Below the pieces are notes generated by a model. It made no database searches, had not been told where the DNA came from, and worked only from the letters and a program-made list of their open reading frames with translations. A stretch of DNA of 64,000 nt from Candidatus Omnitrophota bacterium (GTDB taxonomy: Bacteria; Omnitrophota; Gorgyraeia; Zapsychrales; JAKLDJ01), in NCBI GenBank assembly GCA_022703585.1, contig JAKLDJ010000004.1, positions 71,594 through 135,593 on the forward strand, written 5' to 3'. How positions within the stretch are numbered: the first letter of the stretch is position 1; each line of letters opens with the position of its first letter. The translations under genes were made by a program, and so were the position numbers. Shown here piece by piece: positions 1 through 64,000 of the stretch.

Positions 1-48
1 TACCCGGATGAAACCAAAAGAAATCAATTCTTCAATCAAAAAGACGCC

Positions 49-792
49 ATGCACCGATTTTTCTGCCCTCAGGCAAAATTTGATTCCGGCGTAGCCGAAA
101 TCACAGACAAGAAGGAAATCCATCACCTAAGGGATGTCCTACGCCTTAAGGTCGGCGACGCGGTCGTCATCTTCGACGGAAAAGGAGGGGAGGCCGACGC
201 CGAGATTCTTTCTAATAGAGAAGATCTCGTAGCGCTTAAGATTAATCATATCCGCGGCGAAACTCCCAAGGCACTATCTATTCTTTTAGCCTGTGCCATC
301 CCCAAAAAATCAAAATTTGAAACAATCATCGAAAAGTGCACAGAGTTAGGGGTAGACGAAATAATCCCCTTGATAACACAGCGAACCGAAGTCCGACTAA
401 CTCCCGAGCGGGCATTAAGCAAAATATCCCGTTTTCAGTCTATTGCCGTCAATGCCGCCAAGCAATCTTGCCGAAAGACAGTACCGATCATTCATCCCGC
501 AATGAGCATAAAAGAAGTTACCGAGAAATTTTCCAGCGAAGACACGATTTTGTTTATACCCTGCCTGACGGGAACGCGAACGGATCTTAAAAGCGCCATG
601 CAGAAAGTCAGCAAACGGCACAAACAAATTTTATTTCTTATCGGGCCCGAGGGCGATTTTACTCCGGAGGAAGTATCTCTCGCCGTAAAACAAGATTGCC
701 TGCCGGTTTCCTTAGGAAAGACGGTCCTTAAAGTTGACACTGCGGCCATCACCGTCGTGGCAACGGCAAAAATATTCTGCGTGCATGAGTAA
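49..792 (+). CDS. rsmE: 16S rRNA (uracil1498-N3)-methyltransferase, RsmE family
   Basis: 247-aa ORF. PUA-like N-terminus and SPOUT-type C-terminus (GPEGDFTPEE, KTVLKVDTAAIT) typical of RsmE. Confidence 0.7.
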   Translation: MHRFFCPQAKFDSGVAEITDKKEIHHLRDVLRLKVGDAVVIFDGKGGEADAEILSNREDLVALKINHIRGETPKALSILLACAIPKKSKFETIIEKCTELGVDEIIPLITQRTEVRLTPERALSKISRFQSIAVNAAKQSCRKTVPIIHPAMSIKEVTEKFSSEDTILFIPCLTGTRTDLKSAMQKVSKRHKQILFLIGPEGDFTPEEVSLAVKQDCLPVSLGKTVLKVDTAAITVVATAKIFCVHE

Positions 793-2575
793 GAAAAAAG
801 AAATCGCCTTCATTGCATTGATCTTCCTTGCCGCGTTCCTCCTGCGGTTAGGATACTTAAAATTCCTTGCAACCCATTACCCGTTTTTTAATTATCCCAG
901 CAGCGATGTCGAGTATTACCAGAAGTGGGCAGACAGTATCGCCAAAGGTGAGTGGTTGGGCCGGGAAGTGTTCTACGGCATGCCACTGTTTCCCTATTTT
1001 TTGGCTGTCTTAAAATGCCTTACGCAGAAACACGATTTTGCCTTGCGCGTAATCCATATCGCGCTGGGGTCTCTAAATTGCGTTTTGCTTTATTACCTTG
1101 CCCGGCGCTTATTTTCCAGGAAAGTCGCCATCCTTTCCTCAGTTTTGGCCGCGACAAATTTCATTTTCATTTTTTACGACTGGCTCTTGATGCCGGTCAC
1201 ACTGATCATATTTTTAAGCCTCGCCATTACCCTTGTCCTGTCCGAATTAAATACGGAATCATCCTGGCGCCGATGGCTGGGGGCAGGGATCCTCATAGGC
1301 ACGGCCACCCTTGCCGACGGAAAATTCTTGCTTTTCTTGGTATTGACATTACTCTACCTCGGCTATTCATACCGCCGGGTGTTTCTGGAAAGGTGGAGCC
1401 GGATTTTCCTGCCGCTGGCAGCCGGGTTTTTAATTATTGTATCCGCCGTTACTTTTAGAAATTGGTTTGTCGCCAAAGACTTTGTCCTTTTAAGCGCCCA
1501 CAGCGGCATCAATTTCTATATCGGAAACGGGCCGTACTCCAGCGGAGTCTTTCAAAATCCAATTTTTCTTCCCCCGACCCACGAAGGGCATGCGCAGGGC
1601 CAGAAGATTATCGCGGAGCTAACCCTCCAGAGAAACCTCAAACCCTCCCAGGTCTCAAGTTTCTGGATGGACAAGACACTTCGATTTATCCAAAGCTCTC
1701 CCGGAGAATATATGCGCCTTCTTAGAAATAAGTTTCTGATGTTTTTCACCCGAATTGATGATGCCGATGATATTGATCTTTCACTCCAGAGAGATTGGAG
1801 AGAGGCCCTTGACTTTAATTCCTTCTCAATAATCTCCCCCCTGGCCATCCTGGGACTTGCCCTAACTTTAAAGAAATATCCTCAAATGGCTTTTGTTAAC
1901 CTGATAATCCTAAGCCAGTTTATATTCACCGTGATTTTCTTTCTTATCAGCCGCCATCGGGTAACCGTCGTGCCTTTTCTGATGATGTATGAAGCCTTCA
2001 CGATTTTCTGGCTTATCGAGAGAATCCAAAAGCGCCGTTTCATTCCCGTCGTCGTTAGCGGCATTCTTTGTTTCGTACTTTTTATGTTCCTGAAGCCTGT
2101 TGTAATCGGTCAGCGGGTTATCGATTTTACCCGGCTTATGAAATCCGGCTTTATCTTTTCCCAATCCGGTGACTCCTTGCGCGCCCGGGACCAATACCAA
2201 AAAGCCCTCGAGCTGCAACCGTTTGACGTCGATGCCCTCTACAATCTGGGGAATTGCTACGCCGAAGAAAAGAATTTCCCTGAGGCCATCCGCTACTACC
2301 AAAAAGTCTTGGCCATTCGATCCTATGATACGGATGCCCTTTTTAATTTAGCCCGGGTTTACGAGCTGGCCAACACCCCCGCACAGGCCATTGAGACATA
2401 CCAGCAACTGCTTTTGGTTAAACCCAGCGAATATAATGCTCATTTAAAATTAGCTGCAATCTACCGCAGCCAAAAAAATTGCAAACAGGCAATTATCCAT
2501 TACGAACAGGCCGTAAAAATCAACCCCTTGTTGGCCCAAGAGGTTAAACGCGCAATCGACGAATGCACAAAATAA
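785..2575 (+). CDS. Polytopic membrane protein, GT-C/ArnT-PMT-like glycosyltransferase fold, with C-terminal TPR repeats
   Basis: Internal ATG at 785 (MSKKKEIAF) chosen because it overlaps the rsmE stop. About 12 predicted TM helices are followed by three TPR-like repeats (ALYNLGNCYAEEKNFPEAIRYYQKVL..., ALFNLARVYE...). Confidence 0.45.
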   Translation: MSKKKEIAFIALIFLAAFLLRLGYLKFLATHYPFFNYPSSDVEYYQKWADSIAKGEWLGREVFYGMPLFPYFLAVLKCLTQKHDFALRVIHIALGSLNCVLLYYLARRLFSRKVAILSSVLAATNFIFIFYDWLLMPVTLIIFLSLAITLVLSELNTESSWRRWLGAGILIGTATLADGKFLLFLVLTLLYLGYSYRRVFLERWSRIFLPLAAGFLIIVSAVTFRNWFVAKDFVLLSAHSGINFYIGNGPYSSGVFQNPIFLPPTHEGHAQGQKIIAELTLQRNLKPSQVSSFWMDKTLRFIQSSPGEYMRLLRNKFLMFFTRIDDADDIDLSLQRDWREALDFNSFSIISPLAILGLALTLKKYPQMAFVNLIILSQFIFTVIFFLISRHRVTVVPFLMMYEAFTIFWLIERIQKRRFIPVVVSGILCFVLFMFLKPVVIGQRVIDFTRLMKSGFIFSQSGDSLRARDQYQKALELQPFDVDALYNLGNCYAEEKNFPEAIRYYQKVLAIRSYDTDALFNLARVYELANTPAQAIETYQQLLLVKPSEYNAHLKLAAIYRSQKNCKQAIIHYEQAVKINPLLAQEVKRAIDECTK

Positions 2576-2676
2576 CGTATTTACCGCCTTTTCGTAGTTG
2601 CGTGCCCTCTCCTGAGATTAAAACTGTAACTTGTTATCTTGCAAACCTTTAGTAGAATAATCCAGACGGGAAATTG

Positions 2677-2705
2677 TTGACACAAAGGGATTCATTAGGT
2701 ATAAT
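2677..2705 (+). promoter_or_regulatory. sigma70-like promoter (TTGACA-N17-TATAAT) upstream of recA
   Basis: ttgacacaaagggattcattaggtataat has exact consensus hexamers with 17-nt spacing, ~90 bp upstream of the recA ATG. Confidence 0.5.
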
Positions 2706-2797
2706 TTCTCGTCTCATTTTCTATAGTAAAGTCCGATATAAATACCAGTCACATTAGATGCACCCACACGTTAAAAGCACTACAAAGGGGGATTTGA

Positions 2798-3859
2798 ATG
2801 AGTGAGCAAAAAAAGACTGTCGAGCCAACCAGTAAAGCCGCGGAACAAAAAAAGACCGCAGACGCATCCAACAAGCTTAAAGCATTAGAACTCGCCCTAA
2901 GCCAAATCGAAAAACAATTCGGCAAGGGTTCCATCATGAAGATGGGCAGCGACACCAACTTCGATATTCCCGCCATCCCGACGGGATCAATAGCCCTGGA
3001 TGTCGCCATCGGTATCGGCGGCATACCCCGGGGAAGAGTGGTCGAAGTCTACGGCCCCGAATCATCGGGTAAAACTACCCTGACATTAAGCGTTATCCGT
3101 CAGACTCAAAAAATGGGCGGTGTTGCCGCTTTTATCGATGCCGAACATGCCTTTGACTCTTCTTACGCCCGGACCGTCGGCGTCAACTTAGACGACCTTT
3201 TAATTTCGCAACCCGATACCGGTGAGCAGGCGCTGGAGATTGCCGAGACCCTGGTACGCTCAAACGCCGTAGACCTGGTTGTCATCGATTCCGTCGCTGC
3301 CCTGACCCCTCGCGCCGAAATCGAAGGCGAGATGGGGGATTCCCATATGGGCCTTCAGGCAAGGCTAATGTCCCAGGCCTTGCGCAAGCTAACCGCCGCC
3401 ATCAGCAAATCAAAAACCTGCGTTATTTTTATCAACCAAATCCGGATGAAAATCGGGGTTATGTTCGGTTCGCCCGAGACCACCACCGGCGGTAATGCGT
3501 TGAAGTTTTATGCCTCACTGCGCATTGACCTGCGCCGCATTGAAACCTTAAAGAAAGGCGACGAGGCCATCGGTAACCGGGTGCGCGCAAAAATAGTTAA
3601 AAACAAGCTCGCGCCGCCTTTCCGAGATGCGGAATTCGAAATCCATTTTGCCGAAGGGATTTCGCGGGAGAGCGATATCCTGGACATGGGAATCAAACAC
3701 GAATTTATCGAAAAATCCGGCGCCTGGCTTTCGTTTGAGGGAGAAAAAATCGGCCAGGGACGCGACGCCGCCCGGGTTTTCTTAAAGGAAAACCCAAAAG
3801 TGCTGGCCCGCATTGAGAAGCTGATAACTGACAAATTGCTGCCAAAAACAAAAGGTTAA
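2798..3859 (+). CDS. recA: Recombinase RecA
   Basis: Canonical RecA sequence: GKGSIMKMG, Walker [11 protein letters not shown]2 loop region. Confidence 0.97.
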
Positions 3860-3914
3860 AGCATTATCAACAAAATTAATTTCACAAGGGACTGGTTTTC
3901 AGGGAGGAAATTTT

Positions 3915-5420
3915 ATGAACAGACAAACTAAAAAATCCTTTCTTTCTGTCTTGGTAATTTTTACTGTCCTGGGAGCAGGCATTTCTTTTGATTGCAAGAA
4001 TTTTACATCGGCAACCATGCTCTATGCGCAAACAGCTGCCGTCGCAACAACAGATAACTTTACCCATGCCGTTGAAAATGTCGCTGCTGGCGTCGGACCG
4101 GCTGTTGTTTCCATACTTACCGAAAAGGTCGAGCGCCATCAAATGCGAAGAAGCTTCCGGGGGAGCCCGTTCGAAGACGAATTTCTGGACAGGTTTTTTG
4201 AGGATTTCTTCGGTGAAATCCCCGACCGCGAATTCAAGCGTTCCGGCATGGGGTCAGGTGTCATTATTGATAAACGGGGCTACATACTAACCAACCAACA
4301 TGTAATCGAAGATACCGACACGATAACTGTTACCTTGCCGGATGGAAGAGAGTTTAAAGCCACTCTAAAAGGGACCGACCCGCGCTCGGATTTGGCGGTA
4401 GTAAAAATTGACGCCCCGGACCTTCCGATTGCAAAATTAGGCGATTCCGACACCCTTAAAATCGGCCAATGGGTTGTCGCCATCGGCAGCCCCTTTGGCA
4501 ACTTATTGTCAAACCCGGAGCCAACCGTCACTGCGGGCGTAATCAGCGCACTGCATCGCTCTCTGCCGCGCACATCCCGCAGGGATTTGGATTATACCGA
4601 CCTGGTTCAGACCGATGCCGCCATCAATCCCGGTAACTCCGGCGGGCCGCTGGTTAACTTAGACGGTGAAATCATCGGAATTAACGTTGCCATATTTTCA
4701 ACTTCCGGCGGTTATCAGGGCATTGGATTCGCTATACCGGTCAATACGGCCAAAAGGATCGTCACTAATCTCATTGAAGGCAAAGAGGTTGATTACGGAT
4801 GGATTGGCGTCAGCATCCAGGATGTCGATGAGCAGTTGGCCCAATATTTTGGCTTATCAAAATCCGAAGGAGCCGTTGTGTCCAAAGTCCTTGATGACGG
4901 GCCTGCGCAGAAGGCGGGGATCAAGGACGGCGATGTTATCCTTTCGGCTGACGGAAAACCGATTAAAGACGTTAATGCCTTATTGAAGATTATCGGCAAT
5001 ACGCCGGTCGGCAAGAAAATCGCCGTTGAGGTCGTTCGAGATAAGAAAACTATAACCCTTTCCATCACTGTCGGCAAAAGGCCTTCGTTTGATGAAGAAG
5101 GTGAAATGATAACCAAAGAGGAAGCGTCAAGAGGCCCCGTCGAAACAAAAACCAATCAATGGCGCGGCCTTACAGTTGAAAATATCACGCGTGAGCTTAG
5201 TCAAAGACTCAACATTAAGAGCACAAACGGGGTTGTGGTTGTTGCCGTCGAAGACAACAGCCCCGCTCAGAAAGCAGAGTTGAACAAAGGTGATGTCATC
5301 ACCATGATCAACAAAGAACTCGTCCGTGATACTAGGGATTTTCAGGTGGCTATCCAGCGGGCGAAAGGCGATTGCCTTATCCAGACCATGCGCGGTTTTG
5401 TGGTTATCAAGGAACAATAG
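3915..5420 (+). CDS. htrA: Periplasmic serine endoprotease, HtrA/DegP family (trypsin-like domain + two PDZ domains)
   Basis: Signal peptide; catalytic motifs TNQHVIED, D...AVVKI and GNSGGPLVN; two PDZ-like segments in the C-terminal half. Confidence 0.9.
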   Translation: MNRQTKKSFLSVLVIFTVLGAGISFDCKNFTSATMLYAQTAAVATTDNFTHAVENVAAGVGPAVVSILTEKVERHQMRRSFRGSPFEDEFLDRFFEDFFGEIPDREFKRSGMGSGVIIDKRGYILTNQHVIEDTDTITVTLPDGREFKATLKGTDPRSDLAVVKIDAPDLPIAKLGDSDTLKIGQWVVAIGSPFGNLLSNPEPTVTAGVISALHRSLPRTSRRDLDYTDLVQTDAAINPGNSGGPLVNLDGEIIGINVAIFSTSGGYQGIGFAIPVNTAKRIVTNLIEGKEVDYGWIGVSIQDVDEQLAQYFGLSKSEGAVVSKVLDDGPAQKAGIKDGDVILSADGKPIKDVNALLKIIGNTPVGKKIAVEVVRDKKTITLSITVGKRPSFDEEGEMITKEEASRGPVETKTNQWRGLTVENITRELSQRLNIKSTNGVVVVAVEDNSPAQKAELNKGDVITMINKELVRDTRDFQVAIQRAKGDCLIQTMRGFVVIKEQ

Positions 5421-5423
5421 CCG

Positions 5424-5897
5424 ATGCCAGCGGAAGAATCGGCCGAAGAGTTTACGAAAGCAAAGAAATTCAGTTTTCGTCTTTTGAAAGTTCGCGGCCG
5501 AAGCGAAGCAGAAATCAAGGAAAGACTCAGGCAAAAAGAGTTTCCCGATTCCGTCATCGCGCAAACGTTACAATATCTTCACCAAATGCGGCTCGTCGAT
5601 GACCGCCAGTTTGCCAAGGATTGGGTCAGCGCCCGCGGCGAGAAATCCTTTGGATTACGGCGCATCGCCTCTGAACTTAAACAAAAAGGGATTGCCGACG
5701 AAATCATCAATGAAGAACTTGAGCAGTTACGCAATAGCCACCACGAAGAAGAAACAGCTTTTACATTGGCCAAACAACAACAGTTAAAGCGCTGCAAAAA
5801 CATGGAAAAGGAACGGGCAATGCAGCGCATCTTTCAATATTTAGCCCACCGGGGTTTTAATCCGGAAATAATCGAAGACACCTTAAGGAAATTATGA
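5424..5897 (+). CDS. recX: RecA regulator RecX
   Basis: 157-aa three-helix-repeat RecX-like sequence. Positioned between recA/htrA and alaS, the conserved recA-recX-alaS context. Confidence 0.8.
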   Translation: MPAEESAEEFTKAKKFSFRLLKVRGRSEAEIKERLRQKEFPDSVIAQTLQYLHQMRLVDDRQFAKDWVSARGEKSFGLRRIASELKQKGIADEIINEELEQLRNSHHEEETAFTLAKQQQLKRCKNMEKERAMQRIFQYLAHRGFNPEIIEDTLRKL

Positions 5898-8551
5898 ACG
5901 CCGATTTGATCCGAAAGAAATTCCTGGATTTCTTTGCTTCCAAAAAACACACCATCATCGCTAGCGATTCGCTGGTCCCCAAAGATGACCCGACGGTTCT
6001 CTTTACCACGGCCGGGATGCAACAATTCAAGCGCCAGTTTTTAGGACAAATCGACGGCTACACCCGCGCCGCCACCTCGCAAAAATGCCTGCGCACCGAC
6101 GACTTGGACCGAGTAGGAAAAACCAATTTCCATCACACATTCTTTGAGATGCTGGGAAATTTCTCATTCGGCGACTACTTTAAAAAAGAGGCTATCGAGT
6201 GGGCATGGGAATTTTTGACCAAAGAAGTTAAAATCCCGGCTGACCGGCTATGGGTTTCGGTTTACAAAGAAGACCAGGAAGCAGAAAAGATTTGGCTCGA
6301 AGATATTAAGATACCTGCACAAAAACTTGTCCGCCTGGGCGATAAGAGCAATTTCTGGCCGTCGGAAGCCAAAACCAAGGGGCCCAACGGGCCTTGCGGG
6401 CCATGCTCAGAGATTTTTTACGATTACGGACCCGAGACCGGCTGCGGCAAAGCAGATTGCTCGCCCGAGTGCGATTGCGGGCGTTTTGCCGAGATATGGA
6501 ATCTGGTTTTTACACAGTTTAACCGTAAAGAAGACGGAAGCTTAGAGCCTTTACCTAATAAGAATATCGACACCGGTATGGGCTTTGAGCGACTGGCAGC
6601 GGTTTTACAGGGAAAGAAGAATAATTTTGAGACGGATTTGTTTGAGCCGATTATAGAAGCAATCGACAAAGAAACAAATGCCCACAAAGATAAATACACT
6701 TTAGATATCACGGACAAGCGCATTATCGCCGATCACATTCGCGCCGTTACTTTTGGCATTAACGACGGTGTTATTCCGTCGAATGAGGGAAGGGGATATG
6801 TCATTAAGCGCTTGATCATTGATGCAACGGACAAGATGATACCTCTCGGAAAAACAGGCACACGGTTATATAAACTTGTTCCCGTAGTTGTTTCAGCCAT
6901 GAAAGCACCTTACCCTGAACTTCAAAACAAAATGAACGATATTACGGGAATGATTCAGAAAATACAAGAATCGTATCTCGTAACCCGCGATGAAAGAATT
7001 CCAGAACTTAAGCAAAAAATAAGGTCGCTTAAAGATCTCGCCCTAGATGAAAAGGCAAAGAAAATGGGGAAAGTATTATTTGAATATAGAGACACTTACG
7101 GAGTAACGTTCTCAACCATTAAGAAAATCGTTGAGGAGGAATTTGGCGAAGAGCTAGAATTTGGAAAGAATGTTGTTGTAGAATCCTACAAATTCTCAGA
7201 ATATCTTATGGAAGAACAACGAAACCGTTCCCGCGCCGCCAGTAAAATGACCGGCGATGTTTTTGCCGACGCGGAATTAAATCTCAACGTCCCCAAGACC
7301 GAATTTTTGGGCTACAACGATTTTTCCTCCCGGGGCAAAATCTTAAAAATTTTTATAGGCAACAAAGAGGTTGCGGAAGCCAAGAAAGACGATGCGATCA
7401 AAATTGTTCTGGACCGTACACCCTTTTATGCCGAGAGCGGCGGACAGGTCGGCGACACTGGCATCATCAAAAAGAACGATTCCGCTATTAAAATTACCGG
7501 CACCCGAAAAATCGCAGACGTTTTTATTCATTCCGGGACAGTCGAAGAAGGGATATTTCATCCCGGAGATTTTGTTGACGCACAGATTGACGCACAAAGG
7601 CGTTTATCTGTTATGCGCAACCACACTGCCACGCACCTTTTACAGGCAGCGTTACGAAATGTCCTGGGCGGACATATCCAGCAACAAGGCTCTTTGGTCG
7701 ACGAAGACCGCCTGCGTTTTGACTTTACGCATCCTAAAGGGCTTAGCCAAGAGGATATCGCAAAGATTGAGGCATCCGTAAACTTAAGCATTCTTAATTG
7801 TTATAAAGTCGACAAAAAAACCATGTCCCTCAATGAAGCAAAAGACGCAGGGGCCCTGGCATTTTTTGCCGAGAAATACGGCGATACGGTGCGCGTGGTT
7901 GCGGTTAGCGATTATTCCAAGGAACTGTGCGGCGGCACACACCTTGAAACAACAGGCCAGATCGGACTATTTAAAATCGTTGCCGAGAGCGCCATCGCCC
8001 AGGGGATACGCCGCATTGAAGCCGTAACCGGAACCCACGCCCTCGATTTTATTCGCAGTAAAGAAGAGCAGATTGATACAATTTCACAAATCCTGAAAGT
8101 ACCGGCCAGCGAGATTGTTCCTCGGGTCGAGGCCCAGGTAAAACAATTAAAGGAATTTGAAAAAGAAGCCGAAGAACTTCGTTTTGAAATCATTAGAGGG
8201 TCTCTTGAGGGTGTAATCAGAAGTGTAAAATTAGTAAAAAATATTTATCTCGTACGGCATATCTTCGAGAATGTCGAATTTACGGCTTTACGCAAAATAG
8301 CGGATGTCATTAAACAACGGATGAAATCCGTGTGTGTCGCGATTGCCTCAAAACACGACGGCAACGCCTTCTTACTGGTTATGGTAACCGACGATTTGGT
8401 TCAAAAGGGAATCCGTGCCGATGCCATCATCAAAGACATCGCGCCTCTAATAAATGGCAGCGGCGGCGGCCGGCCCCAGCTGGCGCAGGCCGGCAGCAAA
8501 GAAACATCCGGCCTGGAAGAGGCCCTAAAAAAGGTTGAACGTTTGATATAG
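5894..8551 (+). CDS. alaS: Alanine--tRNA ligase
   Basis: 885 aa. Class II aaRS motifs (FTTAGMQQFK, GNFSFGDYFK), editing domain HxxxH (HTATHLL) and C-terminal DHHA1-like region. Confidence 0.97.
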   Translation: MNADLIRKKFLDFFASKKHTIIASDSLVPKDDPTVLFTTAGMQQFKRQFLGQIDGYTRAATSQKCLRTDDLDRVGKTNFHHTFFEMLGNFSFGDYFKKEAIEWAWEFLTKEVKIPADRLWVSVYKEDQEAEKIWLEDIKIPAQKLVRLGDKSNFWPSEAKTKGPNGPCGPCSEIFYDYGPETGCGKADCSPECDCGRFAEIWNLVFTQFNRKEDGSLEPLPNKNIDTGMGFERLAAVLQGKKNNFETDLFEPIIEAIDKETNAHKDKYTLDITDKRIIADHIRAVTFGINDGVIPSNEGRGYVIKRLIIDATDKMIPLGKTGTRLYKLVPVVVSAMKAPYPELQNKMNDITGMIQKIQESYLVTRDERIPELKQKIRSLKDLALDEKAKKMGKVLFEYRDTYGVTFSTIKKIVEEEFGEELEFGKNVVVESYKFSEYLMEEQRNRSRAASKMTGDVFADAELNLNVPKTEFLGYNDFSSRGKILKIFIGNKEVAEAKKDDAIKIVLDRTPFYAESGGQVGDTGIIKKNDSAIKITGTRKIADVFIHSGTVEEGIFHPGDFVDAQIDAQRRLSVMRNHTATHLLQAALRNVLGGHIQQQGSLVDEDRLRFDFTHPKGLSQEDIAKIEASVNLSILNCYKVDKKTMSLNEAKDAGALAFFAEKYGDTVRVVAVSDYSKELCGGTHLETTGQIGLFKIVAESAIAQGIRRIEAVTGTHALDFIRSKEEQIDTISQILKVPASEIVPRVEAQVKQLKEFEKEAEELRFEIIRGSLEGVIRSVKLVKNIYLVRHIFENVEFTALRKIADVIKQRMKSVCVAIASKHDGNAFLLVMVTDDLVQKGIRADAIIKDIAPLINGSGGGRPQLAQAGSKETSGLEEALKKVERLI

Positions 8552-8564
8552 GAAGGTTTCTAAA

Positions 8565-9791
8565 ATGAGAATCTTAAAACAGACCAGCCAAGGCTTACAA
8601 AAAATTTACGACCGCAATCTTTCCATACGCAAAAAAAGGATCGAAGAAAAAGTGCGCGTCATTATCGATGACATCCGTCTCAACGGCGATGATGCCCTTA
8701 TCAAATACACCAAAAAATTCGACGGAGTGAAATTGACTGCCAAGCAGCTGCGTGTCCCCGAGTGCGAGATCAGCGGCGCTTTTCAGAATATTACCAGCGA
8801 TTTTATCGCCGCCTTGAAGGTCATCATTGAGAATGTTTCAATATTCTATCGCAAACAGCTTAAAAAACCCTGCCGCGTCAAAAATGCGGACGGGGTGCTT
8901 TTAAAAGAACAAATCGATTCCCTGGAATCAGTCGGCATTTACATCCCGGCAGGCACCGCACCGCTGGTTTCCACCGTCTACATGACCGCCATTCCGGCAA
9001 AAGTCGCAGGTGTTAAACGTATCGTTATCGCCACGCCCCCGGATGAAAATGGCCACATCAACCCATATATCCTGGCCGTTGCCAGCCTTCTAAAGGTGAA
9101 CGAAATCTACAAGCTAGGCGGTGCCCAAGCCATTGCCGCGCTCGCCTTAGGGACAAAAACGATTCCCCGAGTCGATAAAATTATCGGCCCCGGCAATATG
9201 TACGTCACCGAGGCCAAACGGCAGCTTTTTGGCTATGTCGATATCGACATGCTGGCCGGCCCGACCGAACTCGTTGTCATTGCCAACCGCCACAGCAATC
9301 CCGATTACGTCGTCGCGGACCTTGATTCCCAGGCCGAGCATGCAGGAGGGTTGGTAGTCCTCATTACCAATTCCAAACAATTAATCCGCTATGTCCGTAC
9401 CAAGGTTCATAGCGGCTACGCTATCCTGGTAAAAAATATGGAAGAGGCAATCATTGTCGCTAACAGAATCGCGCCCGAACATATCCAGATACTGACCAAC
9501 AACCCCCTGAGCGTGGGCCGGAAGATCCGCAATGCCGGAGCCATATTCTTAGGGCCCTATAGCCCGACGGCCATCGGAGATTTCGTTGCCGGCCCCAGCC
9601 ATGTCCTCCCGACGTTAGGGACGGCGCGGTTCTTTTCGGGATTATGCCTCTCGGACTTTACCCGTACCAGCCATATCATTTCCTATTCAAAAAAGGCTTT
9701 GGAAAAAACACGGGGGCCGCTTGAAAAAGTCGCCGCCATTGAAGGCTTAACCAAGCATTACGAATCCGTTAAAATCAGATTCCATTCTTAA
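8565..9791 (+). CDS. hisD: Histidinol dehydrogenase
   Basis: 408 aa, HisD family (IPAGTAPL, GPGNMYVTEAKR, DSQAEH). Confidence 0.95.
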   Translation: MRILKQTSQGLQKIYDRNLSIRKKRIEEKVRVIIDDIRLNGDDALIKYTKKFDGVKLTAKQLRVPECEISGAFQNITSDFIAALKVIIENVSIFYRKQLKKPCRVKNADGVLLKEQIDSLESVGIYIPAGTAPLVSTVYMTAIPAKVAGVKRIVIATPPDENGHINPYILAVASLLKVNEIYKLGGAQAIAALALGTKTIPRVDKIIGPGNMYVTEAKRQLFGYVDIDMLAGPTELVVIANRHSNPDYVVADLDSQAEHAGGLVVLITNSKQLIRYVRTKVHSGYAILVKNMEEAIIVANRIAPEHIQILTNNPLSVGRKIRNAGAIFLGPYSPTAIGDFVAGPSHVLPTLGTARFFSGLCLSDFTRTSHIISYSKKALEKTRGPLEKVAAIEGLTKHYESVKIRFHS

Positions 9792-9807
9792 GAAAGGACA
9801 GTTTAAA

Positions 9808-10419
9808 GTGAAACAACGTAAAGCTCAATTAGAACGCAAAAGCAAAGAGACCGAGATCAAAATCGTCCTCAATGTTGACGGCCAGGGAAAATCAAAAATC
9901 AAAACCAATGTCGGCATCCTCGACCACATGCTGGAACTATTTTCCTTCCACGGGTTTTTTGACCTAGATATTGAGGTTAAAAAAGCCGACCTCAACGTCG
10001 ACATTCACCACACCAATGAAGACGTCGGAATTGTCCTAGGAAAAGCTTTTAAAGAAGCCCTGGGAGAAAAAGAGGGCATCAAGAGATTCGGCTTTGCCTG
10101 TGTCCCCATGGAAGCGACACTCGCCGACTGCATTATTGATATCAGCGGCCGGGGATTTTTTAAACTCACTATCGACGGCGCGCATCCGCCCAGCCGCGAA
10201 CAGGACGGCTATGCATTTACCTACTTGGAACACTTTTTTGAATCTTTCGCTCATACCGTCGGCGCGACCATCCATATCCGTATGCGCAATGTCAGTGACG
10301 ATTTACATACAAACCTGGAATCCGTTTTTAAGGCATTCGGGCTTGCCCTGGATACGGCCACTCGGATAGAGCCAAAGAGAAAAAGCATAGTCCCCTCGAC
10401 CAAAGGAATCATTGACTAG
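9808..10419 (+). CDS. hisB: Imidazoleglycerol-phosphate dehydratase
   Basis: 203 aa with IGPD signature (GILDHMLELFSFHG, DxHHxxE). Confidence 0.93.
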   Translation: MKQRKAQLERKSKETEIKIVLNVDGQGKSKIKTNVGILDHMLELFSFHGFFDLDIEVKKADLNVDIHHTNEDVGIVLGKAFKEALGEKEGIKRFGFACVPMEATLADCIIDISGRGFFKLTIDGAHPPSREQDGYAFTYLEHFFESFAHTVGATIHIRMRNVSDDLHTNLESVFKAFGLALDTATRIEPKRKSIVPSTKGIID

Positions 10420-10421
10420 AA

Positions 10422-11027
10422 ATGATTGCCATTATTGACTACGGGATGGGGAATTTGCGTAGCGTCCAAAAGGCTCTTGAGAAAGTCGGCGCCAAAACTG
10501 TGATCACCCAAGAACCCTCCGATATTCTCCGCTCTCAAAAAATCGTCCTGCCCGGCGTCGGGGCTATGCAGCCGGCTATGGAAAAACTTCAATCGCTGGG
10601 GTTAATTGCGCCCATCCGAGAATCAATCGCAAGCAACAAACCATTTCTGGGAATTTGTTTAGGATTGCAATTACTCTTTGAGGAAAGCGACGAAGGGGGA
10701 AACGTTAAAGGGCTAGGGATCTTCAAGGGCAAGGTGATTCGGTTTTCGAAACTTAAAGTACCTCACATGGGCTGGAACCGGATCAATATTAAAGATGCCG
10801 GCAATCTGCTATTTTCCGGAGTGAAAAATCAATCCTTCGTTTATTTTTGCCACTCATACTGTGTCAGGCCGGAAGATACGGGAGTAATCGCAACCACCAC
10901 CGATTATGCGATTGATTTTGTTTCATCCGTGCGCAAAGAAAATGTTTTCGGCGTTCAATTCCATCCCGAAAAAAGCCAAGATATCGGCTTGCGTATTTTA
11001 AAGAATTTCTCAGGACTAAAAGAATGA
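10422..11027 (+). CDS. hisH: Imidazole glycerol phosphate synthase, glutamine amidotransferase subunit
   Basis: Class I GATase with catalytic Cys in GICLGLQLL and H/E near the C-terminus. Sits between hisB and hisA. Confidence 0.93.
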   Translation: MIAIIDYGMGNLRSVQKALEKVGAKTVITQEPSDILRSQKIVLPGVGAMQPAMEKLQSLGLIAPIRESIASNKPFLGICLGLQLLFEESDEGGNVKGLGIFKGKVIRFSKLKVPHMGWNRINIKDAGNLLFSGVKNQSFVYFCHSYCVRPEDTGVIATTTDYAIDFVSSVRKENVFGVQFHPEKSQDIGLRILKNFSGLKE

Positions 11028-11755
11028 TTATTTTTCCGGCCATCGATATCAAAGAAGGAAAGGTCGTCCGGCTTTCGCAGGGGAAATTTCATGAATCAAC
11101 CATCTACTCCAGTGATCCGGTTTTAATAGCAAGAAAATGGGCATCGAGCGGCGCCGCCTGGCTTCACGTGATTGATTTAGACGGCGCCGAACAAGGCGAA
11201 ATAAAGAATCTAGCCGCCATCGAGAAAATCGTAAAATCAGTAAAGATCCCCGTCCAGATGGGCGGCGGCATACGAACCCATGACGACATCGCAAGGCTTT
11301 TCGCCTGTGGTGTTGCCCGTGTCATCTTAGGGACAAAGGCGGTAGAAAATAGGGAATCTTTAAAGAAACTCCTGGAAGAATGGCCGGAGAAAATCATCGT
11401 TAGCCTGGATTGCTCCCGGGGAATTGTCACCCAAAAGGGATGGACTGCCGTGTCGAATTTAAGAGGTGATGCATTTGCCAAAGAACTCGAGCAGATAGGG
11501 TTAAAAACCTTGATTTATACGGACATCGCCCGTGACGGCACTCTCACCGGCCCGAATATTAAGGGCATCGCAGAAATCCTTAAAGCGGTTAAAATTCCGG
11601 TCATTGCCTCCGGCGGTATTTCTCAGCTTGACGACATTATCGCACTTAAGGAACTTGAGCCGAACGGCCTCAACGGCATTATCATCGGAAAGGCGCTGTA
11701 TGAAGGCCGTTTTGAACTAACCGACGCTATCAAATTATGCTTACCAAAAGGATAA
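11024..11755 (+). CDS. hisA: ProFAR isomerase (1-(5-phosphoribosyl)-5-[(5-phosphoribosylamino)methylideneamino]imidazole-4-carboxamide isomerase)
   Basis: [18 protein letters not shown]-terminus and (beta/alpha)8 HisA family features. Confidence 0.93.
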
Positions 11756-12492
11756 TACCCTGCCTGGACGTCAAGGACGGCCGGGTGGTAAAGGGAATTA
11801 AATTTCTCCAGCTACGCGATGCCGGAGATCCGGTGGAGGCCGCCAAGGCCTATGACCGGACCCAGGCGGATGAAATCGTTTTTCTGGATATTACCGCGAG
11901 TTTTGAAAAACGAAAAATCATTTTAGACGTCGTTAAGAAAACCGCGGAAGAAGTTTTTATGCCGCTCACGGTAGGCGGAGGAATTAACACCATCGATGAC
12001 ATCCGGAACTTACTCATCGCCGGGGCCGATAAGATTTCAATTAACACCTCGGCAGTCGAAAACCCAACGTTGATCACCGAATCGGCCCGGCGTTTCGGTA
12101 GCCAGTGTATCGTCGTCGCCATTGACGCCAAGAAGGAAAAAGACGGCTGGAGAGTTTATACGCACGGCGGCCGTAATCTTACCGATAAAGATGCCGTTAT
12201 TTGGGCCAAAGAGGCCGAACGCTTAGGGGCCGGCGAGATTCTTTTGACCAGCATGGATAAGGACGGCACCAAAGACGGCTTTGATATTGCCCTCACCCGT
12301 GCGGTTTGTGACGCGGTTAATATCCCCGTGATCGCCTCCGGAGGTGCAGGGACACTTGAACATTTTTATGCTATACTTACACAAACCTCCGCCGACGCGG
12401 CGCTGGCGGCATCAATATTTCATTACGGAGAAATCCCTATTCCGGAAGTTAAAAAATACTTAAACGACAAAAAGGTGGCGGTGCGATTATGA
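11737..12492 (+). CDS. hisF: Imidazole glycerol phosphate synthase cyclase subunit
   Basis: [18 protein letters not shown]-terminus characteristic of HisF. Confidence 0.95.
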
Positions 12493-12842
12493 TGAATACC
12501 GAGAAAATAATACTGACCCCCAAAACTCTGAGCAAGTTAAAATTTAATGCCCAGAGGCTTATCCCGGCCATCATCCAGGATTACAAAACAAGCCAAGTCC
12601 TCATGCTGGCTTACATGAATCTGGAATCCATCCGGCGCACGTTGAAAGGGAAAAAGACTTGTTTCTGGTCACGCTCCCGGAAAGAATACTGGGTTAAGGG
12701 GATGACCTCGGGCCATTTTCAATTTGTTAAAGGGATTTATTACGATTGCGACTGCGATACGCTTTTAATCAAGGTCAAACAAATCGGCGCTGCCTGCCAC
12801 ACAGGTAAAAAAAGCTGCTTTTACAGGAAAGTTAGAGTTTAA
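12489..12842 (+). CDS. hisI: Phosphoribosyl-AMP cyclohydrolase
   Basis: 117 aa. HisI motifs (SRSRxxxWxKGxTSG, CDCDT...HTG). No fused HisE pyrophosphohydrolase domain. Confidence 0.9.
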
Positions 12843-14342
12843 ATGGTTCATCCGTCCAGCTCAGAATTCTTAACGTTATCACAAAAAGGGAACCTGATTC
12901 CTATTTACAAGGAAATCTTAGGGGATTTGGAGACGCCCGTCTCCGCCTATTTTAAGCTGGCACAGCATGCCAAATATTCTTTTTTGCTGGAATCCGTCGA
13001 GGGCGAAGAAAAGATAGCCCGCTACTCGTTTTTAGCAAAAGACCCTGAGTTGGTCTTTGAGAGCAAAGACCGTACCGCGCAGATTATTCGCTTTGAAAAC
13101 GATAAGCCTGTCCGAAACCAGTTTAAAATCGTCGATTCTCCGCTTTCATTTTTACGGGAGATCATGGCTCAATATAAACTGGTGCCGATTGCGGGGCTGC
13201 CGCGTTTTTGCGGCGGGATGGTCGGATTCTTAGGGTACGATACCGTGCGCTTCTTTGAAAACCTTCCCCATAAACCCGTCGACACTCTGTCTCTTCCGGA
13301 TGCCCTGTTTATCCTCGCTAAGAACTTGGTTATCTTTGACCATGTCAGCCACAAAATAAAGATCGTTTCCTGCGCCCACATCAATTCCAAGGCAAGCCGG
13401 CAAGAAAAGCTAAGGGCCTACAGGAAAGCCGAAGATGAGATCGGCAAGCTTATTCATCAGCTCAACATGCCGCTTCCTAAAAAACAAGGGAAGATCACAC
13501 GCCCGGAAAAAATAAAAGTCGCGTCCAACTTTTCTCAGCCACAATTTGAGAAAATCGTTATCGAAGCAAAGAAAAAAATTACGGCCGGTGACATTATCCA
13601 AGTTGTCCTTTCGCAGCGTTTCCGGTTAAAACTTCAGACCGACCCTTTTAATGTTTACCGTGCGCTTCGCTCGGTGAACCCATCGCCGTATATGTACTGC
13701 CTGAATTTTGGCGACCTGCACATCATCGGCTCATCGCCGGAAATGCTCGTACGCTGCGAAGACGGCATCGTCGAAACCCGCCCGATTGCCGGCACCCGTC
13801 CCCGGGGAAAAAACGACGCAGAAGACCAGGCACTCATTAAAGATCTGTTAGCCGATCCTAAAGAACGCGCCGAACATACCATGCTGGTCGACCTCGGCCG
13901 TAATGATTTAGGAAGAGTCTGCAAAAACGGCACCGTCAAAGTTTCCGAATTCATGAGCATCGAGAAATATTCACACGTCATGCATATCGTCAGCAGTGTT
14001 ACCGGCACTTTACGGCACGATAAGGATCCCTTTGATGTGCTACAGGCTGCCTTTCCTGCCGGGACCGTTTCCGGGGCACCCAAAATCCGCGCCATGGAAA
14101 TTATCGACGAATTGGAGACAGTCAGCCGCGGGCCTTACGCGGGCTGCGTCGGATATTTCAGCTTCTCTGGAAATCTGGATACCTGTATCACCATCCGCAC
14201 CATTGTTGTTTCCGGCCGGGATGCCTATGTGCAAGCCGGAGGAGGCATTGTCGCGGATTCAAACCCAAAGAACGAATATCTCGAGACCGTCAACAAAGCC
14301 AAAGCTCCGATGATGGCCATTCATATGGCACAAGAGCATTAA
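12843..14342 (+). CDS. Chorismate-utilising enzyme, anthranilate synthase component I / aminodeoxychorismate synthase family (TrpE/PabB)
   Basis: 499 aa. Chorismate-binding C-terminal domain (GAPKIRAMEIIDELE, GGGIVADS). There is no adjacent trpG/trpD, so TrpE versus PabB cannot be resolved. Confidence 0.8.
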   Translation: MVHPSSSEFLTLSQKGNLIPIYKEILGDLETPVSAYFKLAQHAKYSFLLESVEGEEKIARYSFLAKDPELVFESKDRTAQIIRFENDKPVRNQFKIVDSPLSFLREIMAQYKLVPIAGLPRFCGGMVGFLGYDTVRFFENLPHKPVDTLSLPDALFILAKNLVIFDHVSHKIKIVSCAHINSKASRQEKLRAYRKAEDEIGKLIHQLNMPLPKKQGKITRPEKIKVASNFSQPQFEKIVIEAKKKITAGDIIQVVLSQRFRLKLQTDPFNVYRALRSVNPSPYMYCLNFGDLHIIGSSPEMLVRCEDGIVETRPIAGTRPRGKNDAEDQALIKDLLADPKERAEHTMLVDLGRNDLGRVCKNGTVKVSEFMSIEKYSHVMHIVSSVTGTLRHDKDPFDVLQAAFPAGTVSGAPKIRAMEIIDELETVSRGPYAGCVGYFSFSGNLDTCITIRTIVVSGRDAYVQAGGGIVADSNPKNEYLETVNKAKAPMMAIHMAQEH

Positions 14343-14417
14343 CCGTTGTAAGCACATCATTAAAAGACGCATTAAACTGTTTAATTAAACGTCAACACAA
14401 AAAGAAAGAGGGTAAAC

Positions 14418-14663
14418 ATGGAAGTAAGAATCAGGTTACAAAAAGTAGGACAAACCGCAAAAAAAAGATACAACTACCGGATTGTTGCCATAAACCGCAG
14501 CAATTCACGCCAAGGCAGACATCTGGATATTATCGGATATTACGATCCTGCCAAAAAACCGGCGGTTTTATCGTTTAACCAGGAAAAATTAAACACATGG
14601 ATTAAAAAAGGCGCCCGGATGTCGGACACCGTCAAAAGCCTTATTGCCAAAAAGAAAGGGTAA
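14418..14663 (+). CDS. rpsP: 30S ribosomal protein S16
   Basis: 81 aa, MEVRIRLQKVG...YRIVA...GYYDP S16 signature. Confidence 0.95.
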   Translation: MEVRIRLQKVGQTAKKRYNYRIVAINRSNSRQGRHLDIIGYYDPAKKPAVLSFNQEKLNTWIKKGARMSDTVKSLIAKKKG

Positions 14664-14666
14664 ATC

Positions 14667-14957
14667 ATGCCACCAGAACAATCCGGAAATCCTTTTGGAT
14701 CGCTATTGATATTTGTTTACGCGGCTATTTTTATGATCTGGTATTTCCTGGTTATCAAGCCGAACCGCGAAAAACAAAACCAGCAGAAGAAAATGCTCAC
14801 GAATTTAAAGAAAAATGATGAGGTTGTAACCGTCGGGGGAATTCACGGCACCATCGTTAACGTTAAAGAGACCACCGTCATTGTCCGCATCGACGATAAC
14901 GTCAAGATGGAAGTAGATAAAGAGGCGGTCACAACCATTACCAAGGTCGCCGGTTAA
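14667..14957 (+). CDS. yajC: Preprotein translocase subunit YajC
   Basis: 96 aa. Single TM helix plus the conserved YajC C-terminal segment (VVTVGGIHGTIVNVKETTVIVRIDDNVKMEV). Sits upstream of secDF. Confidence 0.85.
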   Translation: MPPEQSGNPFGSLLIFVYAAIFMIWYFLVIKPNREKQNQQKKMLTNLKKNDEVVTVGGIHGTIVNVKETTVIVRIDDNVKMEVDKEAVTTITKVAG

Positions 14958-14995
14958 ACTGTTTAAACACCTGAACACAAAAGAAAGGTTTTTAA

Positions 14996-17200
14996 ATGAG
15001 TAAAAGCTTACGAGGAAGAATCCTTCTTATTTTAGGCGTTATTGCCGCTTCGCTTTATTTTGCCTTTCCGCTCGAAAAACGAATTAATCTCGGGCTTGAC
15101 CTTAAAGGCGGTATGCATATTGTCTTAAAGGTTGAAACCGAGAAATTATCGGAAAATGCAAAGAGCGATGCCGTCATGCGCGCCATTGAGATTTTAAGAA
15201 ACCGCATCGATAAGCTCGGCGCCGCCGAAACACTCATCCAGCGGCAAGGCGAAACCGAAATCGTCATCCAGCTGCCCGGGGTTACCGACCGGGACAAGGC
15301 CATGGCTGTTATCGGAAAAGTGGCGCAGTTGGAATTTAAATTAGTATCCTCAGATCCTGCCCAGCTTAAAGAGGCGCTTACCGGAAATGTCCCCGAAGGC
15401 TTTGAACTTAAATATTTAAAGAAAGAAGACAACAAGCCGATCCTGCTTAAAAAGGAAGCCTCGTTAGGCGGTGATGTTGTCAGTGACGCAAAGGTTGATT
15501 TTAACTCAAGCGGATTCGGCGAACCCAGAATATCCCTCGGATTGACCGCCGCGGGCGCCAAGACCTTTGCGGAATTAACCCAGAATAACGTCGGTGAACG
15601 CCTGGCAATCGTTTTGGATGGCGAAGTGCTTTCGGCACCCAATATCCGCGAACCCATCCTTAGCGGGGACGCGGAAATATCCGGGATGTTTACATTTGAC
15701 GAGGCATCACTCTTGGCGTTATCACTGCGTTCCGGTGCCTTACCGGCTCCTTTGCGGGTAGAAGAGGAGCGCACCATTGGACCCTTATTAGGCCAGGACT
15801 CCATCCGCGCCGGTATCAATGCCAGCATCATCGGTTCTGTGGCCCTTTTTATTTTTATGGCACTGTATTACCTGCTAGCCGGCGTCGTTGCCGATATCGC
15901 CCTGGGACTAAACTTTCTCATTATTTTAGGCATCATGGGTTTTGTCAATATGATGCTGCCCGACACGCAAATGACATTAACCTTACCTGGCATCGCGGGT
16001 ATCATCCTGACTTTGGGTATGGCGGTTGACGCCAACGTGCTCATTAACGAGCGCATCCGCGAGGAACTGAAAATCGGAAAGCCCTTAGCCGTTGCCATCC
16101 ATAATGGTTACCACAAAGCCTTCAGCGCAATTTTCGACTCAAACCTGACCACCTTGATCGCGGCGTTTATGCTTTTTCAATTCGGCTCAGGCCCAATAAA
16201 GGGATTTGCGGTTACATTAACCATCGGTCTTGTCGCGAGCTTATTTACGGCATTAACCGTTACCCGGACTATCTTTGATGTCCTTTTGCATTTTAAGACG
16301 ATAAAATCCTTGCCCATGCTTCATTTTTTCCGGGAAACCAAAATTGATTTTATCAGCAAGCGATATTTCTGTTACGCCCTTTCGATCATTTTGATTGCCG
16401 CCGGCATGTTTAGCTTATATTCAAAGAAACAAAGTGCCTACGGCATTGATTTTGCCGGAGGGCAGATCCAGGAATACAAGTTCCAGAAACCTGTTGTCGC
16501 CCAGGAATTACGGCAACTTCTTAAAGAAGGCGGATTAAGCGATGTGGTTATTCAGCAATTTGATAAAAACCCCGAAGTCATTATGCTGCGCACCAGCGAG
16601 GACACCTACGACAGAGTCACCGGCATCTTAAAAGAAAAGATGCCCGATAATAAATTCGAGGTCATGCGTATCGAGAAAGTCGGCCCCGTCGTCGGAAAGA
16701 TGCTCCGGACACGCGCCGTCATGGCCCTGATATGCGCCCTGGGGGCTATCCTTATTTACGTGGGTTTTCGGTTTAAGCACTTTGATTTTGCCGCAGCCGG
16801 CGTCATCGCGCTTCTTCACGACGTCGTTTTTGGGCTGGGCTTGATGGCCATGACCGGGCGCCAAATCGACCTCTTGATCATCACGGCGCTATTAACCATC
16901 GCCGGTTATTCAATCAACGACACAATCGTTATTTACGACCGGGTCCGGGAGAATATGATAAAAATGCCCAAGGCAAGCTTGCGGGACCTTATCAACTTAA
17001 GCGTTAACCAAACCCTGGCCCGGACAATTTTGACATCCGGCGCCACCATGATTATGGTCATTTCACTCTTCATGCTCGGAGGGGAAGTCTTAAATAATTT
17101 CGCCTTCTGCCTTATCGGCGGATTTATCTCCGGCGTTTATTCAACCGTTTATATCGCATCGCCCTTGGTTTTGGTTTGGGCAAAGAAAAATAAACGTTAA
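14996..17200 (+). CDS. secDF: Protein-export membrane protein SecDF (fused SecD-SecF)
   Basis: 734 aa. SecD periplasmic P1 domain followed by two RND-like 6-TM bundles, with a SecF-like second half. Confidence 0.9.
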   Translation: MSKSLRGRILLILGVIAASLYFAFPLEKRINLGLDLKGGMHIVLKVETEKLSENAKSDAVMRAIEILRNRIDKLGAAETLIQRQGETEIVIQLPGVTDRDKAMAVIGKVAQLEFKLVSSDPAQLKEALTGNVPEGFELKYLKKEDNKPILLKKEASLGGDVVSDAKVDFNSSGFGEPRISLGLTAAGAKTFAELTQNNVGERLAIVLDGEVLSAPNIREPILSGDAEISGMFTFDEASLLALSLRSGALPAPLRVEEERTIGPLLGQDSIRAGINASIIGSVALFIFMALYYLLAGVVADIALGLNFLIILGIMGFVNMMLPDTQMTLTLPGIAGIILTLGMAVDANVLINERIREELKIGKPLAVAIHNGYHKAFSAIFDSNLTTLIAAFMLFQFGSGPIKGFAVTLTIGLVASLFTALTVTRTIFDVLLHFKTIKSLPMLHFFRETKIDFISKRYFCYALSIILIAAGMFSLYSKKQSAYGIDFAGGQIQEYKFQKPVVAQELRQLLKEGGLSDVVIQQFDKNPEVIMLRTSEDTYDRVTGILKEKMPDNKFEVMRIEKVGPVVGKMLRTRAVMALICALGAILIYVGFRFKHFDFAAAGVIALLHDVVFGLGLMAMTGRQIDLLIITALLTIAGYSINDTIVIYDRVRENMIKMPKASLRDLINLSVNQTLARTILTSGATMIMVISLFMLGGEVLNNFAFCLIGGFISGVYSTVYIASPLVLVWAKKNKR

Positions 17201-17228
17201 ACCAAACCTTATTTAATATCAAACTTTA

Positions 17229-17262
17229 GGGAAAAAGGCTCGTCAGAGCCTTTTTCCCTTCT
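17229..17262 (+). terminator. Rho-independent terminator after secDF
   Basis: Perfect 13-bp stem (gggaaaaaggctc / gagcctttttccc) with a gtca loop, followed by a T-rich tract. Confidence 0.7.
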
Positions 17263-17267
17263 TGCCG

Positions 17268-19178
17268 ATGTTTAAATCGCTAAAATTCTTTGTCAATCAA
17301 ACAATCGAAATCGAGGATCTTCTCGCTGAAATCTTTTCCTTTAATTACAAACGTGCCAAATCGGTCGCAGAAGAAGGAGATTTCAGCCAGCGGGGAGGTA
17401 TCGTCGATATTTTCCCTACCAATTTTGACTGTCCTTTAAGAATCGAATTAGAAGGCAACAAGATCCACTCCATCCACAGCATTGATTTAAAGAGCGGCAA
17501 AGCAATCGAGCGTCACCAAATCGTTATTATCCTTCCTAAAAAAACCGCCGGAGGCAAAACCTTTTCTTCCGAGACGCCCTTAAATAGTTTTGTCGACATC
17601 GAACGCGGCGATTATGTCGTCCATAATCAGCACGGCATCGGCCGATTCCTGGGAATCAAGGAGTTTTCAGTCGACGAAAAAACCCTTGAGCATCTTGTTA
17701 TTGAATATGAGGGAGGAGACAGGCTTTTTGTCCCCAAACACGACCTTCATCTCGTACAGAAATACGTCGGCTTCACTAAGAAACCGCCGCGGCTGTACCG
17801 GCTAGGATCCAGCGAATGGAAAAGCGTACGCGCCCGGGTTTTGCGCCAAATCCAGAAATTTGCCGCTGAGCTTTTGCGCCTACAGGCGCTGCGTGCCAGC
17901 TTAACCGGCCACCGGTTTCTGAAAGATACCGACTGGCAGAAAGAATTTGAAAATACGTTTCCTTTTGAAGAAACACCTGACCAAATAAAATCGACAAAGG
18001 ACGTCAAATCCGACATGGAATCCGGCCGCCCCATGGACCGATTGCTGTGTGGCGATGTCGGTTACGGAAAGACCGAAGTCGCCATGCGTGCCGCTTTTAA
18101 ATGCGTCATGGATAACAAGCAAGTCGCCATCCTTGTCCCTACGACAATTCTTGCGGAACAGCATTATTATAACTTTACTCAGCGATTAAAAAATTTTCCC
18201 GTTCGGGTTGCCATGCTCAGCCGTTTCCGCACCCGCCACGAACAACAAGAGAGTTTACGCGGCCTTGCTGAAGGGACGGTCGATATCGTCATCGGCACCC
18301 ACCGGCTTTTGTCGGGAGATATCAAATTTAAAGATTTAGGGCTTCTGGTTATCGATGAAGAGCAGCGCTTCGGTGTCAAGGCTAAAGAGAAGCTTAAACA
18401 CCTGCGCCTGCTGGTTGATGTCTTAACCTTGACCGCAACCCCGATCCCGCGCACGCTTTATATGTCATTGGTCGGTGCCAGAGACATGTCGATCATCAAT
18501 ACGCCTCCTCACAATCGGATCCCCGTATCCACGCATATCGTTGAATTTGACGAAGAACTCATTAAAGACACAATCGAGCGCGAACTGCGCCGAAAAGGAC
18601 AAGTATTTTTTCTGCACAATTGCGTCGAAAATATTGATACAATAGGTAATGTGATAAAGAGGCTCTCGGGCCAAGCGCGCGTGGCGATAGCCCACGGCCA
18701 GATGCCGGCGCGATTGCTTGAGGAGATTATGCTTCAATTTCTCCAAAATCGTATCGATGTTTTGGTATGCACGACGATTATCGAATCGGGAATTGACATT
18801 CCCAACGCGAACACGCTCATTGTTAACCGCGCGGACCGTTTTGGGTTAGCGGATCTGCACCAGCTAAGAGGGAGGGTGGGACGTTTTAACACCAAGGCCT
18901 ACGCCTATTTTATCGTTCCGCCGCGGCAAACATTGTCCTCGCAAGCTAAAAATAGACTCAAAGCCCTGGAGCAATTTAGCGCACTGGGCTCGGGATTCAA
19001 TATCGCCTTTGAAGATTTACAAATAAGGGGAGCGGGAAATCTTTTGGGGCCGCAGCAGCACGGACATATTTCGGCGGTAGGATTCGATCTTTACTGCCGC
19101 TTGTTAAAAGAATGCGTCGAAAACTTACGAAAGGAAACAGAAAATAATGTTTACCACCAGCCTAAAAATGAAAACTAG
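17268..19178 (+). CDS. mfd: Transcription-repair coupling factor homolog lacking the N-terminal UvrB-homology module and C-terminal D7 (mini-Mfd)
   Basis: RNAP-interacting Tudor-like domain (HGIGRFLGIKEF...GGDRLFVPKHDLHLVQKY), SF2 translocase motifs (GDVGYGKTEVA, DEEQRFG, QLRGRVGR) and a TRG-like motif. Only ~637 aa against ~1150 for canonical Mfd. The track ORF begins with TTG at 17262; I preferred the ATG at 17268. Confidence 0.8.
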   Translation: MFKSLKFFVNQTIEIEDLLAEIFSFNYKRAKSVAEEGDFSQRGGIVDIFPTNFDCPLRIELEGNKIHSIHSIDLKSGKAIERHQIVIILPKKTAGGKTFSSETPLNSFVDIERGDYVVHNQHGIGRFLGIKEFSVDEKTLEHLVIEYEGGDRLFVPKHDLHLVQKYVGFTKKPPRLYRLGSSEWKSVRARVLRQIQKFAAELLRLQALRASLTGHRFLKDTDWQKEFENTFPFEETPDQIKSTKDVKSDMESGRPMDRLLCGDVGYGKTEVAMRAAFKCVMDNKQVAILVPTTILAEQHYYNFTQRLKNFPVRVAMLSRFRTRHEQQESLRGLAEGTVDIVIGTHRLLSGDIKFKDLGLLVIDEEQRFGVKAKEKLKHLRLLVDVLTLTATPIPRTLYMSLVGARDMSIINTPPHNRIPVSTHIVEFDEELIKDTIERELRRKGQVFFLHNCVENIDTIGNVIKRLSGQARVAIAHGQMPARLLEEIMLQFLQNRIDVLVCTTIIESGIDIPNANTLIVNRADRFGLADLHQLRGRVGRFNTKAYAYFIVPPRQTLSSQAKNRLKALEQFSALGSGFNIAFEDLQIRGAGNLLGPQQHGHISAVGFDLYCRLLKECVENLRKETENNVYHQPKNEN

Positions 19179-20106
19179 CATTCTGGTTTTTCTTCTCATC
19201 CTTGCCGGCCTACCGTCCTTACCGGCAGCGGCACAGACCGTTGATGATGCGATTATCGCCGTAGTCAATAGCGATGTCATCACTCTCAAAGATCTGCATG
19301 AGTACTTAAGCGCTTTTTCCATGCAGCTTTCTGCGGAAGGAAAAACCGAAGAGGAAATGCGAGAAATTACCAGTCAGTATGCCGCCGACGGCCTAACCCG
19401 CCTGATTGAAGACAGGCTTATTGTTGATGAAGCCAATCGCAAAGGAATAATTATACGACCGAAACTCATCGAAGATAAGATCAACGAAATAAAAAAACAA
19501 TACCCATCCGATAAGGAATTTATCGCGGCCGTTACCGCGGAAGGCCTAACCCTGTCGGACCTCCGCAAGAAAATCACCGACCAGTTCAAGACCCGATATA
19601 TCATCGACGAAGAAATAAAATCAAAGATCCAGGTCAGCCCTCAAGAGGTTACCGACTACTATCAAAAGAATATCGATCAATTTCAGCGGCCCGAAAGCGT
19701 TGACCTTCTTTCAATTGCCATACCTCATACGGATAGCGATAAAGCGGAGGCTCAACAACGGATAGAAGACGCCATGTCCCGGATCAAAAAAGGTGAAGAT
19801 TTCATCGAAATCGCCAAACAGTATTCCCGCACACCATCCGTGGGCTTGATCTCAAAAGGGCAAACGCTCCCCGATATCGAAAATGTGGTTTTTAAATTAA
19901 AAGAGGGTGAGGTGTCTCCGGTTGTCGAAACCGCTACGGGGCTGTACATATTTAAGGCTAAACAAAAATACCCGCCCCGGCAAAATTCTCTGGATGACGT
20001 CAAAGACAATATCTACGGAATGCTTTTCCAACAGAAAATGCGATACCAGCTGACAACCTGGATCGAAGGACTCAAGAAAAATGCCTATATCGAGATTAAA
20101 AAATAA
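19147..20106 (+). CDS. Periplasmic chaperone / peptidyl-prolyl isomerase, SurA/PrsA (parvulin) family
   Basis: Signal peptide, SurA_N-like chaperone region and a PpiC-type rotamase segment (SVGLISKGQTLPDIENVVFKLKEGEVSPVVETATGLYIFK). The start could instead be the ATG at 19168. Confidence 0.75.
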   Translation: MFTTSLKMKTSILVFLLILAGLPSLPAAAQTVDDAIIAVVNSDVITLKDLHEYLSAFSMQLSAEGKTEEEMREITSQYAADGLTRLIEDRLIVDEANRKGIIIRPKLIEDKINEIKKQYPSDKEFIAAVTAEGLTLSDLRKKITDQFKTRYIIDEEIKSKIQVSPQEVTDYYQKNIDQFQRPESVDLLSIAIPHTDSDKAEAQQRIEDAMSRIKKGEDFIEIAKQYSRTPSVGLISKGQTLPDIENVVFKLKEGEVSPVVETATGLYIFKAKQKYPPRQNSLDDVKDNIYGMLFQQKMRYQLTTWIEGLKKNAYIEIKK

Positions 20107-21028
20107 GATAATAGGAATCACGTTAGGGGATCCGTCAGGGGTGGGGCCGGAGATTATCGCTAAGGCGTTGGCAAAACCGGCCATGAGAGCGTTGGCGGAT
20201 TTCTTGGTCATCGGCGACCTGAACATCTACCGTCGCTATCAGCCCCGGGGATTAAAAAACTACGAATTTCTGGATCTAAAAAATGTCCCCCCGGGACAAT
20301 TTATCCTCGGCAAGGCCAATCCTACCAGTGCCCGGGCTGCAATCGAATACCTTCAAAGAGCCCTTGAGATGATCAAACAAAAGAAAATTTCTGCCCTCGT
20401 CACCGGGCCGGTGTGCAAAGAGGCCATCTGCGCGCTGGGATTTAAGTTTCAGGGTCACACCGAGTTTATTGCGGATTATTTTAAAGTCCGGAAATTCGAT
20501 ATGATGTTTGTTTCGCCGACCATTAAAACCGTTGTGGCTACCCGGCATATCCCTTTAAGCCAGGTAAAAGACACCCTTAACATTCAAAAGATTTCAGGCA
20601 CAATACATCTGACGGCTACCGCCCTTAAGAATTATTTTAAAATTAAAAATCCGGCTATCGCGGTTTGCGGGCTCAACCCCCATGCGGGCGAAAAAGGCCG
20701 TATCGGCAACGAAGAAATAACCACCATCGCCCCGGCCATTAAGAAAGCGCAGCAGTCAGGCCTTCGCATCTCGGGGCCTTTCCCGGCAGACACGATATTT
20801 TGCCCGTCCATAGCAAAAAATTACGACTGTATCATCGCCATGTATCACGACCAGGGTATAACCCCCTTAAAAGCCATCCATTTTGACCAGTTGGTAAACC
20901 TAACCATCGGCTTGCCTTTTATCCGCACCTCACCGGCGCACGGGACAGCGTTTAATATCGCCGGCAAGGGCATTGCCGACACAGACTCTCTGTGCGCGGC
21001 CATAAAACTGGCCGCGCAATTATCCTAA
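20081..21028 (+). CDS. pdxA: 4-hydroxythreonine-4-phosphate dehydrogenase
   Basis: GITLGDPSGVGPEI N-terminus and PdxA family metal-binding His residues. Confidence 0.88.
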   Translation: MPISRLKNKIIGITLGDPSGVGPEIIAKALAKPAMRALADFLVIGDLNIYRRYQPRGLKNYEFLDLKNVPPGQFILGKANPTSARAAIEYLQRALEMIKQKKISALVTGPVCKEAICALGFKFQGHTEFIADYFKVRKFDMMFVSPTIKTVVATRHIPLSQVKDTLNIQKISGTIHLTATALKNYFKIKNPAIAVCGLNPHAGEKGRIGNEEITTIAPAIKKAQQSGLRISGPFPADTIFCPSIAKNYDCIIAMYHDQGITPLKAIHFDQLVNLTIGLPFIRTSPAHGTAFNIAGKGIADTDSLCAAIKLAAQLS

Positions 21029-21849
21029 TGAGACCCAGAGAAAATACCCGCCCGTTTTCGCCTTCACTTACCCCCAAGAAGCAGTTGGGCCAAAATTTTC
21101 TTATTGACCGCAATATTCTCTCAAAGATCACCGAGGCCTGTGCATTAACGCCAACCGAAACCATCCTGGAAATCGGCCCAGGGTTAGGCCATTTAACGGC
21201 GCACCTCGCCGAAAAAGTCAGCCGCGTCATCGCCATTGAGACCGACAGACGTTTTTGTAAAGAATTAACCGAACGATTCAAGGGGAGTAATGTTGAGATT
21301 ATCCAGGCGGACTTTTTGAAATATGACCTGACAAATCTTCCCTTAAAATTAAAAGTCATCGGCAATCTGCCGTATTACATTTCATCCGCCATTATCGCAA
21401 AGATACTTCAAGAACGCGAACGCTTTAGTTCGCTCTTTACCACCGTCCAGCTTGAATTTGGCAGACGCCTTGTTGCCCGGCCCGACACAAAGGATTACAG
21501 CGCTTTTTCCTGCTTCGTTCAGTATTACGCCGAACCGAAATTGCTTTTTAAAATCAAGAACACTTCCTTTAAACCCGCGCCGAAAGTCGACTCGTGTTTT
21601 ATGCGCCTTCATTTAAGGGAAAAACCTCTTTATGAGAACGTCGATGAGCCATTGCTTTTTCATATCATCCATCACGCATTTCAGAAACGCCGTAAAACCC
21701 TTCCCAACGCCCTCGACGGAATAATCAAAAAGGGCCAATCATCCGCCATTCTAAATTCTCTCGGCATCAGTCTTAATGCCCGGCCCGAAAACCTGACAAT
21801 CAAGAATTTTGTCGATATCGCCGGCGCGCTAAAAACCTTTCCTAAGTAA
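21028..21849 (+). CDS. rsmA: 16S rRNA (adenine1518/1519-N6)-dimethyltransferase
   Basis: LGQNFLID, EIGPGLG and NLPY motifs. ATG at 21028 chosen (TAATG overlap with the pdxA stop); the track ORF started upstream at 20992. Confidence 0.9.
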   Translation: MRPRENTRPFSPSLTPKKQLGQNFLIDRNILSKITEACALTPTETILEIGPGLGHLTAHLAEKVSRVIAIETDRRFCKELTERFKGSNVEIIQADFLKYDLTNLPLKLKVIGNLPYYISSAIIAKILQERERFSSLFTTVQLEFGRRLVARPDTKDYSAFSCFVQYYAEPKLLFKIKNTSFKPAPKVDSCFMRLHLREKPLYENVDEPLLFHIIHHAFQKRRKTLPNALDGIIKKGQSSAILNSLGISLNARPENLTIKNFVDIAGALKTFPK

Positions 21850-22041
21850 CAACCTCATTCCCACCCATGCCCCAACCAGCCCGCAATACATGTGCATGAC
21901 CGATCACCGCAGAGAAACGACAGAATCGCATTGGTTTCTTAGAACTTATTTGAATTATTGATCCAGGTGATTTAAAAAGGGGAGGGATAAAAAATTCTAG
22001 GGAATCTAACCGTGACAGAAAAGACAAGCCGATGAGAACAA

Positions 22042-22536
22042 CTAAAAACCTTTAAACCAGTTCCTCATTACGTCCGTCCGTTTATACTCAAAGGCGTATT
22101 GGAAAATCAAATCCTGGTCATTGGCTTTGATCCGGTCAAAATGAACACCCACAAGATTTGACTCACCCTGCGCACGGCTCCAAACAGCCTTGCCCCGGGC
22201 ATGGATAGGCTGGACATCATCCGATAGATGAATAGTAAGATCCAAAAGCTGATTCGGATTGATCTTCTCGGCAGTGCGAATACAGGTACCCGCACAATTG
22301 ATATCTTTACTGCGGCATTCATTCTCAACAGCGTTATCGCCTATGCGAAGGAGAATTTTGCTGTCGACTTCCCATCGGGGTAGATACCGTCGGTCCTGGG
22401 TCGAGGGAGAGGAGATCCGGCGGTCTGGATAACCTGTTTCGTTTTTGTCTTTAAATAACATAAGCCACATCACCTCATAAAAGGTTCCGTGGCTTGGTTC
22501 CGATAGAACTATAGCATACTCGCCCGGCATTGGCAA
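22042..22536 (-). CDS. PilZ-domain protein (putative c-di-GMP receptor)
   Basis: Only sizeable minus-strand gene. RxxxR-like (DRRYLPR) and D-x-S/N-x-x-G-like (DINCAGT) elements spaced as in PilZ domains. Confidence 0.45.
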   Translation of the reverse strand: MPMPGEYAIVLSEPSHGTFYEVMWLMLFKDKNETGYPDRRISSPSTQDRRYLPRWEVDSKILLRIGDNAVENECRSKDINCAGTCIRTAEKINPNQLLDLTIHLSDDVQPIHARGKAVWSRAQGESNLVGVHFDRIKANDQDLIFQYAFEYKRTDVMRNWFKGF

Positions 22537-22667
22537 GGTTTCTTATACTAACCAAGACAGTAACCACGGCAATAATGAAATCGAAAAACAGTTTTGCATC
22601 TTTCCTTGACACCCCTATTGTTGAGTGGTAAAAGAATAGAGAGAGTTAATCCCGGAAAAAAACATTT

Positions 22668-23090
22668 ATGCGAATACTTTCTATCTTATTGATAATAATT
22701 GGCTTATGCATTAATCCATCAGGAAATATCAGCGCGGAAAATCAAGAAAATACTGCGGCTTATAAATTAGCCGCCTTTCATACACGTACCCTGGACCCGC
22801 ATGAGGCATTGACCCGTTCCGTCACGCCCGCTTCGGCCCTGATCTATGAATTCGAGGGAATCTTTAGCAGTTTGAAAAATCGCTGCCTCAATTCCGAGGA
22901 CGATATCGCCGATACGATCGTTCGGGCCTGGCAGCTGATGCAGGCCCGGGGATACGACTTGTCGGTTTTACAAATTGCCCATGCGCTGGCGACAAACGCC
23001 CGGGATGTCTCGTTGTTCGGTCCCGGCAAAGTAAACTTTAGAAAAACCAGCGGGTGGTGGACTTCGCAACGCAAGCCAAGAAACAAATAA
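22668..23090 (+). CDS. Hypothetical secreted protein
   Basis: 140-aa ORF with an N-terminal signal peptide and no recognisable domain. Confidence 0.4.
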   Translation: MRILSILLIIIGLCINPSGNISAENQENTAAYKLAAFHTRTLDPHEALTRSVTPASALIYEFEGIFSSLKNRCLNSEDDIADTIVRAWQLMQARGYDLSVLQIAHALATNARDVSLFGPGKVNFRKTSGWWTSQRKPRNK

Positions 23091-23091
23091 C

Positions 23092-23796
23092 TTGAAGACC
23101 CTTTTGATGTTCACAACTACTCTTTTTCTTTGCGCCTCAGCCTTTGCCTCAAGCAGCGGGAACGACCCGTTTTTTGACCAGCGGATGTCCATGGTCGAGG
23201 CCCAAATTAAACAGCGCGGTATTCTGGATCCGCAGGTACTCGCCGCGATGCTTAAAGTCCAACGCCACCTTTTTGTTCCCGAGAAATACCAAAGTTCCGC
23301 CTACGAGGATTACCCTTTATCCATCGGCCACGAACAAACCATTTCCCAGCCATACATCGTCGCCTACATGACGGAGGCAGCAAAGCTGCATAAGGGGGAT
23401 ACGGTTCTTGAAATCGGCACCGGCTCCGGATACCAGGCTGCCATTTTAGCCGAAATCGTCGGAAAAGTTTATACCGTCGAACTCATCGAATCCTTAGCCG
23501 ACACCGCCCAAAAACGGTTAAAAGATCTGGGGTATCAAAATATTTTCGTCAAGCAAGGAGACGGTTACCAGAGCTGGAAAGACAACGCGCCCTATGACGC
23601 CATTATTGTTACCGCAGCGCCGGACAGCATTCCCAACGCACTCATTGATCAGCTTAAACCCGGAGGCAGGATGGTGATCCCGGTCGGATCTTTCCATCAA
23701 GAATTGTATTTGGTTACAAAAACGGAAAGCGGAATCGACAAGAAACTTTTGCTTCCCGTGCGCTTCGTCCCTATGGTCAAACCCAAAGAAGATTAG
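23092..23796 (+). CDS. pcm: Protein-L-isoaspartate O-methyltransferase (with signal peptide)
   Basis: SQPYIVAYM motif, SAM-binding VLEIGTGSGYQAA, TAAP motif. Confidence 0.88.
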   Translation: MKTLLMFTTTLFLCASAFASSSGNDPFFDQRMSMVEAQIKQRGILDPQVLAAMLKVQRHLFVPEKYQSSAYEDYPLSIGHEQTISQPYIVAYMTEAAKLHKGDTVLEIGTGSGYQAAILAEIVGKVYTVELIESLADTAQKRLKDLGYQNIFVKQGDGYQSWKDNAPYDAIIVTAAPDSIPNALIDQLKPGGRMVIPVGSFHQELYLVTKTESGIDKKLLLPVRFVPMVKPKED

Positions 23797-23878
23797 CGGC
23801 CTTCTCCTTAATGTTTTCATAGAGGAAGGCTGCGCTACTTTTTCCTTGCAACAAGGAAAAAATCAGAAAGGAAGATAC

Positions 23879-24265
23879 ATGGAAAAAAGGATTTTCTTTC
23901 ACGACACCGACGCCGGCGGAATTGTTTATTACGGAAACTATTTAAAATACATGGAGGAGGCCCGCACCGAATTTCTGGAAAATAAGGGGATGAGCGTTGC
24001 CGAATTCCATCGCCGAGGACTTTTGTACGCGGTAAGCCAGTGTTCCATCCGCTATCGCAGCCCCGCCAAGTACGGAGAAATCCTCATTTGCGATGCCCTT
24101 TTAAAAGAGGTTACCGCTGTTAAGCTTATTTTTGAGCAGAAAATCAGCGAAAAAGAAAGCAATCGCCTCATCGCCGAAGCCGAAATAATTCTGGTATGCC
24201 TTAATAAAGATTTTCGTCCGACATCCATACCCGAAGACCTCAAGGCCAAAATACTGGCAAGTTAA
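23879..24265 (+). CDS. Acyl-CoA thioesterase, YbgC/4HBT family
   Basis: Hotdog-fold thioesterase motif (FFHDTDAGGIVYYGNYLKYMEEAR). ATG at 23879 has an upstream AGGAAG RBS. Confidence 0.8.
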   Translation: MEKRIFFHDTDAGGIVYYGNYLKYMEEARTEFLENKGMSVAEFHRRGLLYAVSQCSIRYRSPAKYGEILICDALLKEVTAVKLIFEQKISEKESNRLIAEAEIILVCLNKDFRPTSIPEDLKAKILAS

Positions 24266-24410
24266 CCTTTGTGTCCGGGCAAGGCCTCTTTGGCTTGGCA
24301 ATGGCCGCAATTCGGATTATTGCCAGAATTTTGCCTTGTCATCGGTAAGGGTTAATGTTAATATATTGAAATTGTAATAATATTAATACTAATCTAAACA
24401 GAAATTCATT

Positions 24411-24695
24411 ATGCCATCCAAAGAAGAAGTTAAATATATCGGCCACCTGGCAAGAATACATCTTAACGATGACGAGATCGATCTCCTAGTCAAAAACCTG
24501 GAAGACATTTTGCTTTACGTCGAAAAGCTGCAAAAGCTTAACGTCAACGATGTCAAGCCAACAAGCCATGTTTTACCCCTAAAGAACGTTTTTCGAGAAG
24601 ATGTCGTCAGGCCCTCGCTTAAGCAGGAAGAGGTTGCGAAGTTTTCCGTCGCCCATCATAACGGCTCTTTTAAAGTTCCCCAGGTAATCGAATGA
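24411..24695 (+). CDS. gatC: Glutamyl/aspartyl-tRNA amidotransferase subunit C
   Basis: 94 aa, [11 protein letters not shown]...KPTSH GatC pattern. Immediately upstream of gatA. Confidence 0.9.
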
Positions 24696-26131
24696 AACTA
24701 AACGAATTAACCGCCCACGAGCTTCTGGGCCTTTTGAAAACCAAGCAGGCAACGCCTGAGGCAATCGAAAAAGATATCAGCGCCGCCATCGAGAAATCCG
24801 AGAAAAAGGTGAAGGCCTATGTCCGCCTGATCGAAGAAAAACTTTCTGAAAAATCGACGGGCGGAAAATTGAGCGGTATACCGATCGCCGTTAAAGACAA
24901 CATTTGCATCAAAGATACGCCGACAACCTGCGCCTCGCGCATCCTGGAAGGATTCCGCCCGCCCTACAACGCAACGGTTATCGAGAAATTGAAAGGTCAA
25001 GAGCTTCCCCTTGCCGGCCAAACCAACATGGACGAATTCGCATTCGGCTCTTCAACCGAGAATTCCTGTATAGGCCCCACGCATAATCCCTGGAATTTAG
25101 ATTGCGTACCCGGAGGCTCCAGCGGCGGTTCAGCGGCAGCGGTCGCCGCCCACGAGGCGATTTGGGCGCTGGGTTCGGATACCGGCGGGTCCATTCGTCA
25201 GCCTGCTTCGTTTTGCGGTATCGTCGGGGTAAAACCCACTTACGGCAGGGTTTCCCGGTACGGACTTATTGCTTTTGCCTCCAGCCTTGACCAAATCGGA
25301 CCCTTAACCAAAGACGTAACCGATGCGGCACTGCTTTTAAAAGTGATTGCCGGCCACGACCAAAAAGATTCCACATCAGCTGATATTCCCGTTCCCGACT
25401 TCACGTCTTCTTTAAAAAAAGATGTCAAAAATATAAAAATTGCTATTCCCAAAGAATATTTTGTTTCCGGAATCAATCCCGAAATTAAGAAAATTATCCT
25501 CGAGGCCATCGAAACGTTAAAAAAATTAGGCGTTTCCTTTCACGAAGTTTCTCTGCCGCATACCGAATATGCCGTCGCCACCTATTACGTCATCGCCACC
25601 GCCGAGGCAAGTTCAAACCTGGCACGTTTTGACGGGGTTCAGTACGGATTGCGTTCTCAACCGCAGGCGCTGCGAAAAACTCCCTTAATCGACATGTTTG
25701 AAGAGACAAGGGAGAAGGGGTTCGGCAATGAGGCCAAGCGGCGTATTATGCTTGGGACTTATGCCCTTTCCTCCGGGTATTACGACGCCTATTACCTTCG
25801 CGGACAAAAGGTCAGGACGCTTATAAAAAATGATTTTGATAAAGTATTCGAAGAATTTGACGCGGTTTTAACTCCGACATCTCCGACAACGGCTTTTAAG
25901 ATCGGAGAGCGAGCAAGCGACCCGCTTTCAATGTATCTTTCGGATGTCTACACGATTTCCGCTAACCTCGCCGGAATTCCGGCGATATCGTTGCCCTGCG
26001 GATTTAGCAAAGACCATCTGCCTGTCGGATTACAAATCATGACAAAACCGTTTGACGAGGAAATGATGTTTCGCGTTGCCTACGCCTACGAGCAGGCGAC
26101 GGATTGGCATAAAAAGAAGGTGAGCTTATGA
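24692..26131 (+). CDS. gatA: Glutamyl/aspartyl-tRNA amidotransferase subunit A
   Basis: Amidase signature ([13 protein letters not shown], Ser-cisSer-Lys triad context). Confidence 0.95.
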
Positions 26132-27564
26132 GCGATTTTCAAACCGTTATCGGCCTCGAGGTCCACCTGCAGCTTAATACCCAGTCAAAAATATTCTGCG
26201 GCTGCGCCAATACTTTCGGGCAACCGCCCAACACCCAAACCTGCCCTGTCTGCCTGGGGCTCCCCGGGAGCCTGCCGGTCTTTAACCGCCGAGTTTTGGA
26301 TCACGCCCTGAAAATTGCCATGGCCCTTCATTGCAACGTCAATCCTTTTATAAAGTTCGATAGAAAAAATTATTACTATCCGGACCTGCCCAAAGGCTAT
26401 CAAATTTCACAATATGATTTACCTATCGCCAATAACGGATTCCTGGAAATTAAAACCGGCGATACCGTCAAGCGAATCAATATCCGCCGCGCCCACTTAG
26501 AAGAAGACGCCGGAAAACTGATCCATGACCCCGCGGCCAACTGCAGCCTCGTCGATTACAACCGTGCCGGAACTCCGCTCATGGAAATTGTCACCGAGCC
26601 GGATATCCATAGCCCCCAGGAGGCCTACGACTATTTGACCGAATTAAAACTATCCCTGCAATACCTGGATGTCTCGGACTGCGACATGGAAAAAGGGAGC
26701 CTGCGCTGCGACGCCAATATTTCCATCCGTAAAAAAGGCGCCAAAGAACTGGGCACAAAGGCCGAGCTTAAAAATATGAATTCTTTTAAAGCGGTTAAGG
26801 CCGCGCTCGAGTTCGAGGAAAACCGTCAGGCGCAGACGATACAGGCAGGTGAAAAGATTGCCCAGGAAACCCGCCTGTGGAATGAACAAAAACAAATAAC
26901 CATTTCCATGCGCAGCAAGGAAGAGGCTCACGACTACCGCTATTTCCCCGAGCCGGACCTGGTGCCGTTTACGGTCGATCAACAAACAATCGAGGAAATC
27001 CGTAAGGTTTTACCCGAATCACCTGCCGAAAAGTTTAACCGTTTTCTAAAACAATACGCACTTTCCGAATACGATACCCAGATTCTTATCCAGGATAAGA
27101 ATCTTGCCGCATTTTTTGAAGAGTGCACCACGCACTATCCCCAGGCAAAGAAAATCTGCAATTGGATTATCGGGCCCCTGGCCCAGGAGCTCAACACGCG
27201 AAGGACCGGAATAACCACTTTGAATTTAAAGCCCGGGGACTTTACCGATTTGGTCCAGAAAGTCGATGAAGGGATTTTAAGCAACTTAACGGGCAAAAAC
27301 GTCTTATCGGCGATGATCGATACCAACAAAAATGCCCAGACGATTATTTCCGAAAAAGGGCTGGCCCAGGTTTCCGATGACAGCACCTTAGAGAAGATTG
27401 TCGATGAGGTCATCCGCGAAAATGAAAAAACTGCGGCTCAGATTAAAGAAGGAAAAGAAAACGCCATAGGGTTTTTGGTCGGCCAGGCCATGCGTAAAAC
27501 AAATGGCAAGGCCAATCCCAAGAAATTAGGAGACATCATCAAAAGGAGGATTCAAAATGTTTAA
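26128..27564 (+). CDS. gatB: Glutamyl/aspartyl-tRNA amidotransferase subunit B
   Basis: 478 aa. [13 protein letters not shown]-terminus and C-terminal GatB/YqeY domain. Confidence 0.95.
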
Positions 27565-28960
27565 AAAGTTTCTTGTTTTTTGCTTCGTCGTTTTAGCCGC
27601 ATTCTCCCTGACCCGGTTTGCCGTATCGCAAGTTCCCGGCGCTGAGACCACCACCGGGACACAAGTCCCAGGCGAGCAGACCATCACGGGGACGCAGGCT
27701 GCCGAAAAGCCAGTTGCCAATGTCACGCGCGCGGCAAAAGACGACCTTTATTCGCAAATAGAACTTTTTAGCTATGCCTTAACCACCATCCAATCCGAAT
27801 ACACCGAGGAACCCAAACCAAAAGACCTTATCTACGGATCGCTTAAGGGGATGCTGGCCTCGCTGGACCCTCACAGCCAGTTTCTGGATCCGGAAGATTT
27901 TAAGGAACTTAAAACCGAAACCCAGGGAAAATTCGGCGGACTGGGGATTGAAATTTCCATCCGCGACGGACTTTTGACCGTTATCACACCCATCGAAGAT
28001 ACCCCGGCGTGGAAGGCCGGCATCAAGGCAGGCGATAAGATCGTTAAGATCGGAGATGAAATCACTAAAGACATCACCATGAACGATGCCGTCAAGAAAC
28101 TGCGCGGAAAACCCGGCACCCAGGTTAAAATCACCATCCTTCGAGAGGACGACCTTAAAATCCATAACTTTACCATCACCCGCGAGATCATCCACGTCCA
28201 GGACGTCAAAGACACACAAATCCTCCAGGACAAAATCGGCTATGTCCGCCTCACCGAATTCCGCGAGGAAAGCTACACCGAGTTCCGCAAGGCCCTGGAT
28301 TTGCTTAAGAGCCAGGGAGCGGATAGCCTTATTTTAGACTTACGCAATAATCCCGGCGGGTTGCTGAATGTTGCCATTAAGATCACCGAGGAATTCTTGC
28401 CTGCCGGCAAAATGATCGTCTCCACCAAAGGCAGGCGAGAGTCCCAAAATAGTGAAGCAAAGTCAGCCAATAGCAGCCCCGATTTTGTCAAATGGCCCAT
28501 GGTTGTTCTCATTAACGAAGGGAGTGCTTCGGGTAGCGAAATCTTAGCCGGGGCACTGCAGGACAACAAAAGGGCGGTCATTGTGGGAATGAAATCGTTC
28601 GGCAAGGGCTCCGTGCAATCGGTCATTCCGCTTCCGGATGGCTCCGGCTTACGATTGACAACCAGCAAATATTTTACCCCTTCGGGAAAATCAATACACG
28701 GCATCGGCATTATTCCCGACATCGAGATCAAACGTGAATTTAGAAAACTGGATCCCGAGGCCCAACAGCTCGAGGACATCGAAAAGGCTTTCGATGAAGT
28801 CGAATCAAAAGATGTTAAAAGCGCATCCGATCCCGAAGCTGCCGAGAAGATAAAGAAAGAGCAGGATATCTCAAAGAAGCTTCTCGATGATAATCAGGTT
28901 CAATGCGCACTCCAGGTCATCAAAGGAATCAGAGTTTACCGAAGCATGGCCGGTAATTAA
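27557..28960 (+). CDS. ctpA: Carboxyl-terminal processing protease (S41 family, PDZ domain)
   Basis: Signal peptide, PDZ domain and S41 catalytic region ([25 protein letters not shown]). Confidence 0.88.
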
Positions 28961-29038
28961 TTCTTTTTTAAAAAAGCAAAAACTTTAGCTCCCGGCAACA
29001 GCGGGTGCGACAGTTTTAATGATTTTTTGTAAAAACCA

Positions 29039-29905
29039 ATGGCGAAGCTAAGAAAATCCGATCCTCGAAATCTCATTATCCTCATCCTGGCTGTTTTGGT
29101 CTTGACCGAGACCTATTTTCTTTTTTTCGCTAAGCCCAAGAAAATTCCCTTAGCCGCCCCGGTTAAGAAAGTTGCCGTTAAAGAGGCTAAGCCTCCCAAA
29201 GAGAAACCGCCGGAAAAACCCGTTCCTCTTAAAGGCAAAATCGCGATCATTATCGACGATTGGGGATACAACATACAACACTGCGAGTTAATTAAAAATA
29301 TCCCTGACCCGGTGACAATTGCGGTTCTGCCCAAACTTCCCCATTCCAAAGAAGTCGCGCAATGCGCCCACCAAAACGGCAAAGAGGTCATGCTTCATTT
29401 GCCCATGGAGCCGCAACCCCGCGAGAAACTAGAGAAATACCCCGACCATTACATTATAAAAACTTCCATGCGAAGATCCGAAGTCGAGAAGCTGATTGAA
29501 GAAAATCTCGACAGCGTTCCCTTTGCCGCCGGCGTCAACAATCACATGGGCTCCAAGGCCACGGAAGATACGCGGCTGATGACAACCACGTTCACCTTCC
29601 TAAAGAAGAAGGAGCTATTCTTTGTCGACAGCCTGGTAACAAGTAATTCTATCTGCAGGAATTTAGCCGAAAAAATGTCGCTGCCTTTTACCCAGCGGGA
29701 TATTTTCTTAGATAACATCAGCGAGCGCAGTTATATTGAATCACAATTTAAACAATTGACGGAGGAGGCCGCGCGCAAAGGGACAGCGGTCGGAATCGGC
29801 CACGACCGAGCCCTGACTTTGGAAATCATCGCCGAACAAATTGCGCGATGGAAAAAAGAAGGCTTCCAATTTATCACCGTAAAGGATTTAATTAAAAGGC
29901 AATGA
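29039..29905 (+). CDS. Divergent polysaccharide deacetylase family protein (YibQ-like)
   Basis: N-terminal TM helix, Pro/Lys-rich linker and a deacetylase-like core (KIAIIIDDWGYN, NNHMGSKAT). Confidence 0.7.
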   Translation: MAKLRKSDPRNLIILILAVLVLTETYFLFFAKPKKIPLAAPVKKVAVKEAKPPKEKPPEKPVPLKGKIAIIIDDWGYNIQHCELIKNIPDPVTIAVLPKLPHSKEVAQCAHQNGKEVMLHLPMEPQPREKLEKYPDHYIIKTSMRRSEVEKLIEENLDSVPFAAGVNNHMGSKATEDTRLMTTTFTFLKKKELFFVDSLVTSNSICRNLAEKMSLPFTQRDIFLDNISERSYIESQFKQLTEEAARKGTAVGIGHDRALTLEIIAEQIARWKKEGFQFITVKDLIKRQ

Positions 29906-30897
29906 ACGTTTTAGGAATCGAAACATCGTGCGATGAAACCGCGGCTGCCGTCGTCAAAGACGGAAAGTATATCCTTTCGAATATTGTCTCTTCCAGTTTG
30001 AAGTTGCATCAAAAATACGGAGGGATCATCCCCGAGATTGCCTCGCGCCAGCAGCTAGAACTTATCCAAATTGTCGTCAACAACGCCTTGCATCAGGCCG
30101 GCATTACGTTAAACGGTATTGACGCCATTGCGGTTACAGGTAATCCAGGATTGATCGGCTCGCTTTTGGTTGGGATGTCTTATGCCCGAGCCTTAAGCTA
30201 CGCAACCAAAAAGCCATTGGCAGAAATTAATCACATCCAGGCCCATTTGTACGCGAGTTTCTTGTCATCAAAAAACGGGAAAGCCCCAGATGCACAATCC
30301 CGAAATCAGACGCCTAAACTGCCGGCCATCGGGTTAGTGGTCTCCGGAGGGCACTCCAGTATTTTTCATATTAAGAGTTTTAGAAAATATATCCCCCTAG
30401 GGCAAACCCGCGATGATGCAGCCGGAGAGACATTTGACAAAGTGGCCCGCATTCTGGACTTAGGTTATCCCGGCGGCCCGGCAATCGACCGGCTGGCAAA
30501 AAAAGAAAAAAACAGCCACATCCGTTTTACCTGTGCCGAACTGCCCGGAACCTATGATTTTAGTTTTAGCGGAATTAAAACCGCCGTTTTGTACTACGTC
30601 CGCAAACACCCCGACGAAAAAAGACTTTTCCTAAATCAAATCGCCCACGCATTTCAGAAAAGTGTGGTTGCGGTTTTAGTGGATAAATGTATCCGGGCCT
30701 GCAAAGAAACAAAAATCCGCAACCTTGTCGTCGGAGGCGGTGTGGCGGCCAATTCCGGCCTACGTCAAAGCCTCTGTGCTGAAGCCGAACGGAATGATAT
30801 CGAGGTATTCTTTCCGCCCATTTCTTTATGCATCGACAATGCAGCGATGGTTGCGGGATTGGGCTATCAAATACTTTACGAAAGGAGAAAACAATGA
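29902..30897 (+). CDS. tsaD: tRNA N6-adenosine threonylcarbamoyltransferase
   Basis: MNVLGIETSCDETAAAVV N-terminus with metal-binding His pair; Kae1/TsaD family. Confidence 0.93.
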   Translation: MNVLGIETSCDETAAAVVKDGKYILSNIVSSSLKLHQKYGGIIPEIASRQQLELIQIVVNNALHQAGITLNGIDAIAVTGNPGLIGSLLVGMSYARALSYATKKPLAEINHIQAHLYASFLSSKNGKAPDAQSRNQTPKLPAIGLVVSGGHSSIFHIKSFRKYIPLGQTRDDAAGETFDKVARILDLGYPGGPAIDRLAKKEKNSHIRFTCAELPGTYDFSFSGIKTAVLYYVRKHPDEKRLFLNQIAHAFQKSVVAVLVDKCIRACKETKIRNLVVGGGVAANSGLRQSLCAEAERNDIEVFFPPISLCIDNAAMVAGLGYQILYERRKQ

Positions 30898-31370
30898 GCA
30901 CCTACGAGTGGGACACGATTTCAAAAGTTGTTTTGACTATTCTCTTGTCGGGCTTAATCGGCGCCGAACGGGAAATTCGGCACAAGGGAGCGGGCTTAAG
31001 AACACACATTTTAGTGGGGGTGGGTTCGGCACTGATTGTATTGACTTCCTTTCATATTTCTGATACATATAAAAATGTAACCTTTATCGACCCGACCCGC
31101 ATGATTGCCGGCGTGGTTACCGGCATCGGCTTTTTGTGCGCCGGTACCATTATTCTCCAGGGCAATACACGCGTCATCGGGCTTACAACCGCCGCCAGCC
31201 TCTGGATTGTCTCGGGGGTCGGTATCGCCATCGCATCGGGCCATTACATCGGCGGGATAACGGTTGCTTTACTTGTCTTCTCCACTTTAGTCTGGTTAAA
31301 ACCGATTGAAAGAGTTTTGGCAAACCGATTTGGAAGTACTAACAAAGGAGGCGAAAATGGCAATGCGTGA
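30894..31370 (+). CDS. MgtC/SapB family membrane protein
   Basis: GLIGAEREIRHKGAGLRTHILV motif typical of MgtC. ATG at 30894 overlaps the tsaD stop (ATGA). Confidence 0.8.
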   Translation: MSTYEWDTISKVVLTILLSGLIGAEREIRHKGAGLRTHILVGVGSALIVLTSFHISDTYKNVTFIDPTRMIAGVVTGIGFLCAGTIILQGNTRVIGLTTAASLWIVSGVGIAIASGHYIGGITVALLVFSTLVWLKPIERVLANRFGSTNKGGENGNA

Positions 31371-31860
31371 TCGCAGAGATCCTGAACGCGCCATTGAAAT
31401 CAGCGCGGATATGCAGGGAACCTTGGCATTTAAAGACCCCGTCAACCTTAAAATTACGGGAAAGTTTAACGGCACCCTGGACACCAAAGGAACATTGACC
31501 GTCGGAGAAACGGCATCCGTTGAAGCCCATATTAACGGCGAAAATATTATTATTGCCGGAAAAATTAAAGGGGACGTCACCGCCCGAAAGATGCTGGTCT
31601 TAATGCCCACGGCGACCTTAAACGGCAACATCGCTACACCAAAGCTCAACATCGTCGAAGGGGCAATCTTCCAGGGAAAGTGCCAGATGTTCGACGAGTA
31701 TCTTGATTTAGACGGACTGGCAAAATACCTGGAGATTGATATGACATCCCTAACGGAGCTCGCCAATACCGGAAAAATACCGGGGACAAAAAACGGTAAC
31801 GCCTGGCGGTTTGAACGCACCAAGATTGACGAATGGGCGGCATCCGAGAAAGTGCATTAA
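31357..31860 (+). CDS. Bactofilin-domain protein fused to a C-terminal excisionase-family HTH (HTH_17-like)
   Basis: The beta-helical bactofilin core ends with EGAIFQGKCQM, matching the bactofilin signature. The C-terminal LDLDGLAKYLEIDMTSLTELANTGKIPGTKNGNAWRFERTKIDEW matches the excisionase-type HTH pattern. AGGAGG RBS upstream of the ATG at 31357. Confidence 0.75.
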   Translation: MAMRDRRDPERAIEISADMQGTLAFKDPVNLKITGKFNGTLDTKGTLTVGETASVEAHINGENIIIAGKIKGDVTARKMLVLMPTATLNGNIATPKLNIVEGAIFQGKCQMFDEYLDLDGLAKYLEIDMTSLTELANTGKIPGTKNGNAWRFERTKIDEWAASEKVH

Positions 31861-31933
31861 ATAAACTTGATAAACACAGCTGGTGTGTCCTTCTGAAATT
31901 CAAGAAGGATGCGGGAAGAGAATCTAAAATAAT

Positions 31934-32233
31934 ATGTCCGACCAATTTATAAGCGTCAGAGAAGCCGCGCAGACCCTCGGTGTAACCGAAAAGAAAATCA
32001 TGGACTTAATCGACGAGGGAAAGTTGCATGCCTACAAAATTGCAGGACAATTTTTACGGCTAAAGAAAAGCGAAGTCTTAGACACCCAGGATGGGGGAAC
32101 GGTAGCAACAGAATTCAATCATTACCCTTACACCCGGGCCGAACGCATCAAAGACTTCTTTTACTTCAACGACTTTTACATTCTATCGCTTGTAATTATC
32201 TTGGCGCTTTTATACGTCATCTTTTACCGGTAA
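31934..32233 (+). CDS. Excisionase-family HTH (HTH_17-like) protein with C-terminal TM anchor
   Basis: ISVREAAQTLGVTEKKIMDLIDEGKLHAYKIAGQFLRLKKSEV HTH pattern followed by the hydrophobic helix ILSLVIILALLYVIF. Confidence 0.6.
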   Translation: MSDQFISVREAAQTLGVTEKKIMDLIDEGKLHAYKIAGQFLRLKKSEVLDTQDGGTVATEFNHYPYTRAERIKDFFYFNDFYILSLVIILALLYVIFYR

Positions 32234-32243
32234 ATAAAAATTT

Positions 32244-32597
32244 ATGCATCATAACGCTATCGTCGTCGCTTCCGGCATGATCGCCCTCCTGGTGTCGGGG
32301 TGTCTCACCCCGTCCGGCAGTAAAACCCGCCCGGATCCCAAGCAAGTACTTGAACTAAAAATACAGAATTTCCAGGCCTTGGAGCAGGCGATTAAGACCG
32401 GCGCCATCCAGGCCGGGATGACGACCGAACAAATCCGAGAATCTTACGGTGAACCAGACGATATTTTCAGCTCAGGATCAACAATGGGAGAATTCGAAAT
32501 CTGGGCTTACGAACGCATTACAGCAAAAAGCGCCGATGTCTTCCGTCCCGTAAGGCTCTATTTCAACAACAACAAATTAGTCAGCTGGCATTATTAA
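32244..32597 (+). CDS. Lipoprotein, BamE/SmpA-OmlA-like
   Basis: Lipobox LVSGC after the signal peptide. Small beta-rich domain with GMTTEQIRESYGEPD, reminiscent of BamE. Confidence 0.5.
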   Translation: MHHNAIVVASGMIALLVSGCLTPSGSKTRPDPKQVLELKIQNFQALEQAIKTGAIQAGMTTEQIRESYGEPDDIFSSGSTMGEFEIWAYERITAKSADVFRPVRLYFNNNKLVSWHY

Positions 32598-32710
32598 CAA
32601 TGGCGCTTAATATTGCCTCAGACATCACCCGTCAGCCTTTTGGATTTGATGAAATTTATCCTTGATATTTATCCTTCTTTCGCTTAAAATCATCAACAAT
32701 TTAAAAATGC

Positions 32711-32756
32711 TTTTATTGGCGGGGTAGCTCAGCCCGATAGAGCACTCGGCTCATAC
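32711..32756 (+). repeat. attL-like direct repeat (7 nt upstream plus first 39 nt of the tRNA(CAT) gene)
   Basis: ttttattggcggggtagctcagcccgatagagcactcggctcatac is identical to 46325-46370. The copy diverges immediately after the anticodon loop. Confidence 0.85.
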
Positions 32757-32864
32757 GCTATAAAATTAGAAATTAAAATTCAATTTTTTACTCCCATCAT
32801 TAATTAAATCCTCCCAAATAACCTTCATTGATTAAGAATAAGTTTGTCATAACGCTAAAATGTT

Positions 32865-33773
32865 ATGAAATTAAACGATGCGTATGATGAATTTATCAAC
32901 TCAGCACTTTTGGAAAGATGTTTAGAGCAAACAACTATTGATTGGTATTCTCGTTGCATTCAGCCAGTATTTAAATACTTCCGCTACAACCTCATTCCGC
33001 TAGAAGTTGATTCTCTAACAGTCGAAAATCTAAGAAAATATTTTATTAGTTACAAACAAAAAGGAAACACTTCAAGGACTGTGCTTAATGCAATGCAGGG
33101 CACTAGGTCTTTTTGTAGTTTTCTACTCAAGAGGGGGTATTTGCAAAAAAATCCTTTCCTTGAACTTGAAAAACCAAAGCTACCTAAAACACTTCCTGAA
33201 TTCTTAGATGAAGAAGAGGCAAAAAAATTACTACAAGCATGTATTAATCTCAAAAGAACCTACAAATCTAGGTGGAGCAGAGACATTGCTATTATCGCTT
33301 TGTTTCTCTTTGCTGGTTTGCGCAAGAAAGAACTTTTAAACTTAAAACTAAACGATTTCAATCAAGAAAAAGGATATATCAAAGTTTCTGCAAAGAATAA
33401 AGAGAGATTAGTTCCATTATGCGATACAGCTAAATCATTTCTACTGGATTATCTGAAAATAAGACCCAAAAGAGTGCTGGTCGATAATATTTTTGTGTCT
33501 ACTAACAGAAAATCATCTGCACTAACGCAACAGGGGTTATACGATTTATTCCTGGATTTACGTAAGCTAGTACAGTTTAGGATAAAGAAAAAGCTTAGCC
33601 CCCAAATTCTGAGGCATACTTTTTGCACCTTAATGCTCCGAAATGGCGTAAATTTGCGGGATATTCAGCTTTTAGCAGGGCATTCGGATATATCTACTAC
33701 GGCAAGATTTTATTTGGGGTGTGATGAAAAACAGCTAAAAAGTGCGGTAGATAGACATCCGTTGAATATTTGA
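32865..33773 (+). CDS. int: Tyrosine-type site-specific recombinase/integrase
   Basis: C-terminal catalytic region LRHTFCTLMLRNGVNLRDIQLLAGHSDISTTARFY (R...HxxR...Y). N-terminal SAM-like core-binding domain. Confidence 0.9.
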   Translation: MKLNDAYDEFINSALLERCLEQTTIDWYSRCIQPVFKYFRYNLIPLEVDSLTVENLRKYFISYKQKGNTSRTVLNAMQGTRSFCSFLLKRGYLQKNPFLELEKPKLPKTLPEFLDEEEAKKLLQACINLKRTYKSRWSRDIAIIALFLFAGLRKKELLNLKLNDFNQEKGYIKVSAKNKERLVPLCDTAKSFLLDYLKIRPKRVLVDNIFVSTNRKSSALTQQGLYDLFLDLRKLVQFRIKKKLSPQILRHTFCTLMLRNGVNLRDIQLLAGHSDISTTARFYLGCDEKQLKSAVDRHPLNI

Positions 33774-33797
33774 TTTTACCAGAAGAAAGCGTATAAT

Positions 33798-36700
33798 ATG
33801 CGCATGTCCGCATTAGTCGAAGAAAGAATAAAGAGATGGAAAAACAAATTAATAGACCTATCTAAACGTAATCGACTCCTCAATTTTAAGCCCACCAAAA
33901 CAACCACTATTCAGATTGTAGACGAAATTCCATCAGAAGCTTATCGTACTATTGTTCTAAATGAAAGTGTCATGTCTTTTCTTCCAGCAGATGGCGATAT
34001 CGAAGGCGACAAAGACAATACGGGTTCTTCCAGTCAGCTTGAAATAAAAGAATTTCAAGATTACGCTCAAGAAGAATTAGACACAAAACACACTGATTTA
34101 TACCTTCAAACAAACTTGGGTGAAAGCCATCTCGACAAGAATTTATTTCGCATTACTTCAATCGCTACATCGGTTATGGAAGAACAAGGTTATAACTCTT
34201 TGTTTTTGGCATTAGGTTTTTTGGAGTGGTATGAATCAAAAGATTCGGATGTTAAGTTTAGGTCTCCTATCCTTTTAATTCCTGTGCAATTAAACAGAAA
34301 ATCAGTCAAAAGTGATTATACTTTGAGTTTTGGTGAAGATGCGCCTATTTTGAATCCTGCATTAATATATATGCTTTCGCTTGATTTTGGCATTGATTTA
34401 GAGGACATAAGCGAAGAATTAGAACAAATTGAACCCAGAGAAATATTCAGAAAAATACAGGAAGCGATTCAGGAATTTGAACGTTGGAAAGTAACTAATG
34501 ATATCTTTTTAAGTTTGTTTTCATTTACGAAATTTATTATGTTTAAAGATTTAGAAAAGAATATGGGCACGCTCATTGATAATAAAGTTATCCAAATTAT
34601 TTGTGGTGTGGGGAGAGAAGAAAATATAGCCTTGGACGACATTTGCCCATTAGGAGAAATTGAGAAAAATACGAAACCGGAGAAAACTTTTCAAATTCTT
34701 GATGCAGACTCAAGCCAACAAAGAGCAATTCTCGTAGTCAAAAAAGGACATAACCTTATTATCGAAGGCCCCCCAGGAACAGGAAAGTCGCAAACAATAG
34801 CCAACATGATTGCGGAAAGTCTAACAGAAGGGAAGAAAGTATTATTTGTGAGTGAGAAAATGGCAGCTCTTGAGGTTGTAAAGAATCGGCTTGAATTAGC
34901 CGGTATTGGAGATTATTGCTTAGAACTGCATAGCCGTAAGACTAATAAAAAAAGGGTAGCTGAGGAACTTGGAAGGGTGATGGAACAACGAAAAAAGCCC
35001 GACCATAGCCATAATGATGAATTAGCTAAATTAGAGAGATTGCGTTCAGAATTAAATCGCTACGTATCAGATTTGCATAAAATATTTGGCGGGCTTCAGA
35101 TGACCCCGTACCAAGCAATTGGGATAGTTAATGCACATCCAGATATGCCAGACTTAGAATACATGTTTAATAACACCAAAGAGTGGTCAAAAGATAAATT
35201 TGATATAATCTGTGAACTTTTTGAGAAATTAAGTCGAAATATATTGAATATCGGACAACCACGATTGCATCCTTGGTTCGGTACAAGTCTTATCGAATTA
35301 GTTTATTCTGACAAAACAAATCTAAGAAACCATTTCAATAACATAAGTAGAATAGTTTCTGAGCTAAAAATTAGTATTGATGCATTGAGTGAAATCAGTT
35401 CATTTGGTGATGTAAAAACTATTTCCGATATTCAAGAATTGTTAGATGCATCTGAAATTTTGAAACTTTCGCCTAACGTAGCAAGTGATTTGCTAAAAGA
35501 TAAACGTTGGAATGATATCAGTGCAGATGTGAGACAAGCTATTAGTGCAGTACAAACATTTAATACTTTTGAGAAGAAATATTCAAGCCAGTATAAAATG
35601 ACGGTGTTGAATGAAAACATTGAGGAGATTCTCCAAAGATATAAAACTTATACGAGTAACATGTTTTTTGTATTTAAATTTAGTTTCTGGAAAGATAGTA
35701 AAGTTCTCAAGAGTCATTTTACAGGTAAGAGAAAAATTAACCTAAAGGAACTAATCAAGGAATTAGACGAATTATTTCTTTGGAAAAAGTCTGCACAGCA
35801 AATAGACGATTTTAGTAAAAATGGAAATGAGCTTTTTGGTGAACGATGGAGAGGGCGTAAGTCCAGTGGCGAAGAACTCCAAAAGTTCTCAGAATGGATT
35901 GTCAAATTTAGATATCATGTAATTAAGAATCATTTTAAAGATAAGGTTTTTGAAAGCAGCAAAGATAAATCTTCTCTTGAAGATTTACAAACGAAAGTAA
36001 AAAACAACTTGGATGAATTTAATGGTGTTTTAAGCTCAATCAATAGCATCGTAAAATTCGATTATAAATTAGCTTTTAGTACTAAGCTCTGCGAACATAA
36101 TGACCTTGATATGATAAGAGGGAAATTAAATAAGATGAGCGAGTCGATGGAAGAAGTAGACCCTTGGCTAAGCTTTCAGAGAGTATACCAAGAATGTGAG
36201 AAGGAGGGGTTAACTGAATTTATTGATGTGCTTTTAGCCAAAGATATTAAACCAGAAGCATACGTGACGGCTTTTAAATGTCAATTCTTACGATGTTGGT
36301 TGGATGAGGTTTTCTCTGAGAGAGATAGATTAAGAAATTTTCAAGGTAAAAACCATGAACAATTGATTGAGCAATTCAAACAATTAGATTGCAAACAAAT
36401 TGAATTGGCAAAGGTTCGAATCCAACATCTTCTTTCTGGAAATTATGATTCAAGTTGGAAAGGAGCTCAGAGTTCTGAGAGAGGAATACTGGAGCGTGAA
36501 GTTAGAAAAAAAAGAGCACATAAGCCTCTTAGAAAGTTATTTAAAGAAATACCTCACTTGTTATTATCACTAAAACCCTGTTTAATGATGAGTCCTTTAA
36601 CTGTCGCACAGTTTTTGGAGCCAGACTTATTCGATTTTGACTTGGTTATTTTTGATGAAGCTAGCCAAGTGCCTCCTCAGGACAGTATTGGAGCAATTAT

Positions 36701-38498
36701 GCGTGGTAAGCAAATAGTTATTGCAGGTGACGCTAAGCAGTTGCCACCAACTTCATTTTTTCAATCAACGGTATTGGATACTGAAGATGATGATGAATTT
36801 GATGAGTATATCCCAGAAGATTTAGATAGCATTCTAGATGAATGTGCGTCAGTTGGCTTGCCTCGGACTTTATTAGAATGGCATTACAGAAGCAAACACG
36901 AGTCTTTAATCGCATATTCGAACAAATATTATTATGAAAATAGATTAAATACTTTTCCTAATTCAATAGATGTGAGTGATACGCTTGGAATTAAATTCAA
37001 TTATTTTCCAGAGTCACAGTACCGTAAGGGCGGTGTAAATATTCTTGAAGCACAAGAAGTTGCTAAAAGAGTGTTTCAACATTTTAAGGAGAATCCTGAT
37101 ATAAGTTTAGGTGTGGGGACGTTCAGTATCAAACAAAAATATGCCATAGAGGATGCTGTTGAAGAATTAAGAAAGAACGATACAAGCTTAGAAGACTTGT
37201 TTTCTCCGGATAGGCCAGAGCATTTCTTTGTTAAGAATCTAGAATCAATACAGGGAGATGAGCGAGACGTAATCTTTATTAGTATTGGATATGGTAAGGA
37301 TGATTCTGGAAAATTGCCAATGAGATTTGGACCTATTAATCAACTGGGTGGAGAGCGAAGGCTTAATGTTCTTATTACGCGAGCAAGAAGACGATTAGAA
37401 ATCTTCAGCTCAATACGAGGCTCCGACTTTGACTTGACTAAAACAGAAAGTGAGGGAGTGCACCTTCTCAAGAAATATCTCGATTATGCTGAGCTGGGAA
37501 GAAGCGTACTGCTTCAGGATATCGAATATTCGAATTCATCTAGTTATTCTGACTCTCCATTCGAGGAGGCAGTATATGAATCTTTAGTCAGGGCAGGATT
37601 TAAGGTTCATCAACAAGTTGGGTGTTCAGAATATAGAATTGATATGGCTATCGTCGATGTTGAATTACCGGGCAAGTATGTACTTGGCATTGAATGTGAT
37701 GGAGCAAATTATCATTCAAGTATTACAGCAAGAGATAGGGATAGACTGAGACAGCAGGTCTTAGAGGGCCTGGGATGGAATATTTATCGAATTTGGTCTA
37801 CCGATTGGTTTAAAAATAAGAAGAAGGAAACAGAAAGATTGATTGAGGCAATTAGAGAAAGCCAGAAGGGAAATAGTAAAAAAAAACTAAATAAATATAC
37901 TAGTTTTGAAATAAAACTCAATTCCGCCTCCACAGAGACATTATCGAATAAAGATAGGAAATTGGTAGATTATCAATTAACTCCCGTGGATTCCATCAGA
38001 ACATCAGATTTTTATTATCAATCAGATGAAGTTCTAGCTCAAATTTTAATTAAAATAGTCAAGTGTGAGGGGCCGATTTTTTATGAAGAAGCATGGAGGA
38101 GATTAATCCAACACTGGGGGATGCGGTCTGTAGGCAGTAGGATTCGACTCAAATTAAAAGGCTTAGAGCAATACTGCTTAAATAATAAGAAATTTGAGAA
38201 ACGAAAAGATTTTTATTGGCTTAATAAGCATCAAGAATTGAAGATTAGGAACAGAGACGTTAACGATGTTTATAAAAAGATTGAGTATGTTGCCCCAGAG
38301 GAAGTCCAAGAAGCAGTGAAATATGTTTTAAATATGGAGTACTCAATACCACTAGTTTCTTTAATATCTCAAACAGCTAAATCATTAGGCTTCCATAGGA
38401 TTGGTGATGACGTTTATTCATATATTAAGAAAGCGATTGATTTGCTTATAAAAAATGAAGATTTGTATGAAGACAACGGCAATATAAGGATTAAGTAA
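33798..38498 (+). CDS. Giant helicase-nuclease: DUF4011-like N-terminus, Upf1-like SF1 helicase (AAA_11/AAA_12), Vsr/DUF559-like PD-(D/E)xK nuclease and DUF3320-like tail
   Basis: 1566 aa. SF1 motifs: Walker A EGPPGTGKSQT, Walker B VIFDEASQV, motif III IAGDAKQLPPT, motif V IQGDERDVIFIS, motif VI NVLITRARRRLEIF. C-terminal endonuclease-like block: FEEAVYESLVRAGFKV...EYRIDMAIVD...LGIECDGANYH. Confidence 0.8.
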   Translation: MRMSALVEERIKRWKNKLIDLSKRNRLLNFKPTKTTTIQIVDEIPSEAYRTIVLNESVMSFLPADGDIEGDKDNTGSSSQLEIKEFQDYAQEELDTKHTDLYLQTNLGESHLDKNLFRITSIATSVMEEQGYNSLFLALGFLEWYESKDSDVKFRSPILLIPVQLNRKSVKSDYTLSFGEDAPILNPALIYMLSLDFGIDLEDISEELEQIEPREIFRKIQEAIQEFERWKVTNDIFLSLFSFTKFIMFKDLEKNMGTLIDNKVIQIICGVGREENIALDDICPLGEIEKNTKPEKTFQILDADSSQQRAILVVKKGHNLIIEGPPGTGKSQTIANMIAESLTEGKKVLFVSEKMAALEVVKNRLELAGIGDYCLELHSRKTNKKRVAEELGRVMEQRKKPDHSHNDELAKLERLRSELNRYVSDLHKIFGGLQMTPYQAIGIVNAHPDMPDLEYMFNNTKEWSKDKFDIICELFEKLSRNILNIGQPRLHPWFGTSLIELVYSDKTNLRNHFNNISRIVSELKISIDALSEISSFGDVKTISDIQELLDASEILKLSPNVASDLLKDKRWNDISADVRQAISAVQTFNTFEKKYSSQYKMTVLNENIEEILQRYKTYTSNMFFVFKFSFWKDSKVLKSHFTGKRKINLKELIKELDELFLWKKSAQQIDDFSKNGNELFGERWRGRKSSGEELQKFSEWIVKFRYHVIKNHFKDKVFESSKDKSSLEDLQTKVKNNLDEFNGVLSSINSIVKFDYKLAFSTKLCEHNDLDMIRGKLNKMSESMEEVDPWLSFQRVYQECEKEGLTEFIDVLLAKDIKPEAYVTAFKCQFLRCWLDEVFSERDRLRNFQGKNHEQLIEQFKQLDCKQIELAKVRIQHLLSGNYDSSWKGAQSSERGILEREVRKKRAHKPLRKLFKEIPHLLLSLKPCLMMSPLTVAQFLEPDLFDFDLVIFDEASQVPPQDSIGAIMRGKQIVIAGDAKQLPPTSFFQSTVLDTEDDDEFDEYIPEDLDSILDECASVGLPRTLLEWHYRSKHESLIAYSNKYYYENRLNTFPNSIDVSDTLGIKFNYFPESQYRKGGVNILEAQEVAKRVFQHFKENPDISLGVGTFSIKQKYAIEDAVEELRKNDTSLEDLFSPDRPEHFFVKNLESIQGDERDVIFISIGYGKDDSGKLPMRFGPINQLGGERRLNVLITRARRRLEIFSSIRGSDFDLTKTESEGVHLLKKYLDYAELGRSVLLQDIEYSNSSSYSDSPFEEAVYESLVRAGFKVHQQVGCSEYRIDMAIVDVELPGKYVLGIECDGANYHSSITARDRDRLRQQVLEGLGWNIYRIWSTDWFKNKKKETERLIEAIRESQKGNSKKKLNKYTSFEIKLNSASTETLSNKDRKLVDYQLTPVDSIRTSDFYYQSDEVLAQILIKIVKCEGPIFYEEAWRRLIQHWGMRSVGSRIRLKLKGLEQYCLNNKKFEKRKDFYWLNKHQELKIRNRDVNDVYKKIEYVAPEEVQEAVKYVLNMEYSIPLVSLISQTAKSLGFHRIGDDVYSYIKKAIDLLIKNEDLYEDNGNIRIK

Positions 38499-38524
38499 AA
38501 TATGTTTTAATAAATATACAATTT

Positions 38525-38734
38525 ATGAATGACCTATTTGATGAATTCTTAGAATATGATTTTACTATGGGGGTTGATGTTGTGAAGTGCCCGCATTGCG
38601 GTGGTGACGTGCAATGCAGCCTTTTCATTGATAGCGAAGTTGAATGTTCAGGGTGTGGAAAAAAATTTCATAAGGATGAATTAAGAGCAAATCGTAAGAA
38701 TCCTAAAGACACAATACCTAAACAGCCGAATTAG
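38525..38734 (+). CDS. Small zinc-ribbon protein
   Basis: 69 aa with CPHCGG...CSGCGKKFH (two CxxC pairs). 26 bp downstream of the helicase-nuclease gene. Confidence 0.5.
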   Translation: MNDLFDEFLEYDFTMGVDVVKCPHCGGDVQCSLFIDSEVECSGCGKKFHKDELRANRKNPKDTIPKQPN

Positions 38735-38777
38735 GTCGAGAAAAGGTTCTGTCTTTATATTATAGGGCATAGAAACT

Positions 38778-41309
38778 ATGTTTAATTTCTTCAAATTTCA
38801 AAATTATCGCTCTTACTGGAAAATAAGAAATTTGGTTTTATTATCTAAATTTTGGATACATAGGTTGTTTTTTCAAGGTAATTTAAAAATAAAAGACGCT
38901 CAGGAAGAGTTGTCAATAGTTACTCACCTAACATGGCTTGCTTCAAAAACCATTCTTTTTTCTATTCTTATCGTAGTATCTTGTGAATCATTCGAAAAAG
39001 CAATATTAAAATTTCTCCCTACTAATACAACAATCCTTCTAGCGGGAATGCACGACTTAGTTATAAGAAACTCCAGTTCTTTGGAGAATTTTATCATGAC
39101 GATTGCTTCGATACTAGGCGTGTTCTTGGGTCTTTACTTTACTGCAATTAGTATCGTAGCTAGCTCGGTATTTACAGCTGTGCCGAGCAATGTTAGAGAG
39201 TTGTACTTAAAAGAGAAAATTGGGAATACCTATATACGGATATTGGCTATCCTTTTAGCAATTTCGATTATAATCTTTGGCTGTCGGATATTTGGCTATT
39301 ACCCAAGCACGCTGCTAACCGTTTTAATGCTGATTTTTAGCTGTGTCAGCATATTCGCATTTGTAATGTTGGGGGTTAGAGCCTTTTCCTTCTTCGACCC
39401 CACTGTGTTAGTAGATATAATTTTTGCGGATTTATATGCAGATATAAGATTGGCGAGTGTAAGTGGCCTAAGGTGGCTCGATTCTAACTTTCAGTCTCAT
39501 TACCATAAGCTTGCATCAAAAAACGTAAACACCCTTGCTAATTTGGTCGAAATATGTCTAAAAAATCCTCATTTATACAAGAAATCTGTCCCGTTGCTAT
39601 CATGGCGTCTATGCTATTTTTTAAAAGATTATCAAATGCAAAAAGCCCGAATACCTACTGATAGTTACTGGTTTTCACGTATACCAAAATATAAAGACAC
39701 CTTCATCGTAGACGACACAACTTTAACAGTAGCATTACAAACTCAAACTTCTATTCAACCGGAATCTATAACTGATAATTATTGGCTGGAAGATGAAATT
39801 TTTGAAATCCTTACGAATATGCTTAGCATTATGTTAAATAATCACAATATTATAATCTCTGCCGATATTTTAGATGGTATTAATAAATATTTTGAAGATT
39901 TGGGAGAGAAACTGGAGGGTAAGAAATGCTGCGATATGTTTAAGAAAATAGAAGCAGTAATGGAACCTTATTTTCTAAGTCTTTCTGAAGAAAAATGTAA
40001 AGGAATAGCGGATGTAAATTTTGCTCTGTTTGATAGATATAACATGCTTCTGTTGTCTTGCGCGATGGGATTCAATAAATTTATTCGTGAATTCAAAACA
40101 TCTTCCTTTATGCAAAACATAGATTCCATTTTGTGGGAGGATAGGGGTGCTATTTATCGAAACTCTATGGTGCCGATGCTATTGGAAAGGCTAGAATTCC
40201 TCCAAAAACGCCTCGAATTTGAACAGAAAGTAGAAGGGGAGTTTGTTAGCCCTACTTGGTACAGAAGACAGTTACTTAGTAATAAAATTGGCTTAATAGT
40301 GAACGAAGTTTTTGAATCAATGATGAGTTCATTGCAAAATTTTTATGTTAATAGTTCCAGCGCACTTTTAAACAAAAAAGCAGTTATCTTAACAACATAT
40401 AGGGCAAAAAGAGGTCTCGAAGTATTCTGGAAAATGCAAACCCATATTCTGCATCTCAAGAAACTGATTGAAAATCTCGAAAAATTTAACATAGAAAAAG
40501 AATTGTTTTGGCCAAAGTGGGATTGGGATGTTATTGAGAAGAAAATCGATAAAAATAATGATGCCCTCATACAACAAGAAGCTAAATGCCTTCCGGCACT
40601 ATCTATCATAAATAAAACAGAGAATGAGCCAGACCTCTTCGGCGAAACATATCATAAAATCTGTGAAGAATGTTTTGCATCTTTGGCAAATAATAAAGAT
40701 GAAAAATTCTCCACAATATTTCATTCCTTATTTATAGGTGCTCTTCAAGCGCATGACCGCCTTAGAATTTCGTATAAAGACCGTGACGCCAGAACTCAAA
40801 TATTAATTTCATTTCAGCCATTAGCAGACCTTATAGAAGTAAGTGGCTATGCCAAAATATATTCTGAGTTGTTCTCTTCTCCAAAACTATGGGAAACGTG
40901 CCAGGAATGTTGGAATAATTATTTAAATAATAAAGAAAAGAAAGATGAAACAATAGAATACATCATTACGAGTTACCAATATAAAAAGGCACAATTCGGT
41001 TTATTTGCACGAGATATTTGGAAAACAAATTGGCAAATTAAACTTAATAGAAAATTGCAAGAAATGAATTTAATCGACAGTATGTTTAGAGAAGACGATT
41101 ATCCGAGAAAGCCAAAAGAGAGACTTGCGGATAAAAGTCCTTTTATCCGAACTCTGTGCAGAGGGAGATATGAACCATTTATTCGTGCTTCAGAAATTTT
41201 TCTCCTCATTTATTTTGTAAAACAACTTGGAGTTAAGAACTTTTCCGATAATCATAATTTTATTCGGCATTTGGAAGAGGAAGAAGCTAAGACCAATGTT
41301 ACGAAATAA
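38778..41309 (+). CDS. Large multi-pass membrane protein (≈6 N-terminal TM helices + ~600-aa cytoplasmic helical region), function unknown
   Basis: 843-aa ORF with hydrophobic helices between residues ~45-230 and a Lys/Glu-rich alpha-helical remainder. No recognisable catalytic motif. Confidence 0.6.
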   Translation: MFNFFKFQNYRSYWKIRNLVLLSKFWIHRLFFQGNLKIKDAQEELSIVTHLTWLASKTILFSILIVVSCESFEKAILKFLPTNTTILLAGMHDLVIRNSSSLENFIMTIASILGVFLGLYFTAISIVASSVFTAVPSNVRELYLKEKIGNTYIRILAILLAISIIIFGCRIFGYYPSTLLTVLMLIFSCVSIFAFVMLGVRAFSFFDPTVLVDIIFADLYADIRLASVSGLRWLDSNFQSHYHKLASKNVNTLANLVEICLKNPHLYKKSVPLLSWRLCYFLKDYQMQKARIPTDSYWFSRIPKYKDTFIVDDTTLTVALQTQTSIQPESITDNYWLEDEIFEILTNMLSIMLNNHNIIISADILDGINKYFEDLGEKLEGKKCCDMFKKIEAVMEPYFLSLSEEKCKGIADVNFALFDRYNMLLLSCAMGFNKFIREFKTSSFMQNIDSILWEDRGAIYRNSMVPMLLERLEFLQKRLEFEQKVEGEFVSPTWYRRQLLSNKIGLIVNEVFESMMSSLQNFYVNSSSALLNKKAVILTTYRAKRGLEVFWKMQTHILHLKKLIENLEKFNIEKELFWPKWDWDVIEKKIDKNNDALIQQEAKCLPALSIINKTENEPDLFGETYHKICEECFASLANNKDEKFSTIFHSLFIGALQAHDRLRISYKDRDARTQILISFQPLADLIEVSGYAKIYSELFSSPKLWETCQECWNNYLNNKEKKDETIEYIITSYQYKKAQFGLFARDIWKTNWQIKLNRKLQEMNLIDSMFREDDYPRKPKERLADKSPFIRTLCRGRYEPFIRASEIFLLIYFVKQLGVKNFSDNHNFIRHLEEEEAKTNVTK

Positions 41310-42279
41310 AAAAATACACCAAGACGAAAAAAGTTCGATGAAATCCATTTATTACACTCCTTTGGAGCATCGAAGGGATGTGTACAGCTCTTTTTATAAT
41401 CACATGCTAACCGAAGATATTCATTTGGGCATAATGCCCTTTGGCGGAAGAACCAAAAATGAGTTGTTTAAAGTAGCAGTTAAACCACAGGATGCGGAAA
41501 TCGAGAATTTAATAAAAGATAGTTTACTTACGCATCACGGCGAACCGTATGATTTAAAAGAAGCGATTTGCGACTTTATTGACGAAGCTGCTGCATTACT
41601 AGGATACGATGGCGTAGCTTATTACGAAATTGTATATTATACGACTTCCAAAAAGCCGACACGATTTGAGTTGCACCGTATTATCAACAGAAATATAAAA
41701 GATACGTTTGGATTATACTGGCAGTATATCCCGAGTGCTGCACGAAAATATATAGAAACGGATAAGAAATTCATCTGGCTACCTAAGAGGAGAATTATTA
41801 AAATAAAATTTCCCAGTATAATTGGTGGTTTAAATTCTCAACGAACATTAATCCACAACCTAACATGGCTGAGCGAATGTAGCGTAACACCGAAATTTGC
41901 AATGGAAGACATGAAAAAACAAAAGCAAACAAACGATTATGATTTCGTAGTTTACCAGAGAAACAAGAACATATTTTTAGCTAGAATAACGCAACGTTTA
42001 GGATGGTCTGCTCGAGGCGAATTGAATGATTATACATTAGATATTTATCAGTTATACCGATACCTAAAATTTGAGAAAACCAAAGCAATTATCCGAGAAA
42101 CTGTTTTAGGCAATCTTAATAAAGCACTAGCTACTATCGGTAAAGAAATTGGTTTTAATGCAACAATCGAAATAAGCGGTATTCCTTCAGCATCAGATTT
42201 TGATAATTACATAGATAAGCTTCTTTCGGGAGAAATGCCATTTGCCAAGGTTGTCGAGATTATGAAATATGATTGGTAA
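41296..42279 (+). CDS. Hypothetical protein, translationally coupled to the upstream membrane protein
   Basis: ATG at 41296 overlaps the preceding stop by 14 nt. 327 aa with no recognised domain. Confidence 0.5.
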   Translation: MLRNKKIHQDEKSSMKSIYYTPLEHRRDVYSSFYNHMLTEDIHLGIMPFGGRTKNELFKVAVKPQDAEIENLIKDSLLTHHGEPYDLKEAICDFIDEAAALLGYDGVAYYEIVYYTTSKKPTRFELHRIINRNIKDTFGLYWQYIPSAARKYIETDKKFIWLPKRRIIKIKFPSIIGGLNSQRTLIHNLTWLSECSVTPKFAMEDMKKQKQTNDYDFVVYQRNKNIFLARITQRLGWSARGELNDYTLDIYQLYRYLKFEKTKAIIRETVLGNLNKALATIGKEIGFNATIEISGIPSASDFDNYIDKLLSGEMPFAKVVEIMKYDW

Positions 42280-42618
42280 TAGCACTATTTGTTTCCAGAG
42301 AAAAACGCGAGATTGCCGATTAAGGCAGAAAATAGCTACCGATTAGTTAGAGGTCTATGATAAAATACCGATAAATTAACCTGATGTGGAAATGGCAGCA
42401 TAAAAATTTCAGAGAGGGAGGTTTACAGAGTAAAATATTTTAAATATTTAGGAACATAGCTTTTCCTAATTAATAAACCAACTTGTGAGAGGAAGAGACT
42501 GTGTCCTGGGCACTTCGGTGCTTGGGGCAAGCGGTCTTTCGCTTTTACTCACAAGTTGGGCGTTAGACTTAAAAATGCTTGCCCTTTTTTATTTGGGTAA
42601 GCCTAAAAGGAGGGGACA

Positions 42619-43131
42619 ATGATAGCATCGCTAGTAACTTTAATAATTGTTATTGGGTCATCGATTTGGATAGCTATTGATGCACATCGAAACAAGATTT
42701 CCACTGACAATAAGCCGTACCGGATAAATAGCGGTGCTGTGACTTGGTTTTTTGCTTGTCTCTTATTCTGGATTTTTGTACTCCCTGCCTATCTCTTCAA
42801 GAGATTCAAACATCTAAAAGCCCAAGGAAAAAACTCTATCCTAGCAACTGTAGTGGGGATTATTCTGTTAGCAGTTCCAATCATGATGTTTACTGGCATC
42901 ATGAAGATGCCCACCTTAGACCTCCAAGAACAGGTTAAGCAAAGCATAATAGAGACGTGGTCAAGAGAGCCAACGATGGCAAATACTCAAATTCAGTCCT
43001 TTACGTTAATTCACAAAAGCAACAACCAGTATGAGGGTTTACTTGAAGTCACGATGAATGGGGTGGCTACAAGATTTCTCATAGATGTCACGTACGATGG
43101 TAGGAAATTTATGTGGCAAATTAGGCAATAA
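42619..43131 (+). CDS. Small membrane protein (2-3 TM helices + C-terminal soluble domain)
   Basis: 170 aa with GGAGGGG RBS and hydrophobic segments at residues ~5-25, 40-60 and 70-95. Confidence 0.5.
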   Translation: MIASLVTLIIVIGSSIWIAIDAHRNKISTDNKPYRINSGAVTWFFACLLFWIFVLPAYLFKRFKHLKAQGKNSILATVVGIILLAVPIMMFTGIMKMPTLDLQEQVKQSIIETWSREPTMANTQIQSFTLIHKSNNQYEGLLEVTMNGVATRFLIDVTYDGRKFMWQIRQ

Positions 43132-43627
43132 TCTCTGGCATAGCTTTTTAAACATTTTGTAGTCTAAGAACTTATCAAAACTGCTTCGAAAAGCATATTA
43201 TATTATTCAAAAGTTTCCTATAAAGCATCAAGCCCCACCAATCTTTCCCCGAAAATACATCGAAGAAAACCACTTTGTAAATCTAATTAAATATCATAAA
43301 TCATTTATTTGCAACAGGTTACTGTTAGTCACTACAGATTTTTATACAAAAAATAGGCGTATTCAGAGAAAGATAGGGTAGGTAGAGCTAAATTTCAGAC
43401 CGGGGTTGAGCGAAGAGCGACCCACCGGGTATTGGTCAACCATCAAAGAGTAGTCACGTAGACTACTAGTCGATGGCTATCAGTGCTGCCTAGCAAATCA
43501 CATGTTGCTCAAGAATTCGTTGAACCTAGCCTATGCCGGAGCGCAAATAAGCAGCTCCAAATTTAATCTGCCAACTATTTCTAAATGTTTTTCTCGTCGA
43601 GAAATCAAGTTTTTCAAAAAAAAGTAC

Positions 43628-43656
43628 TTGACAAAATTATTTTTGTGTTCTATAAT
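43628..43656 (+). promoter_or_regulatory. Consensus sigma70 promoter (TTGACA-N17-TATAAT) inside the island
   Basis: ttgacaaaattatttttgtgttctataat has perfect hexamers with 17-nt spacing. It reads into the iteron-like repeats and the small ORF / repO-like gene. Confidence 0.6.
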
Positions 43657-43689
43657 TTGCTTGTAACATGTTGGTGCTGAATGACTTGC

Positions 43690-43817
43690 GTGGATTTTTT
43701 GCGGACGAAAAGTGGATTTTTCATGGAAATAGAGTGGATTTTTCGTAATATATCTGAAAGGAGGTGATAATATTTAAAGAATAAAAAAATAAAAGAAAAC
43801 GGATAAATCGTGGATTT
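43690..43817 (+). repeat. Iteron-like direct repeats GTGGATTTTT (x3 at ~21-23-bp spacing, plus a fourth degenerate copy)
   Basis: gtggattttt occurs at 43690, 43710 and 43733, with cgtggattta at 43808. Two-helical-turn spacing, located immediately upstream of a lambda-O-like initiator gene. Confidence 0.55.
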
Positions 43818-43937
43818 AGCGATTTATAGTAGCCCTTACTCTGTCTGGTGTAGATTAGGGGCATTTTTTTAACATAACCTTCTGATTCTTAGCTGAATCG
43901 GGGGGTTTTTTATTAAAGAATAAAGAAGGAGGGCTCT

Positions 43938-44156
43938 ATGAATAACAAACCAAAACAAAAAATCAGATTCGGCGATGTCAATTTATGCGTCTGGGAAAAT
44001 ACGATTAAGATAAAGGATAATGCTGTCCCGGTTTTGACATATACTTTCAGCAAATCGTATCGTTCGAGAGGTAAATTCAAATACATGAGAAACTTTCAAA
44101 AACAGGATTTACCTAACATCACCAAAGCGATAGAAATAATTTCTGGTTCTCGCTGA
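43938..44156 (+). CDS. Small hypothetical protein
   Basis: 72-aa ORF with AAGGAGGG RBS. Lys-rich and of no recognisable family. Confidence 0.4.
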   Translation: MNNKPKQKIRFGDVNLCVWENTIKIKDNAVPVLTYTFSKSYRSRGKFKYMRNFQKQDLPNITKAIEIISGSR

Positions 44157-44221
44157 GCAAAACTAGATAAAGAAAAAATATATATCAAAATACAACTTTA
44201 AAATAAAAAGGAGATAAAAAA

Positions 44222-45139
44222 ATGGACAATTTTAAAAACCTTTGGCAACCCTACGATGATAAGAAATCACTTTTGTGGACAAAAATTCCAAATTGCTTAT
44301 TGCTTTTTCTTATGCAAGGTAAGCAAAGGTTCACAGAAATTAGAATTATTTTATTAATTTGTCGTATGGGCTTCGGATTCAAAAGAGAGGAGACTAATTA
44401 TCTTGATTTGAAAGACTTTGAAAAAGCCACAGGATTAAATAAAAGCCAAGCTTCTAAGGCAATAAATTCACTCTTAAGCGCATATGTGATATTCCGCTAC
44501 TCGAAGAATGGTAACAAGTATAAGTATGCAGTTAATCTTTTGAAGCATGGCATAGAAATGAAGCATTTCCGAATTGGTAAAATGGATAGCCAAAAAGATA
44601 ATGGGATTTATCAGATTGGAAATATAGATTACCAATTAGACAATTATAACGGCTCGAAGAATGAGCTAATTCTATATAGTTCCAAGGGTTACAAGAATGT
44701 AAAAAACCCCTATATAAAAGAGGATAGAAAAGATGATATAAAAATAGATATAGCAAAAAGGCATGCCAGTAGTCCTGTTTCTAGCAGTCCTACTAGCAAT
44801 ACTTTAACTGGCAACGCTAGCCAAACTACCAAGAGTAAAAAATACAATAACACCATGGAATTAGCTCAGGATTTTGATAAAGAACTATATAAAGCAAATA
44901 TAGAAAAGGATGGTGAAAAATTGCTAATTAGATTCATAGAATTAGAGCATTCACAATTTCCCGACCAAAGGCAACCTTGGCTCATACCAAGTATTTATTG
45001 TGACTATACAGCCAGAAAAATAGCTGGATTAACTGAGGAGATGTATACCAAAGAGCTTAATAAAATTCTGGAAAATGCCAATAAGTTACGAAACGAATTA
45101 AACTCTAGATGTAGCGAATTACTAAAGAATAAAAAATAG
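44222..45139 (+). CDS. Replication initiator / replisome organiser, phage lambda O-like N-terminal winged-helix
   Basis: N-terminal segment TEIRIILLICRMGFGFKREETNYLDLKDFEKATGLNKSQASKAINSLLSAYVI follows the lambda O / phage_rep_org_N pattern (xxLLxIxRxTxGxxK...TGL...AIxxL). Adjacent to iteron-like repeats. Confidence 0.55.
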   Translation: MDNFKNLWQPYDDKKSLLWTKIPNCLLLFLMQGKQRFTEIRIILLICRMGFGFKREETNYLDLKDFEKATGLNKSQASKAINSLLSAYVIFRYSKNGNKYKYAVNLLKHGIEMKHFRIGKMDSQKDNGIYQIGNIDYQLDNYNGSKNELILYSSKGYKNVKNPYIKEDRKDDIKIDIAKRHASSPVSSSPTSNTLTGNASQTTKSKKYNNTMELAQDFDKELYKANIEKDGEKLLIRFIELEHSQFPDQRQPWLIPSIYCDYTARKIAGLTEEMYTKELNKILENANKLRNELNSRCSELLKNKK

Positions 45140-45219
45140 AATAATACATCTATCGCGTTTTTGCGAAGGAACATTTCCATTGACATTTGCTGAAGCATTT
45201 GTTATGGTATACCAAAACT

Positions 45220-45393
45220 ATGAAATACTATACCATAAGTCAACTTGCTAAAGAGCTTAAAGTGCATAAAAATACCATTTTCTATTGGGAGAAAACGGGT
45301 AAAATACCTAAACCCAAGAGAGAATCTGTAAGCGGTTATCGTGTTTGGACAGAGAAAGATGTAAAAAAGATAAGAGAGTCAAATTCGAGGTGA
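45220..45393 (+). CDS. MerR/excisionase-like HTH protein (candidate Xis or regulator)
   Basis: 57 aa. YTISQLAKELKVHKNTIFYWEKTGKIPKPKRESVSGYRVWTEKDVKKI follows the MerR-type/Xis pattern. Sits near attR. Confidence 0.5.
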   Translation: MKYYTISQLAKELKVHKNTIFYWEKTGKIPKPKRESVSGYRVWTEKDVKKIRESNSR

Positions 45394-45396
45394 AAA

Positions 45397-46215
45397 ATGA
45401 CAATAAATAACTACGATGAATCTCACATAGAACGAAAATATTTTATCGATGGACATATGTATAATTGTCCTTTCTGTAATATTAGAAATGTACAATACGA
45501 GATTTCTAATTCGGGAAGATTTTCTTGGTCACGTGAGCGAGATTGCTATTTTTATCTTGTCAAGTGCAGTCATTGCGACCACACTTCTTTTCATTTAAGT
45601 AATTATGATTTGGTTAGAAATTATGGTCATTTTGAAAATCCGCCAAAACAGCGTAAGATTATTCAAGGAGAAAATCAAAGCTTCAAAATTTTGAAAAATG
45701 GAGTAGAAGTCATGGAGCTTGATGAAGTATTCTTTTATCATCAGCCAACAAGCTTCTTCACAATAGATAACAGAATACCTGAAATTATACGAAATCTTCT
45801 TTCTGAAGCTGAAGGCTGTAGAAAAATGGATTATCTTGTGGGTGCTTCGGGCTGTTTAAGAAAAGCTATTTATGAATTGCTAGACTTACAAGAAATCGGC
45901 AACGAAGAAAATGATACTAAATTACCCTACGAGGAAAGAATAAAACGACTAAAAGGAAAATTTCCTAACATAGATTCGGAATATTTTGATATTCTTGCTG
46001 GAATACAAGGCATGACAAGCGATAACCTTCATGAAGGTTCTTGGGATAGCTTTGATTCTCGAACTCTAGCTCTATTAATAGAGACAACCAAAGAAATCTT
46101 ATATGAAATTTATGTTTTACCTGATGAAAAAAAGACAAAAAGGAACATAATAGCTAAAATGCGAGAACAATTTAAACAACAAAAATCAACAGCCGATACC
46201 GAATCAAAAACTTAA
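45397..46215 (+). CDS. Zinc-finger protein with C-terminal DUF4145-like helical domain
   Basis: N-terminal CPFCN...CSHCDH zinc ribbon. The C-terminal ~100 aa (LRKAIYELLDL...ILAGIQGMTSDNLHEG...) resembles a DUF4145-type module, recalled from memory. Confidence 0.4.
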   Translation: MTINNYDESHIERKYFIDGHMYNCPFCNIRNVQYEISNSGRFSWSRERDCYFYLVKCSHCDHTSFHLSNYDLVRNYGHFENPPKQRKIIQGENQSFKILKNGVEVMELDEVFFYHQPTSFFTIDNRIPEIIRNLLSEAEGCRKMDYLVGASGCLRKAIYELLDLQEIGNEENDTKLPYEERIKRLKGKFPNIDSEYFDILAGIQGMTSDNLHEGSWDSFDSRTLALLIETTKEILYEIYVLPDEKKTKRNIIAKMREQFKQQKSTADTESKT

Positions 46216-46324
46216 TTTAATAACAGAAAGGAGAAAGCATACTAGACAAATAATTCTTAGTCAATGGTTGTAAAAAATATTGAATTTTTGTCAATTTTAG
46301 CTTAGAATCCTTCAATTATATTAA

Positions 46325-46370
46325 TTTTATTGGCGGGGTAGCTCAGCCCGATAGAGCACTCGGCTCATAC
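46325..46370 (+). repeat. attR-like direct repeat (7 nt upstream plus first 39 nt of the intact tRNA)
   Basis: Identical 46-mer to 32711-32756. Confidence 0.85.
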
Positions 46371-46405
46371 CCGATTGGTCGAGAGTTTAAATCTCTCCCC
46401 CGCCA
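46332..46405 (+). tRNA. tRNA with CAT anticodon (elongator Met or Ile2/lysidine type)
   Basis: Hand-folded cloverleaf: acceptor GGCGGGG/CCCCGCC, D-arm GCTC-loop-GAGC, anticodon loop CTCATAC (CAT), T-arm GAGAG-TTTAAAT-CTCTC, discriminator A, no encoded CCA. G1-C72 rules out the initiator. tilS lies 1.2 kb downstream. Confidence 0.8.
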
Positions 46406-46488
46406 CTTTCTCTCACAAACCCCACCCGAAAATTCCGTAGATTACTTTGCCCCGTATCAGTATAATAAGGAAGCAAAGGAGGGGACCC

Positions 46489-46908
46489 ATGAGCGTAAAG
46501 TTTTCTTATAAACACCGGGAAATAGGCTTGTTGATTTTGCGAATCGGCATCGGTGTTATGTTTATCATCCACGGCTGGCCTAAAATCACCGGCGGCCAGC
46601 AGGCCTGGCAGCAGCTGGGCATGGCCACAGGCAGCGTTGGTATCCATTTCGCCCCGACATTTTTTGGGTTCATGGCAGCGGTAGCAGAATTCTTCGGAGG
46701 CATCTGTCTTATTCTGGGCTTAGGATTTCGAATCGCCTGCGGCCTTCTTTTAATCAATATGTTCGTCGCTTCCAGCATGCATCTCTCAAAAGGAGACGGC
46801 CTTGTCGTTGCCTCACACGCCGTTGAAGCAGGAATCCTGTTCTTAAGTTTAATCTTCATCGGGCCGGGCAAATACAGCCTGGATGAAAAAATGAAATGGT
46901 CCTCATAA
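46489..46908 (+). CDS. DoxX family membrane protein
   Basis: LLILRIGIGVMFIIHGWPKI motif typical of DoxX. ATG at 46489 follows an AGGAGG RBS. Confidence 0.75.
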   Translation: MSVKFSYKHREIGLLILRIGIGVMFIIHGWPKITGGQQAWQQLGMATGSVGIHFAPTFFGFMAAVAEFFGGICLILGLGFRIACGLLLINMFVASSMHLSKGDGLVVASHAVEAGILFLSLIFIGPGKYSLDEKMKWSS

Positions 46909-46909
46909 A

Positions 46910-47476
46910 ATGAAAATCCCAAGATTTAAGAAATTCGCGGCGTCTTTTTTGTTTGCCTTGGCGTTTTTTATTTTTCCCTTTACCGGCGAAACAAAATTGA
47001 CTGCCGAATTACAGATTGAAAAGACGTCAAGAAAACCGGCTAACTACGACGCCGTGCGGGTCGAGAAAGTCCTGACTGCCGACACAATCCTTTTAGAGGA
47101 TGGCGAGAAAATAAAACTTATCGGATTAAGCGCCCCCGAACCGCCTAAAAAAACAAGAGTTCTATATGATTCCTACGGCTTTGTTATCACGGAAAACGAT
47201 CCCACCACGACTATCAACCAACAGGCGTTTGATTTTGCCAGAAATCTCATGGAGAACAAAACCGTTCGCCTGGAGTTTGACGGACAAAAAAAAGATAGAC
47301 GGTTCAGAACGCTGGCCTATGTTTATTTGAAAGACGGAACCTTCGTTAATGCCGAAATCCTGCGTCAGGGTCTCGCGGATCTTGAAATCGTCCCCCCGAA
47401 TGTCAAATATGCCCCGGCCTTGCGGCTGGCCTACCAAGAAGCCAGAAAAGAAAAACGAGGCCTGCAAGGAGATTAG
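46910..47476 (+). CDS. Thermonuclease (staphylococcal nuclease, SNase-like) family protein
   Basis: Signal-anchored. SNase-like motifs (DGEKIKLIGLSAPEP, RTLAYVYLKDGTFVNAEILRQGLA). Confidence 0.7.
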   Translation: MKIPRFKKFAASFLFALAFFIFPFTGETKLTAELQIEKTSRKPANYDAVRVEKVLTADTILLEDGEKIKLIGLSAPEPPKKTRVLYDSYGFVITENDPTTTINQQAFDFARNLMENKTVRLEFDGQKKDRRFRTLAYVYLKDGTFVNAEILRQGLADLEIVPPNVKYAPALRLAYQEARKEKRGLQGD

Positions 47477-47609
47477 CCGTGCTTGACCAGCTCTATGCCT
47501 TGGTTCACCAGCACGGGATTCAAATTTTGTTTATACTCCTGGCGGCCACCGCACTATTAGCCGTCATCGGTTATTTCGGCTCTAAATGGTTTGACCGCTT
47601 TTAACATCC

Positions 47610-48617
47610 GTGATAATGAACATTCTCGAGAAAACAAAAAAGACAATCCAACGGTATCAATTATTCAATCAGGGCGACCGGGTCCTGGTGGGCGTCTCCG
47701 GCGGCCCGGACTCAGTTGCGCTCTTATCGATCCTCAATGCACTACGCCATACGCTCAGCATCCATCTCGTTGTTGCCCATTTTAACCACAATCTTAGAAA
47801 AAATTCTGTCACCGACCAACGTTTTGTCGAAAACCTTGCCCGTAGCTTGCAATTACCCTTTATTTCGGCGCAGGGCCATTTGCGTAAATCAAGAAAGAAA
47901 AGTTCCGTGGAAGAAATCGCCCGAGAATCCCGTTTTAAGTTTCTGCTCAAGGCCGCCAAAAAACTTCGTGCCAATAAAATCGCACTCGGCCACACCCAAG
48001 ATGACTTGGCCGAAACTGTTTTGATGCGGATTTTACGCGGCACGGGACTAGGCGGGATGCGGGGAATTTTACCTAAGCGCACCCTGTATGGCATTATTTT
48101 TGTCCGGCCTTTAATCGAGACCGGGAAAAAGGATGTTTTGGATTTTCTAAAAGAACGAACGATCAAGTTCCGAATTGACCCGACCAACAAAACAACAAAA
48201 TTCTTTCGAAATAAAATCCGGAAGGAGCTTTTGCCTCTGCTTGAAAGAAAATACAGCAAAAATATCCGCCAGATCCTGGCTAATCTTTCGACAACCATCA
48301 CTGCCGATTACGATTACCTAGAACAAGAGTCCGGACGGCTATTTAGGACATTTTCCCCAAAAAACCGTTCTTTAAAAAACATCCGTTTCAATCTCCGGCA
48401 ACTGGAAAAAATTCACCCTTCTTTACAAAGGTCGTTAATCCGCCTCGCCATCGAAAATCTGAAAGGAGATACGCGGAAATTCGGTTTTGACCATATGAGC
48501 GAAATTGAAGATTTGCTTACCCATCGCCCCACGGGATCGGTTGTCCATCTGCCCTGCCGGATACAGGCACTTAAAGAAAAAACTCAACTATCACTGCGGC
48601 GTAAAACTACCGGATAG
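47610..48617 (+). CDS. tilS: tRNA(Ile)-lysidine synthetase
   Basis: PP-loop SGGPDS (LVGVSGGPDSVALLSIL) and TilS N-terminal domain organisation. Confidence 0.88.
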   Translation: MIMNILEKTKKTIQRYQLFNQGDRVLVGVSGGPDSVALLSILNALRHTLSIHLVVAHFNHNLRKNSVTDQRFVENLARSLQLPFISAQGHLRKSRKKSSVEEIARESRFKFLLKAAKKLRANKIALGHTQDDLAETVLMRILRGTGLGGMRGILPKRTLYGIIFVRPLIETGKKDVLDFLKERTIKFRIDPTNKTTKFFRNKIRKELLPLLERKYSKNIRQILANLSTTITADYDYLEQESGRLFRTFSPKNRSLKNIRFNLRQLEKIHPSLQRSLIRLAIENLKGDTRKFGFDHMSEIEDLLTHRPTGSVVHLPCRIQALKEKTQLSLRRKTTG

Positions 48618-48737
48618 GGCTGGTTATTGTGTCTTGCGGTAAAAATCGTTTCTTCCGCTCTAATAAACCCTTGATTAAATCTAAAGATACGATATAATTA
48701 TAACCTCTTAAAAAAATGCATCAGCAGGAATCATCCT

Positions 48738-50702
48738 ATGGCCGAACCGAACAAGAACAACAGCAAAAGACCTTCCGGAAAACCGTCGTTTAAAATGCAC
48801 CGGAACCAAAACGGTTATTGGTTATGGATCTTTTTTATTGTCACTCTACTTTTCTTAGCCAGCCAGACCAGCAACCCCACGGTCACCGTTGCCCCCAAAG
48901 AAATCAGCTATAGCGAATTCTACGCGCTGGTTAAGGATAATCCCGTAACTAAAACGATCGAAGTCCTGACCTTAACTGAAAACCGGCTGGAGGGGACGCT
49001 GAAAGACGGCAGCAAATTTAACGTCCACATACCGGCCAACGACACCGCCATCTTGGACGTCATCCGCACCAATGTCAGCAATTTTACCGTCGTGCCTCCC
49101 AAGACATTCTGGAGCACGCTGTTTATGAATCTATGGCCCACGCTGATCTTTATCCTGTTTTTCTGGTTTCTCTATTACCGCAGTTCGCAGATGGGCAATA
49201 AAATCTGGTCATTCGGAAAATCCAAGGCTAAAATTAATGACAGCAAAAACGGCAAGGTCACTTTTGCCGATGTCGCCGGCGTGGATGAGGCTAAAGAAGA
49301 ACTTCAGGAAGTTATCGAATTTCTTAAAGACCCCAAAAAGTTTCAAAAGCTGGGAGGAAAAATTCCCAAAGGCGTTTTACTGATCGGTTTCCCGGGAACG
49401 GGAAAAACCCTCTTAGCCAAGGCCGTCGCCGGAGAGGCGGGGGTACCGTTTTTCTCTTTAAGCGGCTCGGATTTTGTGGAGATGTTTGTCGGCGTGGGGG
49501 CGTCGCGCGTGCGCGATTTGTTTGAGCAGGGACGAAAAACTTCAAAGGCTTCCGGCAAAGGCTGTATTATTTTTATCGATGAAATTGATGCCGTCGGGCG
49601 CTTACGGTTTTCCGGAATCGGAGGGGGCCACGATGAACGCGAACAAACCCTAAACGCCCTGCTAGTCGAGATGGACGGATTTGATACTCAAAAAGGGCTT
49701 ATTGTCGTCGCTGCTACCAATCGGCCCGACACCCTTGACCCGGCGCTCTTACGGCCGGGGCGGTTCGACCGGCAGATTGTCGTTCCCCTGCCAGACATCT
49801 TAGGGCGCGAGGCAATCCTAAAAGTTCATTCAAAAAATATTAAAGTCGCGGACAATGTTGATTTTAAGGCCATCGCCCGGCAAACCGTCTACTTTTCCGG
49901 CGCGGATTTGGCCAATGTCTGTAACGAGGCTGCCCTCTTGGCCGCTCGAAAAAACAAAGAGTCAATCGGTATGCCGGAATTTCTCGCGGCGGTTGAACGG
50001 GTGACGATGGGTCCGGAAAAAAAGAGCCGCGTTACTTCCAAGAAGGACAAAGAGATTACTGCTTTTCATGAAAGCGGCCACGCGCTTCTTTCGCTTTTAG
50101 TGGAAGGCGTCGATACGTTCACAAAGGTTTCCATCATCCCTCGCGGCATGGCCGGCGGATACACGCTAACCCCACCCAGCGAAGACCGGCATTACTGGTC
50201 CAAAAAACATTTATTTGGAATTATTGTCGTATCCTTAGGGGGAAGGGTCGCCGAAGAAATCATGCTCGGTGAAATCACCAGCGGCGCCAGCCAGGATTTA
50301 CAACAGGCCACGCAGATTGCCCGCGACATGGTCTGCCGCTACGGTATGAGCAATAAGCTCGGCACCTTAACCTTCGGACGCCACCACGAACAAGTCTTTT
50401 TGGGCCGTGACTTCATGGAACAAAAAGATTACAGCGAGCAAACCGCCAAGGTCATAGACGAAGAGATCAGCTCGTTCATTGACGAGGCCCATAAGCTCGC
50501 CAAGAAACTCCTCACCGATAACCGCGACAAGCTTGAGACATTAGCCAGAAGGCTTATTGAAAAAGAAGTCATCGACATCGACGAAGCCAGGGCCCTATTA
50601 GGAATGCCGGCACCTGTCGAACCGGCCGAAAACACCTCCGGCCAAGCCCCCACAAACTTAGCTCAAACAAATATTCCCCCCAACTCAACACCACAGCCAT
50701 AA
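48738..50702 (+). CDS. ftsH: ATP-dependent zinc metalloprotease FtsH
   Basis: Two N-terminal TM helices, AAA module ([25 protein letters not shown]), second region of homology and HEAGH-type zinc site (HESGHAL). Confidence 0.97.
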
Positions 50703-50704
50703 AG

Positions 50705-51625
50705 ATGAACGCCTACGATCCACACCGCCTAAACTCAAATAACTCAAATTTGAGAAAACGGTTCACTGTTTCTGCGCGCGGATTTAATCTGAGTCTCGGC
50801 CGTCAAACAAAAATCATGGGCATCCTTAACTTAACGCCCGATTCCTTTAGCGGAGACGGTTGTTTCAAAGACGGTATTTACGATACCGAAAGGAATATCT
50901 CTCTCGCCCGTCAAATGGTCCGCGAAGGCGCTGACATTATCGATGTGGGAGGGCAGTCAACCCGGCCCGGCGCTATTTCCGTGGGGACAAAGGAAGAAAT
51001 TAAAAGGATCATCCCCACCATAAAGCGATTAACCAGAAGAATCAAAACGCCCGTTTCTGTCGATACTTATCAAAAAATCGTCGCCCGCCATGCCCTGGAT
51101 AACGGCGCCAGTATTATCAACAATATTATGGGCGTCTCGGCGGACCGCGCGTTCTTAAAAATCGTTAAGCGCTACGACGCGGCCATTGTCCTGATGCATA
51201 TCCGAGGCACTCCCAAAACCATGCAAAAAAATATCCGCTACAAGAACCTTATTCATGAAATTATTGATGCCCTGGGAAGAACTATCGAAAATTGCTTGGA
51301 AATTGGCATTAAATCAGATAAAATTATAATTGATCCCGGAATCGGATTCGGAAAAACGGTTGAGCACAATCTGCAGATTATTCATAGATTGCAGGATTTT
51401 AGGATTCTCGACAAACCGATTCTCATCGGACCGTCACGAAAATCATTTATCGGCCATGTTCTTAAGAAAGACGTACCCCAAAGGCTCGCCGGGACATTGG
51501 CCAGTGTCTGTGTCGGCATTATGAACGGCGCCCATATTGTCCGCGTTCACGACGTCGGTGCCGCCAAGGATGCCGTTAAGGTAACCGACGCCATCGTTAG
51601 CGCTGATACGGTTGGCGTAAATTAA
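50705..51625 (+). CDS. folP: Dihydropteroate synthase
   Basis: MGILNLTPDSFSGDG pterin-binding TIM-barrel signature. The true start may be internal, since the N-terminal ~35 aa are atypical. Confidence 0.85.
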   Translation: MNAYDPHRLNSNNSNLRKRFTVSARGFNLSLGRQTKIMGILNLTPDSFSGDGCFKDGIYDTERNISLARQMVREGADIIDVGGQSTRPGAISVGTKEEIKRIIPTIKRLTRRIKTPVSVDTYQKIVARHALDNGASIINNIMGVSADRAFLKIVKRYDAAIVLMHIRGTPKTMQKNIRYKNLIHEIIDALGRTIENCLEIGIKSDKIIIDPGIGFGKTVEHNLQIIHRLQDFRILDKPILIGPSRKSFIGHVLKKDVPQRLAGTLASVCVGIMNGAHIVRVHDVGAAKDAVKVTDAIVSADTVGVN

Positions 51626-51657
51626 AGAAATATTTCAACCACAACTTTCTAAAAAAT

Positions 51658-52428
51658 ATGCACACCATCGCCATCTGGGATCACTTTAAAATACTGATTG
51701 AAATCGCGATTCTCTGGTTTACATTTTACCGGGTCTTGATTTTTTTCCAGGGAACACGGGCATTTTTGGTCCTCAAGGGCATCGCCTACCTGCTGGCCGT
51801 CTTTCTCATCTCTCAAATACTGGGACTTGCTACCATCAATTGGCTGATGACAAAACTTTTTGCTATTTCCGTTATCGCCATTTTGATTATCTTTCAACCC
51901 GAGCTGCGCCAGGGCTTAGCCCGGCTGGGCCAGCGCAATCTGTTTAATACCCAGCTGGAAGAATCCGAATTGGCCCAGATGATCGAAAAGATTTCCGCGG
52001 CAGCCCATAAAATGTCCCAAAAAAAGATCGGATGCCTGCTGGCCATCGAGCGGGAAACAAAATTGCAGACCTACATCGAAAGCGGCATCCCCACCGACAG
52101 CCAGATATCGGAAGAACTCTTGCAAAGCATCTTTACCCCGCCGTCACCTTTGCACGACGGAGGGGTTATCATCCGCGGCGGGCGCATCGCTTCGGTATCT
52201 TGTCTCTTTCCTTTATGCGAAAATCCTAACTTAAATAAGCTGGTCGGCATGCGCCACCGCGCCGCTTTAGGGATGAGCGAGCAGACCGACGCAATCGTGG
52301 TCATGGTCTCGGAGGAAAGCGGGGAAATCTCGATATCGACCGAAGGCCGTTTTATCCCGGTTGTCAATCACGAGCGATTCGTAAGTATTTTGCACAGCCT
52401 TATGAGAGCAGAAAGCAAAAAAAGTTAA
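51658..52428 (+). CDS. cdaA: Diadenylate cyclase (c-di-AMP synthase), CdaA/DacA type
   Basis: Three N-terminal TM helices and a DAC domain with DGA and RHR motifs (HDGGVIIRGGRI..., RHRAALGMSE). Confidence 0.9.
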   Translation: MHTIAIWDHFKILIEIAILWFTFYRVLIFFQGTRAFLVLKGIAYLLAVFLISQILGLATINWLMTKLFAISVIAILIIFQPELRQGLARLGQRNLFNTQLEESELAQMIEKISAAAHKMSQKKIGCLLAIERETKLQTYIESGIPTDSQISEELLQSIFTPPSPLHDGGVIIRGGRIASVSCLFPLCENPNLNKLVGMRHRAALGMSEQTDAIVVMVSEESGEISISTEGRFIPVVNHERFVSILHSLMRAESKKS

Positions 52429-52476
52429 ACGCCTCGGCGGACGGATATAAAACACGGTTCCAAGACGGGTAAGAAA

Positions 52477-52584
52477 ATGAAAAAGTGGCTGACCAATAAT
52501 CTTTTCCTTAAAATCGTCGCCCTGACACTGGCCATTATCACCTGGCTTTATGCCAACAGCGAACTCACGCAGTATATCCCCTGA
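52477..52584 (+). pseudogene. 35-codon ORF resembling only the N-terminal TM helix of CdaR/YbbR (possible truncated cdaR remnant)
   Basis: MKKWLTNNLFLKIVALTLAIITWLYAN... has the style of a CdaR N-terminus but stops after 35 aa. No YbbR domains follow, and pdxJ starts 7 bp later. Confidence 0.25.
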
Positions 52585-52590
52585 AAATCC

Positions 52591-53304
52591 ATGGCAAAAT
52601 TAGGCGTCAATATCGATCATGTGGCAACATTACGCCAGGCCAGAAGAGAATTTGAGCCTGACCCGATTCATGCCGCCCGCATCTGCGAAAAGGCCGGGGC
52701 ACATAGCATCGTCGCGCATCTGCGCGAAGACCGCCGCCATATTAATGATGCAGACGTTAAACGCTTGCGCAAAATAGTTTCCGGTAAATTTAATCTGGAA
52801 ATGTCGATTCATCCGGAAATCGTCGCCATCGCGCTACGCTTAAAGCCTGACCAGGCCACGCTGGTTCCGGAACGACGCAAGGAATTGACCACCGAGGGAG
52901 GCCTGGACGTTGTTTCGCAATTTTCTAGAATTAAAAAGGTGGTTGCCGCACTTAGAAAAAAAGGGATCACCGTGAGCCTTTTTATCGATCCGGTTAAAAT
53001 CCAGATTAAGAAATCTTACCAAGCATCCGCTTCGGCAATCGAGATACACACCGGCCGTTACGCCCGCGCCAAAAGCAAGGCGGCCGTCAAAAGAGAATTA
53101 AACACGCTTCGCGAATGTGTCCGCTACGCGAAAAGCTTGGGTTTAACCGTTCACGCCGGACACGGGTTGAATTATAAAAACGCCAAGGCTGTTGCCGAAA
53201 TTGCCGGCATCGAAGAATTAAACATCGGGCATTCGATTATTTCCCGCGCCGTGTTTACCGGGCTCGAAAGGGCCGTGCGCGAGATGATCGCAATAATAAA
53301 GTAA
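52591..53304 (+). CDS. pdxJ: Pyridoxine 5'-phosphate synthase
   Basis: [16 protein letters not shown]-terminal signature. Confidence 0.93.
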
Positions 53305-53315
53305 GGAACCACGAA

Positions 53316-53666
53316 ATGATCTCAGGAACCGGGATTGACATTATTGAAATCGAACGAATAGAAAAAGCCATCGAGCGCTGGGGTGACGGTTTCTTAACCC
53401 ACGTTTTTACCGATAATGAAATTGCCTACGCCAAAGAACACCGTTTTCCGGCCCAGCATTATGCCGCCCGTTTTGCTGCCAAAGAGGCGGTCTTAAAGGC
53501 CTTCGGCGATAACGCGCATATCAGCTGGAAAGATATCCAAATCACCAACGACAAAAACGGAAAGCCCGTTTGCACCTACCGCGATAAAAGTTTTAAGAAA
53601 AAAATATTAATTTCCATTTCCCATACCCATGTCTATGCGGTTGCCAGCGCCATTATTACGCCGTAA
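53316..53666 (+). CDS. acpS: Holo-[acyl-carrier-protein] synthase
   Basis: 116 aa, GTGIDIIEIERI N-terminus. AcpS and pdxJ are commonly adjacent. Confidence 0.9.
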   Translation: MISGTGIDIIEIERIEKAIERWGDGFLTHVFTDNEIAYAKEHRFPAQHYAARFAAKEAVLKAFGDNAHISWKDIQITNDKNGKPVCTYRDKSFKKKILISISHTHVYAVASAIITP

Positions 53667-54495
53667 CAAAAATGCCCAAAAGTACGATTTCGGCCATGTC
53701 CTGATCTTGGCCGGCTCGGAAAACATGATGGGGGCTGCCGCTTTGACCGCGCTTGCGGCCATGCGCTCCGGCGCCGGATTAACGACATTAGGAATTCCCA
53801 AAAAGCTTAACGCCGTCGCGCAAAAAAAACTCTCGCCTGTGGTAATGACCTGGCCGCTTGCCCAAACCGCGCAGGGTACTTTAGCCAATGCTGCTTTCAC
53901 GCAAATAAATAAAAAATTATCAGCGTTTGACGCGCTTGCTTTAGGCCCGGGCCTGTCGCGCCACAAACAGACTCAAAATTTAATTTTAAGGATTATTGGT
54001 TTAGCGCCAGGGCCTCTGGTCGCGGACGCCGACGCACTCTACGCCATTGCCCAGAGGCCCTCGGTGCTTTTAAAATCAAAGGCTGAAAAAATCTTGACCC
54101 CGCATGTTGGCGAAATGGCGCGCTTGACCGGATTAAAAAAAGATTTTATCGAGAAAAATCGCAAGGCCGTCGCAGCAAAATTCGCCAAGAAGTATAATTG
54201 CGTTCTTCTATTGAAAGGCCGGCAAACAATCGTTGCCTCACCAGAAGGAAAAATATATGTTAATGCAACCGGAAACGCGGGGATGGCTACCGCCGGAAGC
54301 GGAGACGTTTTAACCGGAATGCTGGCGGCCTTTTTAGGCCAAGGTTTAATGGCTTTTGAGGCGTCAAAGCTGGCCAGCTACATCCACGGTAAGGCCGGAG
54401 ACCTGGCGGCAAAAGAAAAAGGGAAGGCGGGGTTGATCGCTACCGACATTATCGAAAGGATTCCCGACGCACTGCGTCGCTTGGGGGCAAAATAA
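53629..54495 (+). CDS. nnrD: ADP-dependent (S)-NAD(P)H-hydrate dehydratase (YjeF C-terminal domain)
   Basis: Ribokinase-like fold with TGNAGMATAGSGDVLTGM motif. The start is uncertain because of the overlap with the acpS 3' end. Confidence 0.8.
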   Translation: MSMRLPAPLLRRNKNAQKYDFGHVLILAGSENMMGAAALTALAAMRSGAGLTTLGIPKKLNAVAQKKLSPVVMTWPLAQTAQGTLANAAFTQINKKLSAFDALALGPGLSRHKQTQNLILRIIGLAPGPLVADADALYAIAQRPSVLLKSKAEKILTPHVGEMARLTGLKKDFIEKNRKAVAAKFAKKYNCVLLLKGRQTIVASPEGKIYVNATGNAGMATAGSGDVLTGMLAAFLGQGLMAFEASKLASYIHGKAGDLAAKEKGKAGLIATDIIERIPDALRRLGAK

Positions 54496-54685
54496 CAAAC
54501 TCTTTTTAAGAAATTCCTTGACAGAAATTCATCATCAAAGGTATAGTAGAACAACTATTCTCCTCCGCCTTCGTAATAGATATCCGGTGCGGCTTCGGAG
54601 AATTATTTAACAAGAATATCCTACGAAGCATAAGCAAAATCATTTCCATCGTTTATGCAAAGTAGGATACAAAGGAGAAAAACTT

Positions 54686-55192
54686 ATGTTAGCAATTTTA
54701 TTACTGACCTTCGGATTCGCAACACGCCTTTTTATCCACACACCTAATTTTACTCCGGTTATCGCGCTCGCGCTTTTTGGCGGCGTCTATTTAAACAAAA
54801 AATACGCCCTGATTTTGCCTTTAGGTCTCATGGCGATTTCTGATATGGCGATCGGTATGCACAATGTCGTCTTTTTTACCTGGGGAAGCATTGTGGCCAT
54901 CGCACTTTTAGGGATGTGGCTTAAGAGCCGCAACAACTGGGTCAATATTGCCAGCACCAATCTTGTCGGGGCTGTCTTGTTTTTCATTGTTACCAATTTC
55001 GGTGTCTGGGCTATGGGTTGGTATCCGCTGACCCTCGCCGGCTTAGCCGATTGTTTCTGGCTGGCGATACCGTTTTTTAGAACCACACTGCTCAGCACTA
55101 TTGTTTACAGTGTCATTTTGTTCGGTTTATACGAACTTGTTGCTTACCGGGTTAAAGACACACGTCTAGCCCGTGTTCTTTTGACAAACTAA
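54686..55192 (+). CDS. Small polytopic membrane protein (5-6 TM), ECF-transporter S-component-like
   Basis: 168 aa, almost entirely hydrophobic helices, with a structured leader upstream. The family is uncertain. Confidence 0.45.
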   Translation: MLAILLLTFGFATRLFIHTPNFTPVIALALFGGVYLNKKYALILPLGLMAISDMAIGMHNVVFFTWGSIVAIALLGMWLKSRNNWVNIASTNLVGAVLFFIVTNFGVWAMGWYPLTLAGLADCFWLAIPFFRTTLLSTIVYSVILFGLYELVAYRVKDTRLARVLLTN

Positions 55193-55204
55193 AAGTAATC
55201 TAAT

Positions 55205-55415
55205 AGGTTCCTGCAACTCGGCCCCCAGAAATTCTTACCGGGCCAAAGGAATAAAAGGGAAGTCCGTTTGATTCGGACGCGGTCCCGCCGCTGTGATCCG
55301 GCCTTTTTCTTAAAAAGAAAAAGGACCCTTTTGACAGTCATCAGCCACTACTTTAATCAAGTGGGAAGGCAGTCAAAAGAGAAGGAAAGCCAGAAGACCT
55401 GCCTGTTAGTTATGT
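55205..55415 (+). promoter_or_regulatory. Cobalamin (adenosylcobalamin) riboswitch
   Basis: aataaaagggaagtccgtttgattcggacgcggtcccgccgctgtga, gccactac...gtgggaaggcagtc (B12-box) and gccagaagacctgcc match conserved blocks of the E. coli btuB leader and the RF00174 consensus. Followed by expression-platform hairpins and a TonB-dependent receptor gene. Confidence 0.8.
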
Positions 55416-55669
55416 TGCTGATATCGCGCGAGACGATATTCAAACGCATAGATTGGGACTAAGAAATCAGGGTGCACTCCCAACTGCCTCTAAAAGGGCG
55501 GTTGGGAGTTTTGTTTTTAGGCCCGGCGAAGCTCAAGCGCAGAAGCGTTTGAGCTTCGCCGAGGCAACACCGCCGTTTGTTTCGTTCGCCAAGATTTGTG
55601 GCGGACGAAACAGGCGGTGTAGACCACCCCGGTTTTTCTAAAAAAGAATTTCAATAATGGAGAACAAAA

Positions 55670-57703
55670 ATGAAAAAACTTTTATCAATAATCACCATTC
55701 TGATCCTGGCAGCGGCTCCCGCCTTTGCCCAGACGCTAACAGAAAGCAACGCGGACTATGATGACATCGCGCTGGACAAAATCGTCGTTACCACCAGCCG
55801 CCTGGCGCAGTACGGCTACAAAGTCCCATCCAATGTTTCGGTCATCGGAGAAAAAGACATCGCTGCATCCAACGCCAAAACCGTCTCCGAGATCTTGGGC
55901 CAACAGCTGGGCATCAACATCTACGATAATAACACCTACAAATCAGCAATAGTCGATATGCGCGGCTTTGGCGATACCGCCGCCCGTAACGTCCTTGTCC
56001 TTATTAATGACCGCAAAGTCAATTCCATCGACATGTCCGGGCCGGATCTATTGCAGATTCCTTTGGGGTCAGTCGAGCGAATCGAAGTTATCCGCGGAGG
56101 CGGTTCGGTCCTGTACGGCGATAATGCGGTGGGCGGCGTTATCAATATCATTACCAAAGAAGGAAAGGGGCCGGCCAAATTAAAAAGCGAAACCCGCTAC
56201 GGCAGTTATGATTTACGAAGCGAGGCCCTGGAACTCTCCGGCGGTTACAAAAATGGTTTGTCATATTATTTTTATTCCAAATACCATGACGACCACGGCT
56301 ACCGCGACAACAATCACATGCTAAGCAAAGATTACGATATGCGCTTAGGCTACGATTATTCAAACAAGCTCTCGATAGACTTGATCGGCGGCTGGCACCA
56401 GGACAAGTACGGCCTGCCCGGGGGTTTAAGCGATACCCAGCTTTCAACCCTGGGCCGAAGAGGAACGGCGAATCCGGAGGATTTCGCCACCTCAAAAGAC
56501 CGCAGTATCCAAAGCGTGTTTAATTTTACCCCCTGGCCCGAAGACCAGTATTACGGCGAATTGTCCTTAGGCATAAGTTACCGCAACAAAGACGGCTACG
56601 ATTCTTTTAACAGTTACGGGCCCTATAACACCAAACGCTCGATTGACACCGCCGGGATAACCACCAAGTATGTTTTTAACCGCCCGGTTTTTAATAAAGA
56701 AGTTAATTTCGTTACCGGAATCGATTATTACGACAGTGAAAATGATATTTTGGGAAGCGGCGATAATACAGACGATGTAACCATTTCCAAAACCGAGCGG
56801 GGCTTTTTTGGCCATCTGGAATACGAAATATTCAAAAAAACCTTTGCCAGCGCCGGCGCCCGTTATCAGCAGGCTAAATACGCCTTTAGCCAACGAAACG
56901 GTGTGTGCATCGATGAAAAACGCAAGCCCGATGTCTGGGTCTATGACGGCGGCATGAAATACGAATATTCAAGAGGTTCCAATATATTTTTTAATATCCA
57001 AAGGACCTTTCGTTTCCTGGCAACAGACGAGTGGTACAACTCAGCCAATTATCCCGGCTTTAGCACTCCGGGCCTTAACTTGAACCTTAAACAGCAGACT
57101 GGGATGCAATACGAAGTCGGCGTTAAACATAACCTCAAGGACATAACGGTTGTCAGCATCACTCCGTATCTGATGAATTTGGATAATGAAATATTCTATG
57201 ATCCCAACAACGGCAACAGCAATTATGACAAGACCCGGCGTATCGGCGTTGAAGCCGAGCAGCGCACCAATTTGCTTAAAATTATCAACTTCTCGCCTTT
57301 AAGCCGGATAGAGCTGGTCACCAATTACACCTTTCAGAATGCCGAATTCAATAAGGGGCCAAACGATAATAAACAAATACCCATGGTGCCCCAACACCAG
57401 GTCACGGCGAGCCTGGATACGGAATTACGCAGCGGCCTCGGGCTTTCCTTGACCAGCCGCTACGTGGGCTCGCGCTATGCCATCAATGACGTCCAAAACA
57501 CAACCCCCAAAGCCAAAGATTATTTGACCTTGGACAGTAAATTAACGTATAAATGGCGTTTCCTGGAACTTTACGCCGGGATCAACAACATCTTTAACGC
57601 CTATTACTCAAACTACGTCGCCAAAAGCACCTCCTCCAGCACCAAAAGTTATTTTCCCGCGCCGGGAAGGAATTTTATTTTGGGGATGGATTTGACGTTT
57701 TAA
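55670..57703 (+). CDS. TonB-dependent outer-membrane receptor (BtuB-like, probable cobalamin/corrinoid uptake)
   Basis: Signal peptide, TonB box (DKIVVTTSR), plug domain, 22-strand barrel region and C-terminal aromatic residue. Preceded by the cobalamin riboswitch. Confidence 0.88.
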   Translation: MKKLLSIITILILAAAPAFAQTLTESNADYDDIALDKIVVTTSRLAQYGYKVPSNVSVIGEKDIAASNAKTVSEILGQQLGINIYDNNTYKSAIVDMRGFGDTAARNVLVLINDRKVNSIDMSGPDLLQIPLGSVERIEVIRGGGSVLYGDNAVGGVINIITKEGKGPAKLKSETRYGSYDLRSEALELSGGYKNGLSYYFYSKYHDDHGYRDNNHMLSKDYDMRLGYDYSNKLSIDLIGGWHQDKYGLPGGLSDTQLSTLGRRGTANPEDFATSKDRSIQSVFNFTPWPEDQYYGELSLGISYRNKDGYDSFNSYGPYNTKRSIDTAGITTKYVFNRPVFNKEVNFVTGIDYYDSENDILGSGDNTDDVTISKTERGFFGHLEYEIFKKTFASAGARYQQAKYAFSQRNGVCIDEKRKPDVWVYDGGMKYEYSRGSNIFFNIQRTFRFLATDEWYNSANYPGFSTPGLNLNLKQQTGMQYEVGVKHNLKDITVVSITPYLMNLDNEIFYDPNNGNSNYDKTRRIGVEAEQRTNLLKIINFSPLSRIELVTNYTFQNAEFNKGPNDNKQIPMVPQHQVTASLDTELRSGLGLSLTSRYVGSRYAINDVQNTTPKAKDYLTLDSKLTYKWRFLELYAGINNIFNAYYSNYVAKSTSSSTKSYFPAPGRNFILGMDLTF

Positions 57704-58074
57704 GTCACCCGTCTCCGGTCGCCAGCCCCCCAGTCCCTGGTGATTGAGAACTGGAGACTGGGCACTGTCGACTGGGGACTCTTAATTCATTGACAAACGG
57801 GACGAAAAATTGTAATATCCCGTCATGCACACTTTGAGCTAAAACAAAACCCTCGTAGGCATTCCCTGCGGGGGTTTTTAATGAGCGCATAAGTTACGCG
57901 ACTGTAAGGAGCGTAACTTAGCGCGCGAATTAATCCCGAGGCCCAAAGGGCCGAGGGATAGGACGAAGCAAAAATGATAGAAGGGCAGATCAGTTGTAAA
58001 TTGATTAGAGTAAAAAGTTGCAGGACCTGATTTTATAAGAAGTATCCCCTGAAGGGAAAGAAAGGAGCACGCAA

Positions 58075-58779
58075 ATGAAGAAAATACTAATCGCGGGTGT
58101 CGTTGTTGTCCTCATCGGCCTGGTAGCCGCTGTCTTTGGCAGGAATATCCTTGCCGGCATGATTATTGTCGACGGAATTAAAAAGACTTGCGGACTGCAA
58201 GTCACTATCGGAAAAGTTGATATCCAGCTGCCGGCCGTGTCCATTATGGACCTTAAGATCTATAACCCGGCCGGTTTTAAAGACAGGCTTCTGGCCGATA
58301 TACCGCTGGTGTCGGCAGACTTTGATTTTCCCGCGTTCTTTAGAAACAAAGTACATCTAAAAAAGTTAGCACTGGATATCAAGGAAATGGATGTTATTTT
58401 AAACGAACAGGGTAAGCTCAACGTGAATTCCCTGGCGCTTCTGATGCCGAAACCAGGCACAGGAAAACCCCCGGAGGTCAATATCGACGAGTTCTCAATA
58501 AAAATAGGAAAGGTTGTCTATAGGGGGTATTTTCCTGCCATCGGCGTACAATCGACGGAGTTTAACCCCAACATCGATGAAACACTGCACGATGTCACCA
58601 ATCCTTCGGCGGTCGCCGCGGATATCCTCAAGAAAATCCTTTCGCGGGCAGGGATCTCAAATTTTGGCAGTTTTGATACCGGAGAAATAACAAAAACAGC
58701 TAAGGAATTAGAAACGACAGCCAAGGAATCCGTTGACAAGGCCGTGAGCGGATTTAAGGGGATGTTTGAAAAGAAATAG
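58075..58779 (+). CDS. Hypothetical membrane-anchored periplasmic protein
   Basis: 234 aa with an N-terminal TM anchor and no recognised domain. Confidence 0.4.
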   Translation: MKKILIAGVVVVLIGLVAAVFGRNILAGMIIVDGIKKTCGLQVTIGKVDIQLPAVSIMDLKIYNPAGFKDRLLADIPLVSADFDFPAFFRNKVHLKKLALDIKEMDVILNEQGKLNVNSLALLMPKPGTGKPPEVNIDEFSIKIGKVVYRGYFPAIGVQSTEFNPNIDETLHDVTNPSAVAADILKKILSRAGISNFGSFDTGEITKTAKELETTAKESVDKAVSGFKGMFEKK

Positions 58780-58965
58780 AATCCCAGAGACACAATACTT
58801 AATTGACTTAAACCCTAAGCACGAAATTCTGAATCCCTGCCGGCAGGCAGGCTAAACAATATCAAATGATCAAAGCACAAAATCCAAAACGGTTGTTTTG
58901 GCCTTAGAATTTTTGATTTAGGATTTGTTTAGAATTTAGAGTTTAGGATTTAGAGTTTGTTCCAT

Positions 58966-59277
58966 ATGCCTCAAGAATTCATCAGCGAAGCGATCAAGCC
59001 GGTCGAAGGGACATTCGATACCAAGCGGATGGCAGTAGGGGAGCCGGGGCTGCCGAGAGAGTTTATTTGGCGCGGCACAACATATAAAATCAAAGAAGTT
59101 TTAACCGTCTGGAAGGAAACCGGCCCCTGCACTCACGGCAGTAAAGAGATGTACGTGCGCCGGCATTACTATGAAGTCTTAACCGAAACCGGGGAAACGA
59201 TGAAAATCTATTTTGAACGCCAACCTCCCAGAGGCAAGCCAAAAAGCCCCCGTTGGTGGTTGTTTAGTAAGGCTTGA
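58966..59277 (+). CDS. Hypothetical small protein
   Basis: ATG at 58966 (MPQEFISEA...). The track ORF began with TTG at 58957. Lys/Arg-rich C-terminus. Confidence 0.4.
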   Translation: MPQEFISEAIKPVEGTFDTKRMAVGEPGLPREFIWRGTTYKIKEVLTVWKETGPCTHGSKEMYVRRHYYEVLTETGETMKIYFERQPPRGKPKSPRWWLFSKA

Positions 59278-59284
59278 AATAGTA

Positions 59285-59346
59285 AAGGGCGCCCCCATCG
59301 CTTGTTTCGCTTTGCGAAAACAAAGCGAAACAGTGGGGGCGCCCTT
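59285..59346. terminator. Long imperfect palindrome (~25-bp stems), probable bidirectional terminator
   Basis: aagggcgcccccatcgcttgtttcgctttg-cgaaaa-caaagcgaaacagtgggggcgccctt. Two 12-bp perfect arms are separated by a small bulge. Confidence 0.6.
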
Positions 59347-59505
59347 AAATCTCTCTAAATCCCACCCACTCAATAGCTTAACTAATCGTTTAAACTAAGA
59401 AATAGGGTTGATTTCCCCAAGCGGGCAGTGTTATCATATACTATAAATCGAATTTAATTCCCGGTATTAAAACCTTAAATACTTAAAGCCGAAGGGCCCG
59501 CATAA

Positions 59506-61002
59506 TTGGATACAACCAAACCGGATAAAGGGGGCTGGGTAAAAAAAACGTTAAAACCCCCAGACATAATCGCCTTAGGCTTATGCCTATCCGCCATCAT
59601 CCTCTGGACAAAAATCCTGGTCGATAAATACCTGCGTTTCGGATACTACGACTGGGACCTTGCCTTTTTCTCCCAGGCCACATGGAACCTGCTGCACGGC
59701 AGCCAGTATTCTTCGCTTTTCGGCCTGAACTTTTTTTCCAACCACGCTAATTTCATCGCTTACCTGATTTTGCCCGTCTACGCCTTAAGCCCGCACCCCA
59801 TGACCTTGGTCTTCCTTAAAGTCCTATCCTGCGTCGGAGGCGCGTTCATTCTTTACAAAATAGCAAAAGAAACCTTAGGCTGGACGCCGGCTGTCTTATT
59901 AATGTTTCTGTATCTTATTTATCCCGCCAACATTTTTACCGTCATCTATGAATTTGACTTTGAAACCTTGTCGCCGGTTTTCCTTTTTCTAATGTTCTAC
60001 TTTTTTAAGAAAGAAAGATTTATCCCGTTTTTGATCACGGCGCTTTTAACCATTATCATCAAAGAAAACATGCCGTTGATCGTAGCCGCCTTCGGCGTTT
60101 ACGCCCTCTTTTCCCGAAAGAAGAATAAACTCCTCTGGGGCGTTCTCCCGCTTGCCTTGGGGTTGATATCGTTTTACGTCCTGATAACGCTTGTCATACC
60201 GTCTTTTAGCAGCGACGGAAATTATATTTACTTGGGACAATACCAGAGTTTCGGTCATTCGCCGTTTGAAATCATTAAGGCCGTACTTTCCCATCCTCTG
60301 CAAACGCTTAAAGTGCTCTTCGAGCCGGCGAAATTACGGCTGTTGCGGGAACTGTTCTCGCCGCTGTTTTTCCTGCCGCTTTTAAGCCCCCATGTCACGG
60401 CGTTATCCTTTCCCATTATTTTCCAGCATCTATTATCGCCCGCCCACCAGGGGCACTCCATCTACTATCAATACACCTCAAGCATCACGCCGTTTATTTT
60501 CCTGGCCGCGGCAACCTTCCTGGCTATTGCCCGGCACCGGTTACGCCCTTTTACCTTCTACGCCTTGATAGGGCTCATGTTCATTTTCAATATATTGAAC
60601 ACCTTAAGCTATGCCAAGCCTATTGTCGAGCGTCTTTATCCGCACATCGACCGGCTAGATACGGCCCGCTGGCAGATGGTCAGGATGATCCCCAAAGACG
60701 CGAGCGTTATCGCCACATTTGACTTTCTTGCCGAACTATCGACTCGAAAATCCCTCTACGCCTTCCATAAAATTTACAGCGATAATTACCGCCAATTCAT
60801 CCTGCCGGATGAGGTCACCTACGCGCTCATCGACCCTGATGACCCCTGGCTGCAGCAGGAACTCTGCGCCGATTATACAAAAGTCAATAACCGCATAAGA
60901 GAATTTCTTCTTTCTTCCGACTGGATAATCAAAGCCTCAGCCGGAAAGATTATGCTTCTAAAAAGAGATGCAAAACCAAACCAGAAAGAGGGTAGCTTAT
61001 GA
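59506..61002 (+). CDS. Polytopic membrane protein, DUF2079-like (glycan-polymerase/GT-C-like)
   Basis: 498 aa with ≥10 TM helices. The apparent TTG start makes the 5' end uncertain. Confidence 0.5.
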   Translation: MDTTKPDKGGWVKKTLKPPDIIALGLCLSAIILWTKILVDKYLRFGYYDWDLAFFSQATWNLLHGSQYSSLFGLNFFSNHANFIAYLILPVYALSPHPMTLVFLKVLSCVGGAFILYKIAKETLGWTPAVLLMFLYLIYPANIFTVIYEFDFETLSPVFLFLMFYFFKKERFIPFLITALLTIIIKENMPLIVAAFGVYALFSRKKNKLLWGVLPLALGLISFYVLITLVIPSFSSDGNYIYLGQYQSFGHSPFEIIKAVLSHPLQTLKVLFEPAKLRLLRELFSPLFFLPLLSPHVTALSFPIIFQHLLSPAHQGHSIYYQYTSSITPFIFLAAATFLAIARHRLRPFTFYALIGLMFIFNILNTLSYAKPIVERLYPHIDRLDTARWQMVRMIPKDASVIATFDFLAELSTRKSLYAFHKIYSDNYRQFILPDEVTYALIDPDDPWLQQELCADYTKVNNRIREFLLSSDWIIKASAGKIMLLKRDAKPNQKEGSL

Positions 61003-61883
61003 CCGGAAAAATTCTCTACGTTGTCAGCCTCATGCGGGTCAGGCAATGGGTAAAAAACTTCTTTATCTTTTTCCCGCTGATCTTCGCCGGCAAGCTTTAC
61101 CAGCCCGCGCAGGCCTTTGATTGCTTTGTGACCCTGGCCGGCTTTTGTCTGGTATCCAGCAGCGTCTATATCTTTAACGACCTGCTCGACATCAAGCGCG
61201 ACCGGATTCACCCCAAGAAATCCAAAAGGCCTCTAGCTCGGGGCCCGTTTAACCCGTCGATGGTCATTGCCTTTATTATTCTCCTGGTTGTGACCGGACT
61301 TTTTATCTGCTTTAATGTCAGCCGGGAAGTATTCTTATGCGCGCTCACCTATATCGCCTTAAACCTCATCTATAATTTCTACACAAAAAAGATCGTTATC
61401 TTAGATGTTGTCTTCGTGGCCTTCGGATTCCAGGTAAGGATTTGGGCCGGGTCGTTTGCCGCCGGAGTTTTTCCGTCGGTGTGGCTGCAATTATGCGTGC
61501 TGCTACTGGCGTTATTTTTAGGATTCACAAAACGCCGCCACGAAATATCAACCCTAAAAGAGAAGGCCGGAGAACATCGCAGTGTTCTAGCCCACTACAC
61601 CGCATATCTGTTAGACCAGATCATTATCATCTGCTCGACACTGACAATCGCATTCTACGGCCTTTACGTCATTTCGGCGGACACCTTCGGCCGCATCAGC
61701 AATCAACGCATGGCGTATTCTCTTATCTTTGTTGTTTACGGTATATTTCGGTATCTGTATCTTGTCCACGTTAAGAAATTGGGCGATGAACCCGGAGAAA
61801 TCATCCTTTCGGATACACCGATACTGACCAATATCCTGGCGTGGATCTTTTATGTCGGGTTTGTGCTTTACGTTATTCGCTAA
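60999..61883 (+). CDS. UbiA-family prenyltransferase, decaprenyl-phosphate phosphoribosyltransferase-like
   Basis: RQWVKNFFIFFPLIF N-terminus and NDLLDIKRDRIHPKK (NDxxDxxxD) motif, characteristic of DPPR-synthase-type UbiA enzymes. Confidence 0.75.
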   Translation: MTGKILYVVSLMRVRQWVKNFFIFFPLIFAGKLYQPAQAFDCFVTLAGFCLVSSSVYIFNDLLDIKRDRIHPKKSKRPLARGPFNPSMVIAFIILLVVTGLFICFNVSREVFLCALTYIALNLIYNFYTKKIVILDVVFVAFGFQVRIWAGSFAAGVFPSVWLQLCVLLLALFLGFTKRRHEISTLKEKAGEHRSVLAHYTAYLLDQIIIICSTLTIAFYGLYVISADTFGRISNQRMAYSLIFVVYGIFRYLYLVHVKKLGDEPGEIILSDTPILTNILAWIFYVGFVLYVIR

Positions 61884-61914
61884 AAACAACCGCTTAAGGC
61901 AAATAGATTTCTGT

Positions 61915-63054
61915 ATGGAAAATATTAAAATCGGAGCAAAAGAAATACTGGCCTCATCCGGCTCGCCCCGCATGAAACTTTTAAAGCTTTTTGACTTTCT
62001 GGTAGGGTCGCTGCTGGCTACGCTGGCCAAGGAGAGAGAGGAAAAGAAATTTCCCCCGGCCGGCACGGTAAAAAGAATCTTAGTCATCCGGCCCGGCGGA
62101 ATAGGAGACGCTATCTTCCTGCTGCCGTTTTTAAGAACACTGCGGCAAGAAAACAGGGAGCTTCGCGTCGATATCCTCTGCGAAAAACGTAACGCCGCCG
62201 CCTTCGAATCGCAAAAGGGTATTTGCGACAACATCTACCGTTACGATAAATTAGACTCATTCAAGGCGCTGTTTGGCAATCGCTATGACGTGGTGATTGA
62301 CTCCGAGCAATGGCACTATTTAAGCGCTTTGGTAGCTTATTTTTTGCGTCCGGCCTACGCCATCGGTTTTGCCACCCGAGAACTACGCACAAAACTTTTC
62401 AATCAAAAGATCGCCTATGACATCGACGCCTACGAGATCGTGAACTTTTCCCGGCTTTTCGGCTCTTTGCTGACAAACAAAGACGCGATTCAAAATATAG
62501 ATTCCTGCTTTATTGTTTCCGATGATTGTCGTTCCTGGGCAGGGCAAAAGGTGCAAGAAAAAAGTGTTTGCCTCTTTCTCGGCGCCAGCATCCCCGAGCG
62601 GCGGTTAACAACCGAGCAAAGTTTGACAATCGCCCGGTTTATCATCGAGAACGGAATCTCCGTCATCCTTCTGGGGGGCGGCGACGTCAAAGAAGAGGCG
62701 CGGGCCCTTGAGAAAAACATCTCAGGCCCGCGCCTTATTAATTTAGTCGGCCAAACCTCACTCGAGCAAAGCGCCGCCTTAATCAAGCAGAGCGCCTTAT
62801 TCATCGGGCCGGATTCGGGGTTGATGCATTTGGCCTGCGCCGTAGGAACGCCGGTGGTGGCGATATTCGGCCCCGGCAATCTTAAAAAATGGGGGCCGAA
62901 GGGAAGTATGCACTCAGTTGTTAGCGCCAATGCTTCCTGTGCGCCATGCACGGTGTTTGGGTATACGCTGCCGACTTGTCAAGGCGTTTATAGCTGCACA
63001 AAAGATGTCAACATGGCCGACACACTGGCAGCAATAAAGAAATATACTCAATAA
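61915..63054 (+). CDS. Glycosyltransferase family 9 (heptosyltransferase-like)
   Basis: ILVIRPGGIGDAIFLLPFLRTL N-terminus and C-terminal GT-B nucleotide-sugar-binding region (GPDSGLMHLACAVGTPVVAIFGP). Confidence 0.8.
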   Translation: MENIKIGAKEILASSGSPRMKLLKLFDFLVGSLLATLAKEREEKKFPPAGTVKRILVIRPGGIGDAIFLLPFLRTLRQENRELRVDILCEKRNAAAFESQKGICDNIYRYDKLDSFKALFGNRYDVVIDSEQWHYLSALVAYFLRPAYAIGFATRELRTKLFNQKIAYDIDAYEIVNFSRLFGSLLTNKDAIQNIDSCFIVSDDCRSWAGQKVQEKSVCLFLGASIPERRLTTEQSLTIARFIIENGISVILLGGGDVKEEARALEKNISGPRLINLVGQTSLEQSAALIKQSALFIGPDSGLMHLACAVGTPVVAIFGPGNLKKWGPKGSMHSVVSANASCAPCTVFGYTLPTCQGVYSCTKDVNMADTLAAIKKYTQ

Positions 63055-63089
63055 AATCAGCACCCGGTAACTATTTACAATTTGAACCA

Positions 63090-64000
63090 ATGAAAAATAT
63101 CTTAAGTATAACTTTGGAAAAGTTTACTGGCGTCCCGCTGGAAGATTCACCCAACATGCCACGGGTGATAAAGAATACCAGCTGGCTCTTTGCCGATCAA
63201 ATCTTCCGCCTGGGGGCAGGATTATTAATCACCGCCTGGATAGCCCGCTATTTAGGACCGAGTCAGTTTGGCCTTTTAAGCTACGCGACGGCATTCGCCG
63301 CACTCTTTGGTTCTTTAATCGGGCTGGGCCTCAACAGTATTATCGTACGCGACATCATTAGGAACCCTTCAAAAACAAATGAAATTCTTGGCAGCGCCTT
63401 TATCCTTCGGCTGATCGCCGGTATTATTGCCCTCGCGGCCGCAGTGGCAACAATTTGCTTTGTGCGAAAAGGCGACGCCCTAACCCAATTGTTAGTCAGC
63501 CTTATCGCGGCAGGTTTTATCTTTCAGGCCTTTAGTGTTATTGATTTTTATTTTCAATCGCAGGTACAATCAAGATACAGCGTCTACGCCCAAAACGCCG
63601 GTTTCATCATTTTGGGCATCGCCAAAATCCTGCTGATCCTTTACCGGGCGCCGTTAATCGCCTTCGCCATTGCCGGAACAGCGGAGATTGCCTGCACTTC
63701 TTTTTTTCTTATCATCGCCTATCGATACAATCGTTTGTCCATAAAGGCCTGGCGGATGAAGATAGCAGTTGCGAAGGAATTACTCAGAAACAGTTGGCCT
63801 CTTATCTTCTCAACCGTCGCCATCATAGTTTATATGCGTATCGACCAAATCATGATCGGGCAGATGCTGGGAGACGCGCCAGTAGGTATCTATTCAGCAG
63901 CGGTTCGCATCAGCGAAGCCTGGTATTTTATGCCGATGGCAATTGCCGGCTCTGTATTCCCGATTATCCTGCAGATTAAACAAAGCAACGAGGGCCTTTA
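63090..64000 (+). CDS. Polysaccharide biosynthesis protein / Wzx-like flippase (MOP superfamily), 3'-truncated by window end
   Basis: ATG at 63090. Continuous hydrophobic ORF in frame to the window end (not in the track because there is no stop). Multiple TM helices typical of Wzx. Confidence 0.65.
   Translation, partial: MKNILSITLEKFTGVPLEDSPNMPRVIKNTSWLFADQIFRLGAGLLITAWIARYLGPSQFGLLSYATAFAALFGSLIGLGLNSIIVRDIIRNPSKTNEILGSAFILRLIAGIIALAAAVATICFVRKGDALTQLLVSLIAAGFIFQAFSVIDFYFQSQVQSRYSVYAQNAGFIILGIAKILLILYRAPLIAFAIAGTAEIACTSFFLIIAYRYNRLSIKAWRMKIAVAKELLRNSWPLIFSTVAIIVYMRIDQIMIGQMLGDAPVGIYSAAVRISEAWYFMPMAIAGSVFPIILQIKQSNEGL

Follow-up and report, generated by a model that had tools for sequence, protein, structure and literature searches.

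A bactofilin-winged-helix fusion protein and its tail-anchored winged-helix partner encoded by a conserved gene pair of Candidatus Omnitrophota

The gene pair and the predicted structures of its products

The window, i.e. the whole 64,000-nucleotide stretch of DNA that was analyzed, contains two adjacent genes encoding a bactofilin fused to a winged helix (BacHTH) and a small tail-anchored membrane protein with a second winged helix (HTH-TM). The features discussed below are as follows.

30891-31370, plus strand: gene for an MgtC-family membrane protein, a frequent upstream neighbor (PF02308, 121 bits)
31357-31860, plus strand: gene 1, BacHTH, bactofilin-winged-helix fusion protein, 167 aa (open reading frame with Shine-Dalgarno sequence; Pfam)
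31357-31392, plus strand: N-terminal tail of BacHTH, residues 1-12, M-A-[LF]-R-D-[RK]-[RK]-[ED] (position-wise composition of 120 core homologues)
31393-31686, plus strand: bactofilin beta-helix, residues 13-110, including Phe105 at the C-terminal polymerisation face (PF04519, 88 bits)
31699-31845, plus strand: C-terminal winged helix of the HTH_17 / BldC-Xis type, residues 115-163, acidic (PF12728; AlphaFold2 model; Foldseek)
31934-32233, plus strand: gene 2, HTH-TM, tail-anchored membrane protein, 99 aa, with a second winged helix as its cytoplasmic part (Pfam; TIGR01764)
31946-32095, plus strand: winged helix of HTH-TM, residues 5-54, basic on average (AlphaFold2 model; Foldseek; position table and charges)
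32129-32170, plus strand: juxtamembrane aromatic motif, Y-[TS]-x-x-E-[RK]-x-x-D-F-F-Y-F-N-D-F-Y, residues 66-79 (conservation; helix 68-78 in the model)
32171-32227, plus strand: C-terminal transmembrane helix, residues 80-98 (hydrophobic stretch FYILSLVIILALLYVIFY; modelled helix with a pLDDT of 90-96)

The BacHTH gene starts with the ATG at 31357, 5 nt after an AGGAGG sequence, and ends with the stop codon at 31858-31860, while the HTH-TM gene extends from the ATG at 31934 to the stop codon at 32231-32233. A protein 100% identical to BacHTH is on record from Omnitrophota. The original prediction had read gene 1 as a bactofilin joined to an HTH_17-like domain and gene 2 as a further HTH_17-like domain with a C-terminal membrane anchor, and the Pfam HMM search bears out these assignments. 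Residues 13-110 of BacHTH match Bactofilin (PF04519) with 88.1 bits (cut-off 27.9) across profile positions 3-98 of 98, its residues 115-163 match HTH_17 (PF12728) with 35.3 bits (cut-off 27), and residues 6-49 of HTH-TM match the same family with 35.5 bits (cut-off 27). In the search with the TIGR01764 'excise' model, which has a cut-off of 28.8 bits, HTH-TM scored above (41.1 bits) and BacHTH below (26.6 bits) this threshold.

The AlphaFold2 model of BacHTH (pLDDT 79.6) consists of a beta-helix, modelled with a pLDDT of 84-92 at residues 11-80, followed by an alpha-alpha-beta-beta-alpha winged helix with DSSP elements H118-125, H129-138, E144-146, E149-153 and H154-162. In a Foldseek comparison the predicted beta-helix resembled those of Caulobacter crescentus BacA (2N3D, TM 0.84) and of the Thermus thermophilus bactofilin TtBac (6RIB, TM 0.77), and the model thus shows the right-handed beta-helix fold of bactofilins. 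A family-profile alignment to BacA 2N3D and TtBac 6RIA equates F105 of BacHTH with F105 of TtBac and F130 of BacA (GAiFqGkc in BacHTH, GAVFVGQS in TtBac, GAFFQGRS in BacA). This residue, whose exchange for Arg in TtBac yielded the mutant of PDB entry 6RIA, was unchanged in all 33 sequences compared, and the hydrophobic polymerisation interface of bactofilins thus appears to be conserved in BacHTH. The N-terminal tail is possibly a variant of the bactofilin membrane-targeting sequence (MTS), for which MFSKKKK has been given as the global consensus (PMC12448750); the tail of the core clade resembles this consensus but is acidic at positions 5 and 8, and the tails of distant clades are basic yet variable.

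The winged helix of BacHTH begins about 8-10 residues past the end of the beta-helix, and the connector between the two domains comprises 10 residues in all 119 core sequences. HTH-TM was modelled (pLDDT 80.7) as a winged helix at residues 5-54, a linker, a helix at residues 68-78 and a hydrophobic helix at residues 80-98. Since only 1-4 residues extend beyond the transmembrane helix in the family alignment, HTH-TM lacks a periplasmic domain. Its recognition helix, S-E-K-K-[IV]-M-D-L, is nearly invariant, and Y66, E70, D74, Y77, N79 and Y82 in and next to the juxtamembrane motif showed no variation across 41 sequences.

Both winged helices have the alpha1-alpha2-beta-beta-alpha3 topology (DSSP of both models), and in Foldseek searches both matched BldC, Pukovnik Xis, RdfS and RacA with rmsd values of 1.3-2.5, the TM scores to BldC, Xis and RdfS being 0.72-0.86. 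The rmsd to BldC was 1.7-1.8 for the BacHTH domain (6AMA) and 1.3-1.5 for that of HTH-TM (TM 0.83-0.86). The MerR-fold protein CbpM, solved with the CbpA J-domain, was also among the structural matches. When the isolated fused winged helix was searched with phmmer against PDB sequences no match was obtained, and Xis and BldC were reached only by profile search and fold search.

Spread of the fusion and its genomic neighborhood

The same fusion architecture was found in more than 2,400 clusters at 90% identity (1,115 + 1,362) from independent assemblies and in 568 species genomes, and all named carriers belong to Candidatus Omnitrophota. Both Pfam domains are present in each of the best 120 homologues of BacHTH (64-80% identity, full length) and likewise in each of the best 120 matches of a profile built from distant members. 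These numbers, together with the constant length of the connector, leave a practically negligible likelihood that separate bactofilin and small HTH genes were joined by a frameshift in assembly or sequencing, a caveat attached to the original prediction. Relatives that lack the HTH (P0247, P0261-P0264 and P0273) were rejected as proof of an optional fusion; they appear to be fragments from contig ends or tails altered by frameshifts. In a sister protein (P0277) PilZ takes the place of the winged helix, and the C-terminus of this bactofilin clade therefore takes swappable adaptor domains. When an HMM of the fused domain was run across the window, it found no further copies except HTH-TM and a MerR-like gene at 45184, and the window thus shows no general amplification of this domain.

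The HTH-TM gene lies directly downstream of the BacHTH gene in 86 of 86 loci, with overlapping stop and start codons in 31 of them and a median gap of 7.5 nt. Moreover, the pair is kept in members with 35-47% identity whose other neighbors differ (loci L083, L084 and L085). HTH-TM is thus the obligate partner of BacHTH, and the pair is a phylum-wide signature of Omnitrophota; we propose that the two genes constitute a co-expressed cassette characteristic of this phylum. No paper describing a bactofilin-HTH fusion was found in the literature searched, in agreement with the earlier impression of novelty, and we conclude that the gene pair is real and so far undescribed.

The conserved neighborhood comprises genes for GatAB, an S41 peptidase, a YibQ-like deacetylase, TsaD, MgtC, a BamE-like protein, SNase, TilS and FtsH, and includes no genes for ParA, ParB, PadC or other segregation proteins. 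In the window the MgtC gene and gene 1 have 14 nt in common, so that the two genes share an operon. Of 80 loci, 48 have an MgtC gene upstream, and the divergent locus L083, which has no TsaD gene, also contains one in this place. The cassette sits within a housekeeping operon and has no evident promoter or operator of its own: a promoter and terminator scan of the region from 28.5 to 33 kb gave nothing above shuffled controls, and the hairpin in the 73-nt spacer between genes 1 and 2 reached a z-score of only -1.08.

A gene for a tyrosine integrase begins at 32865, 0.6 kb downstream of the pair, and HTH_17 and TIGR01764 represent the 'excisionase' family, which would suit a role of both proteins as excisionases (recombination directionality factors) for this integrase within a mobile element. 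However, the integrase belongs to a 13.6-kb island that is bounded by a 51-nt direct repeat (32711-32761 and 46325-46375) duplicating the 5' half of a tRNA-Met gene, and both genes of the pair lie outside these att repeats. The island, moreover, has its own small MerR/Xis-like gene (45184-45390), an integrase match was found nearby in only 2 of 80 related loci, and locus L081 shows the same backbone without the island. Based on the island boundaries and synteny this highly improbable explanation was rejected. A function in anti-phage defence was likewise rejected, as the similarity is at the level of the domain: the NCBIfam MADS1 HTH match reached 41 bits, far under the 80-bit cut-off, and PADLOC returned nothing for BacHTH and a 19-bit match (mad1) for HTH-TM.

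Charge and conserved surfaces of the two winged helices

The net charges of the two domains were compared over the same 50-residue region, aligned to residues 9-58 of BldC. The fused domain has a mean net charge of -3.8 (pI 4.7) and is negative in all 85 unique pairs (-7 to -1), while the partner domain has a mean of +2.2, and BldC and Pukovnik Xis carry +5 each. In this window the values are -4 for the fused domain and 0 for the partner domain, which is neutral here. Across pairs, no covariation was seen between the charges of the fused domain and the partner domain (r = 0.07).

BldC contacts DNA through K26, T27, T29, R30 and K33 of its recognition helix and R47 and R48 of its wing (PMC5859096), and the residues at these positions were tabulated in BldC numbering (n = 255 and 120). 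Lys or Arg occurs in the fused domain at frequencies of only 3%, 2%, 7%, 1% and 9% at positions 26, 27, 29, 30 and 33, respectively; position 30, occupied by the base-reading Arg30 in BldC, is Glu or Asp in 93% of the sequences, and the other four positions are variable and non-basic. Basic residues of the wing and turn are kept (K36 95%, K/R41 96%, K/R48 76%, R/K51 99%), and the fused domain could therefore still contact DNA. The partner domain retains more basic residues, namely R15 (100%), K/R26 (100%), K/R27 (99%), R/K41 (100%) and R48 (100%) as well as K50/K51, and its recognition helix is acidic (Asp/Glu) at positions 30 (100%) and 33 (94%). Judged from these residues and the net charges, an electropositive DNA-binding face appears to be absent from the fused domain and partly present in the partner.

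The conserved surface of the fused domain consists of Y20 (99%), L21 (99%), E22 (97%), D/E24 (99%) and W/L31, and aligns with F21, R22, V23 and W31 of the BldC oligomer interface. The partner shows full (100%) conservation at positions 40-43 (Y, R/K, I, A) and Arg in every sequence (100%) at position 15, and these positions line up with the other interface face of BldC (L11, E16, I40, T42, L43 and G44). In addition, charges are swapped between the fused domain and the partner at positions 15 (D/E versus R), 50 (E/D versus K) and 53 (K/R versus E/D). Judging by this pattern of residues, the fused domain would seem a better fit for docking to HTH-TM than for DNA binding.

A membrane-riveted scaffold and its alternatives

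The best explanation of these observations, which we hold tentatively and rate somewhat below an even chance, is a bactofilin scaffold that is riveted to the membrane by docking of the fused domain on the partner's domain, with any DNA being held mainly by the partner. BacHTH would polymerise through the ends of its beta-helix and form filaments on the cytoplasmic face of the inner membrane, where every subunit would bear one BldC/Xis-type winged helix after a connector of fixed length, so that the filament would display an array of winged helices. The sole cytoplasmic module of HTH-TM would be a second, remotely related winged helix. The fused domain would serve mainly for docking and not for canonical reading of DNA: in BldC numbering, its conserved, acidic 'head' face at positions 20-24 and 31 would bind the 'tail' face of the partner, which is formed by basic, invariant positions (11-12, 15 and 40-44), in a head-to-tail contact of the type by which BldC and RdfS oligomerise. 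As a result the scaffold would be fixed to the membrane with a stoichiometry of about 1:1. DNA present at the scaffold would more likely be held by the partner winged helix through Lys26, Lys27, Arg41, Arg48 and Lys50/51, and weak wing contacts of the fused domains, multiplied along the polymer, could add to this.

There are precedents for this docking model. BacA recruits the bitopic membrane protein PbpC via the cytoplasmic tail of this client, and PbpC can replace the MTS (PMC12448750); in Firmicutes, the HTH protein BacR loses its DNA binding when it is bound by the bactofilins BacE and BacF (PMC13649987); and the winged helices of RdfS oligomerise head-to-tail without DNA (PMC11963761). 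CbpM, the MerR-fold protein in complex with a J-domain among the structural matches, is a further precedent. Other observations count against docking. The conserved 'interface' residues L21 and V23 also belong to the core, and their conservation may reflect folding alone; the closest solved structures to both domains (BldC, Xis, RdfS and RacA) are those of DNA binders; and the partner domain is only neutral in this window, and the charges of the two domains show no covariation across pairs. The inter-protein mutual information (APC-corrected, 85 unique pairs) was dominated by phylogeny, with top pairs linking beta-helix and HTH as much as HTH and HTH, and it picked out no contact between the two winged helices.

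The original prediction had gone further and suggested that the polymer itself tethers DNA. Here the winged helices along the filament would themselves be sites of DNA binding, of low sequence specificity but high avidity, and the partner would provide a second, membrane-fixed DNA site, so that the chromosome would be anchored or organised at the membrane without a ParB or PadC adaptor. The structural part of this idea stands, since both domains score above the HTH_17 threshold and superpose on DNA binders, and these relatives are architectural proteins that line up head-to-tail as a coat on DNA, with one copy per helical turn, and read it indirectly (PMC5859096, PMC11963761). The conserved basic residues of the wing and turn of the fused domain also favor it, and multivalency of the polymer would reduce the affinity needed per domain. 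A further likeness is provided by RacA, which anchors the chromosome at the cell pole via DivIVA. However, the fused domain is acidic. On its recognition helix, four of the five contact positions have Lys/Arg in just 2-9% of sequences, the base-reading Arg has given way to an acidic residue, and the contact positions otherwise vary, unlike the conserved surface of a DNA reader; in addition, the conserved neighborhood is devoid of segregation genes. Direct tethering of DNA by the filament thus lacks support at the level of residues, and we regard it as a serious but less probable rival of docking. A joint grip on DNA by the winged helices of the filament and the membrane partner, for example in hetero-oligomers that alternate head-to-tail along the duplex with one domain to each helical turn, like those of BldC and RdfS, appears unlikely as well; if true, the pair would be a self-contained system, independent of nucleotides, that anchors or organises the chromosome at the membrane, needs no ParB-like adaptor and is present across a phylum of ultra-small bacteria.

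Alternatively, the pair could act as a switch in which the basic winged helix of the partner binds DNA and serves as a nucleoid anchor or as a regulator tethered to the membrane, and the acidic fused domain competes as a DNA mimic, so that the assembly state of the filament sets whether DNA is held at the membrane or released. An HTH protein whose gene neighbors the bactofilin genes binds BacE/BacF in Bacillus subtilis and Geobacillus; this strongly reduces its DNA binding, and the bactofilins recruit it to the membrane (PMC13649987). In the Omnitrophota pair, the partner keeps its basic residues where the equivalent face of the fused domain is acidic. Against this, the partner itself is acidic at positions 30 and 33 of the recognition helix, neither protein matches DUF4004, the cassette sits in a housekeeping operon where the scan for its own control elements was not above chance, and HTH-TM is permanently anchored in the membrane and so cannot relocate to promoters as BacR does. 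Such a switch is thus rather improbable.

The pair can be compared with several known systems. BacHTH shares with the canonical bactofilins BacA and TtBac the Pfam domain, the beta-helix fold, the polymerisation Phe and a short basic N-terminal tail, and BacA is tied to a membrane client, the bitopic PbpC, through the client's cytoplasmic tail. In contrast to the disordered C-terminal tails of canonical bactofilins, BacHTH ends in a folded winged helix, and instead of PbpC its client would be a dedicated, co-translated 99-aa tail-anchored protein without periplasmic domain. The BacR (YhbD, DUF4004)-BacE/BacF system of B. subtilis also comprises an HTH protein that is genetically linked to bactofilin genes and physically bound in a membrane-associated complex, in which binding of bactofilin and of DNA are mutually exclusive (PMC13649987). 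However, BacR, with about 210 aa, is soluble and separate from the bactofilins, and it affects yhbDEF transcript levels (PMC13649987), whereas in Omnitrophota, a different phylum, one HTH is fused to the bactofilin, the other is membrane-anchored, and both belong to the HTH_17 family. DUF4004 gave no match at E <= 1 for BacHTH or HTH-TM, and the two systems share no more than the principle of linking an HTH to a bactofilin.

In Myxococcus xanthus, the BacNOP bactofilin scaffold is tied to chromosome organisation by a DNA link that is reportedly indirect, through the ParB-like adaptor PadC and ParB. In contrast to this BacNOP-PadC-ParA/ParB system, the Omnitrophota neighborhood lacks the corresponding genes, and the fused domain of BacHTH lacks the features of a DNA binder. 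BldC, Xis and RdfS have the same alpha1-alpha2-beta1-beta2-alpha3 fold (rmsd 1.3-1.8 to BldC), belong to the same HTH_17/MerR-like family and form head-to-tail assemblies by way of those faces that show the highest conservation in the pair from Omnitrophota. Yet they are free-standing, strongly basic (+5) and bind DNA, whereas the fused domain is acidic (-3.8) with Glu/Asp at the position of Arg30, and the Omnitrophota pair is not tied to a recombinase. RacA-DivIVA of B. subtilis resembles the pair in placing a MerR-like winged helix on a membrane-associated self-assembling scaffold. RacA, however, has a coiled coil and binds DivIVA non-covalently, and it reads GC-rich sites with an Arg equivalent to BldC Arg30 (PMC5859096), a position that is acidic in the fused domain of BacHTH.

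Omnitrophota are known only from metagenomes and a few enrichment cultures. Bactofilin scaffolds are widespread, but their clients have been identified in just a few species. To our knowledge, links of bactofilins to other cell components have been described only via separate adaptor proteins or disordered tails. The current labels of the two proteins, "polymer-forming cytoskeletal protein" or "excisionase family DNA binding protein", illustrate that automatic annotation should be read with caution. In a whole phylum a folded adaptor domain appears to have been hard-wired onto the polymer and a dedicated tail-anchored partner kept with it. This compact system of two proteins (167 and 99 aa), which can be rebuilt in E. 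coli or in vitro, could address how bactofilin filaments are fixed to membranes, and whether docking of proteins is a new use of a 'DNA-binding' winged helix or the domain truly tethers DNA.

The bactofilin fusion and its phylogenetic spread

The original prediction of a bactofilin fused to a helix-turn-helix domain at 31357-32233, followed by a gene for a second such domain with a membrane anchor, proved correct in every particular, since the exact coordinates, the Pfam matches, the structural models and the Foldseek searches concur. The two genes are:

31357-31860, + strand: ORF 1, 167 aa (BacHTH), AGGAGG 5 nt 5' of the ATG
31934-32233, same strand as ORF 1: ORF 2, 99 aa (HTH-TM)

The upstream MgtC gene ends inside ORF 1, an overlap of 14 nt. 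Both Pfam domains of ORF 1 scored above their cut-offs (Bactofilin PF04519, residues 13-110, 88.1 bits, cut-off 27.9; HTH_17 PF12728, residues 115-163, 35.3 bits, cut-off 27), and ORF 2 matched HTH_17 (residues 6-49, 35.5 bits) and passed the cut-off of the NCBIfam 'excise' domain TIGR01764. AlphaFold2 models from family alignments consist of a beta-helix followed by a helix-helix-strand-strand-helix winged helix for ORF 1 (pLDDT 79.6), and of a winged helix (5-54), a linker, a juxtamembrane helix (68-78) and a hydrophobic helix (80-98) with only one residue after it for ORF 2 (pLDDT 80.7). In Foldseek searches with these models, the beta-helix resembled BacA (2N3D, TM 0.84) and also the Thermus bactofilin 6RIB, and the fused and partner winged helices both matched BldC, Pukovnik Xis, RdfS and RacA, with an rmsd to BldC of 1.3-1.8.

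A protein 100% identical to BacHTH is recorded on a 917-kb Candidatus Omnitrophota contig, and its homologues form 1,115 clusters at 90% identity, the best 120 of which are full length (64-80% identity) with both Pfam domains in 120/120. Among the representatives of 50%-identity clusters, about 20 are likewise full-length fusions (35-54% identity), and a profile of these distant members retrieved another 1,362 clusters, the best 120 of which again carry both domains (120/120); every source-named cluster among these best 120 belongs to Omnitrophota/Omnitrophica. Between the last beta-helix motif and the winged helix, the connector is exactly 10 residues long in 119/119 core sequences, against 17-24 in the distant classes, and the few relatives lacking the HTH appear to be contig-end fragments or to have frameshifted tails. 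The fusion is thus genuine, and the chance that an assembly error or frameshift joined two separate genes is vanishingly small. When a single genome of each GTDB species was scanned, 568 contained a relative, and the 80 that were retained are Omnitrophota MAGs. The bactofilin-HTH fusion is a marker of one phylum. Many of the retained MAGs (about half) were deposited as "uncultured Planctomycetales" bacterium; their synteny with Omnitrophota-labelled MAGs, and a protein identity to these of 58-74%, make it probable that the deposited names are coarse or wrong.

A two-gene cassette next to a separate island

In 86/86 loci (the 80 genome loci, five distant-member loci having downstream sequence, and the window), the fusion gene is directly followed by a gene encoding a winged-helix protein of 94-114 aa that has a TM helix at its C-terminus. 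Stop and start codons overlap (typically ATGA) in 31/86 pairs and the median gap is 7.5 nt, which points to coupled translation of the genes and to about the same amount of each product. The core-clade neighbourhood is conserved (S41 peptidase, YibQ-like deacetylase, TsaD in 76/80 loci, MgtC in 48/80), whereas the neighbours of distant members differ (BatD/TPR/MgtC; GreA; SPOR and TPR-PDZ), and the conserved unit is therefore the two-gene cassette. Directly 3' of it, at 32244-32597, lies a gene for a predicted 117-aa lipoprotein with weak BamE/DUF3862 similarity (E ~1e-3, below cut-off), a relative of which was detectable at the same position in only 15/80 loci. The S41 peptidase, the YibQ-like deacetylase and the BamE-like lipoprotein, together with SPOR and PDZ proteins at the loci of distant members, are a faint indication of envelope organisation, the usual bactofilin theme. 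Among the partner proteins, helix 2 hardly varies (S-E-K-K-[IV]-M-D-L) and the juxtamembrane aromatic motif (Y..E...DFFYFNDFY) is invariant. By sequence, the two winged helices are remote relatives only (hhalign probability 83%, 18% identity; no BLASTP alignment between them).

The 'excise' match and a nearby integrase raise the possibility that these domains are excisionases. The integrase, however, belongs to a separate island:

32711-46375: integrative island, 13.6 kb, bracketed by the repeats
32711-32761 and 46325-46375: direct repeat, 51 nt, 96% identical, duplicating the 5' half of tRNA-Met
32865-33773: tyrosine integrase, island cargo
33798-38498: helicase-nuclease, 1,566 aa (DUF4011, SF1 helicase AAA_11/AAA_12, MTES_1575 nuclease, DUF3320)
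44222-45139: Phage_rep_O-like gene, island cargo
45184-45390: small MerR/Xis-like gene, the island's own
46332-46406: tRNA-Met

The 1,566-aa protein gave a full-length match (1,627 bits) to PDC-S37, a phage-defence candidate in PADLOC, and a match of 694 bits to Hhe; its gene is probably a defence gene among the island's cargo. Three island proteins of 843, 350 and 170 aa had no Pfam match. Beyond the island the backbone continues, here after a DoxX gene, with SNase, TilS and FtsH, and a related locus (L081) has the same SNase, TilS and FtsH backbone without the island. An integrase match of any kind occurred in only 2/80 loci. Given the island boundaries and the synteny, a role of BacHTH or HTH-TM as recombination directionality factors is hardly conceivable, and both this reading and that of an artefact are effectively excluded.

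DNA-contact positions and putative docking faces

For comparison with DNA-binding relatives, 255 fusion proteins and 120 partners were aligned to BldC and Pukovnik Xis, with contact positions read from BldC-DNA structures. The BldC sequence used agrees with every residue number given in PMC5859096. In BldC, Lys26 contacts a base, Thr27, Thr29 and Lys33 contact phosphates, and Arg30 is a bidentate guanine reader also used by RacA (PMC5859096).

Residues of the fused and partner domains at BldC positions
26 (Lys, base contact): fused Ser/Pro/Asn, 3% Lys/Arg; partner 100% Lys/Arg
27 (Thr, phosphate contact): fused variable, 2% Lys/Arg; partner 99% Lys/Arg
29 (Thr, phosphate contact): fused variable, 7% Lys/Arg; partner Met
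30 (Arg, bidentate guanine reader): fused 93% Glu/Asp; partner 100% Asp/Glu
33 (Lys, phosphate contact): fused Asn/Ser/Asp, 9% Lys/Arg; partner 94% Glu/Asp
41 (wing): fused 96% Lys/Arg; partner 100% Lys/Arg
48 (wing): fused 76% Lys/Arg; partner 100% Lys/Arg
51 (C-terminal to wing): fused 99% Lys/Arg; partner 100% Lys/Arg

Over the same 50 residues, BldC and Pukovnik Xis each carry a net charge of +5, the partner domain averages +2.2 and the fused domain -3.8 (pI 4.7), the latter being negative in 85/85 unique pairs. The fused domain is thus without the electropositive face typical of its DNA-binding relatives, and the surface of its recognition helix is free to vary. The partner domain is basic with a nearly invariant recognition helix, yet acidic at positions 30 and 33.

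BldC oligomerises head-to-tail through two faces, F21/R22/V23/W31 and L11/E16/I40/T42/L43/G44 (PMC5859096). The conserved surface of the fused domain (Y20, L21, E22, D24, W/L31) overlies the former and the invariant partner residues R15, Y40, R/K41, I42 and A43 overlie the latter, while the two families bear opposite charges at positions 15, 50 and 53. A directional heterodimer of the two winged helices would give this pattern of conservation and charge; the heterodimer itself is inferred, since several of these residues also lie in the hydrophobic core. Across 85 unique fusion-partner pairs, mutual information mostly reflected phylogeny and picked out no contact between the winged helices, and net charge did not covary between fused and partner domains across pairs.

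Proposed docking, possible DNA tethering and known systems

We favour, tentatively and at somewhat less than even odds, a model in which the acidic fused winged helix would dock onto the basic one of its co-translated, tail-anchored partner; the bactofilin scaffold would be riveted to the membrane through this partner, and DNA, if involved, would be held chiefly by it. The grounds for this preference are the constant pairing of the two genes and their probable translational coupling, the opposite charges of the two domains, the pattern of conserved residues, and precedent. Direct tethering of DNA by the bactofilin polymer, the interpretation originally attached to the fusion, is supported in part, but we consider it a less likely, though still serious, rival given the charge of -3.8, the non-basic recognition-helix contacts and the replacement of Arg30 by Glu/Asp in 93% of sequences. 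Myxococcus bactofilins are reportedly connected to DNA via adaptors (BacNOP-PadC-ParAB), whereas no such adaptor genes accompany the Omnitrophota cassette. In Firmicutes, the gene for the HTH protein BacR neighbours those for bactofilins; BacR associates with BacE and BacF, which recruit it to the membrane, and in the bound state it no longer binds DNA (PMC13649987). An HTH-bactofilin link thus has precedent and need not mean DNA tethering; a BacR-like mechanism, in which DNA and bactofilin would compete for the partner, seems to us less probable still. BacA binds the membrane, polymerises and recruits the bitopic client PbpC, each of these reinforcing the others, and PbpC can replace the BacA membrane-targeting sequence (PMC12448750). 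The BacHTH N-terminus (M-A-[LF]-R-D-[RK]-[RK]) resembles the MTS consensus MFSKKKK only loosely.

P0277, a same-clade bactofilin (48% identity over the beta-helix), has a C-terminal PilZ domain (PF07238, 39.6 bits) where BacHTH has its winged helix, which indicates that this clade takes interchangeable C-terminal adaptor domains; P0277 itself might respond to c-di-GMP. P0306, a 231-aa protein, consists of HTH_17 repeated three times in tandem (122 bits in total); each repeat has a mildly positive charge (+1 to +3), and P0306 shares with the fused domain the wing motif G-x-x-W-x-F...D-x-W. A distant Bactofilin-HTH_17 fusion, P0410 (~30% identity; locus L086, JGI Ga0105164_10002154, 1-6850), has a canonical-looking MTS (MKFFSQKK) and no HTH-TM partner adjacent to its gene. 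Ahead of it lie a MamF/MmsF fragment, an HTH_3 regulator, a Volactin-family actin (307 bits), a ParA/MinD-type ATPase with a C-terminal CBM48/AMPK glycogen-binding module, and four further proteins without a Pfam match; this gene content suggests a cluster with a cytoskeletal or positioning role.

The fusion was not known to have been described, and full-text literature searches found no account of this architecture; a large Omnitrophota genome study makes no mention of bactofilin, FtsZ or MreB. The pair is a variant on known bactofilins in which a folded adaptor is part of the protein itself and a membrane partner is dedicated to it, and it is conserved across one phylum; if the fusion does grip DNA, the finding would be considerably more interesting.

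Follow-up and report, generated by a model that had tools for sequence, protein, structure and literature searches.

A tyrosine-integrase island that probably entered tRNA-Met(CAT) of a Candidatus Omnitrophota bacterium through the anticodon loop, carrying the 5' side of its target

Within the 64-kb stretch of DNA analysed here (referred to as the window), a 13.6-kb block of a Candidatus Omnitrophota chromosome is an integrative genomic island. Very probably, it is a tyrosine-integrase island inserted in an elongator-type tRNA-Met(CAT) gene, with an attP that holds the 5' side of the target and strand exchange in the anticodon loop. This means that the island, and not the host, provides the front half of the tRNA and its promoter region.

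The block is delimited by a 46-bp direct repeat (TTTTATTGGCGGGGTAGCTCAGCCCGATAGAGCACTCGGCTCATAC), which is made up of 7 nt of upstream leader followed by tRNA nucleotides 1-39. The features at the two junctions are as follows:

32711..32756, + strand: attL, the left 46-bp copy; the displaced tRNA 5' fragment is 32718-32756
32750..32756, + strand: anticodon-loop heptamer CTCATAC in attL, the putative strand-exchange (overlap) region
32757..32864, + strand: integrase-proximal arm (P' arm), AT-rich
46325..46370, + strand: attR, the right 46-bp copy, which forms the 5' part of the functional tRNA
46332..46406, + strand: intact tRNA(CAT) (ARAGORN; Rfam tRNA model, 62.4 bits)

The 46-mer is present exactly twice in the window (32711-32756 and 46325-46370); a search of the window at up to three mismatches returned no third copy, and 100 shuffles of the sequence gave 0 matches. 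The initial annotation had described a 39-nt copy of the tRNA 5' part plus 7 nt beside a tyrosine integrase, with the identical 46-mer starting at 46325 at the intact tRNA. On recount the left copy is exact, with int, the first island gene, starting 108 nt past it, and the two copies agree at 46/46 positions. ARAGORN finds one tRNA in the window, tRNA-Met(CAT) at 46332-46406 on the + strand, and neither ARAGORN nor the Rfam tRNA model calls a tRNA in the left copy. Since G1 and C72 pair, the tRNA is not an initiator, and it is probably an elongator tRNA-Met. The base that follows the repeat differs between the two copies (G vs C), so that the identity extends through the final base of the anticodon loop (CTCATAC) and no further. 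In the intact tRNA, the 5' half and the loop come from the element, and the 3' half comes from the host.

The composition of the block changes at the same borders. GC content is 0.345 within 32757-46324, compared with 0.476 in the left flank and 0.477 in the right flank; every 13.6-kb window outside the block has a GC content of at least 0.472, and the GC step and the repeats coincide within 250 nt. The windowed profile suggested in the initial annotation is thus not flat but steps at the repeats, and the description of the block as AT-rich is borne out. Its ten ORFs are all on the + strand, as had been described, and 88% of the block is coding:

32865..33773, + strand: tyrosine integrase, 302 aa, two-domain, XerD/XerA-like (Pfam PF00589, E=3e-28)
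33798..38498, + strand: DUF4011 / SF1 helicase / MTES_1575 nuclease / DUF3320 protein, 1566 aa (Pfam, PADLOC, NCBIfam)
38525..38734, + strand: zinc-ribbon protein, 69 aa (weak zinc-ribbon matches only)
38778..41309, + strand: 843-aa protein, no family match
41227..42279, + strand: ORF; public gene calls give 313-327 aa with a start at ~41296-41338
42619..43131, + strand: putative membrane protein, 170 aa (weak cytochrome b561-like match, below the cut-off in Pfam)
43938..44156, + strand: 72-aa protein (phrog_21148 only, E=2e-4)
44222..45139, + strand: replication-initiator-like protein (RepO-like) with a phage O / DnaD-like N-terminal domain
45187..45393, + strand: small MerR/HTH_17-type DNA-binding protein; public gene calls give 57 aa from 45220
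45397..46215, + strand: 272-aa protein (phrog_1305 'DNA binding protein', E=4e-7)

Independent ENA and JGI assemblies that span both junctions reproduce the entire structure at 100% identity and, because they agree, it is not an assembly artefact. In addition, the island is present in each of the 14-15 same-species contigs, which come from several samples; the contigs compared, which represent three samples, are 99.98-100% identical to the window.

An empty site is found in a relative. On a related ENA contig, the gene order is MgtC - bactofilin/HTH17 - HTH17 - p117 homologue - 494 nt - DoxX, and since the flanking genes are only 494 nt apart there, as known from gene coordinates, the island is missing from that locus. 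In another relative (L168), tRNA-Met lies directly upstream of DoxX-SNase-TilS-FtsH, such that the adjacency of tRNA and DoxX is kept; the comparison with related genomes that had been proposed therefore comes out in favour of insertion. Several relatives of the integrase are encoded at this very host locus (TsaD-MgtC-bactofilin-HTH17 ... SNase-TilS). The search within the species itself, where every contig has the island, yielded neither an empty site nor a circular form nor an attP junction, and scans with the tRNA 5' half detected no attB or attP form in genome, metagenome and viral collections.

The integrase retains its catalytic residues (R153, K177/179, R250, H273 and Y283); Q247 occupies the position of the first His and is invariant across the integrase family. 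Among known systems, its closest relatives in sequence and structure are the XerC/XerD/XerA chromosome-dimer resolvases (best PDB match, XerD 1a0p), with which it shares a length of ~300 aa, a two-domain layout and the lack of any matched arm-binding domain. Unlike these resolvases, however, it scores about half the NCBIfam cut-offs (~174 bits against XerC/XerD, far under ~330), its gene sits at the edge of a low-GC island beside a split tRNA, and its family follows tRNA targets rather than dif sites.

Comparison within this family bears directly on the crossover. Integrases related to this one (60-80% identity) are encoded at about 18 loci, immediately downstream of an intact tRNA gene (Met, fMet or Arg) that points the same way. 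In the six whose far end is visible (L065, L087, L089, L012, L014 and L010), the repeat covers the 3' half of the tRNA: it begins 0-3 nt before the anticodon loop and reaches the tRNA 3' end. The window repeat, spanning from -7 to the last loop base, is the mirror image of this, and its identity block overlaps those of the usual polarity only in the anticodon loop. Given this mirroring, the crossover would fall in the 7-nt anticodon loop, a sublocation that comes from comparing identity blocks and not from mapped cleavage sites. The usual-polarity islands belong to Omnitrophota MAGs and occupy tRNA-Met (L065, L087, L089), tRNA-Arg (L012, L014, L010) or initiator tRNA genes (L008, L011, L013). 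They share with the window element an integrase (60-72% identical) encoded by the first gene and co-oriented with the tRNA, a small size (6-10 kb in these relatives), the anticodon-loop crossover and, in several cases, the host locus. In contrast to the window element, they have the tRNA 3' half beside int and a 3' fragment at the far end, and carry unrelated cargo (Fic, MarR, NAD-binding and others); many also have an inverted pseudo-5' half between tRNA and int, which is absent here.

These observations leave little room for an origin without site-specific integration. On that reading, the left 46-mer would be a tRNA pseudogene that arose by chance or by duplication, with the low-GC block brought in some other way, or else the structure would be the product of a chimeric assembly. 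Nothing specific speaks for it beyond the fact that the excision product was not observed, whereas the repeat ends at the anticodon loop, the crossover site of related integrases, the integrase lies at the island edge, GC content steps at the repeats, a relative has an empty site, and independent assemblies are identical across both junctions. We regard it as extremely improbable. The initial view of a tRNA-integrated element bounded by repeats is instead supported by the GC step, the edge integrase, the empty site in a relative and the tRNA-sited integrase family.

That view had also called the integration point unusual, which holds in degree, given the ~18 relatives of opposite polarity, but not as a novelty. 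Zhao and Williams (2002, J Bacteriol 184:859) reportedly described an island with a displaced 5' fragment in a 'reverse' target orientation, and Williams (2002) is said to have defined an anticodon-loop ('A' site) class of tDNA integration sites. As in that class, the window island has its identity-block boundary at the anticodon loop, with dyad symmetry around a 7-nt overlap provided by the anticodon stem. Judging from the title of the former study and the papers that cite it, islands in tRNA or tmRNA genes with a 5' fragment are built like the present one: the intact tDNA marks one border, a 5' fragment in the same orientation lies upstream at the opposite border, a tyrosine integrase is encoded between them, and the element must provide the upstream sequences of the rebuilt gene. 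As far as those sources tell, the present case differs in its phylum (Omnitrophota), in its small Xer-like integrase and in having close relatives of opposite polarity for direct comparison. In the Islander collection, anticodon-centred sites occur in 2083 islands, and 159/3919 tDNA islands (~4%) have a 5' fragment (PMC4383910); 5'-distal integration into tRNA genes is likewise known, if less frequent (PMC6563490). The 5'-fragment arrangement is thus uncommon yet already documented. The archaeal TKV4/MVV-type proviruses, pTN3 and CalSub-E1 recombine with the 5'-distal part of a tRNA (PMC6563490), which is duplicated as in the window island; they belong to another domain of life, use other integrase types and are likened here by description.

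In the mechanism that we propose, the island would have been inserted into tRNA-Met(CAT) by site-specific recombination through its tyrosine integrase, with strand exchange within the 7-nt anticodon loop. Its attP would carry a promoter-like region, the 7-nt leader and tRNA nucleotides 1-39, which together make up the 5' side of the target, so that the host promoter and 5' half would be pushed to attL, directly upstream of int, and a working tRNA would be rebuilt at attR from the island 5' half and the host 3' half.

A refinement of this mechanism, rather than an alternative to it, is that attP once spanned a complete tRNA gene including its promoter, perhaps gained via imprecise excision from a related host. 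Integration would then have produced two full copies, of which the redundant left one lost its element-derived 3' half by decay, with the mirror polarity as the end state. We consider this possible but somewhat doubtful. The first 25 nt of the P' arm, after the attL loop, match the tRNA 3' half at 13/25 positions, a level reached at only 47/13543 island positions, but the match is weak and its length was chosen after viewing the sequence. The same locus in the sister species L169 has the host promoter, the 5' half, the loop and 12 more identical nucleotides, followed by a damaged T-arm and acceptor, in which ARAGORN calls no tRNA, and an integrase 67% identical to that of the window. However, the L169 contig ends within int and does not cover the far end, and this integrase is closer to one of usual polarity (79% to L166) than to the window's. 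The refinement would also fit the likeness of the island promoter region to the host tRNA promoter and the usual-polarity relatives, in which the integrase-proximal arm is normally the tRNA 3' half, whereas the exact stop at the loop edge is predicted by a simple 5'-half attP without decay. The P' arm (32757-32864) forms no stable RNA structure (fold z-score -0.01) and has, upstream of int, a CATTGA motif that relatives also have.

Under the proposed insertion of a 5'-half attP, each junction has its own candidate promoter:

32662..32690, + strand: host-side sigma-70-like promoter, TTGATA-N17-TAAAAT (10/12 consensus positions; putative function)
46280..46308, + strand: island-side sigma-70-like site, TTGAAT-N17-TAGAAT (9/12 consensus positions), 23 nt before the tRNA

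The host-side promoter now precedes the displaced tRNA 5' fragment and faces into the island, where it may read through into the co-oriented int and cargo. Its block, ATTTATCCTTGATATTT(A/T)TCC...CAACAATTT, is 50/51 identical in L169, and L170 has a comparable TTGCAT-N17-TAAAAT upstream of tRNA-Met. Because only 7 upstream nt are common to both repeats, the promoter region of the intact tRNA is island DNA; the earlier claim that the element supplies the sequence upstream of the host tRNA follows from this geometry. The promoter proposed along with that claim is present, 2 nt from where it had been placed, and its standing as a promoter is that of a 9/12 consensus match. Promoter-like sites are about as common as by chance in this AT-rich DNA (60 found vs 52 ± 7 in shuffles). 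The distance from the -10 element to the tRNA, counted on the printed sequences, is 23 nt at the island site, compared with ~19-27 nt at the host-side promoters of the window, L169 and L170. With the hexamers aligned, the island site is identical to the host promoter region at 23/46 positions, which only 19/13522 island positions match; 99.9% of island positions are less like the host promoter. We thus regard TTGAAT-N17-TAGAAT, on sequence grounds, as the candidate promoter from which the reconstituted tRNA would be expressed; possibly, it also serves int in a circular form.

Alternatively, the tRNA at attR could be transcribed by read-through of the island genes, starting at the host tRNA promoter at attL or within the island, for example at the perfect TTGACA-N17-TATAAT promoter of 43628-43656, with RNase P and 3' processing freeing the tRNA. 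Three observations would suit this route: the tRNA points in the same direction as every island gene, a search of the + strand of 45397-46331 gave no terminator-like site, and the 9/12 match is statistically undistinctive. Against it, a terminator-like hairpin lies within the island at 43876-43907, the island site fits native promoters in its spacing and resembles the host tRNA promoter in sequence, and read-through over 13.6 kb is an unreliable route to tRNA expression. We judge it unlikely and favour expression from the island-side site.

Judging by its sequence, the cargo gene for the 1566-aa protein is a candidate anti-phage gene of the PDC-S37/ProA/Hhe type. The protein has the DUF4011, SF1 helicase, MTES_1575 nuclease and DUF3320 domains of these single-gene helicase-nucleases and matches PADLOC PDC-S37 at full length (E=0, covering 1-1544 of 1550), Hhe (E=7e-303) and NCBIfam ProA (1474 bits vs a cut-off of 1500), although it lacks the first ~355 positions of the ProA profile. 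The RepO-like protein (Pfam PF04492, 30.3 bits vs a cut-off of 28.7; PHROG replication initiation O-like) has a 33%-identical homologue in the L086 island. The MerR-type protein is a candidate excisionase or regulator (Pfam MerR_1, E=7e-11; phrog_66 'excisionase and transcriptional regulator', E=3e-8; PADLOC mad1, E=1e-13); its match to the TIGR01764 excisionase (17.9 bits) is under the cut-off, and no NCBIfam excisionase family reaches its curated cut-off among the island proteins. The 272-aa protein, without a match in PDB or Pfam, is possibly DNA-binding. No match was obtained for the 843-aa protein in Pfam, NCBIfam, PHROGs, PADLOC and PDB, or for the ORF at 41227..42279 in Pfam, NCBIfam, PHROGs and PADLOC.

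The island is not a prophage; PHROGs revealed no phage structural genes in it, and IMG/VR contained no close relatives of the integrase. Whether it is still mobile can be read in two ways. In the mechanism proposed above, it would still be able to excise. It could instead have integrated as described and since become an immobile, vertically inherited defence islet, which we hold to be conceivable but on the unlikely side. Such a relic would account for the presence of a near-identical island in every same-species contig, the missing attB and attP forms and the lack of transfer genes recognisable by Pfam, NCBIfam or PHROGs, but the absence of polymorphism says little, because the sampled population is clonal. 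The intact integrase ORF with its catalytic residues, the intact excisionase-like HTH candidate and the Rep-like gene argue for continued mobility, as does the agreement of the two repeat copies at 46/46 positions although the 5' fragment is non-coding and unselected; this agreement points to recent integration or maintained att sites.

The sole tRNA that ARAGORN predicts in the window is a tRNA-Met(CAT) at 46332-46406 on the + strand (62.4 bits with the Rfam tRNA model), and an Rfam scan of 28-50 kb found no second one. The 46-mer TTTTATTGGCGGGGTAGCTCAGCCCGATAGAGCACTCGGCTCATAC occurs twice on the + strand, as a left repeat (attL) and as a right repeat within the intact tRNA gene (attR); no further copy with up to 3 mismatches is present in the window, and chance would supply none. 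It consists of the 7 nt 5' of the tRNA followed by tRNA nt 1-39, and, since the base after the repeat differs, the identity stops at the final base of the anticodon loop CTCATAC. The displaced fragment in attL (32718-32756) begins at tRNA nt 1, spans 39 nt on the same strand as the intact gene 13.6 kb downstream, and is 100% identical to it. The repeats lie 13,614 bp apart and enclose a block with a GC content of 34.5%, compared with 47.6% and 47.7% in the two flanks. The GC step falls no more than 250 nt from each repeat, and all other 13.6-kb windows in the 64 kb have at least 47.2% GC. Independent contigs from ENA and JGI cross both junctions and agree with the window at 100% identity, which rules out an assembly chimera. 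The predicted attB reads ...CATCAACAATTTAAAAATGC + 46-mer + CCGATTGGTCGAGAGTTTAAATC..., and the predicted attP reads ...CCTTCAATTATATTAA + 46-mer + GCTATAAAATTAGAAATTAAAATTC.... The block contains 10 ORFs and is 88% coding.

Features of the island and its flanks, in order (coordinates are those of the window)
Left flank: polysaccharide deacetylase, TsaD, MgtC, bactofilin-HTH protein, HTH protein, 117-aa BamE-like protein (p117)
32662-32690, + strand: TTGATA-N17-TAAAAT, displaced host promoter, 27 nt before the tRNA fragment
32711-32756, + strand: left copy of the 46-mer
32865-33773, + strand: tyrosine integrase gene (int), 302 aa, PF00589, 108 nt from the left repeat
33798-38498, + strand: DUF4011 / SF1 helicase / MTES_1575 nuclease / DUF3320 protein, 1566 aa, largest island gene
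Next, + strand: zinc-ribbon peptide, 69 aa
Next, + strand: two large ORFs, 843 and ~313 aa
Next, + strand: small membrane protein, then a 72-aa ORF
Next, + strand: replication-O/DnaD-like protein
45187-45393, + strand: small MerR/HTH_17-type DNA-binding protein, matching the PHROG 'excisionase and transcriptional regulator'
Last island gene, + strand: possible DNA-binding protein, 272 aa
46280-46308, + strand: TTGAAT-N17-TAGAAT, candidate promoter on the island side, -10 ending 23 nt before the tRNA
46325-46370, + strand: right copy of the 46-mer
46332-46406, + strand: tRNA-Met(CAT)
Right flank: DoxX, SNase-like protein, TilS, FtsH

The initial annotation had described a duplicated 5' part of the tRNA, an AT-rich block, genes all on the + strand and a tyrosine integrase beside the 5' fragment. 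The exact 46-mer ending at the anticodon loop, the windowed GC profile, the strand of 10 of 10 ORFs and the position of int bear out this description.

The integrase retains R153, K177/179, R250, H273 and Y283, and its best PDB relative is XerD. Its scores with the NCBIfam Xer equivalogs TIGR02224 (173.9 bits, cut-off 335) and TIGR02225 (173.3 bits, cut-off 330) are about half of the cut-offs, so it is not a Xer resolvase; it also falls far under the cut-off of the integron-integrase models. The 1566-aa protein matches the PADLOC profile PDC-S37 (PDLC05009) with E=0, residues 3-1563 aligning to profile positions 1-1544 of 1550. With NCBIfam ProA it scores 1474 bits (cut-off 1500) and lacks the N-terminal 355 profile positions, which makes ProA membership borderline. 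Judged by these profiles, it is a candidate anti-phage protein of the PDC-S37 type, full-length and related to ProA and Hhe. The downstream ORFs of 69, 843 and ~313 aa could be partners in the same defence system; for the two larger ones no family or PDB match was found.

We considered whether the island belongs to a better-known class of mobile element. It has no virion structural or packaging genes, its PHROG matches all belong to integrase, helicase, replication-O-like or HTH families, and IMG/VR holds no relative of its integrase above 33% identity; the island is therefore not a prophage. No relaxase, oriT or type IV secretion/coupling family was matched in Pfam, NCBIfam or PHROGs, in a search that left the ORFs of 843, ~313 and 272 aa unassigned, and the island is not a recognisable ICE or IME.

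Homologues of the integrase number ~75 (53-79% identity) and come almost entirely from Omnitrophota-type MAGs; below this group, identity falls to ~35% (XerD-like proteins). We examined ~20 loci (L-numbers below), obtained from GTDB genomes, JGI metagenomes and exact protein look-up. In all loci with upstream DNA, except L006 and L169, an intact tRNA in the same orientation precedes int by 85-170 nt. The target tRNAs are elongator-type Met, initiator-type Met and Arg (TCG, TCT, ACG). In a distance tree, the integrases cluster by target tRNA, and the window enzyme falls within the Met group, closest to those of L166 and L167 (72% identity).

The far end of the element is visible in six relatives (L065, L087, L089, L012, L014 and L010). 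There, a direct repeat of 42-48 nt (degenerate in L010) extends from 0-3 nt 5' of the anticodon loop as far as the tRNA 3' end; beyond the loop on the other side, the sequence is unrelated (8-15 of 45). The polarity of these six is the textbook one, in which the element carries the tRNA 3' half. In the window, int has the same position and orientation relative to the loop, but the identity block lies 5' instead of 3', running from -7 to the anticodon loop with an unrelated 3' side (16/50). The intact tRNA is at the far end and the 5' fragment beside int, which upholds the earlier claim that this element carries the tRNA 5' half. By this alignment-based comparison, the window element mirrors its relatives. 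Since the 7-nt loop alone is common to the blocks of both polarities, we infer from the comparison with the six related elements that strand exchange most likely takes place within it. As no arm-binding domain is matched in the integrase, either tRNA half may be usable as the homology block.

This configuration can be placed among known systems. As in the Islander definition of a tDNA island (PMC4383910), the island has an intact tRNA with a co-oriented terminal fragment on the correct side, a tyrosine integrase that is neither Xer nor integron-type, and a size within 2-200 kb; it is a tDNA island in this sense. Like the 5'-fragment ('reverse orientation') islands, it displaces the 5' part of the tRNA and carries a 5' part in attP, and by comparative inference it belongs to the anticodon-loop sublocation class. 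According to PMC6563490, which cites cases from both bacteria and archaea, integration at the 5'-distal part of tRNA genes is 'considerably less frequent' than at the 3' part. Among the islands in Islander, 159 have a 5' fragment and 3760 a 3' fragment, and anticodon-centred sites are recorded for 2083 (PMC4383910). Since 5'-fragment islands amount to ~4% in Islander, the island represents a known minority configuration and no new mechanism. The initial interpretation of an integrative island with 5' polarity is supported, its specific promoter being still a candidate, and its estimate of novelty was too high.

Altogether, these results support an integrative island that is small, carries a candidate defence gene and shows the rarer 5'-fragment polarity; source annotations assign its host to Candidatus Omnitrophota. 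To our knowledge, almost no mobile elements have been described in this phylum. The island leaves the current understanding of site-specific integration unchanged; it is a clean example of the minority mode, anchored by comparison, and its main value lies in the availability of relatives of opposite polarity, which pin the crossover to the anticodon loop. Island finders that expect int beside an intact tRNA, or a 3' fragment, would misplace or miss it.

Because the repeat holds only 7 nt 5' of the tRNA, the promoter region of the rebuilt gene is island DNA wherever in the repeat the crossover falls. The island site TTGAAT-N17-TAGAAT scores 9/12, which is weak taken alone: this AT-rich DNA holds 60 such sites, and shuffles predict 52. 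The displaced host promoter is 50/51 identical in L169, a locus from a sister species, and L170 has TTGCAT-N17-TAAAAT 19 nt before its tRNA-Met; given this similar placement, sigma-70-type promoters at such a distance seem to be the norm for these tRNAs. Aligned on their hexamers, the promoter regions of island and host agree at 23/46 positions, a value reached at only 19 of 13522 island positions, which is consistent with the island site being a captured, diverged tRNA promoter. We regard it as a candidate, unproven promoter of the rebuilt tRNA. The displaced host promoter, for its part, points across the 39-nt fragment towards int and the other co-oriented island genes, and no terminator or stable structure was found between the 5' fragment and int; expression of the island by read-through from the host tRNA promoter is plausible on this arrangement. 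Separately, a perfect TTGACA-N17-TATAAT lies inside the island at 43628-43656 (+ strand), in a gap of 0.8 kb that precedes the 72-aa ORF and the replication-like gene, and is followed by a strong terminator-like hairpin at 43876-43907.

The relatives show further tRNA-derived sequences. About half of those that target Met or fMet tRNAs carry, in the spacer between tRNA and int, an inverted, diverged copy of the 5' half of the target tRNA, spanning up to nt 1-41 and thus including an inverted anticodon stem-loop. Each copy has p<0.004 against shuffles and matches its target in type (Met vs initiator); the Arg clade and the window element have none. Such a copy could be a second, inverted core site, form an RNA duplex that blocks read-through from tRNA to int, or be a relic of rearrangement. 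Several relatives also have short tandem repeats directly upstream of the intact target tRNA. They recur every ~80-150 nt, and each unit combines ~30 promoter-proximal nt with the initial 8-14 nt of that tRNA. The 81-nt unit of L088 adds two 8-bp hairpins and the tRNA 3' acceptor strand (CTCGCCA), giving a minihelix-like fold.

Inverted tRNA 5' halves and tandem repeats in relatives of the element
L167, ~242-277 (within the 165-277 region): inverted 5' half
L065, ~3958-3997: inverted 5' half
L008, 9924-9949: inverted 5' half
L169, ~4122-4141: inverted 5' half
L006, 2335-2377: inverted 5' half
L013, L086, L088, L170: inverted 5' half
L088, 9650-9849: tandem repeats
L007, 9537-9850: tandem repeats
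L014, 9601-9799: tandem repeats
L102/L029, 9230-9418: tandem repeats

In addition, the motif TTTCTCGTCG is found 15-40 nt downstream of the tRNA in L166, L008, L010, L012, L014, L091, L013 and L170. These elements include ones that target Arg, Met and fMet tRNAs; the window and L169 lack the motif, which could be a binding site for an accessory protein or the integrase. In L006 (1371-3565 of a 4.9-kb contig binned 'Clostridia'), two family integrases stand head to head around a tRNA-Met on the minus strand, with a plus-strand anticodon-loop and 3' fragment ~17 nt before the second int; this arrangement may represent a plasmid-like or composite version of the elements.

The sister species bears on the origin of the mirror polarity. 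Its host proteins at L169 are 74-95% identical to those of the window and its flank DNA 80-84%, and the flank alignment ends exactly at the loop. L169 shares the promoter and the tRNA 5' half, which are followed by 12 more tRNA nt, a damaged T-arm and acceptor, an inverted pseudo-5' half and then an integrase 67% identical to the window's, inside whose gene the contig ends. ARAGORN predicts no tRNA at the disturbed copy; read in this way, L169 shows an int-proximal tRNA copy that is predicted to be non-functional there as well. We considered a single ancient insertion inherited by both species and rejected it: the flanks are 80-84% identical at the DNA level, up to the loop, and int only 66%, and the L169 enzyme groups with those of other elements (79% identity to that of L166). 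By these identities, the L169 element is distinct from the window's rather than a common ancestral insertion.

L169 hints at a route from the usual to the mirror polarity through an attP spanning the whole tRNA gene. The sequence after the loop in attL faintly resembles the tRNA 3' half, agreeing at 13/25 positions, a match equalled at 47 of 13543 positions. As an evolutionary refinement, we consider this derivation of the mirror polarity possible but doubtful. A broader reading, which joins the polarity flip to an integration-dependent promoter swap and a role for the pseudo-5' halves, strikes us as improbable. It would have the carried tRNA half flip within one arm-less Xer-like family by way of an attP that spans a whole promoter-bearing tRNA gene, a step for which L169 may be an intermediate. 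Elements in the mirror state would then exchange promoters with the host: the strong tRNA promoter displaced from the host would drive int and the defence operon in the integrated state alone, and the island-donated look-alike promoter would maintain tRNA expression. The inverted pseudo-5' halves of the relatives would serve integration-state sensing or polarity switching; a search of the window for such inverted copies found none.

The tRNA-Met of the window, L166, L167, L087 and L169 has by eye an unusual D-loop, AGCC[C/T]GATA with no GG, together with an odd T-loop, TTTAAAT, in which U replaces C56. This combination suggests an A19:U56 tertiary pair, as read from the gene sequences, instead of G19:C56. 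The standard GG / TTCGA pair is seen at the same locus in other Omnitrophota (L088, L168, L089, L170). A chimeric tRNA with one half from the element and the other from the host would require matching D-loop and T-loop types. A C27-U43 mismatch was considered as a mark of a chimeric tRNA and discarded, since 27-43 is also mismatched or wobble in the intact tRNAs of L087, L167 and L166. The TilS gene (47610-48617) sits 1.2 kb downstream of the tRNA(CAT). TilS is a lysidine synthetase whose substrate is tRNA-Ile2(CAU). We take the window tRNA to resemble elongator Met (GGCGGGG acceptor and CAUAC loop, relative to Bacillus sequences), with an Ile2 identity as a possible alternative.

Both flanks of the island are housekeeping genes. 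In a related organism, an ENA contig of 3275 nt (ERZ27297570) has the order MgtC - bactofilin/HTH17 - HTH17 - p117 homologue (49% identity) - 494 nt - DoxX, and, given the gap of only 494 nt, the island flanks are adjacent in that organism. In L168, DoxX-SNase-TilS-FtsH follow directly after a tRNA-Met(CAT). The initial annotation had proposed an unoccupied site in related genomes as a check; a probable one is found in this relative, known from gene coordinates and with the tRNA presumed to lie within the 494 nt, and none within the species. The same-species contigs retrieved through the flanking proteins all carry the island, 100% identical; samples that contain the organism include SRR5007150, the runs behind ERZ27257456 and JGI 3300009838. 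Exact-match scans found neither the 39-nt tRNA 5' half in genome and metagenome contig collections nor its 33-nt core in viral contigs, and thus no attB, attP or second repeat copy in public contigs. Logan contigs break 30 nt inside the repeat, as would be expected of a k=31 assembler, so they are uninformative on polymorphism.

DoxX homologues at 60-74% identity are spread over many phyla, one (P0135) in an unrelated gene context, and are mostly a poor synteny probe. The TsaD-MgtC-bactofilin-HTH17 genes upstream of the window island also occur in L088, L086, L007 and L065, and the downstream SNase-TilS in L087. Several integrase loci share the chromosomal position of the island, so elements of this phylum recurrently land in the tRNA-Met that TsaD-MgtC-bactofilin and SNase-TilS-FtsH enclose; here the cargo is a candidate anti-phage gene. 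The host flank also contains a bactofilin with a C-terminal HTH_17 fusion (31306-31860) next to a stand-alone HTH_17 protein, a pair that is kept beside the tRNA-Met hot spot in several Omnitrophota loci.

Follow-up and report, generated by a model that had tools for sequence, protein, structure and literature searches.

Hhe is a single-gene system in which a helicase and a nuclease are combined, and it belongs to the experimentally built panel of Gao et al. (PMC11482910). Single-gene protection against phage is shown only for hhe of E. coli, several class II DNA-metabolism genes of T7 behave as triggers, phage counters are described as well, a gene of Bas63 is toxic only in hhe cells, and the PhageMaP authors suggest that the mechanism may involve depletion of NAD+ or adenine (PMC11482910); Payne (2021) makes no mention of Hhe. 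A module that joins a Vsr-type restriction endonuclease and two winged helix-turn-helix domains, overlapping DUF3320, to an SF1 helicase was described in 2013 (Anantharaman et al.; PMC3710099). Profile collections hold further families of this kind. The PDC set, from which the PADLOC model PDC-S37 derives, comprises 145 phage defence candidates defined by their embedding in BREX, DISARM, or type I restriction-modification (R-M) loci, and NCBIfam carries a model named ‘anti-phage protein ProA’ (NF058533); PDC-S37 receives no mention in the searchable literature, and neither a publication behind the name ProA nor direct experimental evidence on the subfamily was found there. In HamAB (Hachiman), the nuclease is licensed by a helicase that monitors the integrity of the DNA (PMC12278908).

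The window analysed here, 64,000 nucleotides of Candidatus Omnitrophota DNA, contains a real and intact helicase-nuclease gene, which is carried by a mobile element of 13.6 kb (Table 1). Its open reading frame has an ATG start, no internal stops, and a product of 1566 aa; the NCBI gene call begins at Met3 and yields 1564 aa. The NCBI product name is only ‘DUF3320 domain-containing protein’, because the protein is a short form of about 1570 aa that falls just below the ProA cut-off.

Table 1. Features of the Omnitrophota island and of the helicase-nuclease that it carries (positions in the window).
Feature	Position	Strand	Evidence or remark
attL, 46-nt perfect direct repeat	32711..32756	+	7 nt upstream plus tRNA-Met nt 1-39; truncated 5' copy
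Tyrosine recombinase/integrase, 302 aa, XerC/D-like	32865..33773	+	Pfam Phage_integrase 3.3e-28; PHROG integrase 8.5e-47
Helicase-nuclease, PDC-S37 type by profile; Hhe paralog and short ProA form	33798..38498	+	HMMs, homolog alignment
N-terminal region, aa 1-296, including DUF4011 (aa 17-193)	33798..34685	+	Mixed alpha/beta fold
Helicase domain 1A, first part, aa 297-400	34686..34997	+	Walker A and motif Ia-like stretch
Poorly conserved ~530-aa insertion, aa 401-930, in the Walker A-Walker B gap	34998..36587	+	Low conservation in homolog alignment
Remaining helicase core, aa 931-1215	36588..37442	+	AAA_11/AAA_12 and Upf1-like profile matches, invariant columns
Vsr-fold endonuclease (MTES_1575/DUF559), aa ~1252-1357	37551..37868	+	Invariant D1282, E1299, D1301, Y1305
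C-terminal tail, aa ~1389-1566, two winged-helix domains including DUF3320 (aa 1404-1450)	37962..38495	+	
Replication initiator-like gene (phage O/DnaD-like N-domain)	44222..45139	+	Pfam Phage_rep_O 6.3e-7; PHROG O-like replication initiation
MerR/HTH_17 small DNA-binding protein, excisionase-like/regulator	45187..45393	+	Pfam, PHROG
attR, second copy of the 46-nt repeat	46325..46370	+	5' part of intact tRNA
Intact tRNA-Met (CAT), integration target	46332..46406	+	ARAGORN; Rfam tRNA 62.4 bits

From the N-terminus onward, the protein consists of DUF4011, an SF1B helicase that is split by an insertion, an MTES_1575 nuclease, and two winged-helix domains that include DUF3320. Pfam matches were obtained for DUF4011 (E=1.8e-41), for AAA_11, AAA_19, and AAA_12 (the last at residues 1016–1204), for MTES_1575 at residues 1255–1352 (E=2.7e-39, accompanied by a weak match to DUF559), and for DUF3320 (E=1.1e-10), and these profile searches support both enzymatic domains. 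Conservation was assessed in an alignment of 23 full-length homologs sharing 38–59% identity, and the helicase and nuclease motif residues proved to be invariant among them.

The preliminary description of this DNA had claimed a complete set of SF1 motifs, and every motif that it quoted was located exactly and is likewise invariant in the 23 homologs. Walker A (GPPGTGKS) occupies residues 324–331 and is followed by a motif Ia-like stretch, FVSEKMAALE, at residues 350–359; on the Walker B side lie DEAS(Q) at 953–957, GDAKQLPP at 977–984, and WHYRS at 1028–1032, and the C-terminal part of the motor contributes QGDERD at 1152–1157 and TRAR at 1194–1197. Walker A and motifs II, III, V, and VI are thus all present with their catalytic residues, as in Upf1-like SF1B helicases, and a profile of the family matches Upf1, Sen1, DNA2, and IGHMBP2 with E values from 6e-16 to 1e-9. 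On this sequence evidence, the motor is assigned to the Upf1/DNA2-like SF1B class with its motifs intact, and membership of that class suggests ATP-dependent translocation and unwinding in the 5'->3' direction. Upf1-like motors frequently act on RNA, and the substrate of this one is for that reason uncertain. The insertion that separates the two parts of the helicase has no family match in a Pfam search; we infer that it occupies the place of accessory domain 1C of Upf1-like helicases.

A Vsr-like alpha/beta fold was confirmed for the nuclease domain, as were the winged-helix folds of the tail. The nuclease motifs EYRIDMAIVD (residues 1278–1287) and ECDG (1299–1302) supply conserved acidic residues, D1282, E1299, and D1301, which together with Y1305 are unchanged in all 23 homologs; putative catalytic roles are assigned to the three acidic residues by analogy. 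The fusion of a C-terminal Vsr/DUF559-type nuclease to the helicase, proposed from the letters alone, is borne out by the MTES_1575 match, these residues, and the fold. The tail beyond the nuclease had been put at about 330 aa; it measures about 210 aa and is made up of a disordered linker and the two winged-helix domains. At the other end of the protein, a fold is predicted with confidence for the DUF4011 domain, and comparison against solved structures returned no structural relative of that fold; nor was a solved structure found for any close relative of the whole protein.

The protein matches the PADLOC model PDC-S37 over essentially its full length (1627.1 bits, E=0, residues 3–1563 against model positions 1–1544 of 1550) and, judged by that match, belongs to the PDC-S37 family. 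The ProA model is matched in one continuous alignment from protein residue 7, through model positions 356–1903, which run from DUF4011 to the DUF3320 tail and cover the ProA core of DUF4011, SF1 helicase, MTES_1575, and DUF3320; the score of 1474 bits lies 26 short of the 1500 cut-off, and other short forms of about 1570–1590 aa likewise reach 1446–1466 bits. The Hhe model of NCBIfam (NF042953) is matched in three separate stretches, of which the best spans 719–1372, for 1008.5 bits against a cut-off of 2000, and the Hhe model of PADLOC (PDLC02194) gives 694 bits with its best stretch at 786–1371. An annotated Hhe from a Klebsiella pneumoniae plasmid (WP_021314612.1, 1911 aa) is 41% identical in the C-terminal part, across 629 aa, and 32% identical in the N-terminal part, across 436 aa, and the single-polypeptide architecture of Hhe (DUF4011, SF1 helicase, and MTES_1575/Vsr nuclease) is present. 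Both NCBIfam equivalog cut-offs are therefore missed by the Omnitrophota protein, which is to be noted against a defence reading. The full-length PDC-S37 match and the ProA match, with Hhe as the tail-less version, do not sustain the earlier suggestion that the architecture was novel.

Membership of Nhi, Hna, or Mokosh, the comparators named in the preliminary description, is rejected. There is no PADLOC match to Nhi or to Hna, nor any that would indicate a sequence relationship with Hachiman. Matches to Mokosh are weak: MkoA (1.5e-23) and MkoC (1.6e-16) align best to the C-terminal part of the helicase, and another MkoA model (1.7e-09) to the region of Walker A.

The element has a GC content of 0.345, against 0.476 and 0.477 in its flanks, and this deviant composition, the tRNA-derived repeats at its ends, and the integrase together characterize it as a tRNA island. 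The integrase scores under the NCBIfam XerC/XerD equivalog cut-offs. It ends 24 nt before the helicase-nuclease, which is the first cargo gene of the island, as had been stated at the outset. Every gene of the island has the same orientation, and putative iterons are present. Three genes follow the helicase-nuclease stop at 38498, starting at 38525, 38778, and 41227 and encoding a 69-aa Zn-ribbon protein, an 843-aa protein with multiple transmembrane (TM) segments, and a 350-aa protein; none has a family match in Pfam, PADLOC, NCBIfam, or PHROG. A scan of the other nine island ORFs gave no PADLOC defence match better than E=0.005, except for a mad1-like MerR-type HTH, and Pfam and PHROG searches of the island returned neither a relaxase or HUH domain nor capsid or packaging genes. 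Of 16 contigs that carry the identical upstream gene, 14 are arranged with the island in place and the other arrangement breaks off at its edge; an island-free site was seen in none. A promoter and terminator scan was uninformative, with 58 promoter-like sites against 51 expected.

The nuclease-plus-winged-helix module is represented by at least 5,650 clusters at 50% identity. The family is distributed patchily over archaea and many bacterial phyla, and homologs occur in 567 plasmid records. Gene neighbourhoods at 84 loci were compared using crude longest-ORF calls, which picked antisense ORFs in some high-GC loci; no neighbour family occurs at more than 7 of the 84, so that there is no synteny and no conserved partner, and the gene is accordingly regarded as a single-gene unit. 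The preliminary description had set its reading against a pattern of uniformly core, syntenic homologs; those observed are neither syntenic nor uniformly core. Among the closest homologs (51–59% identity), two are adjoined by AbiEi/AbiEii, one of these also by TraU/TraF/TraH, and one has an integrase at a distance of 7 kb. Genes found nearest to relatives further include pAgo, PDC-S11, IetA, BrxA (once), and a type I MTase (once). Of the nearest neighbours of 80 relatives, the majority have housekeeping functions, with transketolase, UvrC, PfkB, and permeases as examples. The family context is therefore mixed, with AbiE, pAgo, BREX, or conjugation neighbours in some cases and housekeeping neighbours in many. 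A tyrosine recombinase was detectable within 10 kb at only 3 of the 84 loci, using a home-made profile of limited sensitivity, and integrase adjacency is rejected as a trait of the family. The earlier argument from the position of the gene behind an integrase hence survives in part: a defence or anti-MGE role is still the best reading, but the adjacency characterizes the Omnitrophota copy and not the family. The proposition that the gene is always compositionally foreign is also rejected, since its GC content is more than 0.03 below that of its flanks at only 10 of 59 loci; at 34 of the 59 the two agree within 0.03, and the mean difference is 0.

We consider the protein most likely, with a probability of about 0.6, to be a stand-alone helicase-nuclease of the Hhe/ProA/PDC-S37 group that is carried as island cargo and would serve as an anti-phage or anti-MGE effector. 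The kinship of its motor with DNA2 and Upf1, and a nuclease fold that is that of the Vsr repair nickase, would also suit a genome-maintenance or DNA-repair enzyme of the DNA2 or Vsr type, acting on flaps, mismatches, or stalled forks and riding on the island by chance. Many relatives have native GC content and sit amid housekeeping genes, two of them adjoining UvrC-like genes, and the core genes of Pseudomonas aeruginosa include a large DUF4011 gene, though one that flanks a defence hotspot. A repair function is nonetheless distinctly unlikely, given that the Omnitrophota copy resides on an island of foreign composition with att repeats, that synteny is absent among the 84 loci, that the distribution is patchy, crosses domains, and includes many plasmid copies, that the relatives Hhe and ProA bear anti-phage names, and that AbiE and conjugation genes adjoin close homologs. 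The protein might instead serve the island itself, as a replication or mobilization helicase or, should the element be a phage satellite, as a weapon against its helper phage and not as general immunity; NixI of PLE is an example of such a satellite weapon. Its gene directly follows the integrase on an island whose genes share one strand, other MGEs carry close homologs, and the RepO-like initiator, putative iterons, and excisionase-like HTH come with no recognizable helicase of the island's own. Service to the island is unlikely, however, as homologs occur at no fewer than 80 loci that lack the genes of the Omnitrophota island and mostly lack integrases, and the genes that would mark a satellite are missing; a relaxase or mobilization role in particular is rejected because no relaxase or HUH domain is present. 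This alternative overlaps with the effector reading, since interference with a helper phage would, in its mechanism, count as defence as well.

The three downstream genes might form a multi-gene system in which the helicase-nuclease is a subunit, as suggested by their common strand, their tight spacing, and the orphan character of the products, which belong to no recognized family. The homologs at 51–59% identity keep none of these neighbours, the maximum recurrence of any neighbour family is that given above, and Hhe acts as a single gene; the idea is scarcely credible, and such a system is rejected on the grounds that the neighbours are not conserved. Highly improbable, too, is an RNA-directed effector, in which a Upf1/Sen1-like motor would engage R-loops or transcripts of the phage, with the nuclease nicking the DNA there. 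The closest solved motors (Upf1, Sen1, and IGHMBP2) are indeed RNA or RNA/DNA helicases, but DNA2 matches equally well, the Vsr fold and winged-helix domains are DNA-directed, and no RNA-binding domain was detected by Pfam in the helicase-nuclease.

If the stand-alone effector reading is adopted, a mechanism can be sketched from the families to which the parts belong. The SF1B motor would hydrolyse ATP and translocate 5'->3' along single-stranded nucleic acid, a polarity and substrate taken from its family, and the two winged-helix domains would hold duplex DNA beside the Vsr-fold, Mg-dependent endonuclease. The latter, whose fold and catalytic residues are in place, would presumably nick or cut the duplex so held. 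In uninfected cells the nuclease would have to be restrained, conceivably by the DUF4011 N-domain, the ~530-aa insertion, or both. By extension from Hhe, aberrant DNA arising from phage DNA metabolism or replication might allow the motor to load and thereby license cutting, which would stop phage replication and, if unrestrained, would also harm the host, giving an abortive outcome. A partner gene would not be required.

With this gene, a very large family already recognized by tools for defence annotation gains an intact and compact member from Omnitrophota, a phylum that has been sampled poorly, and the mixed context of that family means that a defence role should not be assumed. A more specific and doubtful proposal is that the short PDC-S37 form could be an autonomous effector whose DUF4011 domain is the sensor that responds to intermediates of phage DNA metabolism and licenses the Vsr-fold nuclease, borne on a small, self-replicating, satellite-like island that also gives the interrupted tRNA gene a new promoter. 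If true, the DUF4011-sensor reading would provide a compact single-chain model for infection sensing by the whole Hhe/ProA group.

Comparison with known systems shows which parts are shared. Upf1, Sen1, IGHMBP2, and DNA2 have the helicase motor motifs in common with the Omnitrophota protein, but their accessory domains are unrelated and they lack an N-terminal DUF4011; DNA2 is also a helicase-nuclease fusion, with a nuclease that differs in type and position from the MTES_1575 domain. Hachiman HamAB can be only a working analogy, as it is a two-protein complex with another helicase and another nuclease. The MTES_1575 protein described previously adds N-terminal transglutaminase and HEPN domains (PMC3710099), neither of which is detectable here by Pfam. 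True ProA relatives, represented by loci L036 (2237 bits) and L076 (2157 bits), have the same domain order but place an extension of about 355 residues before DUF4011, which in L076 shows a weak transglutaminase-like match; the Omnitrophota protein lacks this extension, and its start so close behind the integrase stop leaves no room for one. Hhe, also a single gene, presents DUF4011, a split SF1 helicase, and an MTES_1575 nuclease in the same order, but exceeds the Omnitrophota protein by about 350 aa, its DUF4011 region and its insertion both being larger, and is without the DUF3320/winged-helix tail. PDC-S37 was discovered in BREX, DISARM, and type I R-M contexts, whereas the Omnitrophota copy travels on an integrase/tRNA island, adjoins no known defence gene, and is not embedded in such a locus; embedding was a criterion of discovery and is not required of each member. 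In its length, its domain order, and its organization as a single gene, PDC-S37 equals the Omnitrophota protein, whose architecture is thus already catalogued and which is not a new kind of gene.

In the helicase-nuclease, the SF1B motor and the Vsr-fold nuclease are both intact, and two winged-helix domains are present. The fusion reported in the preliminary description is confirmed, and all motifs quoted there were located at exact residues (see table); the stretch past the nuclease domain, put there at ~330 aa, is ~210 aa long. When 23 full-length homologs (38-59% identity) are aligned, the invariants of the helicase are Walker A, DEASQ, GD..QLPP, WHYRS, QGD.RD, and TRA, and those of the nuclease are D1282, E1299, D1301, and Y1305. 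A 4.7-kb reading frame in DNA of 35% GC, with such scores, is not a chance feature, and the product is 100% identical to the GenBank entry 'DUF3320 domain-containing protein [Candidatus Omnitrophota bacterium]'. The family profile matches the motor domains of IGHMBP2, Sen1, DNA2, and Upf1/NAM7, and the motor is thus Upf1-like SF1B. A poorly conserved insertion of ~530 aa (aa ~401-930), for which no family match was found, parts Walker A from Walker B, and the DUF4011 domain has no relative among solved structures.

Features of the helicase-nuclease (residues, aa) and of the island and host flank (nucleotides of the window)
Feature	Position	Strand	Match or remark
Helicase-nuclease ORF	33798..38498	+	1566 aa; ATG start; internal stops absent
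GPPGTGKS	aa 324-331
DEAS	aa 953-956
GDAKQLPP	aa 977-984
QGDERD	aa 1152-1157
TRAR	aa 1194-1197
EYRIDMAIVD	aa 1278-1287
ECDG	aa 1299-1302
DUF4011	aa 17-193		Pfam E=1.8e-41
AAA_11 / AAA_19	around Walker A, again aa 944-986		Pfam
AAA_12	aa 1016-1204		Pfam
MTES_1575	aa 1255-1352		Pfam E=2.7e-39
DUF559			weak Pfam match
DUF3320	aa 1404-1450		Pfam E=1.1e-10
46-nt repeat, two copies	32711-32756; 46325-46370		perfect, direct
Tyrosine recombinase	32865..33773	+
69-aa CxxC Zn-ribbon ORF	within 38525-43131	+	no family match
843-aa multi-TM protein	within 38525-43131	+	no family match
350-aa protein	within 38525-43131	+	no family match
170-aa TM protein	within 38525-43131	+	no family match
72-aa ORF	island	+
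GC-rich patch	43340-43580
TTGACA-17-TATAAT	43628-43656		perfect promoter consensus
GTGGATTT	43690-43817		4 copies
Terminator-like hairpin	43876-43907
RepO/DnaD-like initiator	44222..45139	+
MerR/HTH_17 excisionase-like protein	island	+
272-aa DNA-binding-like protein	island	+
TTGAAT-17-TAGAAT	46280-46308		promoter-like
Intact tRNA-Met(CAT)	46332-46406
Cobalamin riboswitch	55188-55420	+	86 bits; host flank

As had been proposed, the helicase-nuclease is the first cargo gene of an integrative element, starting 24 nt past the tyrosine recombinase inside the repeat-bounded island. GC content is 0.345 across ~32.76-46.32 kb, against 0.476 and 0.477 in the flanks, and all recognisable island genes lie on the + strand. 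Neither packaging nor conjugation genes turned up on the island, so its appearance is that of a small self-replicating integrative element or a satellite. Searches of Pfam (above cut-off), PADLOC, NCBIfam, and PHROGs gave no match for the four consecutive cargo ORFs that follow the helicase-nuclease.

The repeated sequence takes in 7 nt upstream of tRNA-Met(CAT) and the first 39 nt of the tRNA. It is the 5' half that is duplicated, rather than the usual 3' part, so that the intact tRNA now has island DNA, with a promoter-like sequence, upstream, while the old upstream region retains only the truncated 5' copy. A 5.8-kb contig with identical upstream host genes (L089) stops ~140 nt past a 117-aa gene, at the island edge, which could reflect a break in the assembly at the repeat, or else a population that is mixed at the att site. 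Across the 64-kb window, GTGGATTT occurs only in one group, with three copies at exact 22-nt spacing, in the 800-bp gap that precedes the RepO-like gene; the copies are thus probably iterons or the island origin. The GC-rich patch, in an otherwise AT-rich island, folds as RNA more stably than 200 of 200 shuffles (z = -3.07), has no Rfam match, and could represent either a structured RNA or leftover foreign DNA.

We read the helicase-nuclease as a stand-alone anti-phage or anti-MGE enzyme (probability about 0.6), which supports the earlier interpretation in part. It is without an obligatory partner gene and sits on a mobile carrier. That it serves the island itself, or acts against a helper phage, is unlikely, and this proposal partly overlaps with the defence reading. 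A role in repair or maintenance is likewise unlikely. A uniformly core and syntenic distribution, named in the preliminary description as evidence against a defence role, was not found, there being no synteny across 84 family loci; nor is the family uniformly island-borne, with a detectable tyrosine recombinase within 10 kb at only 3 of the 84 and gene GC within 0.03 of the flanks at 34 of 59. A large DUF4011 gene of P. aeruginosa belongs to the core genome and flanks a defence hotspot (PMC10250203). For 80 more distant relatives, the nearest neighbours number 149; ~8 of them are clear defence genes (pAgo, PDC-S11, AbiEii, BrxA, type I MTase, IetA, and an endonuclease effector), and the remainder are mostly ordinary metabolic, transport, or repair genes. 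Each of the closest homologs (51-59% identity) has a different setting. Two follow the same HTH_17, DUF6577, and AbiEii trio, one (59% identity; L001 7383-14761) within a cobalamin/haem biosynthesis operon and the other (51%; L003 6931-14719) beside TraU/TraF/TraH, in what looks like a small mobile defence cassette; a third has an integrase and RmuC nearby. The most recurrent neighbour family occurs in at most 7 of the 84 loci, so the gene lacks a conserved partner as well as synteny, and the four cargo ORFs are unlinked to it in its relatives; a multi-gene system with these downstream orphans seems most improbable.

The steps by which such a defence enzyme might work are put forward with considerably less confidence. 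From the property of its family, the motor would move 5'->3' on single-stranded nucleic acid; the winged helices may present duplex DNA to the nuclease, to be nicked or cleaved; DUF4011, the long insertion, or both could hold the enzyme off until phage DNA metabolism makes loading substrates; and cutting would stop phage replication, possibly with collateral host damage. An RNA- or R-loop-directed mode is improbable. [quoted passage not shown]

The family is very large, with more than 7,800 90%-identity clusters matching the whole protein (E<=1e-10) and at least 5,650 50%-identity representatives matching the nuclease-plus-winged-helix module alone (E<=1e-30); the best module matches include two length classes, ~1550-1650 and ~1800-2150 aa. 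Relatives are spread over many bacterial phyla, methanogens, and Thermoplasmatales, and are found on 567 plasmid records. Individual loci display an N-terminal Ser/Thr protein kinase add-on (L058 5749-13758), a weak transglutaminase-like segment (L076 5545-11268), a far longer insertion (L084 5060-12424), or, in Methanobrevibacter, a ~1000-aa extra segment ahead of DUF3320 (L035 1499-8764). Variability in the family appears to lie in the N-terminus and the insertion, which are possibly its sensing parts.

The novelty claimed for this protein is not supported. The helicase-nuclease, which comes from an under-sampled phylum, belongs to PDC-S37, represents the short form of ProA, and is paralogous to Hhe, and the statement that it belongs to no characterised defence family is, given these matches, true only narrowly: it holds for the short DUF3320-bearing form, while the architecture is already catalogued as PDC-S37 and Hhe shares its domain order. 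In PADLOC, its match to PDC-S37 runs end to end (1627 bits), and that to Hhe (694 bits) is best in the C-terminal half; the PDCs are 145 untested candidates, taken from among genes that lie inside BREX, DISARM, and type I R-M loci (bioRxiv 10.1101/2024.01.29.577857; also PMC12988326). The score for the NCBIfam model 'anti-phage protein ProA' (NF058533) is 1474 bits where the curated cut-off is 1500, with alignment only to model positions 356-1903; the short form thus misses NCBI's naming threshold by 26 bits, and the NCBIfam Hhe model (NF042953) gives 1008 against 2000. True ProA proteins are N-terminally extended (~1900-2000 aa; for example, 2237 bits at locus L036 and 2157 at L076), the extension having a weak transglutaminase-like match alone, whereas short forms of ~1570-1590 aa, the helicase-nuclease included, score 1446-1474 bits, all from model position 356. 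Hhe is itself described as one gene that combines helicase and nuclease domains, and for which phages encode triggers and counters (PMC11482910). The annotated Hhe of a K. pneumoniae IncFIB plasmid (1911 aa), which adjoins two DUF262 genes and a type I R-M R subunit, shares 41% identity with the helicase-nuclease over the C-terminal 629 aa and 32% over 436 N-terminal aa, and has the same domain order but lacks the DUF3320 tail.
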